Below, piece after piece: positions 1-64,000 of a DNA stretch of 64,000 nt. Position numbers and translations under genes: made by a program. This DNA is from a virus (Duplodnaviria > Caudoviricetes): positions 39,596 to 103,595 of the IMG/VR virus record IMGVR_UViG_3300021256_004135. One strand, given 5' to 3'. The notes below the pieces were generated by a model. The model made no database searches. It saw only the letters and a program-made list of their open reading frames with translations, and was not told where the DNA came from. Position 1 is the first letter of the stretch, and each line of letters opens with the position of its first letter.

Positions 1-63
1 GCCAAACACCACGCAGTCCGTGGCTACCGCAGGATGGGGATATTCGTATTCGTATTTTGCCAT
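1..63 (-). CDS. 5' fragment of Nudix hydrolase / NrtR-like regulator (runs off left edge)
   Basis: Reverse complement of 1-63 reads MAKYEYEYPHPAVATDCVVFG, the typical N-terminus of Bacteroidetes Nudix/NrtR proteins; too short for the ORF track. Confidence 0.7.
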   Translation of the reverse strand, partial: MAKYEYEYPHPAVATDCVVFG

Positions 64-83
64 AATCGTATGCAATCTTTTGA

Positions 84-238
84 TGCGTAAATTTTACGCA
101 AAAGTACAACTTAAATTCAAACTGACAAAATATTTTTGCGTATTTTTTACGCAATGTAAAATAATTCACTTGTATTCAAAATGATAGTATTGAAAATATT
201 TTTGAATACCACGCTAAATATTGCGTATTTTTTACGCA
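84..238. promoter_or_regulatory. Three palindromic operators TGCGTA-W5-TACGCA (84-100, 137-153, 222-238) around a minus-strand TAnnTTTG promoter (98-106)
   Basis: Three exact palindromes seen directly; the GT-N7-AC core matches NrtR-type boxes. Confidence 0.75.
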
Positions 239-257
239 TTTTTGGCCATTAAAACAC

Positions 258-290
258 AAAAAATGCCCACCACGCACACGCATGATGGGC
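258..290 (-). terminator. Intrinsic terminator after the amidotransferase gene
   Basis: Minus-strand hairpin gcccatcatgc-gtgt-gcgtggtgggc followed by a T-run. Confidence 0.7.
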
Positions 291-315
291 TGCTAACAAA
301 GATGAAGACTCGCCG

Positions 316-843
316 TTACCAGCGGCGATAGTAGCACCAATTTAGGTTAGAGTAATATACGCCGTCAAGCCGGTGCCATGAGCCAAAGAGTTTCACCTCG
401 TCACCGCGCATGAAGATGAAACGCGATGCACCGCGCTTGCGGTCTACATAATCCCACAACTTCTTGTTGCCCCACCCAACGACCTCTAATTTAGGCAGAA
501 ATAGCTCTCTAAAGAAGATTTCGCTGTCGGTCATATCATCGTGCGACTCGATGGGCAAAATGCCGTTATGGGCAAACCACACGCCGCTTTCGCGGTCAAA
601 GAACGGATGGCAGTTGGCACGGCTGACTGAGCCGTGGGTGGCCAGTCTAAAATGGATGATGCAGTCGGCACTCTTCTTGCGCTTCTGTATGGCCTTGGTA
701 AAGTACCGAAACGAAAGAGTCTTGCAGCAATGTCCGTCGCTGTCGGCAAAGCCGATGCCGTGGCGGTTATACATAAAGACGGCTTCTAACGTCTGTATTG
801 TCGGCGTTTCTACGCCTGCAGGGATATAAAGGATGCAGCACAT
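316..843 (-). CDS. Class II (Ntn) glutamine amidotransferase-like protein
   Basis: N-terminal MC, NxHGxG, HFRLATHG, NCHPF, HNG and TDSE motifs. Confidence 0.85.
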   Translation of the reverse strand: MCCILYIPAGVETPTIQTLEAVFMYNRHGIGFADSDGHCCKTLSFRYFTKAIQKRKKSADCIIHFRLATHGSVSRANCHPFFDRESGVWFAHNGILPIESHDDMTDSEIFFRELFLPKLEVVGWGNKKLWDYVDRKRGASRFIFMRGDEVKLFGSWHRLDGVYYSNLNWCYYRRW

Positions 844-883
844 AATTGATTGTATTTTGGTTGATTATTAGACATTTAACTTG

Positions 884-1831
884 TTAAGCAGAAAGTAACT
901 GGTCTACCATTGCCATGCCTGCAAAGGCGTTGGCACGGTCTTTGAAAAAGCTCTTTTCATCGTCAGTCAAGAAAGGCACATCGTCAATAGAGCGGACTGG
1001 CGCATTGAGACGGTGGTCGGCTGACCAATGCACCAGTTTGATGCAGAAACGCGCCCAATAACTGATTTTGTCATAGTCGGTTGTGCCTTGGTGATGGCGA
1101 AACTCAATAGTGTGGTGTCTGCCCCACGCCTCGCAGTTGATTTTATAGTAGCGGTCATGGTTCATGGCCTCGCCAACTTGTCTAAAGGTACGCGCGCGCA
1201 CAATAGAGTCCACGTTGCCGCCAAGTTTCTTGGCATAGTAATTCTCGCGGCGGCTGGGTGACATAAAAGAGTCAATGACGCTTTCAAGGTAATAGTAGTT
1301 TGCAAAGGTGTTGCCGTATTGTTTTTCGGTGATACGACCGCCTACATGGATATGCAGGCCAGTCGAGCGGTTGACCATTGCACCACATTCACGCAGCGAG
1401 GCGCAGCAGGCTTTCAAGGTGTCGAAACCGCCTCTCGCGCCGTTGAGGATGGGCGAAACGCACTCGATGGGATTCTCGCCTCGGATAGAGCCGTCCGAAA
1501 CCAGTTTATAGTACGTGTCATTGTCGCGGTGGTTGTAACCCTCGCTGTGCATTTCAAGTCCGCGCTCGGTGGCCTTATTTATAAGTTCATTCACGCGCAC
1601 GTGATAGCACTCAATCTCTACGCCGAAGGTGTACCGCGCCAGTATTTGGTCGATGGTGTACTCTACGACTGGCCGTGCCGCCCTGCCCTCTCGTCCGGCC
1701 ATACGCTCGGCGAAAAAGAGATTTTGAATGTCGGTGGCCGTGAGACCGATTTTGAGCAACTTCTCGCGCTTCACATCGTGCGAGGTGTCCTCTTTCATAA
1801 TTTCGTTGGCTTGCTCTCTAATTGTCTTCAT
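884..1831 (-). CDS. Putative amidoligase (COOH-NH2 ligase type 2)
   Basis: TFGVEIE, DGSI, ECVSP, STGLHIHVG, RYYKIN and TIEFRHHQGT motifs; start taken at MKTIRE. Confidence 0.85.
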   Translation of the reverse strand: MKTIREQANEIMKEDTSHDVKREKLLKIGLTATDIQNLFFAERMAGREGRAARPVVEYTIDQILARYTFGVEIECYHVRVNELINKATERGLEMHSEGYNHRDNDTYYKLVSDGSIRGENPIECVSPILNGARGGFDTLKACCASLRECGAMVNRSTGLHIHVGGRITEKQYGNTFANYYYLESVIDSFMSPSRRENYYAKKLGGNVDSIVRARTFRQVGEAMNHDRYYKINCEAWGRHHTIEFRHHQGTTDYDKISYWARFCIKLVHWSADHRLNAPVRSIDDVPFLTDDEKSFFKDRANAFAGMAMVDQLLSA

Positions 1832-1880
1832 AGTTGTTAGTTTTTTAATTGTTATTATACTATTTGTTTTAACTTTCGGA

Positions 1881-2081
1881 TGCAAAATTACAACAATTAT
1901 TTTAATTGGCAAAATTATTTTGCATAAAAATTAAACATTTAACATTAACCGAAATGCAACTAACTTAAAATGAACACAATAATTTTTTGAGCAGTAATTA
2001 AAATTAACATTTTAATAGGCCAATTTTCGCTGCAAAAAGAAAATATTTTTTGTCAATTAAAATAATTATTGTAATTTTGCA
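1881..2081. promoter_or_regulatory. Back-to-back Bacteroidetes promoters forming a 34-bp inverted repeat (1881-1914 / 2048-2081)
   Basis: 32/34 identity between the arms; each has TTTG...TAnnTTTG pointing outward. Confidence 0.75.
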
Positions 2082-2105
2082 GCGAAATTAAAACAACAAT
2101 TTAAT

Positions 2106-2411
2106 ATGAATATAAGAGATAATGTTAAGAGGTGTTGCGACTTACGGGGAATAACCCAGAAAGAACTGGCCGCAAAATTGGGAGTGACTGACATCAGTCT
2201 CAACGCCACGCTCAAAGAAGGCAGAGACCCGCGCGTCAGCACCGTGAAGAAAATCGCCGACGCCCTGGAGGTGGACATCGCCGAGTTGCTCTCCGACCGT
2301 CCGCAGCAGACCATCGAGCCGGAGGTGGTGCATGTTCCGTACATCCGCTGCCCCCATTGCGGCAAGGAGATAGACGTGTTTGTCAAGCCCCGTGAGGAGC
2401 AGCAAGCCTGA
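2106..2411 (+). CDS. XRE-family HTH regulator with C-terminal CPHCG knuckle
   Basis: ITQKELAAKLGV...KIADALEV helix-turn-helix. Confidence 0.85.
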   Translation: MNIRDNVKRCCDLRGITQKELAAKLGVTDISLNATLKEGRDPRVSTVKKIADALEVDIAELLSDRPQQTIEPEVVHVPYIRCPHCGKEIDVFVKPREEQQA

Positions 2412-2434
2412 CCATATCCGCGACATACGGACAT

Positions 2435-2462
2435 AAAAAAAGCCCGCACACCGGCGGGCTTT
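2435..2462. terminator. Bidirectional intrinsic terminator
   Basis: aaagcccgc-acaccg-gcgggcttt with a flanking A-run, between convergent genes. Confidence 0.75.
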
Positions 2463-2480
2463 AACTCTTGTTCCCATCAA

Positions 2481-3764
2481 TCAAAACGGGACATCCTCCT
2501 CTTCCAACATTCCCTCTTCGACACTCTGAACGCTCCTGGTCTCTGTGGAGAGTTGCATGTCCTGCAGCTCCTCAAAAGACAAGAGTTTGCGATACTTGTC
2601 CGGCAACGGACTCTCTCCGAGCATTCCCACATTCACCATCTGATATATCCGCATCAGCCAATCTCGTATCTCCGACGGAACGAGTTCTGGATACGCATCG
2701 TCCATGGTTACGAAAAAACGTGCCGCCAGAACCTTGTTCAATTCGGCAAACCGCACTATGGCTTCGGCCATTCCCAACTGCCCCATCGCCCATAAAGCCA
2801 GTCCCACACCATCAAAGGAGAGAAGCGAGCGGTCGTGGCCAATGCGTGGCTTGTCTTCTATGCCGAAATACCTCGGAAGATAAAACCCCTTCACGTCCAG
2901 CCAGTAATTCCAGTAATAAGTTCCATCCAGACCTCGGAAGTCATCTATCCGAAAGTATTCTTTGTCTTCGGCATTGAAACGGACGACTGAATCATTGACC
3001 TCACCCCATGTCAGAATATACGACACTTCCGATGCTATGCTTCTGTACATCATCTTTTCGATGTCGCTATATCTCTCTTCCATTCTCAATGAAAGGATTG
3101 TCCTCAACTTCTCCGTGGGGGTGAGCCGGTCAAGACGCACCTCTTCTGGATGCTCTGCCCCAATGCGTTTGTACACCCAATCCAGTCCTTTGATACTCGC
3201 AAGCCTATCCCTATGGCGATAGATGTACTCCGTAGGGAAATGCGCCAGTATCGCGGTGGCGGCATCGTCATCCCCCGACTCGAAGGCTTGCGCCACACCC
3301 TCGGAATAGCACTCTTCCCAATGTCTGCTGATTTTGGAGTATGCCCACTGGCGTTCTTTCTTGGTCGGCTGATGTAGCATGAAGAGGACAATTTTTCTCT
3401 TGCCGTTCTCCGATGCAAGACGGTACCTGGTCTTCAACTGTTCCCGAAGCAGCCCCTTGCGCTTGCATCCCTCGGATGACAGTTCCTTCATCGTGGCCTC
3501 GATGGGTTTGTTCTGCTTCTGTGCGAGACGGTGTTCCAATCCTCTGCGCCTGACGAGGCCGAGGAACATGCTGTAACGCGGACTACCATTTCTCTCGCGA
3601 CCGACCACCATAGCAACGCCTCTGTTGAAGTAATAATCCTCCACAAGGTCAAGCAGTTCATTGTCAGGGAGCGTCACAGCAAGGGTGTATACCACCTTGT
3701 TGGAGCCGTGGCTGTCCTGCTGCCAGTATTCATCTATCCGTTTCCTTGTCTCTTTCGGTGTCAT
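2481..3764 (-). CDS. Hypothetical helical protein with acidic C-terminal DVPF tail
   Basis: 427-aa ORF 15 nt downstream of dnaB. Confidence 0.7.
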   Translation of the reverse strand: MTPKETRKRIDEYWQQDSHGSNKVVYTLAVTLPDNELLDLVEDYYFNRGVAMVVGRERNGSPRYSMFLGLVRRRGLEHRLAQKQNKPIEATMKELSSEGCKRKGLLREQLKTRYRLASENGKRKIVLFMLHQPTKKERQWAYSKISRHWEECYSEGVAQAFESGDDDAATAILAHFPTEYIYRHRDRLASIKGLDWVYKRIGAEHPEEVRLDRLTPTEKLRTILSLRMEERYSDIEKMMYRSIASEVSYILTWGEVNDSVVRFNAEDKEYFRIDDFRGLDGTYYWNYWLDVKGFYLPRYFGIEDKPRIGHDRSLLSFDGVGLALWAMGQLGMAEAIVRFAELNKVLAARFFVTMDDAYPELVPSEIRDWLMRIYQMVNVGMLGESPLPDKYRKLLSFEELQDMQLSTETRSVQSVEEGMLEEEDVPF

Positions 3765-3779
3765 TGTGAGTGGTTTTTG

Positions 3780-5372
3780 TTATGAAAAATCCAGGTCGTT
3801 GTCGGTGGGCATTTGAGGCGGAATGTACGGCGGCTCCGTCTTGTCTTCTATTATCGGAGGCAAAATGGGGTTGCCGTCATTGTCCACCTGCATCTCACCA
3901 GCAGGGTTGTCGAAGTTGTCATTCGGCTTTATCTCCGCGTTCATCTTGGAGTCGTATATCACCGGCTCGTTGAATACTGGGAAATCACGGAACCTCACGT
4001 ATTTGCCCTCAAACATCAGCGGACACACTCCCGTGTCGCCGGAACGGAACTTCAATATATGGATATTGGCCAGATTCACCGTGCTGTTACCATTCTCATC
4101 CTGCTCCATACCATATTTCTCCGGCCTATGGATAGCCATCACAATGTCCGCATCCTGCTCGATGGCACCCGACTCACGCAAGTCCGACAACATAGGTATA
4201 GCCATTGGGCGGTCTTCCACCTTACGACTGAGCTGCGACATGGCCAGAACAGGAATTTCCAACTCCTTCGACATCTCCTTCAACTGGCGAGAGATGTTGC
4301 TGATTTCCTGCTCACGGTTACGGTTTCTGTTGGCATCGGGCGCACCGTTCATCAACTGGAGATAGTCGATGAACACCATCTTGATGCCGTAACGCTGTTT
4401 CAGCCTACGGCATTTTGCGCGCATCTGGAAGATGTCAATTCCAGCGCTGTCGTCAATGTAAAGCGGAGCCTTTCTCAAACTCAATATCTTGTCGGCCATA
4501 CGTTCTTTCTCAAACTTGTTCAGATTGGCTGACTTACGCAGCCTGCTGGCCGGTATCTCCGTCTCCGCCGACAACAGACGCGCCACCAGCTCGTCTCCAG
4601 TCATCTCCAGAGAGAAGTAGGCCACAGGCTTATGGAAGTTTACGGCGATATTCTTTGCCATCGTGAGGCCGCAAGCCGTTTTGCCCATAGCAGGACGGGC
4701 GGCAAGAATGATAAGGGTACCTGGCTGGAATCCCGCTATGCGGCGGTCAAGTTCCATGAAGCCAGACAATACGCTGCGGTCATCCTCCGGCTTTTCCGAC
4801 AGAAACGTCTTCTGCGCATTGCTCATCAGAGAGTCCATGCTTTGGCTGTCGCGGCTGAAACTCTTCTCGCTCACTTCCATCAAACCCTTTTGTGCATCGT
4901 CAAGCAGTTGCACCACATCGCACGTTTCATCGTAGGCCGCCTTGATACTTTCCGTAGAGGTACGTATCACCTCACGCTGCATATATTTCTCCGTCAGGAT
5001 CTGCAAATGGTATTCCATGTGGGCGGCGGACACCACATTGGATGTGAGCTGCGAGATATAGAATGCGCCGCCCGCCGCCTCCAGATTTCCCTCTCTGCGC
5101 AGTTCCTCCACAACCGTCAGCATATCCACGTCATACTTGCAGTTCATCAGCATCCGTATGGCGGAGAAGATGATTTGATGCTCCGTCTTGTAAAACAGCC
5201 CCTCGTGCATATCGTATATATGACCGAACAGAGCCTCCTGGTCGAGCATCATCGCCCCAAGTACGCTTTTCTCCAACTCCACGGCCTGCGGCGGCACCAT
5301 GCCGTTTATCTCACCCGCCTGCGCGAAGGTGAGCCGCGTTTTCCTTCTTTGTAATGTATTAGTGTTTTCCAT
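3780..5372 (-). CDS. dnaB: Replicative DNA helicase
   Basis: PPQAVELEKSVLG N-domain; AARPAMGKT Walker A, FSLEM, IDYLQLM, SQLSR, LRESGAIEQDAD. Confidence 0.95.
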   Translation of the reverse strand: MENTNTLQRRKTRLTFAQAGEINGMVPPQAVELEKSVLGAMMLDQEALFGHIYDMHEGLFYKTEHQIIFSAIRMLMNCKYDVDMLTVVEELRREGNLEAAGGAFYISQLTSNVVSAAHMEYHLQILTEKYMQREVIRTSTESIKAAYDETCDVVQLLDDAQKGLMEVSEKSFSRDSQSMDSLMSNAQKTFLSEKPEDDRSVLSGFMELDRRIAGFQPGTLIILAARPAMGKTACGLTMAKNIAVNFHKPVAYFSLEMTGDELVARLLSAETEIPASRLRKSANLNKFEKERMADKILSLRKAPLYIDDSAGIDIFQMRAKCRRLKQRYGIKMVFIDYLQLMNGAPDANRNRNREQEISNISRQLKEMSKELEIPVLAMSQLSRKVEDRPMAIPMLSDLRESGAIEQDADIVMAIHRPEKYGMEQDENGNSTVNLANIHILKFRSGDTGVCPLMFEGKYVRFRDFPVFNEPVIYDSKMNAEIKPNDNFDNPAGEMQVDNDGNPILPPIIEDKTEPPYIPPQMPTDNDLDFS

Positions 5373-5395
5373 ATTGTGCTTGCAGTGTTATTATA

Positions 5396-6058
5396 CTATT
5401 GTCCATATTTCATTATCTTATAGATTTTATCCGCTTGATCCTGGCTGCGGAAGGCCAGATTGTCCAAACCGTCGAAGAACTCCTTGGAGGGTTCCCGCTG
5501 TCTCTCTTCCCGATGCAATGCCACGAGATACGCCGCGAATACCTTCTCCACCAGAGACTCCAACACACCATCCTCTGGATAGCGGCGGTAGTCGTAGTCC
5601 GTGAAGTTGTCAAAGCCCCACCACTCGATGAACTCCGCCAGCCGTGGCCACAGACCGCCGAGCCGGATGAACGCCTTCACCATCGCGGAATAGGACTCCG
5701 ACGGCTTGTCGAATGGCATCTCTCTGATGGTAGAGAACAACACGTCGCCGAACTGCGGCGTGAACCACTGCATCTGCCAACTGTCGGAGACTATGTCACG
5801 CACCGGCCATGCCACCGCACCCCAGAGTTTCTTGTCATCCTGCGGAACATTCAGTTCCTTGAACTCTTCCAGCAACTGTATGAACTTATTCCTGGCATAA
5901 GCCCGCGCATTGGCTTTCATCATCTTAATCAGAAGCCACGCAATGGTGTTCTTCGGCCACCGAAGATTGGGGTTGGCATCCCAGTCCGCACGCGCTATCT
6001 TGTAGGCGGCGGAGTAATCCTCAAGGTCTTGGAAGTATTTCATCTGTTTGTAAGACAT
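5396..6058 (-). CDS. Hypothetical helical-repeat protein (resembles DUF7017-type N-terminal regions)
   Basis: KPSESYSAMVKAF...EFIEWWGFDNF pattern; family recalled from memory, unverified. Confidence 0.5.
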   Translation of the reverse strand: MSYKQMKYFQDLEDYSAAYKIARADWDANPNLRWPKNTIAWLLIKMMKANARAYARNKFIQLLEEFKELNVPQDDKKLWGAVAWPVRDIVSDSWQMQWFTPQFGDVLFSTIREMPFDKPSESYSAMVKAFIRLGGLWPRLAEFIEWWGFDNFTDYDYRRYPEDGVLESLVEKVFAAYLVALHREERQREPSKEFFDGLDNLAFRSQDQADKIYKIMKYGQ

Positions 6059-6088
6059 AGTCTTATCCGCTTTATTATCATTGTATTT

Positions 6089-6520
6089 CTATTCCGTTTT
6101 GGGGATGTCCGGCAACCTCAACACCAATTCCAATTTATCCAAGTCTATAGAGGCATTGAGTAGCCTCATCAAGAACATCCCGATGATGCCGTTCATACCC
6201 AAACCACACTCCCGAAGAGATTCGTTGATTGCCCTGGTGTCAGTACCGGCGCATGGTATGTCGGTCAACAGCACAGCGTTAAGGTTGAATGCCACATTAT
6301 ATGAGTGTGATACAGAGGAGTTTCCCATAAGCGACGTGGCATTGTTTATGATAGGAGGTATCTCCTCCGCACCTATCTCCTTGGCAAATGTCTCGTCGAT
6401 GAAGCAGACATTAGCCCCCGTGTCCACGAGGAAGTACCCCTCGTGGTCGTTCACGATGAGTTTAACCAACGGCATATCAGCGGTTTTTACCCCTTCCTCA
6501 AAAGATAGATTCAAGTTCAT
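6089..6520 (-). CDS. Retropepsin-like aspartyl protease
   Basis: FLVDTGA catalytic motif and GIIG motif. Confidence 0.8.
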   Translation of the reverse strand: MNLNLSFEEGVKTADMPLVKLIVNDHEGYFLVDTGANVCFIDETFAKEIGAEEIPPIINNATSLMGNSSVSHSYNVAFNLNAVLLTDIPCAGTDTRAINESLRECGLGMNGIIGMFLMRLLNASIDLDKLELVLRLPDIPKTE

Positions 6521-6858
6521 ATCTCTAATTATTAGATTGTTGCAAAATTTCACATTGTTGTTTGTATTCTGGCATCACGCTAACTTTCATGTTCTGTAGC
6601 CCCTTATATTCCGACCTTCATCGGCTCGTCCGTCTGCAAAAATAAGGCATAAAACAATACCCTTTTTCAACATCGGCCTGAAGTTATAAACTCTGCGTAT
6701 CGCACAGTATAACAACAAAATACATTTCAATTATATTCCTCTTATTTTCAGTCGTCAAGCCTTACACCCTTCTCCAAGCATCACGTTGTCAGCATCGGAT
6801 TTTTTTATCAACACCACCCTCGTATGGTTTCTTATGAACAGGTTGAAAACTTTCTCCG

Positions 6859-7302
6859 TCAGAAGGGTGTGTTGTCATCGTCCCACGGCAGGTCATTCTC
6901 ATGTGGAAGTATCTCTGACGGCTGGTTTTGTGTCTGTTGCGTACCGCTTGCTGGGTTCCATGTATAGGTCGGCGCGACACTGATGGGGGCCGTGCCTGCA
7001 GGTGGTGGAGTTGTCGCAGCAGCGGCCACATACTGCATGATGTTGAAGCACCGCAGCGTAGTGTAGTAGTTGCCGTTCTTGGCCTCACGGCTCTCGGCGT
7101 AGAAACTGACCCTTACCGGCTCCCCGATATTGATACCGTTGAGCATAGAAAGGCGTTCCTCACCGAACAGCTCGAATGCAACTGGGCGAGGATAGTCGCC
7201 GTCACGCATGATGACGAAACCGCCCTTCATCTTCTTGGTGCCGTCTCCAAACGTCACCTCCTCCTGCTGGAGGATTCTGTACATTGTTCCGTTGATTTCC
7301 AT
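6859..7302 (-). CDS. DUF3127 family OB-fold, SSB-like protein
   Basis: YPRPVAFELFG...VRVSFYAESRE...YYTTLRC; low-complexity linker and DDDNTPF tail. Confidence 0.8.
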   Translation of the reverse strand: MEINGTMYRILQQEEVTFGDGTKKMKGGFVIMRDGDYPRPVAFELFGEERLSMLNGINIGEPVRVSFYAESREAKNGNYYTTLRCFNIMQYVAAAATTPPPAGTAPISVAPTYTWNPASGTQQTQNQPSEILPHENDLPWDDDNTPF

Positions 7303-7430
7303 AGTCATTTCATTTGATGATTTCTGGGTGCAAAAGTACCGTAAAACAAGACTGCCAGAAGAGCCGTGCAAGGCTTGCATTCCTAATTCATTCTTTTTTC
7401 GTATCTTTGCAGCAAAATTATAGAAGAATT

Positions 7431-8879
7431 ATGACTTGGTATTATATTGTCCTTATTGTTGTTGGAGTGCTTTTGCTCTCCCTGCTGGTATTTCTTGTTT
7501 GCAAAACCCTATGGGGGCATCATGTCAGATGGGAGGGCGGCTTTATTGGGTTTCTGCAAGCATTTGACTATGTGGCGCGTTTATATGCCATGAAATGGCA
7601 CATCTGGCGACCCAAGCCACTGAAAGTTTTGAAGAGACCGAACCATAAAGAGATTTCAAAAGACAAAAAGGACAAAGCCGACAAGACTATAAACAAAAGG
7701 GGTACTCTTTCTCCTGAAAAGATAGCAGAAATTGAGAGGAAGAACCAGGAATATGCTACAATAATGCAGAAAGAGAAAGAAGAGGAGAAGAAGTGGGATA
7801 GTGAAAATCTATTCCATGCGCGTGCCGCATTGCGTATCAACAAATCCATACCGTTCAATTTCGACTTGGGAGACAGCCACAAACGGCTGGCAATATACTA
7901 TGAGCAGAGTTATGACGAGAATATAAACAACTACATCAGAACCCACTACGAAGAGTTGGCTCACTTATTCAAGTCTTATTCGCATGACATTACATTTGTC
8001 TATTTCCCAATGATGCTGGAGAACATACAAGAATCCATCCAATACAACAATCCCGACGCGCTCATTGGTGACATTTCACATAACACTCCAGAGTCTTTAT
8101 ATAATATCATAACGGAGAACATTGTCAAGATACCGACAAGCAATCCGATGATTCTGATTACCGACTACTACAATTCCGCCGGCTATCCGAAAGAGAAACT
8201 CGGAGACACCGCAATGAGTTGTTTCTGTATTGAGTTGGAATACCAAAACGACGAACAATTTTCGGCAGTCCTTCAAAAACACGCGAAACAATTCAACCAC
8301 GATTACGCCGTCTTTTATCAGATACATACACCCAAAGGAAAGGATGTCGCGGACGGAACACCTATTAACGAGATTGCCAAAGAGATACAAACCCGCATAA
8401 ACCAGTTGTATGCAATGGGTGTGAGCGAGTATGTTATTGGCCAGATTGTATCGCTCCCCAAACCGAAATTGAGCCAGCTGCTCATCACCGAGGACTTCCG
8501 CATTATGCTTCCTGACTACAACAATATGGAAATCAAGATGCCCACATTATCAAAAACACTATTCCTCTTTTACCTCAACCATCCCGAAGGTGTGTTGTTC
8601 AAGGAGCTGCGAGACCATAAAAAGGAGCTGTCGGAAATCTACCGCAGCATATCACCGCTTGAGGATATGGATAAGATGAAGAAAAGCATCGAAGACATCG
8701 TGGACAGCACCAAGAACTCCGTAAACGAAAAATGCAGCAGAATTAGAGCCGCATTTGTATCACAATTTAATGATAACCTCGCCCAAAACTACTACATAAC
8801 CGGCTATTCTGGGAAACCCAAAAAGATAGCCCTTGATAGGTCTTTGGTCATTGACAAGTCCGGCCTTCTGAAATTATAG
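7431..8879 (+). CDS. Membrane-anchored conserved Bacteroidetes protein with putative C-terminal winged-helix
   Basis: N-terminal TM segment; C-terminal LPDYNNMEIKM...LFYLNHPEG...NEKCSRIRAAF block; TAnnTTTG promoter at ~7402. Confidence 0.7.
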   Translation: MTWYYIVLIVVGVLLLSLLVFLVCKTLWGHHVRWEGGFIGFLQAFDYVARLYAMKWHIWRPKPLKVLKRPNHKEISKDKKDKADKTINKRGTLSPEKIAEIERKNQEYATIMQKEKEEEKKWDSENLFHARAALRINKSIPFNFDLGDSHKRLAIYYEQSYDENINNYIRTHYEELAHLFKSYSHDITFVYFPMMLENIQESIQYNNPDALIGDISHNTPESLYNIITENIVKIPTSNPMILITDYYNSAGYPKEKLGDTAMSCFCIELEYQNDEQFSAVLQKHAKQFNHDYAVFYQIHTPKGKDVADGTPINEIAKEIQTRINQLYAMGVSEYVIGQIVSLPKPKLSQLLITEDFRIMLPDYNNMEIKMPTLSKTLFLFYLNHPEGVLFKELRDHKKELSEIYRSISPLEDMDKMKKSIEDIVDSTKNSVNEKCSRIRAAFVSQFNDNLAQNYYITGYSGKPKKIALDRSLVIDKSGLLKL

Positions 8880-10268
8880 ACCAGTATTACCGGCACTCTG
8901 TGCCTGCTTCTCCGCCACAATCTTCGCCACCTCCTCCTCTGGGCTATCCGTCAGCGACAGTCTCCGCACCGCCTCGTCGAGCGACACCAGGCCAGCGGTG
9001 TACAGCCCCTCCAGTTTCTGCCAATTCTCCTTCTCGTCCTCCCCGAAAGGCTCCGAGAACTCGAACTTAATCTTCAACTCATCCAGTTTCTTCTCCATCT
9101 CTGGGTGTAGGAACTTCAACACGGCGATGATGACGTTCTTGTCGCGGTCCACCAGCTCCTCGTATATCTCCATGCGGTTGGCGCGCTTGAGGTAGCCCAG
9201 TATCATGGCGTTCTTGATAGCCACACCCGACAGCGTTCCGAGACCTTTGAGTTTCTCGAAGGAAAAGTCCGGCGTGAAGGTGTCGAACAGTATGCTCTTC
9301 TCCAAGTCCTCCTTCTCGGCGGCTCGCAGCTCGGAAGCCTGGGGTGGATTGACATACTCAAATCGGGAATCTCTGCCAGTGACTTGCATCAGTTTGGCCG
9401 GAGTGTTGGGGTCAACCATGCTGTTTATGACATCCGTGGTGGCCACGGCGATTGGGTCTGCGAAGTAGTTGTTGGTGTCGCCTATCTTGCTGTCTATTTC
9501 CTCCTCACGTGCCATTCGGGGTTCCGCGCCCTCCCAGGACTTCGGCTGCTGGTAGTAGATGAGGTTAATCTTGTGCGTGGGGTTGGGATAAGGCTTCACG
9601 CTCCAGCCCACGGCCTCCTTCTGAGTGAAGTAAGAGGCATCCTCCGTCAGAAAGTCCCAGTGCTGCACATAGCGGCCATTGGCGGAACGGAGCTTGTACC
9701 CGAAAGCCACGGCCACCAACTTGCCGTACTGGTCTTTGAGGGTGCGGAGGTCGTAGCCCAGGGAGCGTGCCAGGATGACCACGTTGCAATGGGGAGTATT
9801 GTCATCGTCGCGGTAGAGGTGGTAGTACTTGGCACATTCCGTTTCAGATCCTGCGAGGCGTTTCACCTTGCGCATCGTGCTGTCGAAACGCTGCTCGGAG
9901 AGGAAGTCCGTAAACAGTTTATACGCCTCGTCGTCGCCCTCCACCTTGCGCCACAGTATAGGATTGCCAAGGAGGAAAAACAGCTCTATCTCATTGATAT
10001 ACCGCTGGCGGCACCTGGGGAGCTTGCAGGTGATGTACGGCTGCTTGTTCTTGGGAACGCGGTTGGGGCGGCGCATGATGTCGTGCTTCTGCGGCCAGTA
10101 TTCCTTGATGGCGTTGTCCACGTCGGTCTCGTTGGAGTTCATCAGGTTGATGGCGTGCGGCACATCGCCGGAGGCCACATACTCGAAGAGCGTGCGTTCC
10201 GCGCCGGTGGCGTTGAGGATAAGGTTGCGGAAGAAATTGTGTATACCGCTTACGAAATTGGACTGCAT
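8874..10268 (-). CDS. Phage portal protein, SPP1 gp6-like
   Basis: 464 aa; RYINEIELFFLLGNP, FTPDFSFE, GTLSGVAIK motifs; downstream of terminase. Confidence 0.85.
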   Translation of the reverse strand: MQSNFVSGIHNFFRNLILNATGAERTLFEYVASGDVPHAINLMNSNETDVDNAIKEYWPQKHDIMRRPNRVPKNKQPYITCKLPRCRQRYINEIELFFLLGNPILWRKVEGDDEAYKLFTDFLSEQRFDSTMRKVKRLAGSETECAKYYHLYRDDDNTPHCNVVILARSLGYDLRTLKDQYGKLVAVAFGYKLRSANGRYVQHWDFLTEDASYFTQKEAVGWSVKPYPNPTHKINLIYYQQPKSWEGAEPRMAREEEIDSKIGDTNNYFADPIAVATTDVINSMVDPNTPAKLMQVTGRDSRFEYVNPPQASELRAAEKEDLEKSILFDTFTPDFSFEKLKGLGTLSGVAIKNAMILGYLKRANRMEIYEELVDRDKNVIIAVLKFLHPEMEKKLDELKIKFEFSEPFGEDEKENWQKLEGLYTAGLVSLDEAVRRLSLTDSPEEEVAKIVAEKQAQSAGNTGL

Positions 10269-10388
10269 GGTTGGTTACGGTTTGTGGTTTGACGTGCAAA
10301 AGTACGTCATTTTCACCGTGTAACGTATGCCGTTGCAGTCTCTCGCGTTGGATGTCGGACGGTCGTTACAAAGAAATCCCAGAATGGG

Positions 10389-10649
10389 CTATTCTTTGCC
10401 TATGAAGTAGAGGTCAATCACGCTGCCCTCTCTGGAGATGATGGTGGCGTCGGGCTGCACGTCAGGATCGAGTGCCGCGCGTTTCGGGTCTTCTCGGTGT
10501 ACGTAGATGTGCGCAGGAACGGTGATGTGCTGGTCTGTGCCGTGGAGGTCGCTGGTCAGCCAGCCGTCAGCACTTACCACGCCCCACATTGTGTTGTCCA
10601 CCCCAAGGCGGTTGAGGCGGTCGATGATGGTCATTTCTCTCTGTGTCAT
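10389..10649 (-). CDS. Hypothetical phage protein
   Basis: Short ORF in a co-directional run; start at MTQREM. Confidence 0.5.
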   Translation of the reverse strand: MTQREMTIIDRLNRLGVDNTMWGVVSADGWLTSDLHGTDQHITVPAHIYVHREDPKRAALDPDVQPDATIISREGSVIDLYFIGKE

Positions 10650-10702
10650 ATTGCTTTCGGTTTTACGGTGTACATTCGTCTGTTGAAACGGTCTATCACA
10701 AG

Positions 10703-10873
10703 TCACCTGCAGGCGGTGTTGTCGGTTGCCGCTTGGCTTGCCACGGCTCTCGCCTCGCGCAGTATGTCATAACAAGCGTACAGCGCGTAGGTGTAGCCCA
10801 CTTGGATGATGGCGCAGCGCGTAGGGCATTCGCGCGCCGTGTCAAATGCTTTTTGTCGGTCTATGCGTATCAT
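10703..10873 (-). CDS. Hypothetical small protein
   Basis: MIRIDRQKAF... ORF closely following the upstream gene. Confidence 0.4.
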   Translation of the reverse strand: MIRIDRQKAFDTARECPTRCAIIQVGYTYALYACYDILREARAVASQAATDNTACR

Positions 10874-10884
10874 ATTATATGGTA

Positions 10885-11151
10885 TTATTGGTTGGTGTTC
10901 AATACAAAGCCGATGCCTGCATTGGAGGCTGCATCGGCCAATTCTTCCATGTACCTCGGCGCAAAAGTTCGGTGTATGCCATCGGCGTGTATGGATGCCT
11001 CGCAAGTGCCGTCCTCATAGCGCATCACATTGATAACGTGACGCTCGATGCCGTTGTCGGTGTCAAGGGTCTCGCGCCAATGCCATGCACCCTCGCCGTC
11101 ATAGTTGAAGTTGTTTTTGGCCAGAAGATAGGCCGAAATGGGCGTTTTCAT
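10885..11151 (-). CDS. Hypothetical phage protein
   Basis: MKTPISAYLL... start 10 nt after the previous stop. Confidence 0.55.
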   Translation of the reverse strand: MKTPISAYLLAKNNFNYDGEGAWHWRETLDTDNGIERHVINVMRYEDGTCEASIHADGIHRTFAPRYMEELADAASNAGIGFVLNTNQ

Positions 11152-11161
11152 ATCTATACTA

Positions 11162-11488
11162 TTATGCAATGCTGATAAGGTTGGCTTTCTTGAAGCAGCG
11201 GAAATCCCTGCGCTCGGTGTCATAGTAGGTCTGCACCGTGTCGTTGGCCCTGCGGCCACTCTGCGCCACGTCCGGCACTATATTGTCCGCAAGTGTGCCG
11301 TATGCCTCGCGTATGCTGCCGTCCACCTTTTGAAAGTAGAACTTGACAATGCGCAATTTCATGGCCATCTTTAATTTGATGTTGCGCCACGCCGTTCTCA
11401 ACGCCTCGGCCATTGTCATGCCGTTGGTCTTTACAAACTGCCACGCCAGTTGCATGACATCGCTTAAAAGTTGGTTTCTCGTTTTCAT
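11162..11488 (-). CDS. SH3 beta-barrel (WYL_2/DUF2693-like) phage protein
   Basis: VKFYFQKVDGSIREAYGTL...TYYDTERRDFRCFK pattern. Confidence 0.75.
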   Translation of the reverse strand: MKTRNQLLSDVMQLAWQFVKTNGMTMAEALRTAWRNIKLKMAMKLRIVKFYFQKVDGSIREAYGTLADNIVPDVAQSGRRANDTVQTYYDTERRDFRCFKKANLISIA

Positions 11489-11500
11489 CTTGTTATATAT

Positions 11501-11818
11501 TTAATCGGTTGTTCTATAGTAATATTCTGCATCCTCGCCCGTGAGGTTTTCACCGCACCATGCGTCCAGTCCGCGCCACAGCTCGTCATATTCACGCGCC
11601 AGTTCTTCATTGTGCTGGTAGTGCTGCCATATTTTGTGGTTCAGTACCATTACCAACTCGGTGAGATAGACGATGTTGTCGCGCCATCCGGCCACGGCTC
11701 TGTTGTAGGTGTCGCGCACGGCCTTTACACCGAATCGGTCGGCTATTGAAAAGTCCATCCAAAAAGTGGTCTTGGGCGTATAGCCGTTTTCTGCCATTAT
11801 TGCTTCAAATGCGTTCAT
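11501..11818 (-). CDS. Conserved hypothetical phage/MGE protein
   Basis: TTFWMDFSIADRFG...YLTELVMVLNHKIW; first gene after the duplicated promoter. Confidence 0.7.
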   Translation of the reverse strand: MNAFEAIMAENGYTPKTTFWMDFSIADRFGVKAVRDTYNRAVAGWRDNIVYLTELVMVLNHKIWQHYQHNEELAREYDELWRGLDAWCGENLTGEDAEYYYRTTD

Positions 11819-11859
11819 ATTATTTTGTATTTATTATATTCTTTGTTTTAATTTTCTAA

Positions 11860-11996
11860 TGCAAAATTACATATTTTATTTTAATTGACAAAATATTTTT
11901 TCAAAATAATTAAACATTTAACATTAACCAAAATATAACATACTTAAAATAAACACTATAATAATATGCAACAAGATTAAAATTAACATTTTAATT
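11860..11996 (-). repeat. Diverged second copy of the 1881-2016 promoter/operator segment
   Basis: Shared blocks tgcaaaattaca, ttattttaattg, ttaaacatttaacattaacc and attaaaattaacattttaat in the same order. Confidence 0.8.
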
Positions 11997-12097
11997 TGCC
12001 ACAAAAGCACACTTTCTCGCGCTCTGTTTAGCAAAAAATGACTATATTTGCACTTGCATTCTACACGAAAGCAAACACAAAAGTAAAGAGTAACACA

Positions 12098-12523
12098 ATG
12101 ATAGGACTACGCGACGGTTGGAAGATATACGTGGGCATCGCTCCCTGGTACTGTGGGGAGGGCGAGGACTGGCACGACGGTCTGTATCATATCAAAGAAG
12201 GTCTCCCCGCATTACCCTCACGAGGAGACTTCTTCCGCCCATCGACAGCAGCATACAATGCGATGGAGGCTGTTTTCGGAGAACAACCCTGCAAAGACTG
12301 CCCAGACAAGAACGGAGGATGTATGTGTCATAATTATGGTCGCAGCCCCATACTCCACACCAGCGACTGCAACTATGTGATGGATGTATGCTTCTTCCAG
12401 GAAGAGAAGGAGATAATAATAATCTTGACTTGTGAAGTTGGCGAGCCAGTCGTTTCCGTCTCAAAGGGAAGCGACACAAACCTCAAATTAAGACTTATGG
12501 CAAAGGTGTTGGGTAAATCCTGA
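12098..12523 (+). CDS. Hypothetical Cys-containing protein
   Basis: ORF with upstream tatatttgc promoter element. Confidence 0.55.
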   Translation: MIGLRDGWKIYVGIAPWYCGEGEDWHDGLYHIKEGLPALPSRGDFFRPSTAAYNAMEAVFGEQPCKDCPDKNGGCMCHNYGRSPILHTSDCNYVMDVCFFQEEKEIIIILTCEVGEPVVSVSKGSDTNLKLRLMAKVLGKS

Positions 12524-12534
12524 CACACCAAGTG

Positions 12535-13413
12535 TCAGTTCCTATCCTTGAAGAAATCAGCCCAGTATGGATTTTCCTTGTCGAATATCTCCTTCTGCTC
12601 CTTGGTCAGTTTGTAGGGATAGTCGGCAAATAGGTTGAAGATGGTCTTCTTGTCAAATGAGAACAGATGCTCTCCCTTGCTTTCTGGATTGTCTATCCAG
12701 TATATCTGGTCATCAGGGTTTTCCTTGTAGAACATTCCGTTATTCAGCACCTCACATACCCATCCAAAGGCTCTGGCCATCCGCTTCTCCGAGTCGATGA
12801 AGTGGCCACCTGGATTCCATTCCAGCACCGTTTCGATGCCCTGGGCGGAAACCAACTCGTGCTGCTTCCGAATAGCGTCGTCCACATGGGCCATGACGGG
12901 GTTCTTGGTGCGGAACTCCCTGTCACCGAGACTGAGGTACACAGCATTGCTGTGAATCTCCTTCCCATCAATATAGTCAGCCCATTGAGAATACCAGACA
13001 GATGGTGAAGCGGCGGCGATACCGTCGCAGATGTCGGAGTTGTAACCAGCCCACAATGCGAACAGTCCGGCCAGAGAGTAGCCGCCGAGGACAATCTTCA
13101 TTGCTCCCCAGCGTTCCTGCAGGGTGGGGATTAGGACATTTTTGACATAACCAAGTGTCATTTCCGCACCATCACCGAAAGGCTGCTTGCCGAAGGTTGG
13201 CGGTGCCGGCCACGGAGTGAGTTCCGACATCCAGTCCTTGATACCGAAGGCCACCAGGTTGAAGGGAGCGTCGGTGTGGCTGCATATCAGCTCCACCTCG
13301 CTATCAAGTAGGCTCTGGTCGTGGTCATCCACGGGTTGGAGCAGCAGGATCTGCGCACCGTCCGTTGTGTAGATGGTGCAATCACGTCCTCCTATGGTCT
13401 CCGTAGTCTTCAT
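12535..13413 (-). CDS. Alpha/beta hydrolase (esterase) with extra ~65-aa C-terminal domain
   Basis: GYSLAG nucleophile elbow, SPSVW, GDRE, GGHF. Confidence 0.8.
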   Translation of the reverse strand: MKTTETIGGRDCTIYTTDGAQILLLQPVDDHDQSLLDSEVELICSHTDAPFNLVAFGIKDWMSELTPWPAPPTFGKQPFGDGAEMTLGYVKNVLIPTLQERWGAMKIVLGGYSLAGLFALWAGYNSDICDGIAAASPSVWYSQWADYIDGKEIHSNAVYLSLGDREFRTKNPVMAHVDDAIRKQHELVSAQGIETVLEWNPGGHFIDSEKRMARAFGWVCEVLNNGMFYKENPDDQIYWIDNPESKGEHLFSFDKKTIFNLFADYPYKLTKEQKEIFDKENPYWADFFKDRN

Positions 13414-14621
13414 TTCCAGATGCTGCTGTCTTTGCCGGAGCCAATCTCAAAGTGCAACTTGGCAATTCCAAGGTCAAGACCGGCGAATGGTCCATGCCCT
13501 TCTGTAGCCATCACCTTGCCGTCAGCCATCTGTGCAAAGCGGAAGTTTTGCTTGTTCATCGCCGAGGGAGCCAGCATAACACACTCGATACCTTTCTTGA
13601 ACCAGTCGTGCGTATAGGCAAGCGAGGCCACTTCCTCGATAGGTTTGCTGGTGTGTGCGATACCCTGGGTTGTACCATAACCGATGGAGATAACGGCCAC
13701 ATACTTCTCATCCTTGCCGACCTGCACGGCCTTCTCCTTGGAGAAAGAGCCAGCCACCCAGCAAGTGTTCAATCCCATCTGCTGCGCCATTAGCACAAGC
13801 CGCTCTCCCTCATAGCCGAGTTTCACTTTCAAGTCATCGGTCTTCTTTCCCACCAGGGCGATATAGTTCACCGCGCCGGAGAACTTGCAGTATTTGGCGA
13901 GGAAGCCGGAGAAAGCCTTTGGCTCATTCTGAATAAGTTGTATATGCAGACCTCTGTCGGTGTTAATGCTTTCAATCTTCGCTTGTAAGGCAGCAACATG
14001 TTCATCCGACAAGGGCTGTTCCTTATACTGTCGCACGGAATGGCGTGCCTTAATCGCTTCTTCTATGGTCATCTTGTATTTCTTGTATACGTAATCGAAC
14101 AATATGTCATAACTGTATGGGCGGAGGTCGTGGACATCCTTGTAGCCATCAGCAGCTTCGGTCAGCACTCCGGCCAGTTCCGCACCGACTTCGCCTGCCA
14201 TCATCTGCGGGTCTGGAGACAGTCCGCACCGCAGCAGGTCAAGACGGTCGGCATCAAAACAAATATCCACCGTGATGTCTTCCGCATTCTTCTCAAAGGT
14301 GTGATGGTAACAGGCTGTCCTCAACTTTCCAATTTGCTCGTCACTTAACTCACTCATATAGGTATCTCTGACCTTGTCAATCAGTTCCGCCGCGTTGGGA
14401 CCGTGTTCGGTGCAACAGCCGTCATCTGTCCGCATGGAGTCATGGGTGTACGCGAACCATGATATGACCTCTTTGTCGGCCTCTGGACAGACTTCCGCCA
14501 TAAGCAAGCCGAATGCCTCCACTCTTTTCCAATGGTTGAGGCCGTGAATCCTTGAGCAGGATGCCGCCTCATTGGTTCGGTGGACGTAATCTATGAATGC
14601 GTTCAGTTTCGTTCTGTCCAT
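13410..14621 (-). CDS. HD-domain / nitroreductase fusion protein
   Basis: HGLNHW..HDS..HHT..DADRLD followed by ARHSVRQY and APSAMNKQ nitroreductase motifs; GGAGG before the start. Confidence 0.8.
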   Translation of the reverse strand: MDRTKLNAFIDYVHRTNEAASCSRIHGLNHWKRVEAFGLLMAEVCPEADKEVISWFAYTHDSMRTDDGCCTEHGPNAAELIDKVRDTYMSELSDEQIGKLRTACYHHTFEKNAEDITVDICFDADRLDLLRCGLSPDPQMMAGEVGAELAGVLTEAADGYKDVHDLRPYSYDILFDYVYKKYKMTIEEAIKARHSVRQYKEQPLSDEHVAALQAKIESINTDRGLHIQLIQNEPKAFSGFLAKYCKFSGAVNYIALVGKKTDDLKVKLGYEGERLVLMAQQMGLNTCWVAGSFSKEKAVQVGKDEKYVAVISIGYGTTQGIAHTSKPIEEVASLAYTHDWFKKGIECVMLAPSAMNKQNFRFAQMADGKVMATEGHGPFAGLDLGIAKLHFEIGSGKDSSIWK

Positions 14622-14632
14622 ATTGTATCCTC

Positions 14633-15166
14633 CTATCTCACCCTTTCCATGTGATAGCCCATCCGTTTCAACTGCATGGCCATACCGAAGAGGTAGAGCT
14701 GCCGCAAACATGTCACATAGGCATCGAAAGCCTCCTTGGTGCCTGGCTCTATCTGCTCACGTATTAGGTCGAAGTTCACCCTCGTGGCGCACTCGCTGAC
14801 CACTTGGGATAGGTCTTCATATTCTTCTCCACGTACCATCAGCACGTCCTCGCAGATGTACTCATCCAAGGAATCGTAGCCACGCTTATCGCGCATGTAG
14901 AGGTAGAGGTCTTCTATCTGGGAGTATATCTCCCACTCATCATCCCACAGCTTGGCCACGGCCATTCCGATATACATCATCCAGCCAAGGCTGGCCACGG
15001 GATAGTCGCGGTACTCACGCGCACCGTCGGGAATATATGACTGACCTATCGACTCCCACTTGTCCGTCACATCGGGGCATTCAGGAAGCCGCTCGTCGAC
15101 TTTTCCTATTTCCACAAGGTACTGGAGCAGGCTTTTATGTATCGTATTCTCAAACTTATCTGCCAT
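14633..15166 (-). CDS. Conserved hypothetical Bacteroidetes protein
   Basis: 177-aa ORF, YPVASLGWMMYIGMAVAKLWD; own promoter (gcaaagata at ~15190). Confidence 0.7.
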   Translation of the reverse strand: MADKFENTIHKSLLQYLVEIGKVDERLPECPDVTDKWESIGQSYIPDGAREYRDYPVASLGWMMYIGMAVAKLWDDEWEIYSQIEDLYLYMRDKRGYDSLDEYICEDVLMVRGEEYEDLSQVVSECATRVNFDLIREQIEPGTKEAFDAYVTCLRQLYLFGMAMQLKRMGYHMERVR

Positions 15167-15229
15167 TGTATCATTACACTAATGAAGATGCAAAGATACA
15201 AAAATAAACTGACATGGCAGCGAAAATCT

Positions 15230-16528
15230 TTAGTACGGAACGTCATCCGCCGTCACCCTGACAGACCGCAGTATGCGACCGAGCAACTTCCCAAGCACAT
15301 AATACCTTACCGCGTCAATGGCGTGGTTGAAGGCATCGATAGGAACATTCACAAAATTGCCGTCCTTGTCTTTCGACCAGGTGTAGCTCCGAAACTCGTT
15401 GATGAGGTTCTGCGAGCGCCGCGTGACGTGTATGCGGAGGGTCTTCATCTTGTCGATACCGGCCAGTACAGATCCTGCTCCCTTCATCACGGGATAGATA
15501 AGGATGCCAGCGTTGGCAATCTCCTGAATAAGACGGGGGTCTGCGCTGTCGGCCATCACCTCCAGACCATTGCCCTTGGCTCCCAGTTCGCGTATGATGT
15601 CCTTGGAGAGCATCTGCGGGGCATAGAAGAGTTCGTCGAGGTAGAGGTCATCGCCCAGCAGACCGCACCGTATGCCTGCGGAGGGGTCTTGCGTGAAGCC
15701 AAAGTCCAGACCCAGAGCCTGGTGCTTGCAGCCTTCGGGGAACTCATCCACAATATCCCAGTTCTCAAAGACAACACCCTCCACCTCGTCAGCCCAACGC
15801 CCCATGATGGTATGGGCGTACTGCTGCGGATTGGTCTCCTTGATGCGCTTTACCTCGGAAAGGAACTCCTCGGAGAGGTTCTCAAGATTATCGAGGTAAG
15901 TGGTGTGGATATGCAGAACGGAAGGGTTGGTGCTTATCTGAACGGGAACGCCGTCGAAGTATTCTATGCGGTGGGAGTTCTCAATGTATTTTTTGTAGAT
16001 GAAGTGGTGCTTATCCGTGGGGTTCATCACGATGATGATGCGGTTCTGGATACCCTTCTGTCGGATGGAGAGCATAATGGTCATAAACTCACGCTCGCTC
16101 GTCCACTCCTCGGCCTCGTCACACACGAAGGTGGTGATGCCGTGGATGGACTTGAGTTTGGCCGTCTGGTTTCCGCTGCTGGTCTTGATGCCTCGGAACA
16201 TTATCTTCGAGCCGGTCTTGCGGTTCACCACGTCCTGCTTGGTGGCGTGGAAGTATTCCGCCACATCGTCGGCCTCGACCTTTTCAAGAAACTCTGGGAT
16301 GACGGATAGCTCGGCGGAGGTCATCGTGTAGCGGGAGAAGAGGATGTTATGGACTATCCGTTCCTCCTGGCCGTACTTGTTTGTGGCCATCTGAAACTCA
16401 AAGGAAAGTCTTTCAAGGAATGTGGAGACAGCGTAAGACTTGCCGCTTCCGCGCCCTCCCGTGATAAGGATGATGGGTTTGGAAGTGTCGGCATATAAGG
16501 GATAATATACGGAATGGGTCTTTATCAT
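15230..16528 (-). CDS. terL: Phage terminase large subunit, PBSX-type
   Basis: GGRGSGKS Walker A, CDEAEE Walker B, MNP, GLDFG, DSAD, NHAIDAVRY. Confidence 0.95.
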   Translation of the reverse strand: MIKTHSVYYPLYADTSKPIILITGGRGSGKSYAVSTFLERLSFEFQMATNKYGQEERIVHNILFSRYTMTSAELSVIPEFLEKVEADDVAEYFHATKQDVVNRKTGSKIMFRGIKTSSGNQTAKLKSIHGITTFVCDEAEEWTSEREFMTIMLSIRQKGIQNRIIIVMNPTDKHHFIYKKYIENSHRIEYFDGVPVQISTNPSVLHIHTTYLDNLENLSEEFLSEVKRIKETNPQQYAHTIMGRWADEVEGVVFENWDIVDEFPEGCKHQALGLDFGFTQDPSAGIRCGLLGDDLYLDELFYAPQMLSKDIIRELGAKGNGLEVMADSADPRLIQEIANAGILIYPVMKGAGSVLAGIDKMKTLRIHVTRRSQNLINEFRSYTWSKDKDGNFVNVPIDAFNHAIDAVRYYVLGKLLGRILRSVRVTADDVPY

Positions 16529-16968
16529 TGCTCGTCGTCACTCTCTTCGGCCTGCATCTTATCTGCCGTCATCTCCAACTCTATCCACTTGTGGATGTCA
16601 ATGCCCTTGGTTGCAATAGTATGATGCACCGTGGCCTCCTCGCCGAAGCCCTCATCCTTGCCGAGGGTGGTCATAAAGTAGCGGAGCATCTGCGGGTCGG
16701 GATGTTCCTGCCAGCCCACGAACTTGCCTTTCTCCATGATGGGAACACCGAAAGCCACGGCCTGCGCCGTGGAGACAGCCTTGTCGAAGGTGCGCATACG
16801 AGCCTCGTAGAGGGCATCGTCGAACTCCTCGTCCTCGTTGCACCAGCGGCGGAGCATCTTGCGAGACACGCCAAGCATACGCGCCGCCTCGGAGAGGTTT
16901 CCGCCGGTGGCGGCCAGCACCTTTTCCAGTTTCTCTACTGGAGGCTTCTTATAGGGTTTGCTTGGCAT
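16525..16968 (-). CDS. Probable terminase small subunit (HTH)
   Basis: GGNLSEAARMLGVSRKMLRRW HTH; 4-nt overlap with terL. Confidence 0.7.
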   Translation of the reverse strand: MPSKPYKKPPVEKLEKVLAATGGNLSEAARMLGVSRKMLRRWCNEDEEFDDALYEARMRTFDKAVSTAQAVAFGVPIMEKGKFVGWQEHPDPQMLRYFMTTLGKDEGFGEEATVHHTIATKGIDIHKWIELEMTADKMQAEESDDEQ

Positions 16969-17051
16969 ATCGGTTATGGTATATGGTTATGGTTTTCATC
17001 GGTTTGCCCTCGCGCGTGCACGTGAAGACTGGGAACTATGGGACATTTGGA

Positions 17052-17915
17052 CTACAATCCGAGCCGCTGCATGAACTCCTTTCCGTCGATTATCATCGAG
17101 GCCGTGAAGCGGTAGCCCGTGAGGTCGCAGAACTCCAACTGGTCGTCCACGTTGTCGAACTTGAGCATCACATATACGGTGTTGTCGGCATTCCGCGTGT
17201 CAGAGATTTCGTTGTTGCGCTGCTTCTTGGCCTTGATGTCCTCCTTGCTCTCATGGGGCTGCTCGGCACGGTCTTGGGCTATCTGGTCGAAACTCTTCTC
17301 CTCTTTGTCGAGGTCGAAGGTGGGTGTCTGGCGGGGCGCGGGCATGGGGGCGAGGAAGTCGTCACCCATATCCTCCATCGGAGAGGCGGCAGGGTTGGTG
17401 TCATCCGTGACGAGGGTAATGTCATCGTGGAGAGCGACAAGTGCCTTCATGTCATCATCGGAGAGTCCGACATGGGAGAGGTCAATCTCACCCACATAGG
17501 GGGCGATGAGGTTGTAGTCGGCTTTGCTGTTGCCCACAGCCATGTAGGTCATCTGCTCCTTCTCCGTCTTGTCATCGAACTCAACTACCTCGACCTTCAA
17601 CTTGTAGTCCTTCTCCTTTGAGCCGTCGTACTTGTTGATGATGTCGAGGGCCTGCACACGGCGGTGTCCGTCGATGAGGTTTCCGCTGAGTCTGTTCCAG
17701 ACGATGCCTCCGAGGTATCCGTTGCGCTTGATGTTGTCCACCTGCTGGCGGATTTGCTTGTCGGTGTGCCGCTTGGGGTTGTAGGGGTTAAGCGTCACTT
17801 GGCTCCGCAGGATCTCCTGCGTGAGGCTCTGGCGTATCTCCTTGGGCGCTTTCGGCTTCTTCGGCTGCTTTTCTTGCGGCTGCTTCGGCTTGTTTTCTTG
17901 CTTGCTCTTGCTCAT
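17052..17915 (-). CDS. ParB/Srx-like N-terminal domain protein
   Basis: PYNPKRH, GGIVWN, NLIDGHRRV. Confidence 0.8.
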   Translation of the reverse strand: MSKSKQENKPKQPQEKQPKKPKAPKEIRQSLTQEILRSQVTLNPYNPKRHTDKQIRQQVDNIKRNGYLGGIVWNRLSGNLIDGHRRVQALDIINKYDGSKEKDYKLKVEVVEFDDKTEKEQMTYMAVGNSKADYNLIAPYVGEIDLSHVGLSDDDMKALVALHDDITLVTDDTNPAASPMEDMGDDFLAPMPAPRQTPTFDLDKEEKSFDQIAQDRAEQPHESKEDIKAKKQRNNEISDTRNADNTVYVMLKFDNVDDQLEFCDLTGYRFTASMIIDGKEFMQRLGL

Positions 17916-18585
17916 ATTCCTTGATTATGAATTGTGTCCTTGGGAAAATGGTGTATATGCGGTGGAGGTCTTCGGGATAGTTTGCCTGTAGGTATTTCAG
18001 ATACCAATAGTCGCTGACATCGCATCCGCATGACTGGCCTCCGCCGCCGTAGGCTTCGGGGGATTTGAGATTGTTGCGCTTGATGTATTCCAGTATGTCG
18101 GCGTTCTTATAGGTCGAGAGGGGGTAGAACTTCTTGCCTTTCCAGCAGATGCTCTCCTTGCCGTCCTTGTAGGAGCGGAGCATGAGGCGGCGGTTGAGGC
18201 TGTCCGACTGCTTGAAGCCCAGACAAGCCCACTCGATGCCAGTCTTCTCCCTCACCTTGTCGATGATGTCGGAGAGCTTCCACAGTCGCTGGTTGGGGTT
18301 GCGCTGCACACCCATGAAGCCGTACTTGACCCACGAATAGTAGCCGTAGTGCGGCACCTGCATCCACTCCGTGTTGGGGTACTTCTTCGCCGCATAGCGG
18401 TGGAAGGGGGCTATGTGGTCGAGGTTGGGCACGACATACATATAGACGCAGACGATGCGTTTGAAATGCGGTGCCACAAGGTCGAGGAGGGCGATGCTGT
18501 CCTTGCCGGAGAGCGAGTGCATCAGGATGATACTGTCGGTCTCCTTGGCTATGTCGGACACTATCTCTTTGGCGCGTTCCAGCAT
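17788..18585 (-). CDS. PAPS-reductase-like (PP-loop) protein
   Basis: HSLSGKDS PP-loop, GFKQSDSLNRR, FYPLSTY. Confidence 0.8.
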   Translation of the reverse strand: MLERAKEIVSDIAKETDSIILMHSLSGKDSIALLDLVAPHFKRIVCVYMYVVPNLDHIAPFHRYAAKKYPNTEWMQVPHYGYYSWVKYGFMGVQRNPNQRLWKLSDIIDKVREKTGIEWACLGFKQSDSLNRRLMLRSYKDGKESICWKGKKFYPLSTYKNADILEYIKRNNLKSPEAYGGGGQSCGCDVSDYWYLKYLQANYPEDLHRIYTIFPRTQFIIKEYEQEQARKQAEAAARKAAEEAESAQGDTPEPHAGDPAEPSDA

Positions 18586-18591
18586 AAGGCG

Positions 18592-18897
18592 TTACTTTTT
18601 CTTACGGTAGAGTTTGAGGTCAGACTTCATGGCCACCTTGTGGAGCGGCCCCAGGGCGGTGTAGTAGTCGAGGTCAGCCATCAGCACGCGGTCGTCGCGG
18701 TCTTCCACCACCACATACCTTGTGTAGGCATCGGAGGGGTCAACCACGTCCTTGTACATCACCACGGCATCCTTCTCAATCTTCTTGTGGTTTGGAGCCT
18801 GCGCCAGCATCACGTCGCGCGCCTGCTCGTTGGTGAGGCTGCGGCGCAGATTGCGGTAGTCGGGGTTGGTCTCCCTTACGCTCATCATCTCTTTCAT
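18592..18897 (-). CDS. Hypothetical protein
   Basis: 101-aa ORF tightly packed in the operon. Confidence 0.6.
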   Translation of the reverse strand: MKEMMSVRETNPDYRNLRRSLTNEQARDVMLAQAPNHKKIEKDAVVMYKDVVDPSDAYTRYVVVEDRDDRVLMADLDYYTALGPLHKVAMKSDLKLYRKKK

Positions 18898-18908
18898 GGC
18901 CGTGGGGG

Positions 18909-19106
18909 TTATTGATGGCTTGCAGCCAGTTTTGCATAACTCTTCTCCGGCAGAAGGGAGCGGATGCCGTCGAGGACGTTGCCGCCGTTCAGCTCGGTCT
19001 CAATGGTCTCGTCGTACTCCGCGAGTTCCTGCGCGGTGAGGTCTTCCGGCACGAGGCCGTAGTCGCGGAGTTCGTCCTTGATTTGCTCTATGTGTTTCAG
19101 TTCCAT
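18909..19106 (-). CDS. Small acidic hypothetical protein
   Basis: 65-aa ORF tightly packed in the operon. Confidence 0.55.
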   Translation of the reverse strand: MELKHIEQIKDELRDYGLVPEDLTAQELAEYDETIETELNGGNVLDGIRSLLPEKSYAKLAASHQ

Positions 19107-19130
19107 CGTTGTGTTGTTTTATCGGTTTGA

Positions 19131-19721
19131 CTATCCTCTCTTCTTGGTGTACGACCAGCCGAATCGCTTGGCCAGCCGCTTGTTGATTTCATGGTAGTGG
19201 GTTATCGTGGCACGGTCGAGTTGGGAGTTGCCATAGTTTCGCTTGGCGATATACCTCTGACGGTCTCCAGTCACCTCGCGCTCTATCTCTCTGAACGCCT
19301 GCTGCACCTCTCTCGGAGTGACACCCCAGTAGCCTTTGGCAGGCCGCTTGATGGAGAAGGTGTAGGTCGGTGTGACGGCACGTATCTCCTTTGCGTTATG
19401 CCAGATGGCGGTCTTGATGTCGTCGAGGCTGAACGAGTTGCCTATGGCCATTACGCCCTTCTTGCCCAAGGCACGGGGGTGGTTGTGGGTGATGATGGAG
19501 TTCTTGGGGAGGTCTACGATGTTCTGCACCTTGTTACCTTTGCCATGGAAGCTCTTGACGAAGTTGCCCTTGCTGTCGAAGACGTGGAGTTCCTCGTCCT
19601 TCTTGCGGCGGATGCTGCGCTCTGTACCCAGTATGTTCTCGCGCATCAGCCTTGTGTATCCTTTCTCGGTCTCGCCGACGGAGGTGCCGTGTCCGCCGAC
19701 GGTGTACGGTTCTTTGCCCAT
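19131..19721 (-). CDS. JAB/MPN-like domain protein
   Basis: Upstream Glu plus THNHP...SFSLDD metal-binding pattern. Confidence 0.55.
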   Translation of the reverse strand: MGKEPYTVGGHGTSVGETEKGYTRLMRENILGTERSIRRKKDEELHVFDSKGNFVKSFHGKGNKVQNIVDLPKNSIITHNHPRALGKKGVMAIGNSFSLDDIKTAIWHNAKEIRAVTPTYTFSIKRPAKGYWGVTPREVQQAFREIEREVTGDRQRYIAKRNYGNSQLDRATITHYHEINKRLAKRFGWSYTKKRG

Positions 19722-19826
19722 ATCGTTTTATCTGTGTAGAGTTTCACTTTTCGTTGCTTTATAAAATTGAAAATGTGAAGTCTACACTGTAAAACTTCAC
19801 CCTTTGCGCCTCTCTCGGCTCACCGT

Positions 19827-19964
19827 CTAACGCATGATGCGCGGACGGCGGCGAGCGGCTGCGCCCATGCTGGACACACGTCCCTGCCAGTATCTCTCCT
19901 CGGTGCGGTAGCGCGTCACGCTGCCGTCGGGGTTCTGACGCTGGGCATAATACTCACGTGCCAT
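19827..19964 (-). CDS. 45-aa Arg-rich peptide (not in ORF track)
   Basis: MAREYYAQRQNPDGSVTRYRTEERYWQGRVSSMGAAARRRPRIMR, preceded by AAGGAGGT. Confidence 0.65.
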   Translation of the reverse strand: MAREYYAQRQNPDGSVTRYRTEERYWQGRVSSMGAAARRRPRIMR

Positions 19965-20015
19965 GATTACCTCCTTTTTTAATGGTTAGACAATTGGTTA
20001 TGGTTGAAAGGGGCA

Positions 20016-20462
20016 TTAAAGCCCCTTGCTGCTGACGATGTCGCAGACGTGAAACCAGAAGAACCACGGACGCTCTTCGGCAGGCAGTTTGGCGTACTGC
20101 TGCCACTCGTTGTCGTAGTCGTGGAATCCGAACTTCTCGCCCAGCATTTCAATGTCCTCTTTGCACATACACGCGAGACCGCAATAGTCAAGCAGCACGT
20201 CGAGAGAGTAACGACCGCCTCTGTCGTAGAAATGGATGGCGAAAATGTCCTTCATCGGCCATTCGCGCTTGTCGCCCTTGCCCTCGGCTTCGAGCTTAGC
20301 GTTGCGTTCAAGTTTCTTGGGGTCAAGAAACATCTCGCAGTTCTTGTTGGAGTAACTCCTGATTTCGACCGTCTTCTCGCCGCTGGCGATGGCCTTGGCG
20401 TGTGTCTTGTAGATGGTCAGGCTGTAAGCCTCTTCTTTCTGTCCGTTGAACTCAATCTGCAT
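20016..20462 (-). CDS. ASCH (PUA-like) domain protein
   Basis: SLTIYKTHAKAIASGEKTVEIRS = GxKxxExR ASCH signature. Confidence 0.8.
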   Translation of the reverse strand: MQIEFNGQKEEAYSLTIYKTHAKAIASGEKTVEIRSYSNKNCEMFLDPKKLERNAKLEAEGKGDKREWPMKDIFAIHFYDRGGRYSLDVLLDYCGLACMCKEDIEMLGEKFGFHDYDNEWQQYAKLPAEERPWFFWFHVCDIVSSKGL

Positions 20463-20706
20463 AACTTTTCATGTGTTATTTAATACAAATATTTACTGCA
20501 AAAGTACATATAATTTACTAATTACACAAATATTTTTGCAAAATATTTTGTATATAATTTTATTTCAGTTATTTATGTTTATAATATTATTGGCTTTAAT
20601 GGTAAATAATAGCCATTTTTGATGTCTTTTAGGGCTTAAATTTTACTAAAAGATAAATATTTTACCACGCCAGTAAACTGCCGCGTCGGAATATCCAGCA
20701 CAAGCC

Positions 20707-21141
20707 TTACGGCGGCTCGTTCTCCGTACCCTCTTCACCGCAGAGGGCATTGACGGCGGTCTCACACGCTTTGGAAGCGATGATCCTGAAGGCAGGGTCG
20801 TTGAAGTAGAGGAAGGCCAACGTGCCTCGGTAGTAGCTCAACAGCCGCGTGTCCATGTTGAGGTAGCGTCGCGCGTAGCGGCGGATGGTGCGATTGTTCT
20901 TAGAAACGCTGCGGAAGAGGTTGTGGGGCTGGATGAGGTAGAAGGCGGTGTAGAGTTCCGCACGGGTGGCCAGCCCCTTTTCAACTCCATCCAGGACGGC
21001 GGCACAGGCGTTGTGCATCTTCTCCATCTCGCCGTCGGTGAGCGCGCATTGCGCGAAGACATTCCGCTCCAGTCCTTTCAGTTGCTCGTGGATGACATAC
21101 AAGTGGAGCATGGTCTTGATGTCGTAAATCTTTTTCTTCAT
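20707..21141 (-). CDS. Hypothetical phage protein
   Basis: 144-aa ORF in the phage-core run. Confidence 0.65.
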   Translation of the reverse strand: MKKKIYDIKTMLHLYVIHEQLKGLERNVFAQCALTDGEMEKMHNACAAVLDGVEKGLATRAELYTAFYLIQPHNLFRSVSKNNRTIRRYARRYLNMDTRLLSYYRGTLAFLYFNDPAFRIIASKACETAVNALCGEEGTENEPP

Positions 21142-21162
21142 CTTTGTTATTGTTGTTGATTG

Positions 21163-21564
21163 TTAGCGGTTTGATTGTGCGGGTATGGCCATCCTCGCCA
21201 TCTCCTCCACCCTCTTGGCGATGGTAGTGCGCAGGGTGACGATGGTGGCGTGGGTCATCAGCTGCTGGGGAGTGAATTTCAGCACCACCCATCCCATCTC
21301 GGCGGCAGCGTTGAACTTCTCCATATCCTTTATATACCCCTGGGGTCGGTTGTGACGACCATAGCCCCACACGCCTCCGTCGCACTCGACGGCTATCTTG
21401 AGGGCTGGCACAGCATAGTCGAAACGCCACTTGCGGGTGCCGTGGAAGCGGTACTCACGCACCATATCCACATTAAGCTCTGACTTGCAGTAGGCGGTAA
21501 AGAGGTCTGTTGGGGCGGTGTCGGAGCCGCTGATCCTGCGGCGGTGTGGATTGCGGTATATCAT
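21163..21564 (-). CDS. PD-(D/E)xK-like endonuclease (DUF559/Vsr-like)
   Basis: EYRFH..RKWRFDYA..IAVECDGG..H...DMEKFNAA..GW. Confidence 0.8.
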   Translation of the reverse strand: MIYRNPHRRRISGSDTAPTDLFTAYCKSELNVDMVREYRFHGTRKWRFDYAVPALKIAVECDGGVWGYGRHNRPQGYIKDMEKFNAAAEMGWVVLKFTPQQLMTHATIVTLRTTIAKRVEEMARMAIPAQSNR

Positions 21565-21755
21565 TTGCCGCCTCCCTCCTCGATACGAACACGGAGATAC
21601 ATATCCCCGTCGTTGCAGTGGTCAATGACCTCAATGTGTTTGAGGCGGAGCCTGACGGCCTCCTCCAGGGCGAGCCGGAAGGCGCAGACGCTCCTCCGCT
21701 CGCAGCCGACACCTTTGCAGTGCCGGTAGTCATGGTTGAATCTGATGTTTGCCAT
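21561..21755 (-). CDS. Small Cys-rich phage protein
   Basis: HCKGVGCERRSVC; 4-nt overlap with the next gene. Confidence 0.55.
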   Translation of the reverse strand: MANIRFNHDYRHCKGVGCERRSVCAFRLALEEAVRLRLKHIEVIDHCNDGDMYLRVRIEEGGGK

Positions 21756-21983
21756 AGGAAAATGTGTTATGTTTTTTGCTTGAAATGCTGTTTTTGGTGC
21801 CAAAATCTGGGCGCAAAAAATGATATTTTTTGAAAAAAGTTTGCAAGTTACTGGTTTTCAGTATAGGTTTTTTGACTCGTGATTGGAGTTATCTCATTTT
21901 TATTGTGTACTTTTGCATCGTGAAATCAAAGAGTAAATAATCACATAGAAGTTGCGCCCGACACGGACAAGGGTATATATATT

Positions 21984-22349
21984 ATGGAGAAAGCACTAAA
22001 AAGAATGACCGCAGCGGAACTGGAACTCGCCAAGCCCGAACATCTGGCCAAACGGTCGGCCATGCCGAAGTATGAGAAGCGCGGCATCCGCTTCACCGAC
22101 GTGATGGTGGAGCCTGGCGGACGCTACCGCTACGACATCGTGACCGTCAACGGAATCAAGGCCGAGCGTATTACCATGCACGAGTTGAACTCCATGCTCG
22201 GAATAGGAACTGAACGCATACGCGCTGGTGTTCAAATCAAAAAACACGATGAGCAATTGCTGCTGCGTCTCCGCCAGTATCAAGAGAAGTGGCCAGACCT
22301 ATGCAAATACATCAAGGCCAACGATGCCAAATGGCAGGATATAGAATAA
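21984..22349 (+). CDS. Hypothetical protein
   Basis: ORF with tacttttgc promoter (~21908) and downstream terminator. Confidence 0.65.
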   Translation: MEKALKRMTAAELELAKPEHLAKRSAMPKYEKRGIRFTDVMVEPGGRYRYDIVTVNGIKAERITMHELNSMLGIGTERIRAGVQIKKHDEQLLLRLRQYQEKWPDLCKYIKANDAKWQDIE

Positions 22350-22393
22350 GTTGTTTTTAAGTTGTTTTAGTTACGCCATAACTTGACAACAGA

Positions 22394-22424
22394 AAAGGGT
22401 CTGCTTTATAGGAGCAGGCCCTTT
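22394..22424. terminator. Probable bidirectional terminator
   Basis: aaagggtctgct-N7-agcaggcccttt between convergent genes. Confidence 0.65.
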
Positions 22425-22450
22425 CGGTTTATAATATATGATAAAAGAAA

Positions 22451-22711
22451 TCAGCCTTTCACAGCTTTGTCGATGACATCCTCTTCCACCAGCCTAACGC
22501 CGCATTCTGGACAGCAGCCGAGGGCTTCGGCCTTGTATGTTCCGCCGCAGTCGCAATCCATATCCACCGCCCAGCCGAGGCTAAAATCAACATTCATCGG
22601 CTTACCGCAGCGGTCGCAGTAAAGTGTTCCCTTGCCAAGGACTCCTATGCCATAGTTCCGCTCGAACTTGTGGCCACATTTGTGGCAGTGCAGTTTGCTC
22701 GTCACTCCCAT
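22451..22711 (-). CDS. Small multi-CxxC zinc-ribbon protein (paralogue A)
   Basis: CHKCG, CDRCG, CDCGG, CPECG. Confidence 0.7.
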   Translation of the reverse strand: MGVTSKLHCHKCGHKFERNYGIGVLGKGTLYCDRCGKPMNVDFSLGWAVDMDCDCGGTYKAEALGCCPECGVRLVEEDVIDKAVKG

Positions 22712-22715
22712 ATCT

Positions 22716-23243
22716 CTATAGCTCAAAGGTTTTTATCTCGCAGTTCCCCAAGGTGTATGAGGCGAACTCCTCGTTCTCCATCGGCTGGAAGTAGTTGGTG
22801 AAGACGCGACAGATGCCGTTGTGAGCCACCACAAGGGCATCCTCGTTCCGCTGTTTCAGCATCTCTATGAAAGGATACACTCTGGCTGCGACATCAAGGT
22901 AAGACTCACCGCCCTCGTAGCGTTTGAAGTATTTTCGTTTCTCCGACTGGTATTCGGCATTGGTGCGGACAGTTCCCTCGTATTTGCCAAAGTTCATCTC
23001 GTTGATACTTGCGCAGACCTCCAGACGGCAGTCCTTGTGTCTGTCGGCCACCATCATGCCCGTGACCATAGCGCGCTGGAGCTGCGAGGTGTAGACCACA
23101 TCCAAGTGGACGTTAGCCATCTCCTCGGCCAACTTTTCGGCTTGACGGATGCCATTGTCGTTGAGCGGAATGTCCGTCATCCCCTGCACCCAGTCCTTCA
23201 CATTCCAGATGGTCTCTCCGTGCCTTGTCAAATATATCTTCAT
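22716..23243 (-). CDS. Histidine phosphatase (phosphoglycerate mutase family)
   Basis: RHGET, SQLQRA, GES, VAHNG. Confidence 0.9.
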   Translation of the reverse strand: MKIYLTRHGETIWNVKDWVQGMTDIPLNDNGIRQAEKLAEEMANVHLDVVYTSQLQRAMVTGMMVADRHKDCRLEVCASINEMNFGKYEGTVRTNAEYQSEKRKYFKRYEGGESYLDVAARVYPFIEMLKQRNEDALVVAHNGICRVFTNYFQPMENEEFASYTLGNCEIKTFEL

Positions 23244-23256
23244 AATTTCCTCCAGC

Positions 23257-24183
23257 TCACCATTTCCTTAAATCAGACGAACTCTCCACCACATCTTCAA
23301 TATCATCAGGAAGGTTATAGAAGAAATCCATCCCAGTCACCTTCTCCACCTCATCCACACTTAACAGATAATAATCGAGTGGATGGCCTTCTCCATCATT
23401 CTTGTATATGAAGCCCATCGCTTGTGGTTTCTTCCCAAGTCTCAACACAACTTTGAAGAAAGCATCGGGAACACCTACTTTATTAGCACCCATCGTGGCA
23501 TAGTCATCACTATAGAAAATGGGGCCAGTTGCAATGTATACCTCTCCGTAGTGCTTTGCCCAGCCACGGCACCTTCTTTCAAGATACTCCCAATTATTCT
23601 GATTTAAGGTGCTGTTTTGTGGACACATATTAGTCAGCAGGAAAGATTGGTGCATGGCATCCCTGCTCCACTTATTATCACCTGCAGGACATAGATGTCC
23701 GTGGTCGATAGGAAGCCCCGTATTATACCAGTCACTCAACTCCTGCCTTCCGCCTTCCACCTCCATATCTTCGTAATATGGAACACCTTTTCTGCTAAAA
23801 GGACCATCAACGTGTTCACGGGTCAACTTCCAGGCAACCCAGTTGGCATTCTTGGTCTGATTGTTGTAGGAGGTGATATAACCAACCCGTTTCAGCATCT
23901 GTTCCGGCCGTTTTACAGTCATCCGAGGAAGTTCAATCCTATATAAGTCCTCATCGGTAAGAGTCTCATTAACTTGCAGGGTTGGAGTATCATCTACTTT
24001 GTCATCCTCGACCGCAGATGCACTGACGGCATTCACCTCATCCTCATTCCAACTTTTCTCACTGCTCACGAATGGAGCAATCTCATCCAAGTCATCAGCA
24101 GAATCACTGCTTGGACTGACAAGTTTAATGATAAAGGCAAGGAGAATAATGCCGGAGAACGTAAATATGAGAACTTTTTTCAT
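23257..24183 (-). CDS. DNA/RNA non-specific endonuclease (NucA-like) with N-terminal membrane anchor
   Basis: DHGHLCP, TNMCPQ, LNQNNW, VPDAFFKV. Confidence 0.9.
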   Translation of the reverse strand: MKKVLIFTFSGIILLAFIIKLVSPSSDSADDLDEIAPFVSSEKSWNEDEVNAVSASAVEDDKVDDTPTLQVNETLTDEDLYRIELPRMTVKRPEQMLKRVGYITSYNNQTKNANWVAWKLTREHVDGPFSRKGVPYYEDMEVEGGRQELSDWYNTGLPIDHGHLCPAGDNKWSRDAMHQSFLLTNMCPQNSTLNQNNWEYLERRCRGWAKHYGEVYIATGPIFYSDDYATMGANKVGVPDAFFKVVLRLGKKPQAMGFIYKNDGEGHPLDYYLLSVDEVEKVTGMDFFYNLPDDIEDVVESSSDLRKW

Positions 24184-24195
24184 ACCGCATCATTA

Positions 24196-25698
24196 TTACA
24201 GCGCATACACAGCCAGAAAAAATCCCTTACTATCCTTCCACATATTCCATCCATTCACGGTTTTCCCCATCACAACAGATGCAGCATATATCGGGTCTTT
24301 GAATATCTCATCAGCCTTTAACCTATAGCCAGTCCTTTCACGGGTGCAATTCTCATTTATGACATTTACTCTCAAACGTCCGACAGCAGATTGGTCAAAT
24401 TTTGCCGCTTTAGTGGTAAGTGACAGCAGGCTTCCTTCTTTAATCGTGAATTGTCCAGAAGTCGGGTCGTAATAGCCTTTTGCATCATACACATCCGATT
24501 CTCCGATAGAAGTTCTCAAATAGAATGCGTGAGCGCCCCATCTGATTTTTGGCCTCTCGGAAGTATCATTACCATTGCTGCTCTGCGATGGTTTCTTCAC
24601 AGCGGAATCTGGCGTTCCTCCTATAAAGAAATAGTTAGGATAATAATCTTTCAGATACTTTCCGTTGCTATCTTTCCAAAGCGTATAATCAACCTCCCTA
24701 CCCGTAACATATCGAGCAGCAGCAGTTGCGCTGATACACTTTGCGTCCTTTATTACCTTCCAGCCTCTTGCCGTTTTCTCGCAGGATTTATCGAGGAATC
24801 TCTGTCGCTTCGGCGTTATTTCAAGACCCTCGTCCACAATACTGCCGGCACAAACATAGAATACTCCGTCCTCTGGCAGAAAATAGCCATTTGCATTACA
24901 TTCGCCAAGCAACAAATTAAAAATATGTTGCGAGGGCTTGGCTTTGGGTTGGGAAATCGTTGGGACTTCTTCTTTCTTATTCTTTCTTGGTGCGCCAAAG
25001 GCAAATTCAAGTTGTTCATTTGGATTGGCCTCCGAAGAATGAATGAGGATTTTTTTATACGCAGGATCATCCACCAATGACCGCCCATCATCATCCACCC
25101 ACATTTCAACGGATGACTTCTCCCCAAGATACCAACTTGCCGCATTGGATGCCGACTCATATTTTCGATTTGACTTCTCATAACAGAACCCATCCTTTCT
25201 CTCATACTTCATAAACTTCCAAAAGTCATGTTCTGTTGAGCCAGTTTTATTCAATTCTTCTGAAAAGAATGAATTTTCCAGTACAATAAACTCTCCATTA
25301 CCCAACGCGCTCAAATACCCTGCCGCGTATGAAACCACCTGTCCATTCTCTTCTTTCTTGATATAATACAGATGGTGGCCGGCATTATATTCGGAATAAA
25401 TTGTCCTCTCTAAAATCAATACACGATATGGAATGAGAGTAATATTGTCAAACGGCAACGGTTTCTTCCTTATCCCATCACGGAGATGACGCAACATTAC
25501 CGTACTATTAGTATAGTGTATCTTTTTGTGATAAAAGACATCCCCAGCATAGTATTTCAAAAGCGACGATTTCGGCTCTGCCAGAATTTGAGTTCTCAAC
25601 GAATCATACTCTTCTTCGTCAAAAAGCATCTTCCGAGATACTGGCCCGTGCAGTTTCTCATACTCGGCATTTATGTCAAAATCCTCGTCCATCATCAC
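24196..25698 (-). CDS. Protein with three DUF4357-like repeats
   Basis: Three repeats of G..F.V..(G/N)S.....AA...G.....W.D..G..L; ATGA overlap with the zorB-like gene. Confidence 0.7.
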   Translation of the reverse strand: MMMDEDFDINAEYEKLHGPVSRKMLFDEEEYDSLRTQILAEPKSSLLKYYAGDVFYHKKIHYTNSTVMLRHLRDGIRKKPLPFDNITLIPYRVLILERTIYSEYNAGHHLYYIKKEENGQVVSYAAGYLSALGNGEFIVLENSFFSEELNKTGSTEHDFWKFMKYERKDGFCYEKSNRKYESASNAASWYLGEKSSVEMWVDDDGRSLVDDPAYKKILIHSSEANPNEQLEFAFGAPRKNKKEEVPTISQPKAKPSQHIFNLLLGECNANGYFLPEDGVFYVCAGSIVDEGLEITPKRQRFLDKSCEKTARGWKVIKDAKCISATAAARYVTGREVDYTLWKDSNGKYLKDYYPNYFFIGGTPDSAVKKPSQSSNGNDTSERPKIRWGAHAFYLRTSIGESDVYDAKGYYDPTSGQFTIKEGSLLSLTTKAAKFDQSAVGRLRVNVINENCTRERTGYRLKADEIFKDPIYAASVVMGKTVNGWNMWKDSKGFFLAVYAL

Positions 25699-26489
25699 TT
25701 GTTTTTCGATTTCGATTCTCCCTTGACCTCTTCTATCTTTGCCTTCGTCACGTCAATGTTACCGATAACTGGAACTATATGGATAAGGAAACGCTGATTT
25801 TTCTCCTCTATCGAATTAAACATCCGTTTATATTCCACGGGATTTGGATACTGCGCCCTCAAAGCCTCTTCGTCCGGCACATATCTTGGAACACCACCCT
25901 CGCCGCTGCCGGATATGATAACCTGACATTGGGGAGACTCAAGGTCGATGCCGTTGGCTTTCCAGAACTCATTGAGATACTGGGCGCGGAGGTATGACAA
26001 TGTGTAGTTGTTCATCCAGTCGTTTGCGTGGTAGGGCATTCTCGATGCCTGACCTTCTATGATGACCAGGAACTTTATGTTATCCGATGCACTATCTGAT
26101 TGTTCAAGTGAGGAAATAGTCTTTTTCACCAACTGACCAGCCGCTATAATACTGTCGCGAATGGAATTGGCCTTTTCGACATTATTAGTACCGTCATACA
26201 GCAGTTTGTGCTGAATATCATACTCTCGTGTCTGATACTGAACATCAACTGTGAACAGATGTTTCAGGTATTGCTTATTGTAGCCAAAATAGCTGGTGGA
26301 GTCGATGGCACTGACTGTAGAATAAACGGTGATGATATTCTCGTATTCATCCACAAGGCTCTGAAGTTGCTTCTCCTTGACTTTGAAACGACTGAATGAC
26401 ACAGCAAACAACACCAACATGATGGCGAACAAAGTCGTCATCACATCAACGTAACTTGGCCAAAAATGTCCGCTGTCCTTACTGTCCAT
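25695..26489 (-). CDS. ZorB/MotB-like protein (TM Asp plus OmpA-like peptidoglycan-binding domain)
   Basis: FWPSYVDVMTTLF; IEGQAS...NYTLSYLRA...G.G...NQR. Confidence 0.8.
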   Translation of the reverse strand: MDSKDSGHFWPSYVDVMTTLFAIMLVLFAVSFSRFKVKEKQLQSLVDEYENIITVYSTVSAIDSTSYFGYNKQYLKHLFTVDVQYQTREYDIQHKLLYDGTNNVEKANSIRDSIIAAGQLVKKTISSLEQSDSASDNIKFLVIIEGQASRMPYHANDWMNNYTLSYLRAQYLNEFWKANGIDLESPQCQVIISGSGEGGVPRYVPDEEALRAQYPNPVEYKRMFNSIEEKNQRFLIHIVPVIGNIDVTKAKIEEVKGESKSKNK

Positions 26490-28065
26490 CGTTCTGTCTC
26501 CTACCGAAATTGAAGATTCCGCCGCCTCTGCGCTGGCTATCGTCTAACTTCTTCAACTCACCCTGAATGCCATCCAACTTCTTTTCGATACCAGCAATAT
26601 TTCCAGCATTCACTGGGTCTTTTGCAATAATACGGAGTTGGTCGATAATGTCGTTTATCTTTTTCAGGTTAGAAAACTCTGAACGAATATCTTCAATATT
26701 GAATTTGGCCTGCAACGCAGCCAACAACTCATTATGCCACTTCTCCAACTCGGCTGTTTGGTCGGCAATCATTTGTTCAAATCCCTGGGCATGACCCTCA
26801 ATTGCCTCACGATACCGGCGGTTCATCTCACCAAGCACCTTGGTCTGCTCCGTGTAAAGGTCTTCCAGTTTACCATCAGCCATCTCAAGGAATCTGTCGG
26901 CAATCTTACCCTTCTTGGAAATACCTTTCACCTGACGTTCTATCTCTTCAATCACTTCATTGCCAAGAATGTCACGCCGACGGAGTGCATCACCGGCCTT
27001 ATTAACGCTATCCTCAAAGTTCTTAATGCGGTCAAGAATCTGGTTAAGGCGGACGACAATTTCTCTGGGTATCTTCAACGACTCGGAATACTGATCCTGA
27101 ATGGCGATAGCCTCCTGCGCTGCCGCAAGCATCATCCGGCGAGCCTCCTCAAACTTATTGAGAGATTGGGTAATACTTACGAAGTGATTTGCCGCTTCAA
27201 TATACTTCTCCATTCCAGTAATCAGTTCCTTGCTCTTGAATGTGTCAAGCAACTTCTGCTGGAGAGCAATGTTAGCGTTAATCTTGTCCATGTTCTGTCC
27301 CATGGTATTCACGGCACTCGTCACAGCACTCACATTCTGCTTGAAGTCTTCTCCGAATGCACGTGTCACCTCTGCGAAAGCAGACTTAAACCCATCAATA
27401 ACAACAGTAAAAGCGGGCTGGAAGGTATCAACCGTATCGTGGAGTTTGCTGATAGCAGAAACAAGACTTGCGCTGGCAGTCTTGGTGACATCCGTCTGGA
27501 TGAAGTCGAAGAAATCGTTCTTGTCATCCTCTACCTTCTTGCGAGCAGTTCCTGCCTTGGCATTGTTATATGTTGTCAAGACAAGACCACTCAAACTGGT
27601 GCTCATTGAAATAAGAACACCAGTCAAAAGGTTTTTGATAGATTCATCACCAAAGTTTACTCCGTCATACCCCACCAGAAACATCAAAATGCCAATGAAA
27701 ACGCCCAAGAACGTACCCATTAGACCGATGTATGTCGGGAACGACTGGTAAACTGTAGACTGGTCGTATCGGAGGTTGATTTTTCGTTCTACCTTATTTT
27801 GGATAAACTGATAGTCGGATGTGCCTTTTGTTTTGAAAAGGTATACGTTTATCTCCTTTATAAGTTCATTCAAATCGGAATCACCTTTTCCAACAAGGTG
27901 TATTTGTGGGTATTCCTCCCCATTAAGTGATAATATTTCAGAGCCATAATCTCTTTCTCTGTCGAAGAAGTTGGAAAAGCGGCTCCTACACTTCCCTGTA
28001 TCCAGAAAGAAATATAACTGGATAGCAAAGAATATGAGGAACAATACGATAGATACTACATACAT
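26479..28065 (-). CDS. ZorA/MotA-like protein (3 TM plus long helical tail)
   Basis: FPTYIGLMGTFLG and ISMSTSLSGL MotA/TolQ/ExbB helices, then ~350 aa of coiled-coil-like sequence. Confidence 0.8.
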   Translation of the reverse strand: MYVVSIVLFLIFFAIQLYFFLDTGKCRSRFSNFFDRERDYGSEILSLNGEEYPQIHLVGKGDSDLNELIKEINVYLFKTKGTSDYQFIQNKVERKINLRYDQSTVYQSFPTYIGLMGTFLGVFIGILMFLVGYDGVNFGDESIKNLLTGVLISMSTSLSGLVLTTYNNAKAGTARKKVEDDKNDFFDFIQTDVTKTASASLVSAISKLHDTVDTFQPAFTVVIDGFKSAFAEVTRAFGEDFKQNVSAVTSAVNTMGQNMDKINANIALQQKLLDTFKSKELITGMEKYIEAANHFVSITQSLNKFEEARRMMLAAAQEAIAIQDQYSESLKIPREIVVRLNQILDRIKNFEDSVNKAGDALRRRDILGNEVIEEIERQVKGISKKGKIADRFLEMADGKLEDLYTEQTKVLGEMNRRYREAIEGHAQGFEQMIADQTAELEKWHNELLAALQAKFNIEDIRSEFSNLKKINDIIDQLRIIAKDPVNAGNIAGIEKKLDGIQGELKKLDDSQRRGGGIFNFGRRQNDGQ

Positions 28066-28069
28066 GGCA

Positions 28070-31000
28070 TCAAATCTTTGTCATCTGGAATACACGGTCA
28101 ATAATCGGCAGGAAGAACACCGAGTCGAACAATTCGACCTCCTCGGAGAACTTCTGCTCAACCTGCGATTTATAGTATGTGGCCAGAGGAACGCCCATGT
28201 CCTCATTTGCACAGCGGACATAACTGGTTGTGTCTGCCGTGCTGTCAAGGATTCTTTCCTTCTTGAGCAAGTCAAGAACATCCTTGTACAGAGTGTTGAA
28301 CTGGGCATATTTATCCATCAAAGATTTCTTCAAAGTGCCAAAGTTCTTCGTCATATCCCCGACTTTCTCATAATTGGCGGACATATCGCCCTGATAAACC
28401 TTTTCGGGGACGGACTCCGCATCGGAGCTACGGTACAGACCGCCATAGCAGGTGGCCTCTTTCCTCTCAACGGGGAGTTTGAGTATGACATCATGCTCGC
28501 CACCGAAGACCGAGGCGAACACCTTGTCGATAATCTTCTTGAGAACCTCTCTCTCGGAGCAGATGAAGCCGTCGATATACTTACTGCCGTTTCCGCTGAA
28601 CACGATGGTCTTGGGAGCTGGGCAGTTGTAGTCTTTGAACATCGAGGCCATGTAGAACATAATAGATGTGAAGTGGTATACAAAGACTGGCTTGAAGTCC
28701 TCAGAGAGATGTTGTTTGATGTCGCAGAAGTCGGAGTTGCCCAACCAGAAGTTGATAATGTCCTTGGTCGAGTTGTCATCCACGTTCTTGAAGCAGGTGT
28801 TAAGCTCCTCCAGGTCATCGCGTCTGAATCTCAAACTGTCAGCATAGCGTTTGTAGATACCGTTCTGCTTCTCATTGACGAACTCCACAAAGCCGTTACC
28901 CCACAACACATCGCATCCAAAGTGGACAGAGTTGGCCATAACTGGTTTGTTGTCCTTGAAATAGACAAAGTCGGTGGAACCGCCTCCGATGTCGATAACA
29001 CTGACCGCCTCGGAGTCTTTGATGTAATCCATCTTCTTGAAGTAGTAGTATGGAGCCTCCGACTCGGAATAGCAATCAATCTGGCTCGGCTGAATGCGAA
29101 GGATGCGGGCGGCCTCCTCTTCCCATGCCTTCTTGTAGGCACTACGGATAGTACCAGTAAAGCTCAACGGACGGAACCACACAATGCTTGTACGGTCTAA
29201 ATCACCGTTACGCTGCAATATATCGCACTTGATGATGAGCAACAGTTCCTGGATGAAAAGGCGGATATACTCTCCGTTGTTCTGCCACTTGATGTCGGTT
29301 TTCACGTTCTGGTCGTCATCAGCCATCAACTTCTCATAGAAGAATGCGATGTTGTGGTTGTCAAACAACCTCGGCAAATCCCTCTGGCTCAATATGCCGC
29401 AAAGGGCTGTCCTAATCGGGAACTTGTAATCCTTGCCGTCGATGAACGCGGGCAAGAACTCCGTCTTGATACGCTTCTGTGCTTTCTCGAATATCGACCC
29501 TTCAATACGGCGAGCCAACGAAACCTGCATATCCTCTGGAGTCTCGTGCATGTAACTCACCATCGGGCGGAGCATGGAGAACAGTTCGGGCTTGTTGTTT
29601 CCACCTTCCAGACATCTCGATATAAACGTGTTCGAGGTGCCGAGGTCAATCGCGTACTTGAATGTTGTATTGGTGGCTTCGCTATGCTCCCATTGCGGCA
29701 TCAGAATACCTCTGTCGCCAAGCACATCAACCTCAATCAGGTCGAAGGAGGTATTGTATATCTCGTAGAACTTCGTACCGCCTTCCATTTCTTCGCTCTT
29801 CTGGCGTGAGCGAACCACAGCGGGCAACACACCAAAGTCAGCCTCGTGAGCCTCCCTCTCGTGGATTTGAGCCAGTCCGTTGGCCGACTTCTTGAAGAAC
29901 GAGATAAATATTTGGTCAATGTTGAAGTTCGGAGCATCGGGAGATTCGTCCGCACCGATAACCAACAGTTTGAAGTAGTTGTTCTCTTCGTCTTTATGCG
30001 ACAGAATGTTGGGGAAGAGGCCAAGGTCGAAACTGATGAGAGCCTTCTGCATATCCACTATCCTTCCCATACCTGGCTTCAACTGTTCTTCGGCATATTC
30101 CTTCTTGTAGGTCTCGCCATTGTAGCGCAGCTCAACCGTAACGGAGTTTCTGTTGATATGCAGGTCAGCATCAATGTCCTTGCCATCAAACAAGTTCACA
30201 ATCTCCGGCTTGAAGGGCATCAGATAATCGTAGTCTCTTTCCTTTATATCATTCTGGTATTCTATCGATGCAAATCTCTTTCTGTCTATTCTGTAAGGAA
30301 CCTTGATAAGAGTCGGGTTGAAGTAGCTGTCAATGTCAATCTCATCGGAAGACTTTATCACCAAACCGTTCACAATCAAGTCATCGTTCTGGTCAGTCTT
30401 TATTCCAACCAAGTTCTGTTTGTAGTCGTTGCGGATTTCCTCGTCATTCTTGAAACTGCGAATGTACTCCTTAATGGTTTTGAAACGAGGGTCAATGTCA
30501 TCCGAGCCGAAAAGACGGTACATGTAATTCTTGAAGTCTTTGTCTCGCTCTTCAAACATCTTGATTTCACGGAAATACTCTCCTCCCGATTTCCTGCGGA
30601 TATGAAGATTGTCGTACTGCACTCCGGCGAATACGGTGTGTATAGAAGCATCTTGTTTCTTCAAGGACTTGTCCATGTCAGGGGGAGTAACAAAGCCCGT
30701 CAATGGCGAAGTGCAAGCCAGCAGTTTGTCATGTCCGTCCTCCGTATACACAAGGAAATACAGCTTTTCTTCCCTGATGTCCGTGCTGTAATACTCGTTG
30801 ATGGAGTTGTAAAGCACCGGCATTTTTGCCTTTAAGTAGGCAAGATTCTCGGCGGCATTCCATTCACGAAGCTCCACCTTCTCTCCACTCTTCCATGAGT
30901 TGTTCACATGGTACTTGAGGTTGAAGAGCAACTCATACACATCAAGGATGTCGGAGACCATCTGACGGTATGCGAAACCAGCCTCTTTTTTGCTGCTGAT

Positions 31001-31204
31001 ATGCTCTTCCATTGCTCTACGGAAAGCCTCTTTCGCGACAAAGAAACGGGCGAAGGGGGTCGGCAGGGAGTTCAGCGCGCCGCTGTTATCCGTTTTCTGT
31101 TCAAGAACGGCATCAAGATGTTCCGGCGTTAAACCAGTATCTTCTGCAATCCAGTTAGACCCTTGTATTCCACGGTCTACAATATTCAAATCTATTCTTG
31201 ACAT
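28070..31204 (-). CDS. Large actin/Hsp70-fold (ASKHA) ATPase
   Basis: AIDLGTSNT (phosphate 1), SESEA (connect 1), VIDIGGGSTD (phosphate 2), VFSGNGSK (adenosine). Confidence 0.8.
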   Translation of the reverse strand: MSRIDLNIVDRGIQGSNWIAEDTGLTPEHLDAVLEQKTDNSGALNSLPTPFARFFVAKEAFRRAMEEHISSKKEAGFAYRQMVSDILDVYELLFNLKYHVNNSWKSGEKVELREWNAAENLAYLKAKMPVLYNSINEYYSTDIREEKLYFLVYTEDGHDKLLACTSPLTGFVTPPDMDKSLKKQDASIHTVFAGVQYDNLHIRRKSGGEYFREIKMFEERDKDFKNYMYRLFGSDDIDPRFKTIKEYIRSFKNDEEIRNDYKQNLVGIKTDQNDDLIVNGLVIKSSDEIDIDSYFNPTLIKVPYRIDRKRFASIEYQNDIKERDYDYLMPFKPEIVNLFDGKDIDADLHINRNSVTVELRYNGETYKKEYAEEQLKPGMGRIVDMQKALISFDLGLFPNILSHKDEENNYFKLLVIGADESPDAPNFNIDQIFISFFKKSANGLAQIHEREAHEADFGVLPAVVRSRQKSEEMEGGTKFYEIYNTSFDLIEVDVLGDRGILMPQWEHSEATNTTFKYAIDLGTSNTFISRCLEGGNNKPELFSMLRPMVSYMHETPEDMQVSLARRIEGSIFEKAQKRIKTEFLPAFIDGKDYKFPIRTALCGILSQRDLPRLFDNHNIAFFYEKLMADDDQNVKTDIKWQNNGEYIRLFIQELLLIIKCDILQRNGDLDRTSIVWFRPLSFTGTIRSAYKKAWEEEAARILRIQPSQIDCYSESEAPYYYFKKMDYIKDSEAVSVIDIGGGSTDFVYFKDNKPVMANSVHFGCDVLWGNGFVEFVNEKQNGIYKRYADSLRFRRDDLEELNTCFKNVDDNSTKDIINFWLGNSDFCDIKQHLSEDFKPVFVYHFTSIMFYMASMFKDYNCPAPKTIVFSGNGSKYIDGFICSEREVLKKIIDKVFASVFGGEHDVILKLPVERKEATCYGGLYRSSDAESVPEKVYQGDMSANYEKVGDMTKNFGTLKKSLMDKYAQFNTLYKDVLDLLKKERILDSTADTTSYVRCANEDMGVPLATYYKSQVEQKFSEEVELFDSVFFLPIIDRVFQMTKI

Positions 31205-31207
31205 ACT

Positions 31208-32605
31208 CTATCGGTTTATCTTTTCAGTATAGTTGTTAATGGCCTCGTAAGCAAATTGCAGGAAGAACCTGAACTTGTTACTGTGTTCCTTTGAAACGTC
31301 CTTGTTACTGGCCTTAATCATTTGAAGCAGGTAATAGGAATCATCCTTTGCATCAAGGTCATATCCTTTAATCCAACCGCTCATCTGGCGGAGATTGTCA
31401 TAATGCAACGGAGCGAAAGCTCGCTTGTTCTGCGAAAGTTCGCTATACCACTTGTAGTATATGTCCGTGAACTTTACCAGAGACTGGAATGTGGCATCCT
31501 TGTAGAAGTCACCGTTGAAGCCTCGATTGGTCGCCAACGGGAAGAAGCTCTCGTGAGGCAACGTCTCTATCATAGCTCTTAACAACATGTAGTCAGCAAC
31601 ACTCTTGACCACATCCTTATAGCCAGTTCCCATAGAAGCCAAATCCAGCGACTCCAAGTCGTCTTCAATTGCCCTGGTCAGGAACTGCTGTCTGTCGGGT
31701 TTCTCTCGTTTGAGGAAGTCGAAGAGGGCGGAAGCGGCCACCAACTCTATGAAGTTGGCTTTGTCATCCTGCTTCTTCTCATCGTTTTCATAAATCTGTT
31801 TCAGGCTCTTCTCTCCAACATAGTAGAGATAATCCGATTTCACCGTTCCGTGATAATAGGCAAGTGCCGACTTGGTCTTGGTGTAGAAGTTGGCAGAGTC
31901 GATGTCGCTGTTGGACAGCATCGGGTCTTTCAGTCCATAGTAGGGAAGGACTGTCACAGCGCCCATAGTGGCGTTCTTCACAGCGGGTTCGTTCTGCGCC
32001 AGACGGATTTTCTTCTCCAGCAGGGGGTATCCAGAAGCACCTGTGCCGCCGAAGATGGAACTGATGATGAACACTCTGTCTTCCTTCTCGCATTGCTGCT
32101 TGAACGACTTGAACCAGTCCGCACCCTCAATCATGTCACCCAGTACCACGGTGCCCACATTGGGGTTGCCCTTGAAACCGACTGACAAAGGATTGTTGAG
32201 GTTCTTTGTGGAGAACATCGTCTCCACAAGATAGTTGTTGATATTGCTGGCATCGAGGTTGGCCACGTCGATATAGGAACGGAACTTCTCCTGGCTTCCA
32301 GCGTTCTGCTGGGTGTCGTTGGAAATGCCGTTCAGCTCGTTGATAGTGCGAATCTCCGAATTGAAGAAACCTTTTAACGGATTGAGCGTGGATGTACCGT
32401 TGTTATTGGAACGCTTGTAGATTTCCTCGTATGTCTCAAGGAGCGAATGCAAGTTCTTCTTCTCCTCCAAATCCAAATGGGGGTCAAGAATCACGGGAAC
32501 GACGGTGTAGCCATTGGTACTCATACCGCCAGCCATAAGCATGGTTATGCTTTTCATCACACGGATGCCCGTGCCTCCAACACAAAAAACAAAGACTTTC
32601 TTCAT
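31208..32605 (-). CDS. Divergent tubulin/FtsZ-like GTPase
   Basis: CVGGTG N-terminal loop, GFKGNPNVG, SIFGGTGASG tubulin signature. Confidence 0.85.
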   Translation of the reverse strand: MKKVFVFCVGGTGIRVMKSITMLMAGGMSTNGYTVVPVILDPHLDLEEKKNLHSLLETYEEIYKRSNNNGTSTLNPLKGFFNSEIRTINELNGISNDTQQNAGSQEKFRSYIDVANLDASNINNYLVETMFSTKNLNNPLSVGFKGNPNVGTVVLGDMIEGADWFKSFKQQCEKEDRVFIISSIFGGTGASGYPLLEKKIRLAQNEPAVKNATMGAVTVLPYYGLKDPMLSNSDIDSANFYTKTKSALAYYHGTVKSDYLYYVGEKSLKQIYENDEKKQDDKANFIELVAASALFDFLKREKPDRQQFLTRAIEDDLESLDLASMGTGYKDVVKSVADYMLLRAMIETLPHESFFPLATNRGFNGDFYKDATFQSLVKFTDIYYKWYSELSQNKRAFAPLHYDNLRQMSGWIKGYDLDAKDDSYYLLQMIKASNKDVSKEHSNKFRFFLQFAYEAINNYTEKINR

Positions 32606-32613
32606 GTCAGCAA

Positions 32614-33057
32614 CTAAAATTTAAGTAAACGATAAGCATTAGTCGGCAACCAATTACACCATACGACGGAGGTTAAGAGGTATACCAACGTGGCATATAC
32701 AGCATTGCCCAAAGCAATCTTGACTTCGAGCATCAAAGCCCCGTCAAGTTTGGGAGCGGCCACTATGTATTCAAACACCAAGGTCGCAACAAAACTCGCG
32801 ACAAACGTAATGAGCATAAAAATGAGCCAATTCTTGGGCTTGAAATGACGGCCTGGTTTCTCGTTGTATGGACCGTAGTAGCACCATGCGAACAAAATGC
32901 CCAGTACCACGAAGAGGGCTATGATGATAAGCCCGTCGCCCTCCAACTGATGCCAGAAGCCTCTGGCCCTGTTATAGAGAACCTCATTCTCGGAGAATCG
33001 TTTTGTAAAGTCGTTTGCAGATCCTGCAATCCACTTGTAAAAATCCAAATTCTTCAT
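32614..33057 (-). CDS. Small three-TM membrane protein
   Basis: Three hydrophobic segments; 5- and 8-nt gaps to its neighbours. Confidence 0.75.
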   Translation of the reverse strand: MKNLDFYKWIAGSANDFTKRFSENEVLYNRARGFWHQLEGDGLIIIALFVVLGILFAWCYYGPYNEKPGRHFKPKNWLIFMLITFVASFVATLVFEYIVAAPKLDGALMLEVKIALGNAVYATLVYLLTSVVWCNWLPTNAYRLLKF

Positions 33058-33062
33058 TTCGT

Positions 33063-34301
33063 TTAATTCTTCTTGGAGATTAAAATATAATTCGGTTTTA
33101 TTTCATTGGTCAAGCCCCCGAACATTCCCTCACAAAAATCTTTGACAGAGAACGATTTTGTCGGGTCATTCGGATTGGTTGCATCATCAAAGAACTCGCC
33201 CATAAGCGTATACTCCTTATCGGGCAACTCCAGACTCCATTCCAGCACTTCCGAGTCCATAACCATGCCGTACACTTTCAGTATCACCGTGGCTTTGCTG
33301 TTCTTCTTGTCCATCTCGATGCCAGACACCTTTACGAAGGAGCCGTAGGTGCTTTTCACTTTGAACGCAGCCTCGAAGTGTTCCTCATCGGTCATTATCC
33401 AGCGGTAGTTTTCAAGATTGACATTGAGTTTAATCGTGCAGGTGTCGCCCTCCTCCTCATCCTCATATCCAATGAAAGTAGGTTCCTTGTCTTCCATCTG
33501 ATAGCATTTCTGCGGAACACCAAAAGAGTATGCTGGTCTGCCGTAGTCAAAGCCTGCCTCGATATTATCAACGAAACGGTCTGCATTGAAAAGAACAGCG
33601 GAAATAAGATTGCGCACTCTGGCCACCTCCGGTCCATTGCCCATTATCAAGAAGTAATAGGGAGCTCTGCTGGTGACAATTTTTCCTGCTTTGTCTTGGA
33701 AATCAGATGTCGCACAAACCAGACTTGCAGCCTTCCCAAAGTTATAGAACATCTTGGCAATATCACTGCGGTACTGTGTAACCAGAACTTTGGCGGATTT
33801 CATATCGACAGGATCATAGCGCATATCCGACACAAAGACCGCAACCTCTCCGTTGTCGGCATCAAGATTCTCCGTGATGTTGCGAAGCATCTCGGAAACG
33901 ACCGTCGAGTTGGTGGACACGAATGCGCCGCCGTTCATAGCCTGACGGAAGTCACTCTGCTCCATACGGCGGGGTCTATCTCCTTTGAGGTCTTCCATCA
34001 CATAGATTTCGGACACGGCGGAGCATCTGTTCATAACACTCCATACATCCTCTTTGAAACCAGTCGGTTTATTGGAACGGAAGAAACCGTTCATACTGCC
34101 GGACACCTCAAAATAGAATTTCACTTTCGTGGGTTCCGCTGGAGCGAAGACAACAGAGTCCTGCTGATTATAGATGGCATACCCATCTTCATCAAAATGA
34201 GAGTCATTCTCCGTATTTATAGAGCCACAACCAGTCAGGGTTCCGATGGCTAACGCCAGACCCATAAATGCTGCGCCCAAATGTAAATTTACTTTTCTCA
34301 T
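33063..34301 (-). CDS. Lipoprotein with vWA-like domain
   Basis: Lipobox LTGC; FYFEVSGSM (MIDAS-like) and VFVSD. Confidence 0.7.
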   Translation of the reverse strand: MRKVNLHLGAAFMGLALAIGTLTGCGSINTENDSHFDEDGYAIYNQQDSVVFAPAEPTKVKFYFEVSGSMNGFFRSNKPTGFKEDVWSVMNRCSAVSEIYVMEDLKGDRPRRMEQSDFRQAMNGGAFVSTNSTVVSEMLRNITENLDADNGEVAVFVSDMRYDPVDMKSAKVLVTQYRSDIAKMFYNFGKAASLVCATSDFQDKAGKIVTSRAPYYFLIMGNGPEVARVRNLISAVLFNADRFVDNIEAGFDYGRPAYSFGVPQKCYQMEDKEPTFIGYEDEEEGDTCTIKLNVNLENYRWIMTDEEHFEAAFKVKSTYGSFVKVSGIEMDKKNSKATVILKVYGMVMDSEVLEWSLELPDKEYTLMGEFFDDATNPNDPTKSFSVKDFCEGMFGGLTNEIKPNYILISKKN

Positions 34302-34371
34302 CTTACTCTTTTATATAAATATACATTACTATATATTGTGTACAACAAACTGTTTCTTAATTTATTACAAA

Positions 34372-34405
34372 TTGCCCTACTGACAATATCAATAGGGCAA
34401 ATATA
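34372..34405 (-). promoter_or_regulatory. TAnnTTTG promoter element with adjacent inverted repeat upstream of the tubulin/ZorAB operon
   Basis: gcaaatata (= TATATTTGC on minus) at 34397-34405; ttgccctactga-N5-tcaatagggcaa at 34372-34400. Confidence 0.5.
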
Positions 34406-34467
34406 CGAATAATATTCGGATTATTTTTGAATCTTTTTGCTATTCTGAGTAAAAATATTATAAAACA

Positions 34468-34848
34468 CTAATATTCAACCACTTCCTCCATTGCTTCATC
34501 ATAAGCCGACAAAGCCTCTTCCATTACCTTCTCATTCGCATCCAGATACTGGTCTATCCGCTCGTCTGTAAGCTCTTCATTCATGGCACTTCCCATCTCG
34601 TGCATACTCTTCAACAGCGTTCCAGTCATCTTGCTGGCGGCACCTCCTGTGGAGATGTCCAATATGCGCATATACTGTTCTTTAGTGAGGCTCTCCTCAT
34701 CTATCTCATAAAGAATAGATGTGGCATCATCATACCGGCCTTCGTTAATGGCCTCCTCATACCTGTCAATTATTCTGTCATTGTTTTTGCAGGACACTGA
34801 AACCAATGACAACAACAACACGCTGAAAACAAAGATAATCTTTTTCAT
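34468..34848 (-). CDS. Hypothetical lipoprotein
   Basis: MKK, hydrophobic stretch and SVSC lipobox. Confidence 0.7.
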   Translation of the reverse strand: MKKIIFVFSVLLLSLVSVSCKNNDRIIDRYEEAINEGRYDDATSILYEIDEESLTKEQYMRILDISTGGAASKMTGTLLKSMHEMGSAMNEELTDERIDQYLDANEKVMEEALSAYDEAMEEVVEY

Positions 34849-35171
34849 ATTTCATTATTTTTTAATTGTTTACGAAACACGTACACACAGTATGCAAACC
34901 ATACAGCACCAACTGCATCGACCACAATCCATATCTCCCTGGTCATAAGGATGGGGAGTATCGGATTGAACAGTATTGCGAATAATCCCAATACAAGATT
35001 TCGCCATGCGAAGCCTTCTTCCTTGTTTCCGATGATAGCCAAAACAGAGCCAATGAAGACCACAATACGCACAAAACGATAATAGCCATATTCCCACGGA
35101 AAGCAGCCGAGCAGCAGCGCAACCGCAAGTATGGCCGAAATAAGCCATAAATTCTTCTTTAGACTTTCCAT
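34845..35171 (-). CDS. Small membrane protein (DUF6804-like)
   Basis: YGYYRFVR...ILFNPI...REIWIVVD. Confidence 0.7.
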   Translation of the reverse strand: MESLKKNLWLISAILAVALLLGCFPWEYGYYRFVRIVVFIGSVLAIIGNKEEGFAWRNLVLGLFAILFNPILPILMTREIWIVVDAVGAVWFAYCVYVFRKQLKNNEI

Positions 35172-35220
35172 AAATCTATGTATTTTATTGTGTTATACTC
35201 AATTCAATTTTGGGGTCGTT

Positions 35221-36291
35221 TTAGAAATACTCTATGGTTCTAACCACGGAATATATAAGCTCATCGTTTCGATAAACGTCCTTATGCACCCAGTTCCCTT
35301 CGTCATCATTGCGGTAGCCATACGACATTGTATCAAGAGTTTCACTCGTCCAGTCCTCTTTCCCAAGTTTCTTTTCGGAGACAGTTCTCCTACAAACCAC
35401 AACATCGCCACTGTTATTCAATGATTCCACCGTATGACGGATGCGAATTATATTGCCGCTTTCCAATCTTCCCGACAAGACAGAGCGAACCCCGTCCTGT
35501 GTGCTTTCAAAAAAAGTGTTTCCTTCACTGATGATTGTCCGAAGTTTGACATTGCCCCAATCGTTGTATTCCGTGCGCCTGACGTGGGTCACTCTCCCTT
35601 CTGCATCCATCCACATAAGCATGGTCGGGTTGTTGTCAGCGTCATATTCGATTTTGGACTTGCTCATCAGCGACTCGCTATTTCCAGAGCCAAAGAGGTC
35701 GGGTGTGCCTTTGGTAATATTGTAATGCTCCTCACTAAGCAATATGTTGTTATAATTGCCGCCATACAGATAACGGTATCTCACATGTTCCCCAATTCGT
35801 TCCACAACAACCCCATTCTCATTATAAAGCAATTCGGTCATGTAAGTTCGTCCGCTCGCATACTTCGTGCATTCCCTTGCCCTCACAAGTTTGCCATCCG
35901 GTGAATACTCATTATCGAAAGTATTCTCATCCACGACCGTCTCGGTCTCCATTTTTCCAGTGTCGGGATTGCGTTTCGACTTCTCATACTCATGCTTTTG
36001 CCATGATAATTTACCGTGTTCATCAAATTCGGAAATATAGCTCTCACTAACGATTGGAACATCTGCTTTTGTCGCGGTGTCATACTTGAATTTATATGCA
36101 AAAGCCTTCTCTATTTCTCCATTTCTCCTATACCACACATCACAACTCTTTTCTGCACCGAATATCGATGGAACAAGACTATATTCCTGATGGAACACTT
36201 TCTTTAAGCGCTCGTCGTTCTTATGCCATACCCTTATGGAAACGAACTTGGGTATGGAGAACGTGGGCTTCCCTGTGTATTCAAATTCCAT
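35221..36291 (-). CDS. YD-repeat-like beta-rich protein
   Basis: Recurrent EYD/EYN..G motifs; YRNDDEGNWV C-terminus. Confidence 0.6.
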   Translation of the reverse strand: MEFEYTGKPTFSIPKFVSIRVWHKNDERLKKVFHQEYSLVPSIFGAEKSCDVWYRRNGEIEKAFAYKFKYDTATKADVPIVSESYISEFDEHGKLSWQKHEYEKSKRNPDTGKMETETVVDENTFDNEYSPDGKLVRARECTKYASGRTYMTELLYNENGVVVERIGEHVRYRYLYGGNYNNILLSEEHYNITKGTPDLFGSGNSESLMSKSKIEYDADNNPTMLMWMDAEGRVTHVRRTEYNDWGNVKLRTIISEGNTFFESTQDGVRSVLSGRLESGNIIRIRHTVESLNNSGDVVVCRRTVSEKKLGKEDWTSETLDTMSYGYRNDDEGNWVHKDVYRNDELIYSVVRTIEYF

Positions 36292-36302
36292 TGTCGTGTA
36301 TT

Positions 36303-36602
36303 TTATTCTTTATAGCCAAATTTTGCACGTTCCTCCATCATCTGCCGCATTTCCTTTTCTTTCTCATATTCCCAAGACTCCTCGTCTGTCATCCACCGCA
36401 CATTGAACTCCGCATCCACCATGATGTATATCGGCGGATACCTTGGCTCCACAAGCCTCCCATCAATAAACGAGTCGTACAATCTATAGCCTCGCCAATC
36501 ACCCACATAACTGACATGAAGTGTACCTTTTTCGAGCGGATGGCCATCTTCCTCCTCCATACGTATTATAAACTGCCGTGCTGCAATTACATATCTATCC
36601 AT
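36303..36602 (-). CDS. Hypothetical protein
   Basis: 99-aa ORF in a co-directional run. Confidence 0.55.
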   Translation of the reverse strand: MDRYVIAARQFIIRMEEEDGHPLEKGTLHVSYVGDWRGYRLYDSFIDGRLVEPRYPPIYIMVDAEFNVRWMTDEESWEYEKEKEMRQMMEERAKFGYKE

Positions 36603-36615
36603 ATCTTTTTTCTGT

Positions 36616-36885
36616 TTAATCCCACAATAATTTCATCTCGGTACTCTTCTCCACGTCCTCAATAACCTTCTTGCACTTGGGACATCTCACGGGAGCATCA
36701 TCGGTGAACACCCCTCCGCATTTGCAGTCGAGGTCGCCATCCGTCACCATGTCGAAGTGATTCCATTCTTTTTTTTTGCCACACTTGTCACAATGCAGGA
36801 TCTCCACGCCACGGAAGCCGGAGCCGGTGTTCCATTCAAACTGCTTGCCGCAGTTGGGACATTTCACTTTGAGCGTAGTTCCCAT
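36616..36885 (-). CDS. Small multi-CxxC zinc-ribbon protein (paralogue B)
   Basis: CPNCG, CDKCG, CKCGG, CPKC. Confidence 0.7.
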   Translation of the reverse strand: MGTTLKVKCPNCGKQFEWNTGSGFRGVEILHCDKCGKKKEWNHFDMVTDGDLDCKCGGVFTDDAPVRCPKCKKVIEDVEKSTEMKLLWD

Positions 36886-36889
36886 ACTG

Positions 36890-37192
36890 TCAGCTCAGAC
36901 TGTTGATAATGTTTCTCTCATTGATATGGACATTGCCGTCCACCTTGGCCAAGTTCATAAAATATTCTTTAGCGATATTCCTCTTCTCGTCATCCATCAT
37001 TCCAAACTCGTTCTTCAGGACTGCGAAATCGAGCATATCCATGTGGTCAAATTCGGCAGAGGAAAGTCCAAAATCTTTCATCAAGGATTTGATGTATTCA
37101 ATCTCCCTGGGATGAATGACGGAATCAGCCTCCATTATCATAGTGAGGAGATGTAGTATCGTCCTCTTTTCCTGTTCACTAAACTTACTCAT
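36890..37192 (-). CDS. TerB-like protein
   Basis: Duplicated ADSVIHPRE / VDGNVHINE motif. Confidence 0.75.
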   Translation of the reverse strand: MSKFSEQEKRTILHLLTMIMEADSVIHPREIEYIKSLMKDFGLSSAEFDHMDMLDFAVLKNEFGMMDDEKRNIAKEYFMNLAKVDGNVHINERNIINSLS

Positions 37193-39699
37193 GCTTCTAT
37201 ATTGTTTGTAAAGAAATCGTGATATTTGCTATTACCGAGGTTAAGTATGAAAAGGTTCCGCTTCGCTCGTGTGATAGCGGTATAAATCAGAGCCGGAGAG
37301 TTCTCGTTCTCAATGACATTGTACACATCGTCCTCAATGGTTCCTTCGGGCTGGAGAATCAATATAACCGCAGGAGACTCCCATCCCTTAAAACTGTGTA
37401 TCGTGGCCATTTTTATACCGGCATAGTCTATCGTGAAATGAACTTTTTTCACTCTGCGGATGCTGTCGATGTCTGCTTTCGGCCACTTGCTGACAGCCTT
37501 TATTCTATCATACTCTTCCTTGGTCTCAAATGTCGTAATTGGCTGTTCTCCTCCATTCTTAATGTATGCTTCCTCAACACCACGAAGGACGCTGCATGTC
37601 TGGGAGAGTACCGTGACATCACGACGGTCAAGTTTGAACTCGTTGATTATCCAAAAGACGTTGGAACAGAGCGTTTCTGCTGTAACATCCCTCCCCACAT
37701 TCCAGTATTTAATGTAGAACTGCTCGAAAGGCATCATGCTCTGCTGTGCCAACGGCTCGGAGTAGTCGAAGAACGTCTCCTGGAAGAGAGTTGAAAGACG
37801 AGTAATTTCGGGATTTTCAATACGGAATGTCGTATTGGAGTTCTCGTTTATCTGCGTCCATCTGCCCATTACTGGAACCCGTGGAGTATGGTCGGTGTCT
37901 TGCTGACGGCTGTAAATATTCTGCCTGCCATCTCCGAAAACAACGAACTCGCCCCCCTCTTTAAGGAAGTAGTTCTTAATCACAAGATACCATGCGTACC
38001 TATAATCTTGTGCCTCATCAAAAAGGATGGTGTCATACCTCATAGTATATTTCTTATACCGTTCAAAGAAGTTTTCGTCATCCCAATCGTCAATGTGAGG
38101 CTTCAAATTGTGGTTGTTCGCCTGCGACTTGAAGAACTGGTGATAGTTGGTTATATCAAACTGACCCCAGTTGAAATCGGCGGCGACCTGACTCATTCTG
38201 TATTTGATGTAGTTCACCAGAGTGAGGTTGAATGTCAGCACAAGAACTCGGCCTCCAGTTCTGACCTGGGCATTCACTGCCCTCCACGCAAGGACTTGCG
38301 TCTTTCCCGATCCTGCAACACCCTTAATCTTCTGCTCCACACTCTTGCTCTGCGCCAGTTCACGCTGTCTCTTTGTAGGTGTAATATTCTCATTTCCTTC
38401 CTTGTAACTATGCCAACCCTTACTGGTTATAAGTTCCAGAACATTCCTACACAAATCGTCGGTAAAATATCTGTTATCCCAAGAAAGGTTTAATTTTTCA
38501 AGGAGGTTGTCAGCCAGTATATCGTCCCTATAAATTCGGGCAACATACTTGTATTTATCCTTGCTTACACCAATATTCTCTCCATCCTTCTCCGTCGGGA
38601 AGAAAATAGCCTGCTTGATGGCCGACCAATAAGACGTATTCAACAAGGCTTTTCCAAAGACATCCCGCAGATGCACATTGTACAAGTTGCGTTGGTAAAC
38701 CTCTGTTCTCTCAAATTGAGCCTCCGCATTATTCTTATCGTTGCAGATATTGAAGATTAGCATACCCTTTCCTGGTCTCACCACGACAATATCAGGAACG
38801 TCTGTTGATATGTGAGGCTGGATGAAGATGCTGTCGGAGTCGCTCAATTTGGCTCGGATGGCGTTATATGCGTTGATGATATTGTCATTGACAATTCCTC
38901 TTAACGATTCCGCCACATAACTATAATCATCAATAAATGTGGCCTCATTTGCCTTCTCGACGTAGTTCTCGTTGATGTTACTGGAGGACAACGAGAAGCA
39001 CATCGTTTCGCATCCGAAGGGATGGTGTGTTTCCGTGTAAGCATACGGGTATTGAGAAATCCTCGAAAAGACATTCTTTTCGGGGAAGAACCCAGCAAAG
39101 TCTGAAATGCGGCTTTCTCCTCTCATAGCCGGACCCACACACACAATCTGTTGTTGCCTCGTGAATGAAGCCACTTTCTTTGCCAGCCACCTCAAACTCA
39201 ATGTCCGAATGTCGAGGATGTTTGAAAAGAGATGGATGGCCATCGGTGCCGACGACGCAACCTCCGACAAGTCTTTGGACACCTCTGAACTTGGTATGCA
39301 CTTGTTGATGGCAATAACCTCCACTCTCTGGTCTACGGCACGCTTTACAAATGCCTCCGCACGCCGCAAGGCAGGCTCGGACGGCTCGATGAGCGTTATG
39401 CGTTTCAATCCGTATACCTTCCCATGCTCTTTGAGCATATCATACAACGTAAGCGATGCTATACCCTGACCGCAGCCCCAATCCACTATCTCATAGTTTG
39501 TTAGACCATCAAACGGGAAGTTCTGCAACGCCGCCCTGCACTTGATGAAGTGCATCTCTCCGTATGCCGCAATGTAGGCATTCAGCTGTTCTTCCGTCTG
39601 CAAGATGGCTCTGCCGTGATTTGTGGCATCCCACGGTCGAGCCTTCATGCTGTCAGGAAGTTGCGTGGTGCAGTACCTTATCAGTTCTTGAGTGTCCAT
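37189..39699 (-). CDS. SAM-methyltransferase-like / degenerate NERD / SF1 (UvrD-like) helicase fusion
   Basis: VDWGCGQG; PDIVVV; GVAGSGKT, FDEAQD, FGDGRQNIY, TIHSFKGWE, YTAITRAK. Confidence 0.85.
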   Translation of the reverse strand: MDTQELIRYCTTQLPDSMKARPWDATNHGRAILQTEEQLNAYIAAYGEMHFIKCRAALQNFPFDGLTNYEIVDWGCGQGIASLTLYDMLKEHGKVYGLKRITLIEPSEPALRRAEAFVKRAVDQRVEVIAINKCIPSSEVSKDLSEVASSAPMAIHLFSNILDIRTLSLRWLAKKVASFTRQQQIVCVGPAMRGESRISDFAGFFPEKNVFSRISQYPYAYTETHHPFGCETMCFSLSSSNINENYVEKANEATFIDDYSYVAESLRGIVNDNIINAYNAIRAKLSDSDSIFIQPHISTDVPDIVVVRPGKGMLIFNICNDKNNAEAQFERTEVYQRNLYNVHLRDVFGKALLNTSYWSAIKQAIFFPTEKDGENIGVSKDKYKYVARIYRDDILADNLLEKLNLSWDNRYFTDDLCRNVLELITSKGWHSYKEGNENITPTKRQRELAQSKSVEQKIKGVAGSGKTQVLAWRAVNAQVRTGGRVLVLTFNLTLVNYIKYRMSQVAADFNWGQFDITNYHQFFKSQANNHNLKPHIDDWDDENFFERYKKYTMRYDTILFDEAQDYRYAWYLVIKNYFLKEGGEFVVFGDGRQNIYSRQQDTDHTPRVPVMGRWTQINENSNTTFRIENPEITRLSTLFQETFFDYSEPLAQQSMMPFEQFYIKYWNVGRDVTAETLCSNVFWIINEFKLDRRDVTVLSQTCSVLRGVEEAYIKNGGEQPITTFETKEEYDRIKAVSKWPKADIDSIRRVKKVHFTIDYAGIKMATIHSFKGWESPAVILILQPEGTIEDDVYNVIENENSPALIYTAITRAKRNLFILNLGNSKYHDFFTNNIEA

Positions 39700-39732
39700 G
39701 TCAATCTGTTTTGATTATTGTTCAGGATCTCA

Positions 39733-40803
39733 TTATTGCTCTCCAGTTATCGTTTCGCCCAACTCATTCGTCTTGTGTCTTTCCCAGTTCTTCAATGCCG
39801 CACTCTTACTCGCATTCGCATAGCAATACTCACACAGATGCGGACAGGTGTTGTACTCTCCAATGTCCTTGCTCACCGTGCATCCACAGAACTGGCGTTG
39901 ACCTTTGTCCGTATTGTCTCCTCTTGTCGCATACTTACCGTTGGGGAGTATTATTGCATCCGCTGGTATCTGTTTTATCTCACCGAACAAATCGGAAGAA
40001 GGCATATCATGGATTGTCACTTTCAAGAAGTCCATAAGCCTCTTGTCCTTATATGCCAGCCGGATAATCAGCGCATCATCCACACAGCGGTTATGTTTCA
40101 CACCGAACTGTTCCAAGTCAACCTTCTCGCCGCACGTCGCCAAAGTATAGTTCCACCGTTTATTGAGTTCCGAGAGGCGTTTCGTGAAGTCCAACATCTG
40201 CTCCTCTGTCCAGTCCTTGTATTGTATGGCATTCTTCTCAAGATTGGATTTCACTTTTCTGTAAGACATGATGTCAGCGAAACTGAACACCATCTTTTCC
40301 GTATAGCCTTTCAACAGCTCTCCGATATTCTCAATCTTGGCCAGCAGGTCGTCTTCTCTGATGTTTTCTGCAAGAAATAACGGGTCAAAACGCCAGATGA
40401 CGTGACCCTTCCCCAAAGCATCGACAAGACGTTTGAAGGTATCAATGCGCTCTTCCACTCTGGGTACTCCTTTTTCCAAGCCCTCTGCCACATAATCGTT
40501 TAGAGTGTATTGAATATAGCATCCTATTCCCCTCTCTTTTAGGTAATCAAGATGCGTCAGAAGTGGTCGAGGATTTTTCGACCAGAAGACAATAAACCTG
40601 GTATTCTTGTATGACACATAACTCCGCACACCGTTGAACGGATTAGTCCATGCGGAATAACCTTTCTCCAGTCTTGCAAAGAACCAATCTGCATAGAATG
40701 CAGGAATATCGGTGCTTCTGCTTGCCGAGATAATCTCTGGCACCTGCATCGGCACTATTTCTCCGTTTTCTCTCGCGAGTTCTTCTTTCTTCCAAGTTGC
40801 CAT
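39733..40803 (-). CDS. DUF1848 family protein
   Basis: IISASRSTDIPAFY, WRFDP, CGC..SKDIG.YNTCPHLCEYCYA. Confidence 0.9.
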   Translation of the reverse strand: MATWKKEELARENGEIVPMQVPEIISASRSTDIPAFYADWFFARLEKGYSAWTNPFNGVRSYVSYKNTRFIVFWSKNPRPLLTHLDYLKERGIGCYIQYTLNDYVAEGLEKGVPRVEERIDTFKRLVDALGKGHVIWRFDPLFLAENIREDDLLAKIENIGELLKGYTEKMVFSFADIMSYRKVKSNLEKNAIQYKDWTEEQMLDFTKRLSELNKRWNYTLATCGEKVDLEQFGVKHNRCVDDALIIRLAYKDKRLMDFLKVTIHDMPSSDLFGEIKQIPADAIILPNGKYATRGDNTDKGQRQFCGCTVSKDIGEYNTCPHLCEYCYANASKSAALKNWERHKTNELGETITGEQ

Positions 40804-40829
40804 AATCCTATAATCGTATTATCACAAAT

Positions 40830-41630
40830 TTATAAACCAAGTCTTTTACTCTTTCCTTTTCCTAAACAATAAAAGCATTGTTGTTTATTTCCATACATAT
40901 CGTATTCATACCCCGTGCCCTTACAATGACTGCAAGATTCATATACTTCATAACCTTTTCCAAAACAAACAGGGCATTGTTTCCATTGTTCATGTCCGTG
41001 AGCATCAGTTCTGGAACAATAGGCGCATTTGAAGTTTCCCCCATACGCCTCAAATCTATAATATGTCTTTTCTTGACCCGACCCTCCGCATCGAGAACAT
41101 GTTACCCGTGTTGCAGTTGATGAGGCAGAGTTGGTTATACTTTGTTGTGGCTGATCATAAATGGAAGGATTCTTCAAATTGCTTTGTGTTGTAGACAAAG
41201 AAGGTGACGAACTTATCGGTGATGAACTTATCGTAGTATTATGGATATTTTGAGTTGAACTTACTGTATTGCTATAGGATGAACTGGGAACTGTTTGTGG
41301 AGTGCTTTGAGAGGTATGTGTTCTGTATCCTGAATTGGAAGTAATAGACAAACTATTACCTTTCTTGTATTCTGTTGGCAATTGATTTGTATTTCTGTAA
41401 TCGTTAGTGCTACTATTGAAGTTGGGAGATGTGGTATTTTCATACTGCACATTGTACCCATTGGAAGTACCTATTCCTCCAGAGCCACCTCCTACTTTGT
41501 GGGAGCCGAGTTTTGGTAACTTGATGTCACCATTGACGCACCCTCTTATCCCAGATACAATTATTGCAAGTGCAATAAAGCCATAAAACAAACAACCAAT
41601 GAAGTTAAAGTCATTATCCTTATATGACAT
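40830..41630 (-). CDS. Membrane-anchored Ser/Thr-rich protein with DnaJ-type CxxCxGxG zinc fingers
   Basis: N-terminal TM, S/T linker, four CxxCxGxG motifs. Confidence 0.7.
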   Translation of the reverse strand: MSYKDNDFNFIGCLFYGFIALAIIVSGIRGCVNGDIKLPKLGSHKVGGGSGGIGTSNGYNVQYENTTSPNFNSSTNDYRNTNQLPTEYKKGNSLSITSNSGYRTHTSQSTPQTVPSSSYSNTVSSTQNIHNTTISSSPISSSPSLSTTQSNLKNPSIYDQPQQSITNSASSTATRVTCSRCGGSGQEKTYYRFEAYGGNFKCAYCSRTDAHGHEQWKQCPVCFGKGYEVYESCSHCKGTGYEYDMYGNKQQCFYCLGKGKSKRLGL

Positions 41631-41728
41631 ATAGTTCTCCTCCTTTCTCCAAAATATCGGCATAGAGGCCGTCCAAGATAAGCCTCGACTCGTACCTGTG
41701 GCGTATGTATCGAATGGTCTGCATTGAA

Positions 41729-42214
41729 TTAAAAATCAGACAAGTCTACGAATTTGCTGTATTTCTTATACTCAATATTCCTTGTTTTCTCTTCGATTAT
41801 CTCTTTCAACGGTTTGGTTGTATCTATATCGCCATCGTACCACACCATAGTCAAAAGATGCTCAATGTCGGAATGAAAGTGTGCCACATATTTGCCTCTT
41901 CCCAGCACGATGAAAGGCCAGTTGTCGGAATCTTTTGGCAAGAACAGATTGTTCGGTCTCAATACTTCGTTGACATACTCTTTAACTTGCCATGCTTCAT
42001 CAAAACGCTCTATCTCATTGAGTTTCTCTGCACTTATCACCTCGCCTTTATGCACAAAAATCACCCCTTCTTCCTTCTCCAGCATTTCGTGAAGGTCTTT
42101 AAGCAAGTGCCATGAGGCGTACATAGGATGCCCTTCTAAAAAGCCGGAGTAGGTATCCATATAGTGAAAAGTCTCCAGCGTTGCCTCGGTATCTTTGAAC
42201 TGAATGGTATTCAT
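41729..42214 (-). CDS. Hypothetical protein
   Basis: 161-aa ORF 11 nt downstream of gmrSD. Confidence 0.65.
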   Translation of the reverse strand: MNTIQFKDTEATLETFHYMDTYSGFLEGHPMYASWHLLKDLHEMLEKEEGVIFVHKGEVISAEKLNEIERFDEAWQVKEYVNEVLRPNNLFLPKDSDNWPFIVLGRGKYVAHFHSDIEHLLTMVWYDGDIDTTKPLKEIIEEKTRNIEYKKYSKFVDLSDF

Positions 42215-42225
42215 GGCTTTGTTAT

Positions 42226-44391
42226 TTATTCATCTTCGTCGGCATCTCCATTAACTCCTTGTGGAACAAGTTCAATCTCCAAGAATGAAGGTGAGATATT
42301 TAACTCCTTGAAGATGTAAAGAAGAGTAGAGCGCTTGGATTTTGTATTGCTGGACGACCATACATGACAATTTTCTGCAATGGCACTTGTAAAACTCTCT
42401 TCCTTACTGTACAGATAACTGTTCTTGGTGGCAAGATAAAGCATTTCCGTTGGTTTCTCACCGTACAGGGTCTTGCAAACCTCCACAAGCATATCCTTCC
42501 ACGTTGTCACTTGATGGCGTTCTCCTTTATAAATATATGCGGAAATCATTCTGCCGGTGAACTCCACATCGTCATCATCCAAAGATACCACGTCAACCTC
42601 TTTCTCCAAAGGTTTATAGTCAGTGGTAATCATCGGCCAAAGTTGTTTGAAACTCTTCAACAACAATTGCCCACGTTCCTGGAGTTCTATTTCCGTCCAC
42701 TGCTTATGAGTCTTCATATAGTTGCTCAATCTAAAAGCGGAGTCCTTGTAACCCGTCACTACAACTTCCTTTTCTTCCTTTGAACCCTTCACTTTCTTCT
42801 TGAACGTATATCCATTCCACTTCTCGATATACGGGCGATTGCTGTATTCGGAGTTATAACCCGTGAGCGTCAAGTTGGCAAAGGTATGTAGATACTTCTC
42901 TTTAATTTCTTCCGCTTGGGGGCCAAGGTCTTTCTTCCATTGGGCATTAAGGTTTTGAGGCATTACATGCTCGATAGAGATTTGGCCATCCTCCATCTTT
43001 TGGATAATCTGGTCATCTCTTTCCTTGCTGTTTTGATTCTCCATACGTTCAAGGAGAAATGCCCTGTAACTTGGCGGCATCTTGTACACTTGCCTCTGGG
43101 GGAAGCTCTCGTCGACATAAACATCAGAAGGGAACTCGCCAGTACCTTGCTTCTTCAACAGAATGTATTTCATCACCTCCACATAGGATACCGGCACTTC
43201 CATATTCCTCTTTTGGTGATTTCTGTAGATACGCATAATATCACTATGCAGCAGTGCAAATGTCTTTTGCATCACATTCGCAGGCCATCCGCAGATGATA
43301 CGACGCGCCCAGTAGTTCTCCACCACATCAAACACATCGTATAAAACATCTTCGCTCAATGCGTTCTCATTTGCATAGTCGAGGAACTGCATATAGAAAG
43401 GCATACACACGTTTGACCCAATACTTGCCAATTGGCGCAATTTGCCATCAATGCGAGCCATTCCAGTCTCACCCTTACCAGCTTGCCTATAATAGCGAGA
43501 GTATTTCAACATGTCTTCAAGGAGTTCCTCACGAGGCATCATTTCATCTTCATCAAACCTCTTAAAGTCAAAATACAATTCCTCCTGACTGCTGATAACA
43601 TTGTTTTTGATTGTAAGATAGTCTCGGATAAACATTGTGGGTTCGTTATCCGTATTCTTCTCAATCTTACTCCAGTATTTGTAGTAGTAATCCTCCTGCT
43701 TCTCCTTTGACTCCGACATCAGCAAGTAGTTGCGAACTTTGTCGGCCTCTTCAAGGTCTTTTCCGCATGAGTTAAGGCTCTCGAAGATGAGTTGTGGATT
43801 ATCTCTGGAATCAAGGCAAATATCGATTATAATAAGTCTCTCGATAGCCTCAATCAAATCTTCAAAAGAGAGTTTGTTCCCACTTGATGTTATGATATTG
43901 TAGAAGAAAAGATAGTTGCTTGTTACGCCAGACTGGTCTGCTGGAACGAACTGTTCCTCGTCATTGGTAAACAGAGCATCATAAGCCACCCTATCATCAT
44001 CAATGGGTTTGAGTTTTATCTTTCTCTCAACATGTTTCCGATATTGCGACATCAGAAACTTGTCCCTGGTATCTTCCACATACTTTTCGTTGTCGCATTT
44101 CATCTCGCCATTGTGGACTGCATTGATGGCTGCAAGGATGAGGAGAGAAATGGTTGTGATACGCTGCTGGCCATCGATGATGAGCAAGTCGTTCTCCGTC
44201 TCGCTGGCCTTCATATAGACAATGCTTCCGAAGAAGTGACTTGGAATATTCTGTGTGTGTATCTTTTCCAAATCTGCATAAAGACGCTGACAATGCTTCT
44301 TTTTCCATGAGTATTTTCGCTGATACAGCGGGATAAGGAGCAATGCCTTGTCGTCCTTGAAATATATATCTAATCGGGTTGCATCTTTCAT
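42226..44391 (-). CDS. GmrSD-type restriction endonuclease (DUF262 + DUF1524 HNH) with extra C-terminal domain
   Basis: IPLYQRKYSW, IIDGQQR, FESLN; SIEHVMPQ, NLTLT. Confidence 0.9.
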   Translation of the reverse strand: MKDATRLDIYFKDDKALLLIPLYQRKYSWKKKHCQRLYADLEKIHTQNIPSHFFGSIVYMKASETENDLLIIDGQQRITTISLLILAAINAVHNGEMKCDNEKYVEDTRDKFLMSQYRKHVERKIKLKPIDDDRVAYDALFTNDEEQFVPADQSGVTSNYLFFYNIITSSGNKLSFEDLIEAIERLIIIDICLDSRDNPQLIFESLNSCGKDLEEADKVRNYLLMSESKEKQEDYYYKYWSKIEKNTDNEPTMFIRDYLTIKNNVISSQEELYFDFKRFDEDEMMPREELLEDMLKYSRYYRQAGKGETGMARIDGKLRQLASIGSNVCMPFYMQFLDYANENALSEDVLYDVFDVVENYWARRIICGWPANVMQKTFALLHSDIMRIYRNHQKRNMEVPVSYVEVMKYILLKKQGTGEFPSDVYVDESFPQRQVYKMPPSYRAFLLERMENQNSKERDDQIIQKMEDGQISIEHVMPQNLNAQWKKDLGPQAEEIKEKYLHTFANLTLTGYNSEYSNRPYIEKWNGYTFKKKVKGSKEEKEVVVTGYKDSAFRLSNYMKTHKQWTEIELQERGQLLLKSFKQLWPMITTDYKPLEKEVDVVSLDDDDVEFTGRMISAYIYKGERHQVTTWKDMLVEVCKTLYGEKPTEMLYLATKNSYLYSKEESFTSAIAENCHVWSSSNTKSKRSTLLYIFKELNISPSFLEIELVPQGVNGDADEDE

Positions 44392-44425
44392 GGTGTGTCA
44401 AATTAAATGATTAGCGTATCAATAT

Positions 44426-47400
44426 CTATCTTTGTTTGCGATGCAGTTCAACAATCTCTCCAAGCTGGTATGCAATTATCCAGTTGCAGAGGTCGCCATT
44501 GGCATCGAGCTTCAGCGTGTCACCATCCAATGTCAAGCGAACGGGCTTCCCATCCTCAAGTGTATCCGGCATAAATCTATATCCCGTCACTTCCACCAAA
44601 GCGGAGTCACGCTCTTTGGCATATCCGACTGCAAGGTTCAGATATTTATACTCCTTGGGAATGTACGGATATACACCATTGTTCCAGATGAGAGGGTCGC
44701 CTGCGTTGGGGTCATCAGCCGAGAGTTTGGCCTCATCGAAAAATGGATTTCCGTCTGCATCGCATTGCAGATACTTCTTATATGTTGTGTCTGTAATGTT
44801 TCTGTACTCCTCTGTTTTGGTTCCTTCGACTATCTGGTCGAAATAGACCTGCTTGATGGGCAAGTACAGTGTATTTTCCTTGGTGGGTTCGACTCGGTCA
44901 ACAGAAATACGCTCTGGTTTCTTTGCAGTCATAGGTTGATTTGATGCAGTTTCTGCCGAAGAGTACGGTATTACCTTGGACTTCTTTGCTGGAGAAACCT
45001 GATTACGCAAACTGTGATACAAGGCTTTGCCCATTTCTTCCATCAGACGGTCATAGAGTTGCTTGTCTTGGAACAGTCTCTTAAAGGAATCCATCTGTTC
45101 CATATAGCATTGCTGCGCCACATCCTCAAACTCTTTCGGGAAGATGTCGTTGGTAAACATATTCACATCGGAATTTTTGACGAGCTTGGTAAGGGTCTTT
45201 TTCTTTGTCTGCATTCTGTCGTAGATACTCTCTACAATCACCCTGTCTGCCTCCGAGAACTCTCCCTGGTACATTAGATTAACCTTCTCGATGATGTTGC
45301 TCAACAAATCTTTGGGTTCTTCTTTCTTCTTCCCTTCCTTCCCCTTCTCTCCCTTAAACGTCTTTTCCTTGTCGTTAGGATTGAGGTCAATAGATACAGA
45401 AGGCTGAACATCGAAACGGTGATGCTCCAGCATCAACTTGCCCGACAAATCAATCTTCTCTCGTGGATTTTTAGGAAGTGCCTTGAAAAGATAGTCGCAG
45501 AAAATATACGTTTTGTAAAGGTCTTTGTCAAATGTGCGCGAAATCTGTGCCATGTATGCGTAAAAACGGACAAAGGAGCGCACCAAGAAACGCACCTTGA
45601 ATTGGTCATCCTCTATCAGTCCGGCGTATGCCTCCATAGCAGGTTTCAGACAACTTGCCAACTTGCCAAGAGTTTTGTTGTCTTGTTTCGACTTGTATAT
45701 CTCATACAACTTATCCTCATCTTCCTGGCTCCATAAATGGAACTTTCTCAATTCGTTCTCATACTTGTACACCACATTGATGTCTACGGGTTCTGCAAGG
45801 AGCGTATCTTCATAGAACGGCTTGAAGGAGGCCTGTATGCTGTCTGTAGTGTTGCAGAAATCCAGCACATAGGTATCGTTCTTCCCTTTGCAGCAACGGT
45901 TTAGACGAGAAAGCGTCTGAACTGCCTTAACTCCGTTCAGGTGTTTCAACACGAACATCGTATGGAGCAGAGGTTCATCAAATCCAGTCTGATATTTCTC
46001 GGCCACCACAAGGATATTGAATAAATCGCTGGCGAAGTATAACGGCAGTTGAGACTCGCTAATTCTCTTCCCGTCATACATATTCATCTTGGATTCCTGA
46101 TATGTTTTCCCACCGAACTCAACCTCCCCAGAGAATGCCACCAACGGATTTACATCTGTATAGTGTTTCTTCTTGCAGTAATCCAGTATGGCGAAATAGT
46201 ACCTCACCGCATGGGCGCGGCTCGGAGAAACCACCATAGCCTTTGCCTTGCCTCCGATTTTTTTCAACGTAATCTCGCGAAACTTCTCAACAATCAATTC
46301 CGCTGTGTTTTCTATCACATACTGATGGTTGTCGTGATAAGCACGGATTGCACGAGCCGCAGGCGGTTCTTCCAGCTCAGGATCTTCTTTGATGTTTTTG
46401 AGAATTTCATAAGAGGTATCCACGGGTGTAAAGAACTCTAACACATTCAAGATAAAGCCCTCATCAATAGCCTGTCGCATCGAATAATGGTGATAGGCAC
46501 TGTACATGGGCTTTCCTTCCTTGTCCACGCCGCATTGTATTCCGAATGTCTGTAGGGTTTTGGGCTTTGGCGTAGCGGTAAAAGCATAGAAATATTGGTT
46601 TTTGTGCCTACCTTGTGTCAGCAGAGTCTCCAGCATCACATCCATCTCATCTTTCAGCTCGGCTTCACTCCTCTCCTCAATCTCCGCCATCTCCTTCAAT
46701 GCCTCGTCGGTGTCGGCAAGGGCGGCTTTCAGTTTTTCGGCACTCTTTCCGCTTTGAGAACTGTGCGCCTCATCAACAATGATAGCAAAGCGCTTCCCTG
46801 CATGGTTGTCAAGTTCCTTGTAGACGAGCGGAAAACGATGCAGGGTGGTGATGATGATTTTTTTCTTGTTGTTGATAGCCTCCAACAACTTATCCGATGT
46901 ATCCTTGTTTTCTATAGTGACAACCTGTCCTGTTGTATGTTCAAACCCCAAGATGGTGTCCTGCAATTGTTTGTTGAGGATGCGTCGGTCTGTCACCACA
47001 AAAACACTCTGGAACATCTCGTTGTCATCTTCATCGTGCAGATTTGCCAGACGATAGGTCAACCATGCGATAGAGTTACTCTTACCGCTACCGGCAGAGT
47101 GCTGTATCAAGAAATTCGTTCCCTCTTTCGACTTGCGGGTGTCCTCGACCAATCTCTCCACCACATTGAGCTGATGGTATCGCGGAAAAATGATTTTGAC
47201 GCTTGTCGAACTCACCTGCTTGCCGTTTTTGATGGAGATTGTTGTTTTCTCCTCACGGCTGATGTAGCGTTGCAGGATAGCCAGCAGCATATCGCGGCGC
47301 AACACCTTCTCCCACAGATACGATGTGGGATAACCGTCTGGATTGGCGGGATTTCCTCCATCTCCGACTTCTCCAGCCCCATTACTACCTTGGTTGAATG

Positions 47401-48031
47401 GGAGGAAATATGTGCTATCGCCTTTCAATTCGGTGGACATATACACGTTGTCGAGGTCGGCGGCAAAATAGCAGAGGATGCGGTTGTTGAACCAGAAGAT
47501 GAACTCCTTGGGGTCACGGTCTTCGCGCCATTGCTTAATGCCATTTTCCACAGTCTGACCCTTGAACTGATTCTTCAATTCCAACGCCACAACGGGGATG
47601 CCGTTGAGAGACAACACCATATCAATTGTATTGTGGTTGTTATCGGTATATGAGAACTGGCGGGTGCAGGTCAGAATATTCTGATTGTATTTCTCCACCA
47701 GGTCTTCATTCAGCGATGATGCCGGAGCAAAATATGCGAACTTCAACTCAATTCCGTTATCCTTCACTTTATTACGCAGCACATGGATGAGTCCCATCTG
47801 TGCAACATTCTGTTGGAAGATATTATACAGTTGATTCTCGGCATTTGCGCCATGTACATTCTTGAAACGCTGCCACTTCTTGGGCTGCGTCTTCTCCAAG
47901 AAAGAGATAAGCACGGGCATATGAATTGCCCGTTTTTTGTCATAGGTATCAAGATTTCCTTTGACATAGCCGCCTTCGTTAAGAAGGTAACTCTCAATGT
48001 CACTCTCAAATCTTTTTTCAGAATCTTCCAT
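44426..48031 (-). CDS. hsdR: Type I restriction endonuclease subunit R with C-terminal ASCH-like domain
   Basis: DMVLSLNGIPVVALELK nuclease, QHSAGSGKS, DEAH, FTATP, QTGFDEP, QTLSRLNR. Confidence 0.95.
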   Translation of the reverse strand: MEDSEKRFESDIESYLLNEGGYVKGNLDTYDKKRAIHMPVLISFLEKTQPKKWQRFKNVHGANAENQLYNIFQQNVAQMGLIHVLRNKVKDNGIELKFAYFAPASSLNEDLVEKYNQNILTCTRQFSYTDNNHNTIDMVLSLNGIPVVALELKNQFKGQTVENGIKQWREDRDPKEFIFWFNNRILCYFAADLDNVYMSTELKGDSTYFLPFNQGSNGAGEVGDGGNPANPDGYPTSYLWEKVLRRDMLLAILQRYISREEKTTISIKNGKQVSSTSVKIIFPRYHQLNVVERLVEDTRKSKEGTNFLIQHSAGSGKSNSIAWLTYRLANLHDEDDNEMFQSVFVVTDRRILNKQLQDTILGFEHTTGQVVTIENKDTSDKLLEAINNKKKIIITTLHRFPLVYKELDNHAGKRFAIIVDEAHSSQSGKSAEKLKAALADTDEALKEMAEIEERSEAELKDEMDVMLETLLTQGRHKNQYFYAFTATPKPKTLQTFGIQCGVDKEGKPMYSAYHHYSMRQAIDEGFILNVLEFFTPVDTSYEILKNIKEDPELEEPPAARAIRAYHDNHQYVIENTAELIVEKFREITLKKIGGKAKAMVVSPSRAHAVRYYFAILDYCKKKHYTDVNPLVAFSGEVEFGGKTYQESKMNMYDGKRISESQLPLYFASDLFNILVVAEKYQTGFDEPLLHTMFVLKHLNGVKAVQTLSRLNRCCKGKNDTYVLDFCNTTDSIQASFKPFYEDTLLAEPVDINVVYKYENELRKFHLWSQEDEDKLYEIYKSKQDNKTLGKLASCLKPAMEAYAGLIEDDQFKVRFLVRSFVRFYAYMAQISRTFDKDLYKTYIFCDYLFKALPKNPREKIDLSGKLMLEHHRFDVQPSVSIDLNPNDKEKTFKGEKGKEGKKKEEPKDLLSNIIEKVNLMYQGEFSEADRVIVESIYDRMQTKKKTLTKLVKNSDVNMFTNDIFPKEFEDVAQQCYMEQMDSFKRLFQDKQLYDRLMEEMGKALYHSLRNQVSPAKKSKVIPYSSAETASNQPMTAKKPERISVDRVEPTKENTLYLPIKQVYFDQIVEGTKTEEYRNITDTTYKKYLQCDADGNPFFDEAKLSADDPNAGDPLIWNNGVYPYIPKEYKYLNLAVGYAKERDSALVEVTGYRFMPDTLEDGKPVRLTLDGDTLKLDANGDLCNWIIAYQLGEIVELHRKQR

Positions 48032-48054
48032 ATTATGAATTGATTTCTATTCTT

Positions 48055-49287
48055 CTACTGTTTTTTCTTCTCCTCGTACTTCTTCACATTGTAAACCATA
48101 TACTGTACAATACTTCTGTCGAAGCATTCGCTGATTTCTTGATGAGTCATTCCTATCTGTTCAAGAATACAGCAAGTCAAAAGGACTTTGCACTTCTGTG
48201 TAAGTATTATCAGTTCATTTATTTCCGTCACAACCGATGGACTATCATCAATATACAGATGCGAATACACATCCCTCGTGTCCTTCAACACATCCGCATT
48301 GATATTGCATTCCTTTATCGCATCAATATCGTCGAAACGCTTAATTAACTCTTCCCACTTTCTGTTGCCAACGCCCTCTGTTCCTTTAAGGAACCGCTGA
48401 TAATACCCTTCCAATGCCTGGGCCACAATCACAAAGTCTGGTGCATCAAATTCATTGACGTTCAGCGAAGTCAACAGATACTTTGTCAGCGTGGATATTT
48501 TATCATATACAGAATGATAATTGGCATAGAAAGTAGGTATTCTATCCACCAATTTCCTTAATGGTATCAGTGGCATATCAAATGGTTTGACCGACGGTGA
48601 GGCCACAAAAACCAGTTTATACGATTCGTCATCCCCGTTCCTTTTGTAGTAGATTTTTGATGGCTGTTGCTTGCTGAACATGGCCAACGACAAGAACTGG
48701 GCAAACTCACGGATTTGATTATTGAAAGTTCGTATAGACAACGGCTTATCCGAGACAATGAGGTATTGAGTCTCTTTTTGAGCGGAAAACACATCTGTTG
48801 ACTGCCGGCACCAAGTCCTATCAGCAATTTTGTATGTCAAGCCATCTCCCAAATCTCCCTGAACATACACATGGTCTTTCCCATATTCGATGGTAAAGAC
48901 CTTGTTTTCCTCATCCTGCGGAACCCACATCATGGATGCTTCCGTCCATTTTTGAAAGTAAGGAAACTCCGCATGGCACTCATCAAAGAATGGTTCATCG
49001 AGGGATTGGATGTGTGCGCCTTCAATGACATATCTTACATTGAATGATACGGATGAGCCGACAACCCATTGCTGCAAAGTGAGGCCAAACAGAGTGATGG
49101 GAGTATCCCACTTAATTTGCCCCCAATAAACCGCAACACTCTCGAAACGGCTATTACCATTGAGATCTCCTTGCAATGTCAGAACACAATGGTTATTATC
49201 ATCAATAGTCAGAGTACCCTCATGTCGACTGGCCTCATTCCCAGTCGGCAACCACCACGTGCCTTTGTATGTCCTTGGTTTAGCCAT
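48055..49287 (-). CDS. ApeA-like N-terminal domain plus HEPN ribonuclease
   Basis: GTWWLP..GTL N-terminus; QALEGY and RDVYSH (Rx4H) HEPN motif. Confidence 0.75.
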   Translation of the reverse strand: MAKPRTYKGTWWLPTGNEASRHEGTLTIDDNNHCVLTLQGDLNGNSRFESVAVYWGQIKWDTPITLFGLTLQQWVVGSSVSFNVRYVIEGAHIQSLDEPFFDECHAEFPYFQKWTEASMMWVPQDEENKVFTIEYGKDHVYVQGDLGDGLTYKIADRTWCRQSTDVFSAQKETQYLIVSDKPLSIRTFNNQIREFAQFLSLAMFSKQQPSKIYYKRNGDDESYKLVFVASPSVKPFDMPLIPLRKLVDRIPTFYANYHSVYDKISTLTKYLLTSLNVNEFDAPDFVIVAQALEGYYQRFLKGTEGVGNRKWEELIKRFDDIDAIKECNINADVLKDTRDVYSHLYIDDSPSVVTEINELIILTQKCKVLLTCCILEQIGMTHQEISECFDRSIVQYMVYNVKKYEEKKKQ

Positions 49288-50539
49288 CTACTTCCTTTTT
49301 CCCAGTCACATACTCGTATATGATGCTCTTCTTGTATTCTTTCAACTCCTCAATCTTCTGCTGCTTAATAGCGATGAGGCTATCTATCTCCGCACATTTT
49401 TCATCAAGATAATTGGCGATTTGATGTTGTTCAGAAAGAGGCAACGATAACGCATAAACAACACCCAACTCGTCTTTATTTATTTTAGGCATTTTAACCC
49501 TATCTTGTACAACTAAAGCAACTTGAGAAACAAACATCTCTGATAGCATGTAATACTTCTGATAATTGATGTCGTTCCGTGTCTCTATAGGATACATGTC
49601 AGCACTACAAAGTCCATCAAAAGGAGCTATTATTAGTTTGTTCAGTACAGGTCGTATTTTGGAATATACTATTTGCCCTTTATAAAAGAGATGATTGTCA
49701 CTTATAACATTGGATTCTTTTACAGACTTATAAAGCAATAATCTTCCGCTACCTTTTTCAATATTGTCAGGAGCAATTTGTGGATAGTCCAAATAGTCAT
49801 CGGGATGGACTAAATTCGCTTTAACTGACGCAACATCCTTAAATCGGCACACGTTCCAATGTTTCGGTATTTTTTCAATCCATTTAATGCCAGAGGATTT
49901 AAGTGGAACATTGGGATTGAGGCCACGGCTAATGGTTTCTGATATAAGCGACTGTTTATAGGCTTTCAGTTCCTCTACGAACTCTTCCTGCAAGGCTATT
50001 GCCTCGTCAATCTCAACACACTTCCTATCCAAGAACTCCGCAATACGTTGCTGCTCCTCTTTGAGTGGTAACACAACATAATACTTACGTAACTCCCCAT
50101 AACTTAAAGTCTGCCGCAACCCACGTCCCATACTATGAAAAGCCTTACAATTATCGTATGCCTTAAACAGATAAGTCAGAAATTCATTGCTTATGTTGAT
50201 TGTGGGACGAACAGCAATATATGTTGAAGTTATAACGCCATTTTCCTTGACCAATCCGACACGTTGACTTATAAGGTCGAATGACAGATTTAGTCCATTT
50301 ATGATAATATCACCTACCTTGACGATATTATAAGCCTCTAAAGTTTCTGGGTTATATTTGCTATCGCCATTACGCTTTGAAATAATTGTTCCCATTTTGA
50401 ATTGGAGAGCATTGTCTTCTTTGCCATCCGTATTCTTACAATCCACCTCTTTGATACAGGAAGCAATAAGGCTAACATTCCATTCTTTTGGTATCTCACC
50501 AATCCACGGTATTCCGCTATCTTTCATTGCCCTGCTCAT
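49280..50539 (-). CDS. hsdS: Type I R-M specificity subunit
   Basis: Two TRDs with repeated MKDSGIPWIGEIPKEW / LKSSGIKWIEKIPKHW and EQ..IA..LD spacers. Confidence 0.95.
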   Translation of the reverse strand: MSRAMKDSGIPWIGEIPKEWNVSLIASCIKEVDCKNTDGKEDNALQFKMGTIISKRNGDSKYNPETLEAYNIVKVGDIIINGLNLSFDLISQRVGLVKENGVITSTYIAVRPTINISNEFLTYLFKAYDNCKAFHSMGRGLRQTLSYGELRKYYVVLPLKEEQQRIAEFLDRKCVEIDEAIALQEEFVEELKAYKQSLISETISRGLNPNVPLKSSGIKWIEKIPKHWNVCRFKDVASVKANLVHPDDYLDYPQIAPDNIEKGSGRLLLYKSVKESNVISDNHLFYKGQIVYSKIRPVLNKLIIAPFDGLCSADMYPIETRNDINYQKYYMLSEMFVSQVALVVQDRVKMPKINKDELGVVYALSLPLSEQHQIANYLDEKCAEIDSLIAIKQQKIEELKEYKKSIIYEYVTGKKEVDG

Positions 50540-50543
50540 ACGC

Positions 50544-52253
50544 CTATCTCCCCATTATTTTGGTCATCAACTCCTGCTCACGCTGGTCAAGCTCTTGAAG
50601 GTGGACGAATATGTCTTCGCTCTTGCGTGGGGCAACGTACTTGTAGAACTCCCGTGTGAAGGGTATTTCGTAACCTATCTTGGTCTTCTTGGGGTCTATC
50701 TTGGCTTTGGGCAGGTAGGGATAGACATTCCGCTGCATATAGTCTTCAATGTCTTCTTTCCAAGGGATGGTTTCGGTGTCCTTGTCCTTGCCGTCAACCA
50801 CCGTCACCTTGCGGAACTTGAAATCATCGTTGTCCTTTATCTTGACTTCGACCTGCAAGTCACCATCTGCATACACTCCGTCCTTGAAGGCCAGATATGC
50901 TTTCCGCACAAGTGCAATGCAATCGTCTGTGAACTCGTTGCGCTTGTTTCCAATGGGTTTGCGGCGTTTCTGGCTGCAATGGCTGGCATCGATTAGCTGC
51001 ACTTTGCCGACACGCTGGGCAGACTTGTTCTTGGTGACAATCCAGATATATGTGGCAATACCCGTGTTGTAAAACATATCGTTGGGAATCTGCACGATTG
51101 CCTCCAACCAGTCGTTTTCCAGTAGATAGCCGCGAATCTCGCTCTCTCCGCTACCGGCATCACCCTTGAAGAGTGGGGAACCATTCTGAATGATAGCCAT
51201 GCGGCCAGTATCTTTCAACTTGGCAATGCCATTGAGCATAAAGAGCTGCTGGCTATCGCCGATGGCAGGAAGACCTGGGGCGAAACGTCCGGCAATACCC
51301 ATCTTGTTTTCGTCTTCCACTTTCTTCCGCTCGTTCTTCCACTCGATGCCGAAAGGAGGATTGGAAATGATATAGTCGAAGGTGTAACCAGCGAACTTGT
51401 CGTCTGACAGAGTGTTACCATGACGCATATTCTCAGCATTACCTCCCTTGATAAGCACATTCGACTTGGCGATAGCATAGGTCTGTTCGTTCAGTTCCTG
51501 GCCGAACTCCGTTAGTTGTGCGTCAGGATCAATCTCCGTCAGTTTCTCCGTAAGACAATCAAGCATCTGACTTGTACCCATAGCCATGTCATACATGGTG
51601 GCAGTAATACCGTCCTCGGCCAACTGGTCTCTGTTAGGAGCCACAAGCAGTTCGGCCATCAGATAGATGATGTCACGAGCGGTGAAATGCGCTCCGGCCT
51701 GCTCGTCGTAACTTTCAGAGAATTTCCGCACCAGCTCCTCGAATATATAGCCCATATCCACAGCAGAAATCTCATCTACTCCCATATAGGCTTTCTTCGT
51801 ACAAAACTCACTGACTACATTGTAGAGAATATTGTTGTTGTCGAGCTTGGTAATCTCCTTCTCAAAGTCAAACTTCTCGATGACATCGATAACATTCTTG
51901 GAGAATCCCTGCAGGTAGTTGCGGAGGTTGTCGGCGATGTTGTCGGCATCCGACAAAAGCCCTTCAAAGGTAAAACGTGAGGTGTTGTAGAACTGGTAGC
52001 CCGAAGCCTTACGCAACCATCCGTCCTGAACATCCAAGCCATCCTTATCGAGAGCGGCTTTTTTCTCCAATACAGCCTTCTTTGTCGGAGCAAGGGTGTC
52101 CGAGAAACGCTTGATAACGCACATTGGAAGTATGACGTTGCCATACTCGTGCGGTTTGTATGTTCCAACCAACTTATCGGCAATAGCCCAAATAAGGTTG
52201 GCTTTCTCTTGTATATTGACAGTAGTCTTCTTCTGTAATTCCTCGGTGGACAT
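50544..52253 (-). CDS. hsdM: Type I R-M methyltransferase subunit
   Basis: IWAIAD, GAHFTAR, GQELN, SNPPFG, MFYNTGI. Confidence 0.95.
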   Translation of the reverse strand: MSTEELQKKTTVNIQEKANLIWAIADKLVGTYKPHEYGNVILPMCVIKRFSDTLAPTKKAVLEKKAALDKDGLDVQDGWLRKASGYQFYNTSRFTFEGLLSDADNIADNLRNYLQGFSKNVIDVIEKFDFEKEITKLDNNNILYNVVSEFCTKKAYMGVDEISAVDMGYIFEELVRKFSESYDEQAGAHFTARDIIYLMAELLVAPNRDQLAEDGITATMYDMAMGTSQMLDCLTEKLTEIDPDAQLTEFGQELNEQTYAIAKSNVLIKGGNAENMRHGNTLSDDKFAGYTFDYIISNPPFGIEWKNERKKVEDENKMGIAGRFAPGLPAIGDSQQLFMLNGIAKLKDTGRMAIIQNGSPLFKGDAGSGESEIRGYLLENDWLEAIVQIPNDMFYNTGIATYIWIVTKNKSAQRVGKVQLIDASHCSQKRRKPIGNKRNEFTDDCIALVRKAYLAFKDGVYADGDLQVEVKIKDNDDFKFRKVTVVDGKDKDTETIPWKEDIEDYMQRNVYPYLPKAKIDPKKTKIGYEIPFTREFYKYVAPRKSEDIFVHLQELDQREQELMTKIMGR

Positions 52254-52269
52254 TTTTTGCTTCGTTTGG

Positions 52270-52542
52270 TTACTTAATCATTCCCATGAACTCCTTGGCC
52301 GGTTTGAACCGAGGAATCTTGTGTGCCGGAATGACCACGGAGGTGTTCTTGCTGATATTGCGGCCAATCTTCTCCTTGCGCTCCACGATGTGGAAGGTGC
52401 CGAAGCCACGGAGATAGACGTTCTCGCCATTGGCCATATTCTCCTTGATGGAAGCCATCACTTCCTCGACAATGGCCATCACAGCCACTTTCTCAATGCC
52501 TGTCTTCTCGTTGATACGATTTACGATTTCTGCTTTAGTCAT
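52270..52542 (-). CDS. HU/IHF family DNA-binding protein
   Basis: MTKAEIV...VYLRGFGTF...GRNISKN..IPAH..P.FKP. Confidence 0.9.
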   Translation of the reverse strand: MTKAEIVNRINEKTGIEKVAVMAIVEEVMASIKENMANGENVYLRGFGTFHIVERKEKIGRNISKNTSVVIPAHKIPRFKPAKEFMGMIK

Positions 52543-52744
52543 TTCTGTATTGTTTTTATAATTCGCTTGTTAATAATTTTGGTATCTTTCATAAATTGTC
52601 AATTAAGGCACACAATATCAGCATAATTACAATGCGATACCGTGTACAATAACGCAAATGCAAAGATACGTTTTTTTCTCCACATGGCCAAGTTTATTTT
52701 TGCAACTGACAATCATCACGATATAAACGGCTGTCAATTAGAGG

Positions 52745-52771
52745 AAAGGGGGGCGTTCAAGCGCCCCCTTC
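52745..52771 (-). terminator. Hairpin terminator at the yopX stop
   Basis: gggggcg-N6-cgccccc followed by a short T-run on minus. Confidence 0.5.
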
Positions 52772-53269
52772 CGCATCCTTCCGCGCATCTTCCTCCGAAG
52801 GCGCGCCGCTCTCCTCAAAGCGGTTCCATCCTGGAGCGGCCTCTTTCAGTACCGAATCGGGGATGGAAATGTCAAAATAGAAATCCGCGCTGCCGCTGTT
52901 TTTCAACACGTTCCCCACGACCCTGGCACGTGTGTTCACGAAGTTCACGTAAATATCGAGGAGCGTCACCATCTGCCGTGTGTCCAGATACTGGGCAAAG
53001 AGTTCCATCCCTTTGGGGAGTAAACGGACGCGCATCTTTCTGCCGTTGTCCAGCAGCAGGATGTCATTCTCATAAATCTCCCTTCCGTTTTTGTCATAGT
53101 AGCCTGTGGCAAAGCCCACGGAACGCGGCTCCATTTCTGTCATCCGCGTCTCGTTTCCGCAGCCGGTCTGCACAATCCAGCTCCTCTCCTCCGAGTCCAC
53201 CAGTGAGCCGTACACCCACTCATTGCCGTTGAGAACACGGCCTCTGAATCTGTAATAACTTCGATACAT
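52757..53269 (-). CDS. YopX family phage protein
   Basis: FRG...WVYGSL...TG..DKNGREIYENDI...VVGNV. Confidence 0.85.
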   Translation of the reverse strand: MYRSYYRFRGRVLNGNEWVYGSLVDSEERSWIVQTGCGNETRMTEMEPRSVGFATGYYDKNGREIYENDILLLDNGRKMRVRLLPKGMELFAQYLDTRQMVTLLDIYVNFVNTRARVVGNVLKNSGSADFYFDISIPDSVLKEAAPGWNRFEESGAPSEEDARKDAEGGA

Positions 53270-53301
53270 TTTTCTGTCTTTTTTTGTTGTTAATCATTTC
53301 A

Positions 53302-54840
53302 TTAAAAGAGTTTCAGTTGTTCATTCACCGGCGGCTCCGTATCCACGAAAAGCCGCTTGAAGATGTGGTAGAGGACGTTCACGACGATGCTGTTGCCAGC
53401 CATTTTTGCGAGCTGCGTCTTGGGTATTCCCACAGAGAGCAGTTTGTCTATCTTGCTGTCATCCACGTCCATCAGACGAAAGAGTTCCCTCGGCGTGAGC
53501 CTTCGGATGCGGACGCACTTGATGCGTCTGTTTCCCTGGTTGTCCTCCACGATGTACTCCAGCACCCCCATTTGCCTATGGCCTCCAACCGGCTCGGTGA
53601 TATGGCTGGCACAGTCATGGCCGGTGGTGATAGTGGAGGCATTACCCTCACTGTCACCGTTGAGCAGGATCTGCTCTTTGACGTAGTTCTGCATATTGCT
53701 TCCCTTCTCGGATGTCACGCAGTTGGCCACATCCACGGGATGACGGTCTGTCACGTTGCCGTGTTCGTCGCGGCTCCAACCGAGGACGCTGCGCTCCACG
53801 ACCATATTGGTCTCGGTATAGGCCGATGCCTTCACCGAGGGAGCCTCCTTGTCAAACTCGCCGCCCTGGTAGTAGCCGTGGGGGAGAGCCATGATACTGC
53901 GCTCCATCAAGAGGTTATCCTTGGCGATGTTGCTGGTCAGCGTGTTGTACAAGCCGTCCTCGCGTGGCCGCAATTCCTTCCGACCCCATTTCAGACCGTG
54001 GTCGCCACCGTGTCGATGGCGTTCCTCCCTCATCTCCTCCGTCCTCACCTGCGACAGCATGGCTGGCTCGGCGATGAAGTTGTCCGTCTTCCTCGACCCC
54101 GTGGTGGCGAGAACGGCACTCGACGTGTCGCACTCGTCTGGGTCTTTTGGCATAAAGCCGAAGCCGTTGCCTCGACCGCTCTCCTTCTCGGTGCTGGCCA
54201 GAAGGTTGCGGATGCGCTCCTCGGAGAGGTAGTAACTCTCATCGACCTCCTTCTCCAGCAGGTCTTTCAGACGGCGTTCCAGTTTCACTTTCTTTGGGAA
54301 GTAGTACGGCTCACCCTCGCCGTAGACGCTCACCATGAACACTCGGTTGCGGTTCTGCGGCACACCGTAGTGCTTGGCGTTGAGACATCTCCAGTAGTTG
54401 CGGTAGCCGAACAGTTGCAGTACCTTTCCCCACGCCTGGAAGGTGTCGAAGAACTTGTCGCTGACCAGAGCGGGGACGTTCTCAAAGAGGAGGTACTTGG
54501 GTTTCAGCACGCCGATGGCGCGCTCGCACTCCCACAGCAGGCCGCTGCGTGTGCCGCTGCCCTTGGCTCCGCCTTGCTGCTTGCCAGCCTGCGAGAAATC
54601 CTGGCAAGGAGAGGAATAGGTCAGCAAGTCAATCTTTTGCTTGATGTTCGACCAGATGACTCCGCTCACATCGCCGAGGTTTCTGTCCGCCCATTGAGGA
54701 AAGAGGGTGTCGTGCGCTTTGATGGCGTGGCGGTCCACCTCGCACCAGCCGACAAGCTCGTATGGTATGCCCAGCCGCTCCAGAGCCAGACATTGGCTGT
54801 CGTAGCCGGAGAAGAGGGTTATAACATTCAGTTTCTTCAT
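53302..54840 (-). CDS. Phage DNA (cytosine-5) methyltransferase with long variable region
   Basis: LFSGYD, SPCQDFS, FENV, PQNRNRVF, RRLTPRE, AGNSI. Confidence 0.92.
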   Translation of the reverse strand: MKKLNVITLFSGYDSQCLALERLGIPYELVGWCEVDRHAIKAHDTLFPQWADRNLGDVSGVIWSNIKQKIDLLTYSSPCQDFSQAGKQQGGAKGSGTRSGLLWECERAIGVLKPKYLLFENVPALVSDKFFDTFQAWGKVLQLFGYRNYWRCLNAKHYGVPQNRNRVFMVSVYGEGEPYYFPKKVKLERRLKDLLEKEVDESYYLSEERIRNLLASTEKESGRGNGFGFMPKDPDECDTSSAVLATTGSRKTDNFIAEPAMLSQVRTEEMREERHRHGGDHGLKWGRKELRPREDGLYNTLTSNIAKDNLLMERSIMALPHGYYQGGEFDKEAPSVKASAYTETNMVVERSVLGWSRDEHGNVTDRHPVDVANCVTSEKGSNMQNYVKEQILLNGDSEGNASTITTGHDCASHITEPVGGHRQMGVLEYIVEDNQGNRRIKCVRIRRLTPRELFRLMDVDDSKIDKLLSVGIPKTQLAKMAGNSIVVNVLYHIFKRLFVDTEPPVNEQLKLF

Positions 54841-54875
54841 CTTGTAGTCTTTCAAATCGGTTCATGGTTTGCAAA

Positions 54876-55025
54876 TCAAGGGTTTGTTGTGGTGTTGTTC
54901 TTCCGCCTTCCGTAGTAGAGGCAGCAGTAGCCTGCAGGGTGTACGCGCTTGGTGAGAGCGCAGAAGGAGGTAAGGAATCCATTGTACCGCCCATAGAGGC
55001 AGTTGGTGCATCGGTGGGGTGTCAT
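54876..55025 (-). CDS. 49-aa Cys-rich protein (not in ORF track)
   Basis: MTPHRCTNCLYG...FC...YCC; ATGA overlap with the upstream gene and GGAGG. Confidence 0.5.
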   Translation of the reverse strand: MTPHRCTNCLYGRYNGFLTSFCALTKRVHPAGYCCLYYGRRKNNTTTNP

Positions 55026-55423
55026 GCCGCGCCTCCTCTCTGCATCCGCATCTGATATTCCGTCATGCCGGTGTACGAGTCCTTCGGCTCTTCAAACATC
55101 GTGCTGCGCCGGTGAAGGGCGGCAGAGGGGAAAACCTTGCCGATGACCCTTATGCAGATGCCCTCGCTCTTATGGGTGGCTTCCATGATGTCCTCCAGAT
55201 ACCATCCCTGGATATACATCCGCAGAATCCGGCTTGCCACCCCGCGCTCCAAGTCAAAAGGCTCCTGCTTCCTCACGTCCAGCAGTCCTCTCGCGTAGAG
55301 GACGTTGTAGACCATGTTGTACGGCACTCGGAGACGCTTGGCAATGTCGCCGATGGTCATCTCCTTGTAGTTGCGGAGGATGAAATTCCGCTTGTATGAT
55401 GTCAATGGTTTTTGCTTGCTCAT
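55022..55423 (-). CDS. HTH-containing phage protein
   Basis: MTIGDIAKRLRVPYNMVYNVL. Confidence 0.65.
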   Translation of the reverse strand: MSKQKPLTSYKRNFILRNYKEMTIGDIAKRLRVPYNMVYNVLYARGLLDVRKQEPFDLERGVASRILRMYIQGWYLEDIMEATHKSEGICIRVIGKVFPSAALHRRSTMFEEPKDSYTGMTEYQMRMQRGGAA

Positions 55424-55474
55424 TCTGTGTCATGCTTTTGAGTGTTGGTGAAAATGTGTTGTTTGCGCGCTCCG

Positions 55475-56323
55475 TCAGACGCGGTAACTCGGCTGCTCGC
55501 CGTCGTAGCGGATGGTGTTGCACATCTCGCGCAGCCGGTCGAAGATGCGGTCGCCGTAGGTCTTCTGCAACTCGTCCACCTCCATGCCCTGACTGTCGGC
55601 CACCACGGAGAGGTTGGTTGTGATGACGGTGAAGAGGCGGCTGCTGTAACGTGCCGCTATCAGTTCCGCCAAAGGTGAGAACTCATTGCCGTAGCTCTTG
55701 ACGATGATAGCCTCCGTGCCGAGGTCGTCGATGCCGAGCAACTTGCACCGCTTCAAGCCGTTGAACTCCGCAGGGCTGTTCTTGCCCAGTGCGGCAATCT
55801 CGCGTGCGTCAGCCACGGTCATCACCTCGTTGGTAAGGAGATAGAGCATCCTCTTTACGGCGAGCATCATGGTGGTCTTACCCACTCCGATGTATCCGCG
55901 CAGCATCAGCCCAGGCTTGGGCAGAGTGACGAGCCACCGCCCCACGGAGCGCAGCACGGCACGGGTGTAGCCGTCATCCTTCATCGTGCATCCTCTCCGC
56001 TGAACCTCTCCGACATAGGCCACCCGAAGGTACTGCTCGGCGACCTCCGCCGTCATGTCCAGACGGACGGGCGGTTCGGCCTTGCAGCTCATACTGACCT
56101 GACCTGCGAACCATTCCAGTGAGCGTTCCGAGGCTTGCTTCTCGTTCTGCGACACCATCTTCCAGTATTTCTCGCGGTAGGCTTTGGCCTCCTCCTCGCT
56201 CTTCTTGCGCTGACGCTCCCGCTCTTCTTGATCCTGACGATACCATTCGCCGAACTTCCGCTTCGCCTCCAGTTCCTCTTCGGTCATCTCCTCCGGCTTC
56301 TTGGTGGCGATGGCGTGTTCCAT
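55475..56323 (-). CDS. DnaC/IstB-like AAA+ ATPase (helicase loader)
   Basis: GYIGVGKT, LGIDDLG, ITTNL, YGDRIFDRLREMC. Confidence 0.88.
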   Translation of the reverse strand: MEHAIATKKPEEMTEEELEAKRKFGEWYRQDQEERERQRKKSEEEAKAYREKYWKMVSQNEKQASERSLEWFAGQVSMSCKAEPPVRLDMTAEVAEQYLRVAYVGEVQRRGCTMKDDGYTRAVLRSVGRWLVTLPKPGLMLRGYIGVGKTTMMLAVKRMLYLLTNEVMTVADAREIAALGKNSPAEFNGLKRCKLLGIDDLGTEAIIVKSYGNEFSPLAELIAARYSSRLFTVITTNLSVVADSQGMEVDELQKTYGDRIFDRLREMCNTIRYDGEQPSYRV

Positions 56324-56330
56324 CTCTCGG

Positions 56331-57224
56331 CTAAATGTCGGTCTGCATACCCTTGTTGGCGGGCTTGGTGACAGTTCCGAGGCCGAGTCTTGATTCGGTT
56401 GTGTTTGTTGTGTTTCCATCTTTTGTTGGCATTTCTTTGTTGTCGAAGTTGCCGGACATAACCTTGTCAAAATTGTTGGGCTTGATGAGCCAGTCGAAAT
56501 TGAACCACGACTGTCCGTCAAGGTATTCCGAGGCGCACACAATATCGATGGCCTGCATGAATGCCCTTTTGCCGTACATGCGTATTCTCGCCCTGACCAT
56601 TTTGCGGCGGTTGTTCTCGATGAAGAGAATCCTTCCGAAACGCCCTTTCGTCTTCCTGTTCCAGTATTCCGCCAACTTCCCGTAATCTATTTGAAGTTTT
56701 ATGTCCTCCTCATTCTCCGGCGAAGGAGGAGCGTCGGGCATCAAGCCCGACATATCTTCTCCACCGTTAGGGGGAGAAGATTCAAAACCTTCTTTATTAT
56801 TCTTATATTCTTGTTTGTTGTTGTTGGTTTGTTGCTCGTTTGTTGTTGGTTTGTTGCCCGTTTGTTGATTTGCTTGTTGATTTGCTTGTTGCTGCGGCAC
56901 AGCCACCCCTTGGTATCTCTCATAATTACAGACGGTTATTATAGTGAATTTGTTTGTTGTTTTGCATGTTATTTCGCCTGTTGATTTGAGGTGTTCCATG
57001 GCAGTCCTTACCTGCTGGGTCGTCAGTTTCGTGTCCTGCTCGATACGCTGGGAACTGGTGACAAAAGAGCCCCGCTTGACCTCATATCCCCTCCACCGCT
57101 GGTCTGCGGCGTTTGCCATCAAGAGGAAATAAGAGAACAGCCGGTAGCAGATGATGTCTTCCCACCACTCCCATTTGAGGATTTTTCTGTGGAACTTTAT
57201 CCATCCCTCTTCGTTGGCAGCCAT
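56331..57224 (-). CDS. Phage replication initiator
   Basis: GWIKFHRKIL N-domain, Q/N-rich linker, FDWLIKPNNFDKVMSGNF C-domain; followed by the loader. Confidence 0.8.
   Translation of the reverse strand: MAANEEGWIKFHRKILKWEWWEDIICYRLFSYFLLMANAADQRWRGYEVKRGSFVTSSQRIEQDTKLTTQQVRTAMEHLKSTGEITCKTTNKFTIITVCNYERYQGVAVPQQQANQQANQQTGNKPTTNEQQTNNNKQEYKNNKEGFESSPPNGGEDMSGLMPDAPPSPENEEDIKLQIDYGKLAEYWNRKTKGRFGRILFIENNRRKMVRARIRMYGKRAFMQAIDIVCASEYLDGQSWFNFDWLIKPNNFDKVMSGNFDNKEMPTKDGNTTNTTESRLGLGTVTKPANKGMQTDI
56811..56892. repeat. Short TTTGTTG-based tandem repeats, candidate origin iterons
   Basis: ttgttgttggtttgttgc twice and gatttgcttgtt twice inside the initiator gene. Confidence 0.55.
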
Positions 57225-57225
57225 A

Positions 57226-57570
57226 CTACACCTCCTTTCCAGGACGGCGCAGCGAAATCCATTTGCCAAGGTCGGTGATGGTGACGACCATTCCCTCTCC
57301 GAGCCTCATTACAATGATGTCTCTCGTGATTACCAGTTTCAGCAATGCGTCGTCCAAGTCCGCGAGTTTCATATTGGCCTCCTTCGCCAACTGCTCCACG
57401 CTGGTAACGAAAGAGCCTTCCTTGACGACAACACCGCCGATGGTCTGGTCTTCGCGGTTGGCGAGGAAGGCACACGTCAGGTAGAGGCTGAAAGCGTTCT
57501 TGTCTTTCCACCACATCCATTTGGTTATTCCTTTGCGGACCCATATACATCCGTTGTTCTGCTTATCCAT
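57226..57570 (-). CDS. Stand-alone paralogue of the initiator N-terminal domain
   Basis: GCIWVRKGITKWMWWKD...AN..DQ..G..VK.GSFVTS aligns with the initiator. Confidence 0.7.
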   Translation of the reverse strand: MDKQNNGCIWVRKGITKWMWWKDKNAFSLYLTCAFLANREDQTIGGVVVKEGSFVTSVEQLAKEANMKLADLDDALLKLVITRDIIVMRLGEGMVVTITDLGKWISLRRPGKEV

Positions 57571-57603
57571 TGTTCTGTTCCTTTCTTGATTGAGGTTGAT
57601 TGA

Positions 57604-58008
57604 TTATTTGACGGGGTCGGGTATCTCCACTCCGAGATATTCTCTCCCATAGTCGCGTAGTTTCTCGCAGTAGGTCGAGAAGGTCACGGTGTCCATCTCG
57701 CGGGTGGAGCCTGGTATCTCTATGATTTCACCCGTGTGGCGGTTCACCACCTTGTCGGAGGCCATCTGCTGTTTGAAGAACTCATGCACCTGCTCATCCT
57801 CGGTGAACTCCCATCCCTGGGCGTTGAGGGCCTGGCGGAGAAGCGGATATACGCAACCCCACAGCCAGCGGTTCTGGTCGAGGGTGCGCTGCTTCCGAAT
57901 GAGCCTCACGTCAATCTTGTACACGCCGTCCTTGGCGTAGGACAGCCAGTTGATGAGCGGACGGAGGTCGAAGGTGCCGTTCTGCTTCTGCAGGAGGTAT
58001 GTTTCCAT
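57604..58008 (-). CDS. NinB/DUF1367-like recombination protein
   Basis: RTLDQNRWLWG...HEFFK...STREMD..FSTYCEK. Confidence 0.75.
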   Translation of the reverse strand: METYLLQKQNGTFDLRPLINWLSYAKDGVYKIDVRLIRKQRTLDQNRWLWGCVYPLLRQALNAQGWEFTEDEQVHEFFKQQMASDKVVNRHTGEIIEIPGSTREMDTVTFSTYCEKLRDYGREYLGVEIPDPVK

Positions 58009-58011
58009 GGG

Positions 58012-58344
58012 TCACGGAGTTGAGGGTTTGGTGTCCGCTCCCGTCTCCGGCGGCATATATACGTCTGCGGGGATGTCCTCGACAAGCACATATTTCCGTT
58101 TCGGCACATAGCCGTTGCGTTGCAGCACGCGCAGCACCGTGAACTCCGAGATGCCGAGCTTGTTGGCTATGGCCTCGTAGGTGGGCATGGCGATGCCGCA
58201 GTTTCTCTTTCGGGGCTTGTTGAACTCCTCCAATGTCATTCCTTTCTCCTCAAGCATCGAAAAGAAGGTACTGATTATCTTCTTGTCGCGCTTTTCCTTG
58301 CCCTCCTGGGCGGATGATTTCTGTGTATTCTTCCTTGTCTTCAT
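58012..58344 (-). CDS. HTH-containing phage protein
   Basis: YEAIANKLGISEFTVLRVL. Confidence 0.6.
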   Translation of the reverse strand: MKTRKNTQKSSAQEGKEKRDKKIISTFFSMLEEKGMTLEEFNKPRKRNCGIAMPTYEAIANKLGISEFTVLRVLQRNGYVPKRKYVLVEDIPADVYMPPETGADTKPSTP

Positions 58345-58582
58345 CTTGTTCTTTGTTAGCTGGTTGGTCTTCGGTTAATGGTTTGTTGTAGTCTTCGCAC
58401 ACCCGCGCCTTGTCCATGAACACCTTGTATGGATAGCCGTGCCTTCTCATGCACGTTCCCATGAAGAACTCGCCGGTGGCGATGACGAAACTAATCCCCT
58501 CGGTGTCACGCACGGCATTGCAGCAGCCGGAGCAGCGCACCTTGCGCGGAGGGGATGGCGGTGTATATTTCTCTTTGCTCAT
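58250..58582 (-). CDS. Small Cys-containing phage protein
   Basis: CSGCC...C...C; overlaps the next gene. Confidence 0.45.
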   Translation of the reverse strand: MSKEKYTPPSPPRKVRCSGCCNAVRDTEGISFVIATGEFFMGTCMRRHGYPYKVFMDKARVCEDYNKPLTEDQPANKEQDEDKEEYTEIIRPGGQGKARQEDNQYLLFDA

Positions 58583-58597
58583 CTTTCGGACTGGGAA

Positions 58598-58640
58598 AAG
58601 AAGAGGCGTTGCCCTTTGGTGTCGGACAACGCCCTTCTCG
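58598..58640 (-). terminator. Intrinsic terminator after yqaJ
   Basis: ggcgttgtcc-N9-gggcaacgcc followed by tcttctttt on minus. Confidence 0.55.
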
Positions 58641-58668
58641 CTGTGCTTGCTATGTGTATGAAGATGTG

Positions 58669-59661
58669 CTATTTGATAAGTAGTGTGCGTGACCCCGCGC
58701 TGGTTCTCATGCAGGCGGAGTACACCTCTGGGTAGTCGGCGGCGAGTTTCTTGGAGTCGAGCGAGGTACGGCCTTTAGTGGCCTTGAATGTGGCGAGGAC
58801 ATGGCCGTCAATGTCCACAAGCGCCTCTTCGTCGGAGAAGTAGACCTTGACCTTGTCGACCAGTTCGTCAAGTTCTGTTTCAAGCTCGCTCTTCGCGGCC
58901 TTCATCTCTTTGATTTCGGAGATGGTGTCTATGATTTCTTTGGTGGCGGTGACGGTCTTGCCCTCTGTCTGTCGGGGATAGAGGCTCACCACGTCGCGCG
59001 CGGCCACAGGTTCAGGCTCCTCGCCGCCCTTGACACATTTGTCCCAGAAGTCATGGCAAACGATGATGGCAGCGTTGAAAATCTCTTCGTCGTACTCGAT
59101 TTTCTTGTAGCCGAACTCAAAGGTTTTCTTGCAGAGCCAAGCGATATGCGCGTGGCGGCAACCGCTGATGCCCATCTGCACCTGCACTTGGAATATCCAA
59201 CTCAAAGGGAGGTCGTCAGGATCTATCTTGCGGTTGGTGGTCTTGCATTCGAGGATGCCTTTGTTCTTCTCGGCGAACTTACCGTGCTTCGGCCCTTCAT
59301 CGTCAATCCAGTACGTGCGGTCTGGGCTGGCGTGCATATAGGGGATGTCAACACGGCGGAGAAGATATTCGGCACTCGATGCCTCGATTATCTTGTAGCC
59401 GCTTTTGAGCGCGAACTTTTTCGCGACATAATCCTCTAACAGATGGCCGTCCTGCATGGCCTCGGTCTCTTCGTAGTTGAAGATGCCGTTAAGCTCGTCG
59501 CGCATCGTGTGAGCCAACTCCAGCGGAGTGCGGAAGTGGGTCTCGCCGAAAAGTACGCCGATGGATGAAGCACCAATGGAGTTGGCGCGCTCGGCGCGCC
59601 ACTCCTCGTTGGTGTCACAGTCGTACCGCGTAATGCCGTTTACTGTGCGTACTTTCATCAC
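58669..59661 (-). CDS. YqaJ-like (lambda exonuclease family) recombination nuclease
   Basis: R...IGASS, GHLLE, ASPD, LECKT, QVQVQM. Confidence 0.9.
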   Translation of the reverse strand: MMKVRTVNGITRYDCDTNEEWRAERANSIGASSIGVLFGETHFRTPLELAHTMRDELNGIFNYEETEAMQDGHLLEDYVAKKFALKSGYKIIEASSAEYLLRRVDIPYMHASPDRTYWIDDEGPKHGKFAEKNKGILECKTTNRKIDPDDLPLSWIFQVQVQMGISGCRHAHIAWLCKKTFEFGYKKIEYDEEIFNAAIIVCHDFWDKCVKGGEEPEPVAARDVVSLYPRQTEGKTVTATKEIIDTISEIKEMKAAKSELETELDELVDKVKVYFSDEEALVDIDGHVLATFKATKGRTSLDSKKLAADYPEVYSACMRTSAGSRTLLIK

Positions 59662-60635
59662 TCACCCCCTTCCTGGCTCTTCACGAAAGCCTCAATCTCT
59701 TCATCGGACATCTTGTCGAAGTCCACCGTCTGCTGGCCTGCAGGGGCTTGGGGAGTCTCGGCGGCCTGCTGCTGTCCGGCCTGCTGCTGTCCGGCGGCGG
59801 CTTCGGCCTCTTTCTTGGCGGCGGCTTTCGCCATAATCTCACGCGCACGCTGCGCCGCGCTCTTGCGCTCTGGGGCAGGGGCGGCACCGGCAGGAGCCGA
59901 CGTGGTGGAGCTGACCTCGGTATAAGGCACATCAATCACCTCGTTGGCATCGGCATCGCCGAGGTCGATACCAGTCAAGAACTCAAAGAAAGCCTTCTTG
60001 CACTTTCTTTCAGCCTTGCCGCGCAACTGGTCGGTGGTGGAGGTCTCGCCGTTGGACTTGACCATAGCCACATAGCGGAACCAACCCTTCATGTCCTCGC
60101 GGCTGGTCTTGTAACCGACACGGCAGGGGATGGCCACATAGGTCGGGTCGGCACTCACGGCCTTGGTCTCTGGGTCAAACTCAAAGGTGTAGACGAGCTG
60201 CATCGGGGAGGCTTTGAGTTTGGCCAGCAGCGCGGTGTAGCCCTCTTTGGTCGGGTACATCGTACTGGAGATAATGTTGAACTGGTTGCCCGTGGGGAGC
60301 AGTCCGTTGGCGGCTGCGTCGATGATGCAGGTGCGCACGACATCGCGGGTGTAGGGCTTGGGAGCCACGCCGGTGCGCTTGTCGGGACGGGACGGGTCAC
60401 GGTCGGTGCGGAAACCGATTTTCTTGTTCATCAGCGGCATGAAGACGGCATCCATAATCTCGTCGGTCAGGATGGCTTCAAGCTTCTGCACGATGATTGC
60501 GGCATCGAATGCGCCGCACACGTTGTTCACGATGTCAAGACGCTGTGCGTCCTTCATGGCCACGGAGAAGTTCTCGCGGGCGTTGTCGAGGACTGCGAGT
60601 CCTCTTTCCTGGGTGTTTTTTGCGTTTTCGCTCAT
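59658..60635 (-). CDS. Hypothetical protein, probable ssDNA-annealing partner of YqaJ
   Basis: Overlaps yqaJ; globular core plus Ala/Gln-rich tail. Confidence 0.55.
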   Translation of the reverse strand: MSENAKNTQERGLAVLDNARENFSVAMKDAQRLDIVNNVCGAFDAAIIVQKLEAILTDEIMDAVFMPLMNKKIGFRTDRDPSRPDKRTGVAPKPYTRDVVRTCIIDAAANGLLPTGNQFNIISSTMYPTKEGYTALLAKLKASPMQLVYTFEFDPETKAVSADPTYVAIPCRVGYKTSREDMKGWFRYVAMVKSNGETSTTDQLRGKAERKCKKAFFEFLTGIDLGDADANEVIDVPYTEVSSTTSAPAGAAPAPERKSAAQRAREIMAKAAAKKEAEAAAGQQQAGQQQAAETPQAPAGQQTVDFDKMSDEEIEAFVKSQEGGE

Positions 60636-60663
60636 AATAATAAAGTATTAAGTTGTTAAACCT

Positions 60664-60846
60664 TTAATTCGATGATGTCGCCGGATTGGGTGGGAGTACC
60701 AGAATAATGTGGCTGCGACTGAGTCGTACAAAGAGGTCTGGAGTGTCCTTCATACGCCGCCAGAGGGTGGCACGGCTGCAATGGAGATACTCGCAGATTT
60801 CTTTGAATGTGCCGTGGGCTGCAACTTGATATTGGGGTTCAGTCAT
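60664..60846 (-). CDS. Small HTH (excisionase/AlpA-like) protein
   Basis: FKEICEYLHCSRATLWRRMK. Confidence 0.6.
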   Translation of the reverse strand: MTEPQYQVAAHGTFKEICEYLHCSRATLWRRMKDTPDLFVRLSRSHIILVLPPNPATSSN

Positions 60847-61087
60847 GTTTCACCTCCCTTCTCATTCTGCGGCAAATATTGCCAATCTGCCCCACGGAGA
60901 GTCCGTATATCATGGCGAGTCGCTCATAGATATACCCGACATCGGAGCCTTTCTCTTTTTCTTTCATAAAACGCTTGTAGATTTCTACGTTTCGTTTGTC
61001 GTTTTCGCGCTGCTGCGGCGTGAGGATGCCGCACTTGCGGCGGAACGTGGACGCGGGAGCCACGCCGCCTTGTTTCTCTGTGCTCAT
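60839..61087 (-). CDS. Small HTH phage protein (Mor-like)
   Basis: RNVEIY...LAMIYGLSVGQIGNI. Confidence 0.6.
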   Translation of the reverse strand: MSTEKQGGVAPASTFRRKCGILTPQQRENDKRNVEIYKRFMKEKEKGSDVGYIYERLAMIYGLSVGQIGNICRRMRREVKHD

Positions 61088-61769
61088 AATTGAAACGGTT
61101 TTGGTTACACTTGAATTGAATTGTTCTTGGAGAGGTGCAGGGGAGTTATCCCCGACACCCCTTTGTTGTCTATGGGTTACGGACTGTGGTGGACGGCGTG
61201 ACAACTTTACACCGCCCAGTCCGCCTACTCGCCCCTACCTCTGTTTTTCGGGGCTTTCGTGTTTGTTGTCTTTGCTCTTATTTGAATATTTACCCAATAT
61301 GTCAAAGTTCTCTCGTTGCCGCCTTTCGCGGCTCTGGTCATCCGCCGTGGCTCTCGCCGCCGACGGATGCGCGGCACATGGAAGCCGTGGTCATTCAGTC
61401 CGCCAGTCTTCTTCGGACACCTCAATGCCGAAGTGGTTGCAGTAGTCAACCAAACTGCTGGTCTTCTCAAACCGAACCCCTTGCATACCGCCATCGGGGA
61501 GGTTGATTTCAAGCCGGCACTCGCCGGTCTTGTCACTGAAAAATGCTTTTGCGCTCATAGTGCTGATTATATTATTATTATTCGTTTTGTCTTATTTATT
61601 CACCCAGAAAATAGCCAATTCAGGTGATTTTATACCAAATTTTACCCATCAATAATATTGTTTTATACATTCATTATATAGTTTCGCCAAAAAATTTTCA
61701 ACCGTTTAATTTGCTGATTTATAAGTGTTATTACATATAATCTAATTACCTACCATAACTTTTTTTTGC

Positions 61770-61880
61770 TCATTTGAATTTTTATACTTACTTTTGCAAC
61801 TGATTTCAGTCACGAAAAATGTGCTTTCAAGTATCATTTTCGGATGCAAAAATAAGAAATAAAAGTAAACCGACAAAATA
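61770..61880. promoter_or_regulatory. Oppositely oriented promoters of the lysis/lysogeny switch region
   Basis: tacttttgc (+, ~61789) and gcaaaaata (minus, ~61846) in an AT-rich spacer between cI and the early genes. Confidence 0.55.
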
Positions 61881-61969
61881 AAAATTTACTTTTTTAGAAA
61901 ATATTTTTTCAATAGACTGAAACATAGAGCAATAAAAATATAAACAAATAAGATAGAAAGGTAAATTTT

Positions 61970-62653
61970 ATGGACGAATTTGACACTATTGGTAAACGCA
62001 TCACAAAAATTAGGCAAGTCTACTGCGATGGAAAAAACACTCCTTTTGCCGAGCGGATTGGCAAGGACACATCTTATTCGAGCCAGATATGCAACGGCAC
62101 GAAGACTCCAGGCAGAAGCGTGCTTGAGGAGATCCTGGCCGCGTTTCCGGAGGTGAGCCGTCCGTGGCTGTACTTCGGAGAGGGCAAGATGCTGCTGGCC
62201 GATGCGGAGAAGAGTTTGCTTGCGAAGGAGGACGCTCCCTCTTATGAAAAGACCCTGCCGCTCATTCCCTACGATGCCTTCGCCGGTCTGCCGAACATCG
62301 ACAACATTGGAGTGGCCTTCAAGGACTGCGAGCAGTATTACATCCCCGACTTCATCAGCCGTGGAGCGGACTTCCTTATCCGCGTGTCCGGCGACTCGAT
62401 GGTGCCGCAGTACCTCAACGGAGACCTTCTCGCCTGCACGATGATTAAGGATGTGCTGTTCTTCCAATGGGGCAAAATTTACGTCATCGACACTTCGCAA
62501 GGTGTGCTGGTGAAGCGTGTGATGCGGAAAGAGGGCGACAGCGAGCATGTGATACTCGTGTCGGAGAACAAGGAGAAATACGACCCGTTTGAGTTTCCGA
62601 CATCGGACATCAGAAGCCTCGCCATCGTCGTGGGACTCATCCGAGCGGAATAG
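61970..62653 (+). CDS. CI-like repressor (HTH plus S24 peptidase)
   Basis: N-terminal HTH, AFAG cleavage-site region, VSGDSM and VKR catalytic Ser/Lys. Confidence 0.92.
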   Translation: MDEFDTIGKRITKIRQVYCDGKNTPFAERIGKDTSYSSQICNGTKTPGRSVLEEILAAFPEVSRPWLYFGEGKMLLADAEKSLLAKEDAPSYEKTLPLIPYDAFAGLPNIDNIGVAFKDCEQYYIPDFISRGADFLIRVSGDSMVPQYLNGDLLACTMIKDVLFFQWGKIYVIDTSQGVLVKRVMRKEGDSEHVILVSENKEKYDPFEFPTSDIRSLAIVVGLIRAE

Positions 62654-62725
62654 TCGCTTAATACATATTATATAAGGAATATAGACCGGCCACAGAATGT
62701 GGCAGGAAGAAGGCGCTACGCCATT

Positions 62726-64000
62726 ATGATACGATTGAGATACAGTATAAAGTTCGTTTTACACCGCCGAGAGCGGGCGGACGGAACATTCACCGTCCGT
62801 ATGAACATCTCCTGGGCAAAGAAAAGAGTCCAACGGAATATTCCTGCCTATGTGTTCCCCGACCAATGGGATGAGAACACCATGACAGCCCGCGCGACCC
62901 GTCAGCACAAAGACGTGTCAGTCATCAACAGCGCCATTGCGGAATACAAAGGCCGTGTGACAAAGTATTTTGAGACTTCGATAATCAACGACCATGTTCC
63001 AACCGAGGATGAAATCAACGGACTATTCAACACGGAGGATGCGGAAGAGGATAACCAGAAGCACCTGATTGATGACACAATCGAAGAGTTTATCGCAAAA
63101 GAGTCTGTGGAACGTGGATGGGCTTCCGTCACAAAGAACAAGTTCAAAAACCTGAAGCACGACCTGCTGTGCGCCGACCTGACATATATAGAGGAATTGA
63201 ATGAGGAAGGGCTTGAAAAGTACACCCAATACTTGTTCTCACGCGACTTGGAGAATGCAGTCCTGATGAAAAAGGCATCCATTCTCCGCTGGTTCCTCGG
63301 ATGGTGCAGAAAGAAAGGTTATATTGAAAACGATGACTACAAACTCCACCAGCCACACCTGAAATGCCCCCAGAAGACTGTGGTCTATCTGACGTGGGAA
63401 GAGTTGATGCAGCTGTACAAGCATAACTATGGATACAAGTACCAACTTTCCGTAGTGAGGGATGTGTTCTGTTTCTGCGCATTCACCGGCCTCCGCTACT
63501 CCGATGCCGCGCGACTCAGATGGTCGGACGTGTATAATGACCACATAACCATCATCACACAGAAAACCTCCGACAAACTCGACATAGACCTCAACCCATT
63601 TTCAAAAAGCATCATCAAGAAATATTCCTTGAAGGCGGACCGTAAACCGGCGGATAAGGTGCTTGGAGCTCCGACAATTCAAAGAAGCAATGTAATGCTC
63701 AAAGAATGCGCTTTGCTTGCCGGAATCAAGACTCCTATCACCCTTGTTTCGTACAGAGGGTCGAAGAGAATAGAGGAGTCTGTACCCAAATGGAAGGCCG
63801 TCACCACACACTGCGCCCGCCGCACTTTTGTTGTGAACTCTCTCCGACTCGGAATACCGGCGGAAGTGATTATGAAATGGACTGGCCACAGCGACTTCAC
63901 GGCCATGAAACCATACGTCGCAATCGTGGATGAATTGAAGAAGGAGAACATGGCCAAATACGCGACTCTGTACGAAAATGAAAAAAATTCTTCCAATTGA
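62726..64000 (+). CDS. Tyrosine integrase (Bacteroidetes type with Arm and SAM-like domains)
   Basis: FTGLRYSD, HCARRTF, GHS, PY; stop codon at the window end. Confidence 0.95.
   Translation: MIRLRYSIKFVLHRRERADGTFTVRMNISWAKKRVQRNIPAYVFPDQWDENTMTARATRQHKDVSVINSAIAEYKGRVTKYFETSIINDHVPTEDEINGLFNTEDAEEDNQKHLIDDTIEEFIAKESVERGWASVTKNKFKNLKHDLLCADLTYIEELNEEGLEKYTQYLFSRDLENAVLMKKASILRWFLGWCRKKGYIENDDYKLHQPHLKCPQKTVVYLTWEELMQLYKHNYGYKYQLSVVRDVFCFCAFTGLRYSDAARLRWSDVYNDHITIITQKTSDKLDIDLNPFSKSIIKKYSLKADRKPADKVLGAPTIQRSNVMLKECALLAGIKTPITLVSYRGSKRIEESVPKWKAVTTHCARRTFVVNSLRLGIPAEVIMKWTGHSDFTAMKPYVAIVDELKKENMAKYATLYENEKNSSN

Follow-up and report, generated by a model that had tools for sequence, protein, structure and literature searches.

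The window, that is, the whole stretch of 64,000 nucleotides analysed here, carries on its minus strand a compact gene cassette. All seven open reading frames listed in an earlier note on this DNA were found, co-directional and tightly packed. From the upstream end they encode a lipoprotein (33063-34301; 412 aa), which is a putative sensor, a protein with three transmembrane segments (3-TM protein; 32614-33057; 147 aa), a putative signal relay, a tubulin/FtsZ-fold GTPase (31208-32605; 465 aa), an actin/Hsp70-fold (ASKHA) ATPase (28070-31204; 1044 aa), the ZorA-like (26479-28065; 528 aa) and ZorB-like (25695-26489; 264 aa) subunits of a motor, and a triple-DUF4357 protein (24196-25698; 499-500 aa). 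From the lipoprotein gene onward the intergenic gaps measure 5, 8, 3, and 4 nt and are followed by overlaps. Ending the unit at 24196, as proposed before, leaves out a membrane-anchored NucA-type nuclease (PF01223; 23257-24183, minus strand), whose gene starts 12 nt downstream and fills the exported-hydrolase slot that is also found in other loci. A histidine phosphatase gene and a small Cys-rich ORF (22451-23243, minus strand) are tightly coupled to the 3' end, are not conserved in other loci, and probably represent local cargo. Defence genes upstream (36890-52253, minus strand) belong to the same low-GC block and are treated as context outside the system.

The cassette had also been credited with its own promoter. 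A Bacteroidetes-type -7 box, TATATTTG (34400-34407, minus strand), does lie upstream of the lipoprotein gene, with a 13-bp hairpin (34372-34400, minus strand) directly after it, and is conserved as TAACTTTG in L002, a near-identical (99%) prophage copy of the cassette. In 22 of 80 loci, against 9.4 expected from shuffles, the 250 nt preceding the lipoprotein gene contain TAnnTTTG, which we take to be the Bacteroidetes -7 consensus; a sigma-70 promoter scan stayed near chance (33 against 25.5). Because no clear -33 box accompanies the -7 box of the window, a promoter for the cassette is, judged from the sequence, only plausible.

Conserved gene order elsewhere, which the earlier note had named as a check, was found. 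The order lipoprotein, 3-TM protein, tubulin, ATPase occurs in 66 of 68 informative loci, both exceptions being ORF-calling artefacts, and the gene order of the cassette is far above chance expectation. A ZorA-like gene follows in 53 of 67 loci. The first four genes are thus the fixed core, and the motor, formerly placed at the centre of the system, is an optional module.

The lipoprotein contains a lipidation cysteine (Cys25), a divergent vWA domain, and a C-terminal domain without a recognised fold. The vWA likeness noted earlier was recovered by hhalign with 81% probability and E 1.2e-5 across 160 columns, while each of four controls stayed below 1%. The MIDAS-like residues E65-x-S67-x-S69, T133, and D159 are strongly conserved, E65 in 80 of 81 sequences and S67, S69, T/S133, and D159 in all 81. 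The lipoprotein profile had no match in Pfam or the PDB, and an ESM Atlas search gave weak vWA leads (scores of 0.80 or less). With the fold read from a profile alignment and no Pfam match, support for a vWA fold with a MIDAS is moderate. The 3-TM protein has the three hydrophobic helices previously described. Between L002 and the window prophage the lipoproteins are 64% and the 3-TM proteins 89% identical, and the six remaining proteins 99-100%; the swapped segment covers the lipoprotein gene plus the first ~100 codons of the 3-TM gene. This allele swap is one event, and it could also reflect neutral recombination or fast evolution of exported proteins. In the model proposed here, the exported lipoprotein would bind a ligand or sense envelope disturbance through its metal site, and the 3-TM protein, as suggested by its co-occurrence and by the joint swap, would relay the signal over the inner membrane.

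The third gene encodes a genuine tubulin/FtsZ-like fold. Its predicted model (pLDDT 92) is compact, with a helical C-terminal domain, and matches CetZ (3zid; Z 13.9, rmsd 5.8, 214 aligned), FtsZ (2vaw; Z 13.1, rmsd 4.2, 214 aligned), and tubulin (7quc; Z 13.0, rmsd 3.5, 216 aligned). The T1 (GGTG), GFKGNPN, and T4 (SIFGGTGASG) motifs are invariant in the family alignment, whose members are about 460-520 aa long and very highly conserved within genera. An ESM Atlas search returned only unnamed Bacteroidota clusters, and single-sequence PDB searches of the cassette proteins gave nothing informative.

The assignment of the 1044-aa protein was likewise upheld. Its actin/Hsp70 (ASKHA) domain, residues 512-930, matches MreB in Foldseek (E 2.5e-9) and aligns with ParM (7x54; Z 13.3, rmsd 4.3, 269 aligned) and MreB (4cze; Z 13.1, rmsd 3.8, 288 aligned). 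The phosphate-1, connect-1, phosphate-2, and adenosine motifs are present, with invariant residues D520, G522, T523, E714, D738, G740, G741, and G871; D520, E714, D738, and G871 are kept in 102 of 102 sequences. A match to exopolyphosphatase (Ppx-GppA) spans the phosphate-2 motif only and was rejected.

Structure prediction suggests that the N-terminal half of the ATPase binds the tubulin. The complex of the tubulin with ATPase residues 1-512 scored 0.85, against 0.01 for the best of three controls, the runs share at least 89% of contacts, and the partner pLDDT is at least 80; the mark thus reached was also reached by 58 of 80 solved pairs and 2 of 110 mismatched pairs. Of the 26 N-terminal ATPase columns with the highest conservation, 10 lie in the predicted interface, whose columns are better conserved than the others. 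These results bear on the two polymerising NTPases of the earlier note and on a cytomotive system, in which the tubulin and/or the actin-fold protein would polymerise, perhaps with heterodimers as the units of a co-polymer, and so entrap the DNA of the phage or distort the membrane. The two confirmed folds with invariant nucleotide-binding residues, the filament-forming nature of the nearest structures (CetZ, FtsZ, ParM, and MreB), and an interface that largely avoids tubulin loops 10-14, 41-44, and 143-146 agree with polymerisation. However, the T7 motif N-x-D-x-x-D was not found after H7 in 142 sequences, in which columns 298-309 show no conservation and differ in length; the structural match stops near residue 312, the FtsZ-type C-terminal (activation) domain being absent from the model; the post-H7 strand 305-316 lies inside the predicted ATPase interface; and the Z-scores of the actin-fold domain tie filament formers with the non-polymerising Hsp70, PilM, and EutJ. 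Polymerisation is unsupported because the tubulin is without a T7 motif, and a cytomotive system is considered improbable. A heterodimeric switch appears to fit the predictions better: the two proteins would form a 1:1 cytoplasmic complex serving as a two-nucleotide switch or as a scaffold, instead of each building its own filament, with NTPase activity expected from the invariant catalytic residues.

The ZorA-like and ZorB-like identities proposed for the motor genes were confirmed by their best profile matches, to ZorA (8vvn_C, E 7.8e-8; 8qyh, E 1.4e-4) and ZorB (8vvn_B, E 1.1e-11; 8qyd_F, E 1.1e-6). ZorA and ZorB structures rank above MotAB/TolQ, the margin over TolQ being small for the transmembrane part alone. 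The ZorA-like protein has three transmembrane segments, and its T118 (55 of 56 sequences) and S157 (54 of 56) align with T147 and S184 of E. coli ZorA; its cytoplasmic tail, ~360 residues past TM3, gives coiled-coil and helical-bundle matches that suggest a long helical structure. A similarity to GldL was dismissed as coiled-coil noise. The ZorB-like protein has the sequence FWPSYVD with Asp15, kept in 47 of 50 rows (the other three are gaps), one transmembrane segment, and a degenerate OmpA-like domain, where EGQAS replaces EGHTD and S165 and R168 are invariant, so that the peptidoglycan-binding motif is partly degenerate. PADLOC models of ZorA and ZorB matched at best with E 6e-5 and 2e-7, and the NCBIfam scores are below family level (NF033915, 22.3 bits with a cut-off of 100; NF041788, 15.2 bits with a cut-off of 400).

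The cassette was compared with Zorya types I-III, in which ZorAB is found with ZorC/D, ZorE, or ZorF/G (PMC11946911, PMC11890865). Both share an adjacent ZorA/ZorB pair with the ZorB Asp, the ZorA Thr/Ser ring, three transmembrane segments, and a long helical tail, and the probable DNA binder and nuclease after the motor in the window's clade recall ZorC and ZorD, which follow ZorAB. The four-gene core upstream of an optional motor has no counterpart in Zorya; the cassette differs further in its membrane-anchored nuclease, its degenerate OmpA-like motif, and its scores far under the family cut-offs. No match to ZorC, ZorD, ZorE, ZorF, or ZorG was found among the cassette proteins with PADLOC and NCBIfam, and membership of Zorya I-III was rejected on these scores and the missing partner.

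FtsZl1 (Pfam Tubulin_2, PF13809) operons were predicted to act in membrane remodelling by Makarova and Koonin in 2010 (PMC2875224). They too contain a divergent FtsZ-like GTPase without recognisable T7 elements and with a helical C-terminus, include genes for a vWA protein and an OmpA-domain protein, and are membrane-linked with a function that is only predicted (PMC2875224). However, FtsZl1 proteins are about 900-1100 aa long (913 aa in Bacteroides caccae), whereas the cassette tubulin has 465 aa without a long central coiled coil, and an actin-fold partner and a MotA-like gene are unmentioned there (PMC2875224). Against PF13809 (cut-off 27 bits) relatives score 13-17 bits and the window protein is unlisted, while a true member in one genome (G403) reaches 164. 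The cassette has no Pfam match to a P-loop GTPase or protein kinase, nor do these form a conserved neighbour family, and FtsZl1 membership was discarded on score, length, coiled coil, and these missing partners.

The DO-GTPase/GAP1 conflict systems (Kaur et al., 2020; PMC7159879) are likewise mobile, membrane-proximal operons with tubulin, vWA, HSP70-fold, and trypsin modules, but there the tubulin and HSP70 themes do not overlap, the hosts are Firmicutes and Actinobacteria, and an ion motor is lacking (PMC7159879). DO-GTPase, GAP1, GASH, and FNIII were not seen among the eight cassette genes, which are otherwise assigned (GAP1 was judged from these assignments). SrfB (PF07520), a protein of ~1000 aa whose C-terminal part has an actin/Hsp70 fold, belongs to the conserved SrfABC operon and resembles the ATPase in size, fold, and operon conservation; membership was rejected, relatives scoring 9-10 bits against 27.1, the window protein being unlisted, and SrfA and SrfC not being seen. 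As the earlier note had expected, no complete known system was matched, either in Zorya (PADLOC, NCBIfam) or in other described systems. A literature search, covering few subscription papers, turned up no description of the cassette, with an earlier computational mention possible.

Downstream of the motor the loci diverge. The DUF4357 protein is cytoplasmic, with a conserved N-terminal segment and the three repeats claimed for it (165-213, 301-352, and 444-497); relatives carry one to three, the gene is a clade-specific accessory present in the window's clade only, and its product is a probable DNA binder. An exported nuclease or protease follows zorB within 2.6 kb in 25 of 44 loci. Counted over 44 loci, the occupants of the variable slot are trypsin 9, aspartyl protease 7, NucA 9, EEP 4, and SNase 3, and no toxic or nucleolytic effector is obligatory in every locus. 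Proteases being as frequent as nucleases in these 44 loci, and the exported sensor being variable, would suit defence against envelope attack of another kind (by contact-dependent toxins, predators, or conjugating elements) or a machine for delivery or uptake of exported hydrolases; the cassette, however, is without a secretion or uptake channel and travels on temperate phages next to anti-phage genes, and such a role is very unlikely. In the envelope-surveillance model favoured here, and by analogy with Zorya (PMC11946911), the ZorAB-like ion motor, where present, would be engaged and its tail would collect effectors at the site. Interchangeable outputs would then attack the invader, in the window the multi-DUF4357 protein and the membrane-anchored nuclease, and at other loci presumably the different exported nucleases or proteases observed there.

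The cassette is widespread in Bacteroidota, with two contrasting distributions. With profiles partly built from the counted genera and genus labels taken from locus titles, the tubulin gene was found in 100 of 101 Hymenobacter and 40 of 40 Spirosoma, the ZorB-like gene in 41 of 41 Hymenobacter, and the motor in 1 of 40 Spirosoma, where the core is kept without it. These copies are single, mostly have housekeeping neighbours, and have flanks conserved among close species. The earlier note had held that homologues at housekeeping loci would speak against its proposal, and in these genera that is in part what was found. Such near-universality is unusual for anti-phage systems and, together with the motor-free Spirosoma, a sister subfamily in which TerD and OmpA genes accompany the core, the lack of an obligatory effector, and the degenerate ZorB motif, speaks against the defence model.

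Across the phylum the cassette was present in 8 of 401 sampled genomes, and in genus counts of the same kind it is patchy in Bacteroides (20 of 137) and Prevotella/Segatella (59 of 151; the genus of G004). In the window's clade (clade labels come from a FastTree tree, which is not read for event order) it is mobile: 17 loci have 17 different upstream neighbours, and, besides the prophage copy L002, the same cassette occurs at a non-phage chromosomal site adjoining a resolvase and a Schlafen gene (92% identical DNA) and inside an unrelated Mu-like phage. The window's upstream genes comprise TerB-like, methyltransferase-like/UvrD helicase, DUF1848, GmrSD-like, and type I RM genes, the last with an embedded PDC-S58/ApeA-like gene, which bears out the reported location in prophage defence cargo; in a descriptive flank comparison, Gabija, AbiE, and PDC-S01/S02/S05 were seen near other loci.

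A general role in envelope stress or membrane/cell-wall remodelling (Tol/Psp/Ter-like), as a fitness gene on prophages and islands without a specific anti-phage role, is possible at a lower level of confidence. It would account for the near-universal single copies with conserved housekeeping flanks, the TerD/OmpA-linked subfamily, and a tubulin very strongly conserved inside each genus, and FtsZl1 operons are predicted membrane remodellers (PMC2875224); on the other hand, the rarity across the phylum, the patchy and mobile occurrence in Bacteroidales, the nuclease and DUF4357 accessories, the defence neighbours, the sensor swap, and a motor nearest to ZorAB do not suit it. An envelope-spanning machine, encoded by several conserved genes and including a ZorAB-like motor, is supported, as had been proposed. 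Its anti-phage function is likely for the window's clade and does not hold generally. We give about even chances to an envelope-surveillance machine with a four-gene core that serves anti-phage defence on the prophage in the mobile Bacteroidales clade.

A bolder version is put forward tentatively. A fixed tubulin-actin heterodimer, uniting both cytoskeletal NTPase folds and assembling or changing state as the exported sensor directs, may have a mechanical link to an ion-driven rotary motor; gut Bacteroidales would have adopted this ancestral envelope machine, a core component in some Cytophagales, and combined it with ZorAB-like motors and nucleases into a new anti-phage class. Within the libraries and papers searched, no described bacterial system pairs a tubulin fold and an actin fold as fixed binding partners or has a separate sensor module followed by a ZorAB-like motor. 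If true, the model would widen the role of Zorya-type motors, offer a tubulin that lacks a T7 motif and pairs with an ATPase as a case open to testing, and provide a bridge from housekeeping envelope machines to immunity. One and the same cassette occurs in nearly all Hymenobacter and Spirosoma and moves about among Bacteroidales of gut and rumen, with culturable strains at both ends.

The seven minus-strand genes of the cassette (24196-34301) were found in the ORF map where the earlier note had placed them, overlapping or spaced by 3-8 nt. They constitute a real, conserved and undescribed system, whose four-gene core (lipoprotein, 3-TM protein, tubulin-fold GTPase and ATPase) fits no known kind and whose function is putative. 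A Bacteroidetes-type -7 box occurs upstream (34407-34400, minus strand), directly followed by a 13-bp hairpin (34372-34400), a possible terminator or regulatory element that is missing in the near-identical prophage copy L002. A NucA nuclease gene (23257-24183, minus strand; PF01223, E 7e-48; N-terminal TM) starts 12 nt after the DUF4357 gene and is a member of the same unit, beyond the seven genes first recognized.

Relatives of the tubulin-fold protein number at least 2398 when clustered at 90% and at least 1564 at 50%. Gene order was assessed in 89 loci; that of the core is conserved elsewhere, recurring in 66 of 68 informative loci, and is followed by a ZorA-like gene in 53/67. An exported hydrolase (NucA, SNase, EEP nuclease, trypsin or aspartyl protease) is encoded downstream of zorB in 25 of 44 loci, and cassette-borne DUF4357 occurs only in a 14-row clade that includes the window. 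In most lineages the ATPase and ZorA genes are separated by one for a single-pass membrane protein (e.g., L045:7780-8979), whose C-terminal, cytoplasmic domain of ~105 aa, with no Pfam match, is fused to the ATPase C-terminus in seven loci without the separate gene (L023-L026, L058, L096, L097). This alternation between fusion and a separate membrane protein suggests an adaptor tethering the ATPase to the membrane; the domain is absent in either form from the window's clade. In a distant sister subfamily (L090:1773-12515, L091, L092:7527-18779), the tubulin and ATPase genes likewise come after those for an exported protein and a small membrane protein. Another large gene is next, then TerD genes accompanied by one for a TM-OmpA protein (Pfam confirmation in L090); ZorAB genes were not found in these loci. 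A still more distant version, with a 600-aa tubulin and a 1491-aa ATPase, lies in a prophage with terminase genes (L089:7991-20997), presumably of a non-Bacteroidota host; an ORF with an Hsp70-like start follows both genes. One Hymenobacter genome carries, besides its resident copy, two identical motor-less copies (L093, L094; G001:C1, C2), one of them on a second contig.

The lipoprotein matches a vWA profile (81%, E 1.2e-5; controls <1%) and retains a MIDAS-like E-x-S-x-S...T...D, which supports its proposed identity. The same applies to the motor pair, whose nearest matches are ZorA/ZorB structures and with the ion-path residues Asp15, T118 and S157 conserved, although it scores far under the ZorA and ZorB family cut-offs; counterparts of these residues are required for Zorya defence (PMC11946911). 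The DUF4357 protein has the three repeats described (one to three in relatives), preceded by a conserved N-terminal segment. In GmrSD and GIY-YIG nucleases DUF4357 serves as an accessory domain (PMC4619093), and the cassette protein is a putative DNA binder.

The 465-aa tubulin-fold protein was modelled confidently (pLDDT 92) and resembles FtsZ, tubulin and CetZ (Foldseek; best Z 13.9, rmsd 5.8, 214 aligned), most matches stopping near residue 312. Among 142 sequences, motifs T1, T3 and T4 are invariant or nearly so, and no conserved T7 loop is present, the post-H7 segment, site of the catalytic T7 of FtsZ, being unconserved. The 1044-aa ATPase (pLDDT 87.5) holds an actin/Hsp70 domain at residues 512-930, with D520, E714, D738 and G871 kept in 102/102 rows; its structural scores are equal for filament-forming and non-filament superfamily members. 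Co-folding of the tubulin with ATPase residues 1-512 scored 0.85 (best control 0.01), with at least 89% of contacts in agreement between runs and partner pLDDT of at least 80, a mark attained by 58/80 solved complexes and 2/110 mismatched pairs, counts that are only approximate for the alignments used here. Single-sequence PDB searches found no close relative of either chain, and we know of no solved complex resembling this pair. The predicted interface comprises ATPase residues 1-62, of low confidence in the monomer model, and W115, including invariant W18, P48 and P50, and tubulin residues 111-135, 147-160, 190-202, 241-266 and 286-316, a surface that takes in the post-H7 strand; interface columns exceed the remaining columns in conservation on both partners (buried residues pooled in). 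The model thus supports binding of the tubulin to the ATPase N-terminal half. Because the post-H7 strand lies in this interface and T7 is missing, a fixed heterodimer is preferred over the two polymerising NTPases originally envisaged, and a true cytomotive polymer, for all the likeness to FtsZ and tubulin, appears improbable. A second short recombination tract (30250-31000, 90-96% identity with L002) falls in the ATPase gene, within the 5' portion that encodes the predicted interface.

No complete match to a known system emerged. The cassette would work in a partly Zorya-like manner and differs from Zorya types I, II and III, membership of which was rejected, in missing ZorC-G and in its optional motor. 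FtsZl1 operons (PMC2875224) are thematically alike and were rejected, the tubulin scoring under the PF13809 cut-off and coiled coil and P-loop GTPase being absent; that paper does not mention the actin-fold partner. DO-GTPase systems, where tubulin and HSP70 belong to separate themes, require genes unseen here (PMC7159879), and SrfB identity was rejected on a score under cut-off. A literature search found no description of the cassette among the papers covered. New here are the predicted heterodimer, the near-universality of the tubulin gene in two genera, the replacement of the sensor allele, and an adaptor domain that occurs either fused or in a protein of its own.

The window belongs to a 103.6-kb virus record that contains integrase, terminase and portal genes. 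GC is 0.41-0.48 in a ~22.4-52.3 kb block, versus 0.50-0.58 in most flanking phage modules. The block is considered inserted cargo because ~30 kb separate the endonuclease gene (21163-21564) from the replication and recombination genes, which in related phages lie <10 kb upstream of it. Besides the cassette it includes a type I RM system, into which a PDC-S58/ApeA-like gene is embedded, as well as GmrSD-like, DUF1848 and UvrD-type helicase genes, in keeping with the proposed prophage defence cargo.

The upstream neighbour differs in 17/17 loci of the window's clade. One cassette copy (92% DNA identity over 24049-34231), with a different NucA allele, occupies a non-phage site adjoining resolvase and Schlafen genes; another lies inside a Mu-like phage. 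Flanks include Gabija, AbiE and PDC-S01/S02/S05 among the best 25 models, scans that are indicative only, the sets being de-duplicated by family. In the near-identical prophage L002/L110, replacement of a tract at ~32750-34750 lowers identity to 64% for the lipoprotein and 89% for the 3-TM protein; the other six proteins are at 99-100%. Occurrence is patchy (8/401 phylum-sample genomes, 20/137 Bacteroides, 59/151 Prevotella/Segatella). Mobility, defence flanks, sensor swap and patchiness speak for defence in this clade; defence against non-phage assaults is very improbable. Among Hymenobacter genomes 100/101 carry the tubulin gene, as do 40/40 Spirosoma genomes, mostly amid housekeeping genes common to close species; a ZorB-like gene occurs in 41/41 Hymenobacter, where its distance from the tubulin gene is almost always 7-9 kb, and in 1/40 Spirosoma. 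The earlier concern that homologues are core housekeeping loci is partly borne out, by these two genera. Near-universality speaks against a purely defensive reading, and a housekeeping envelope stress or remodelling machine is possible, if rather unlikely. An envelope-surveillance machine is the most probable reading, with about an even chance; folds, gene content, mobility and allele swap are directly supported. In this reading the vWA lipoprotein would sense, the 3-TM protein would relay the signal, the predicted heterodimer would act as a nucleotide-gated switch, and the optional motor would localise or power interchangeable effectors, directed in the window's clade at incoming phage.

In the cargo, the ApeA-like gene (48055-49287) lies between hsdS and hsdR of the hsdM-hsdS-hsdR locus (44426-52253), whose HsdR extends ~190 aa past the usual C-terminal end. 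An 836-aa fusion (37189-39699) of a methyltransferase-like N-terminus (motif reading) and a UvrD-type helicase is flanked by DUF1848 and TerB-like genes. L110:4597-8845 has 3.4 kb extra between NucA and a histidine phosphatase, comprising a partial second phosphatase and, by eye, Nudix, Sel1-repeat and exonuclease VII-like ORFs. The prophage carries several cargo sites; more non-phage-like genes lie within the head/packaging region, at 7314-8879 (plus strand) and 12038-15166.
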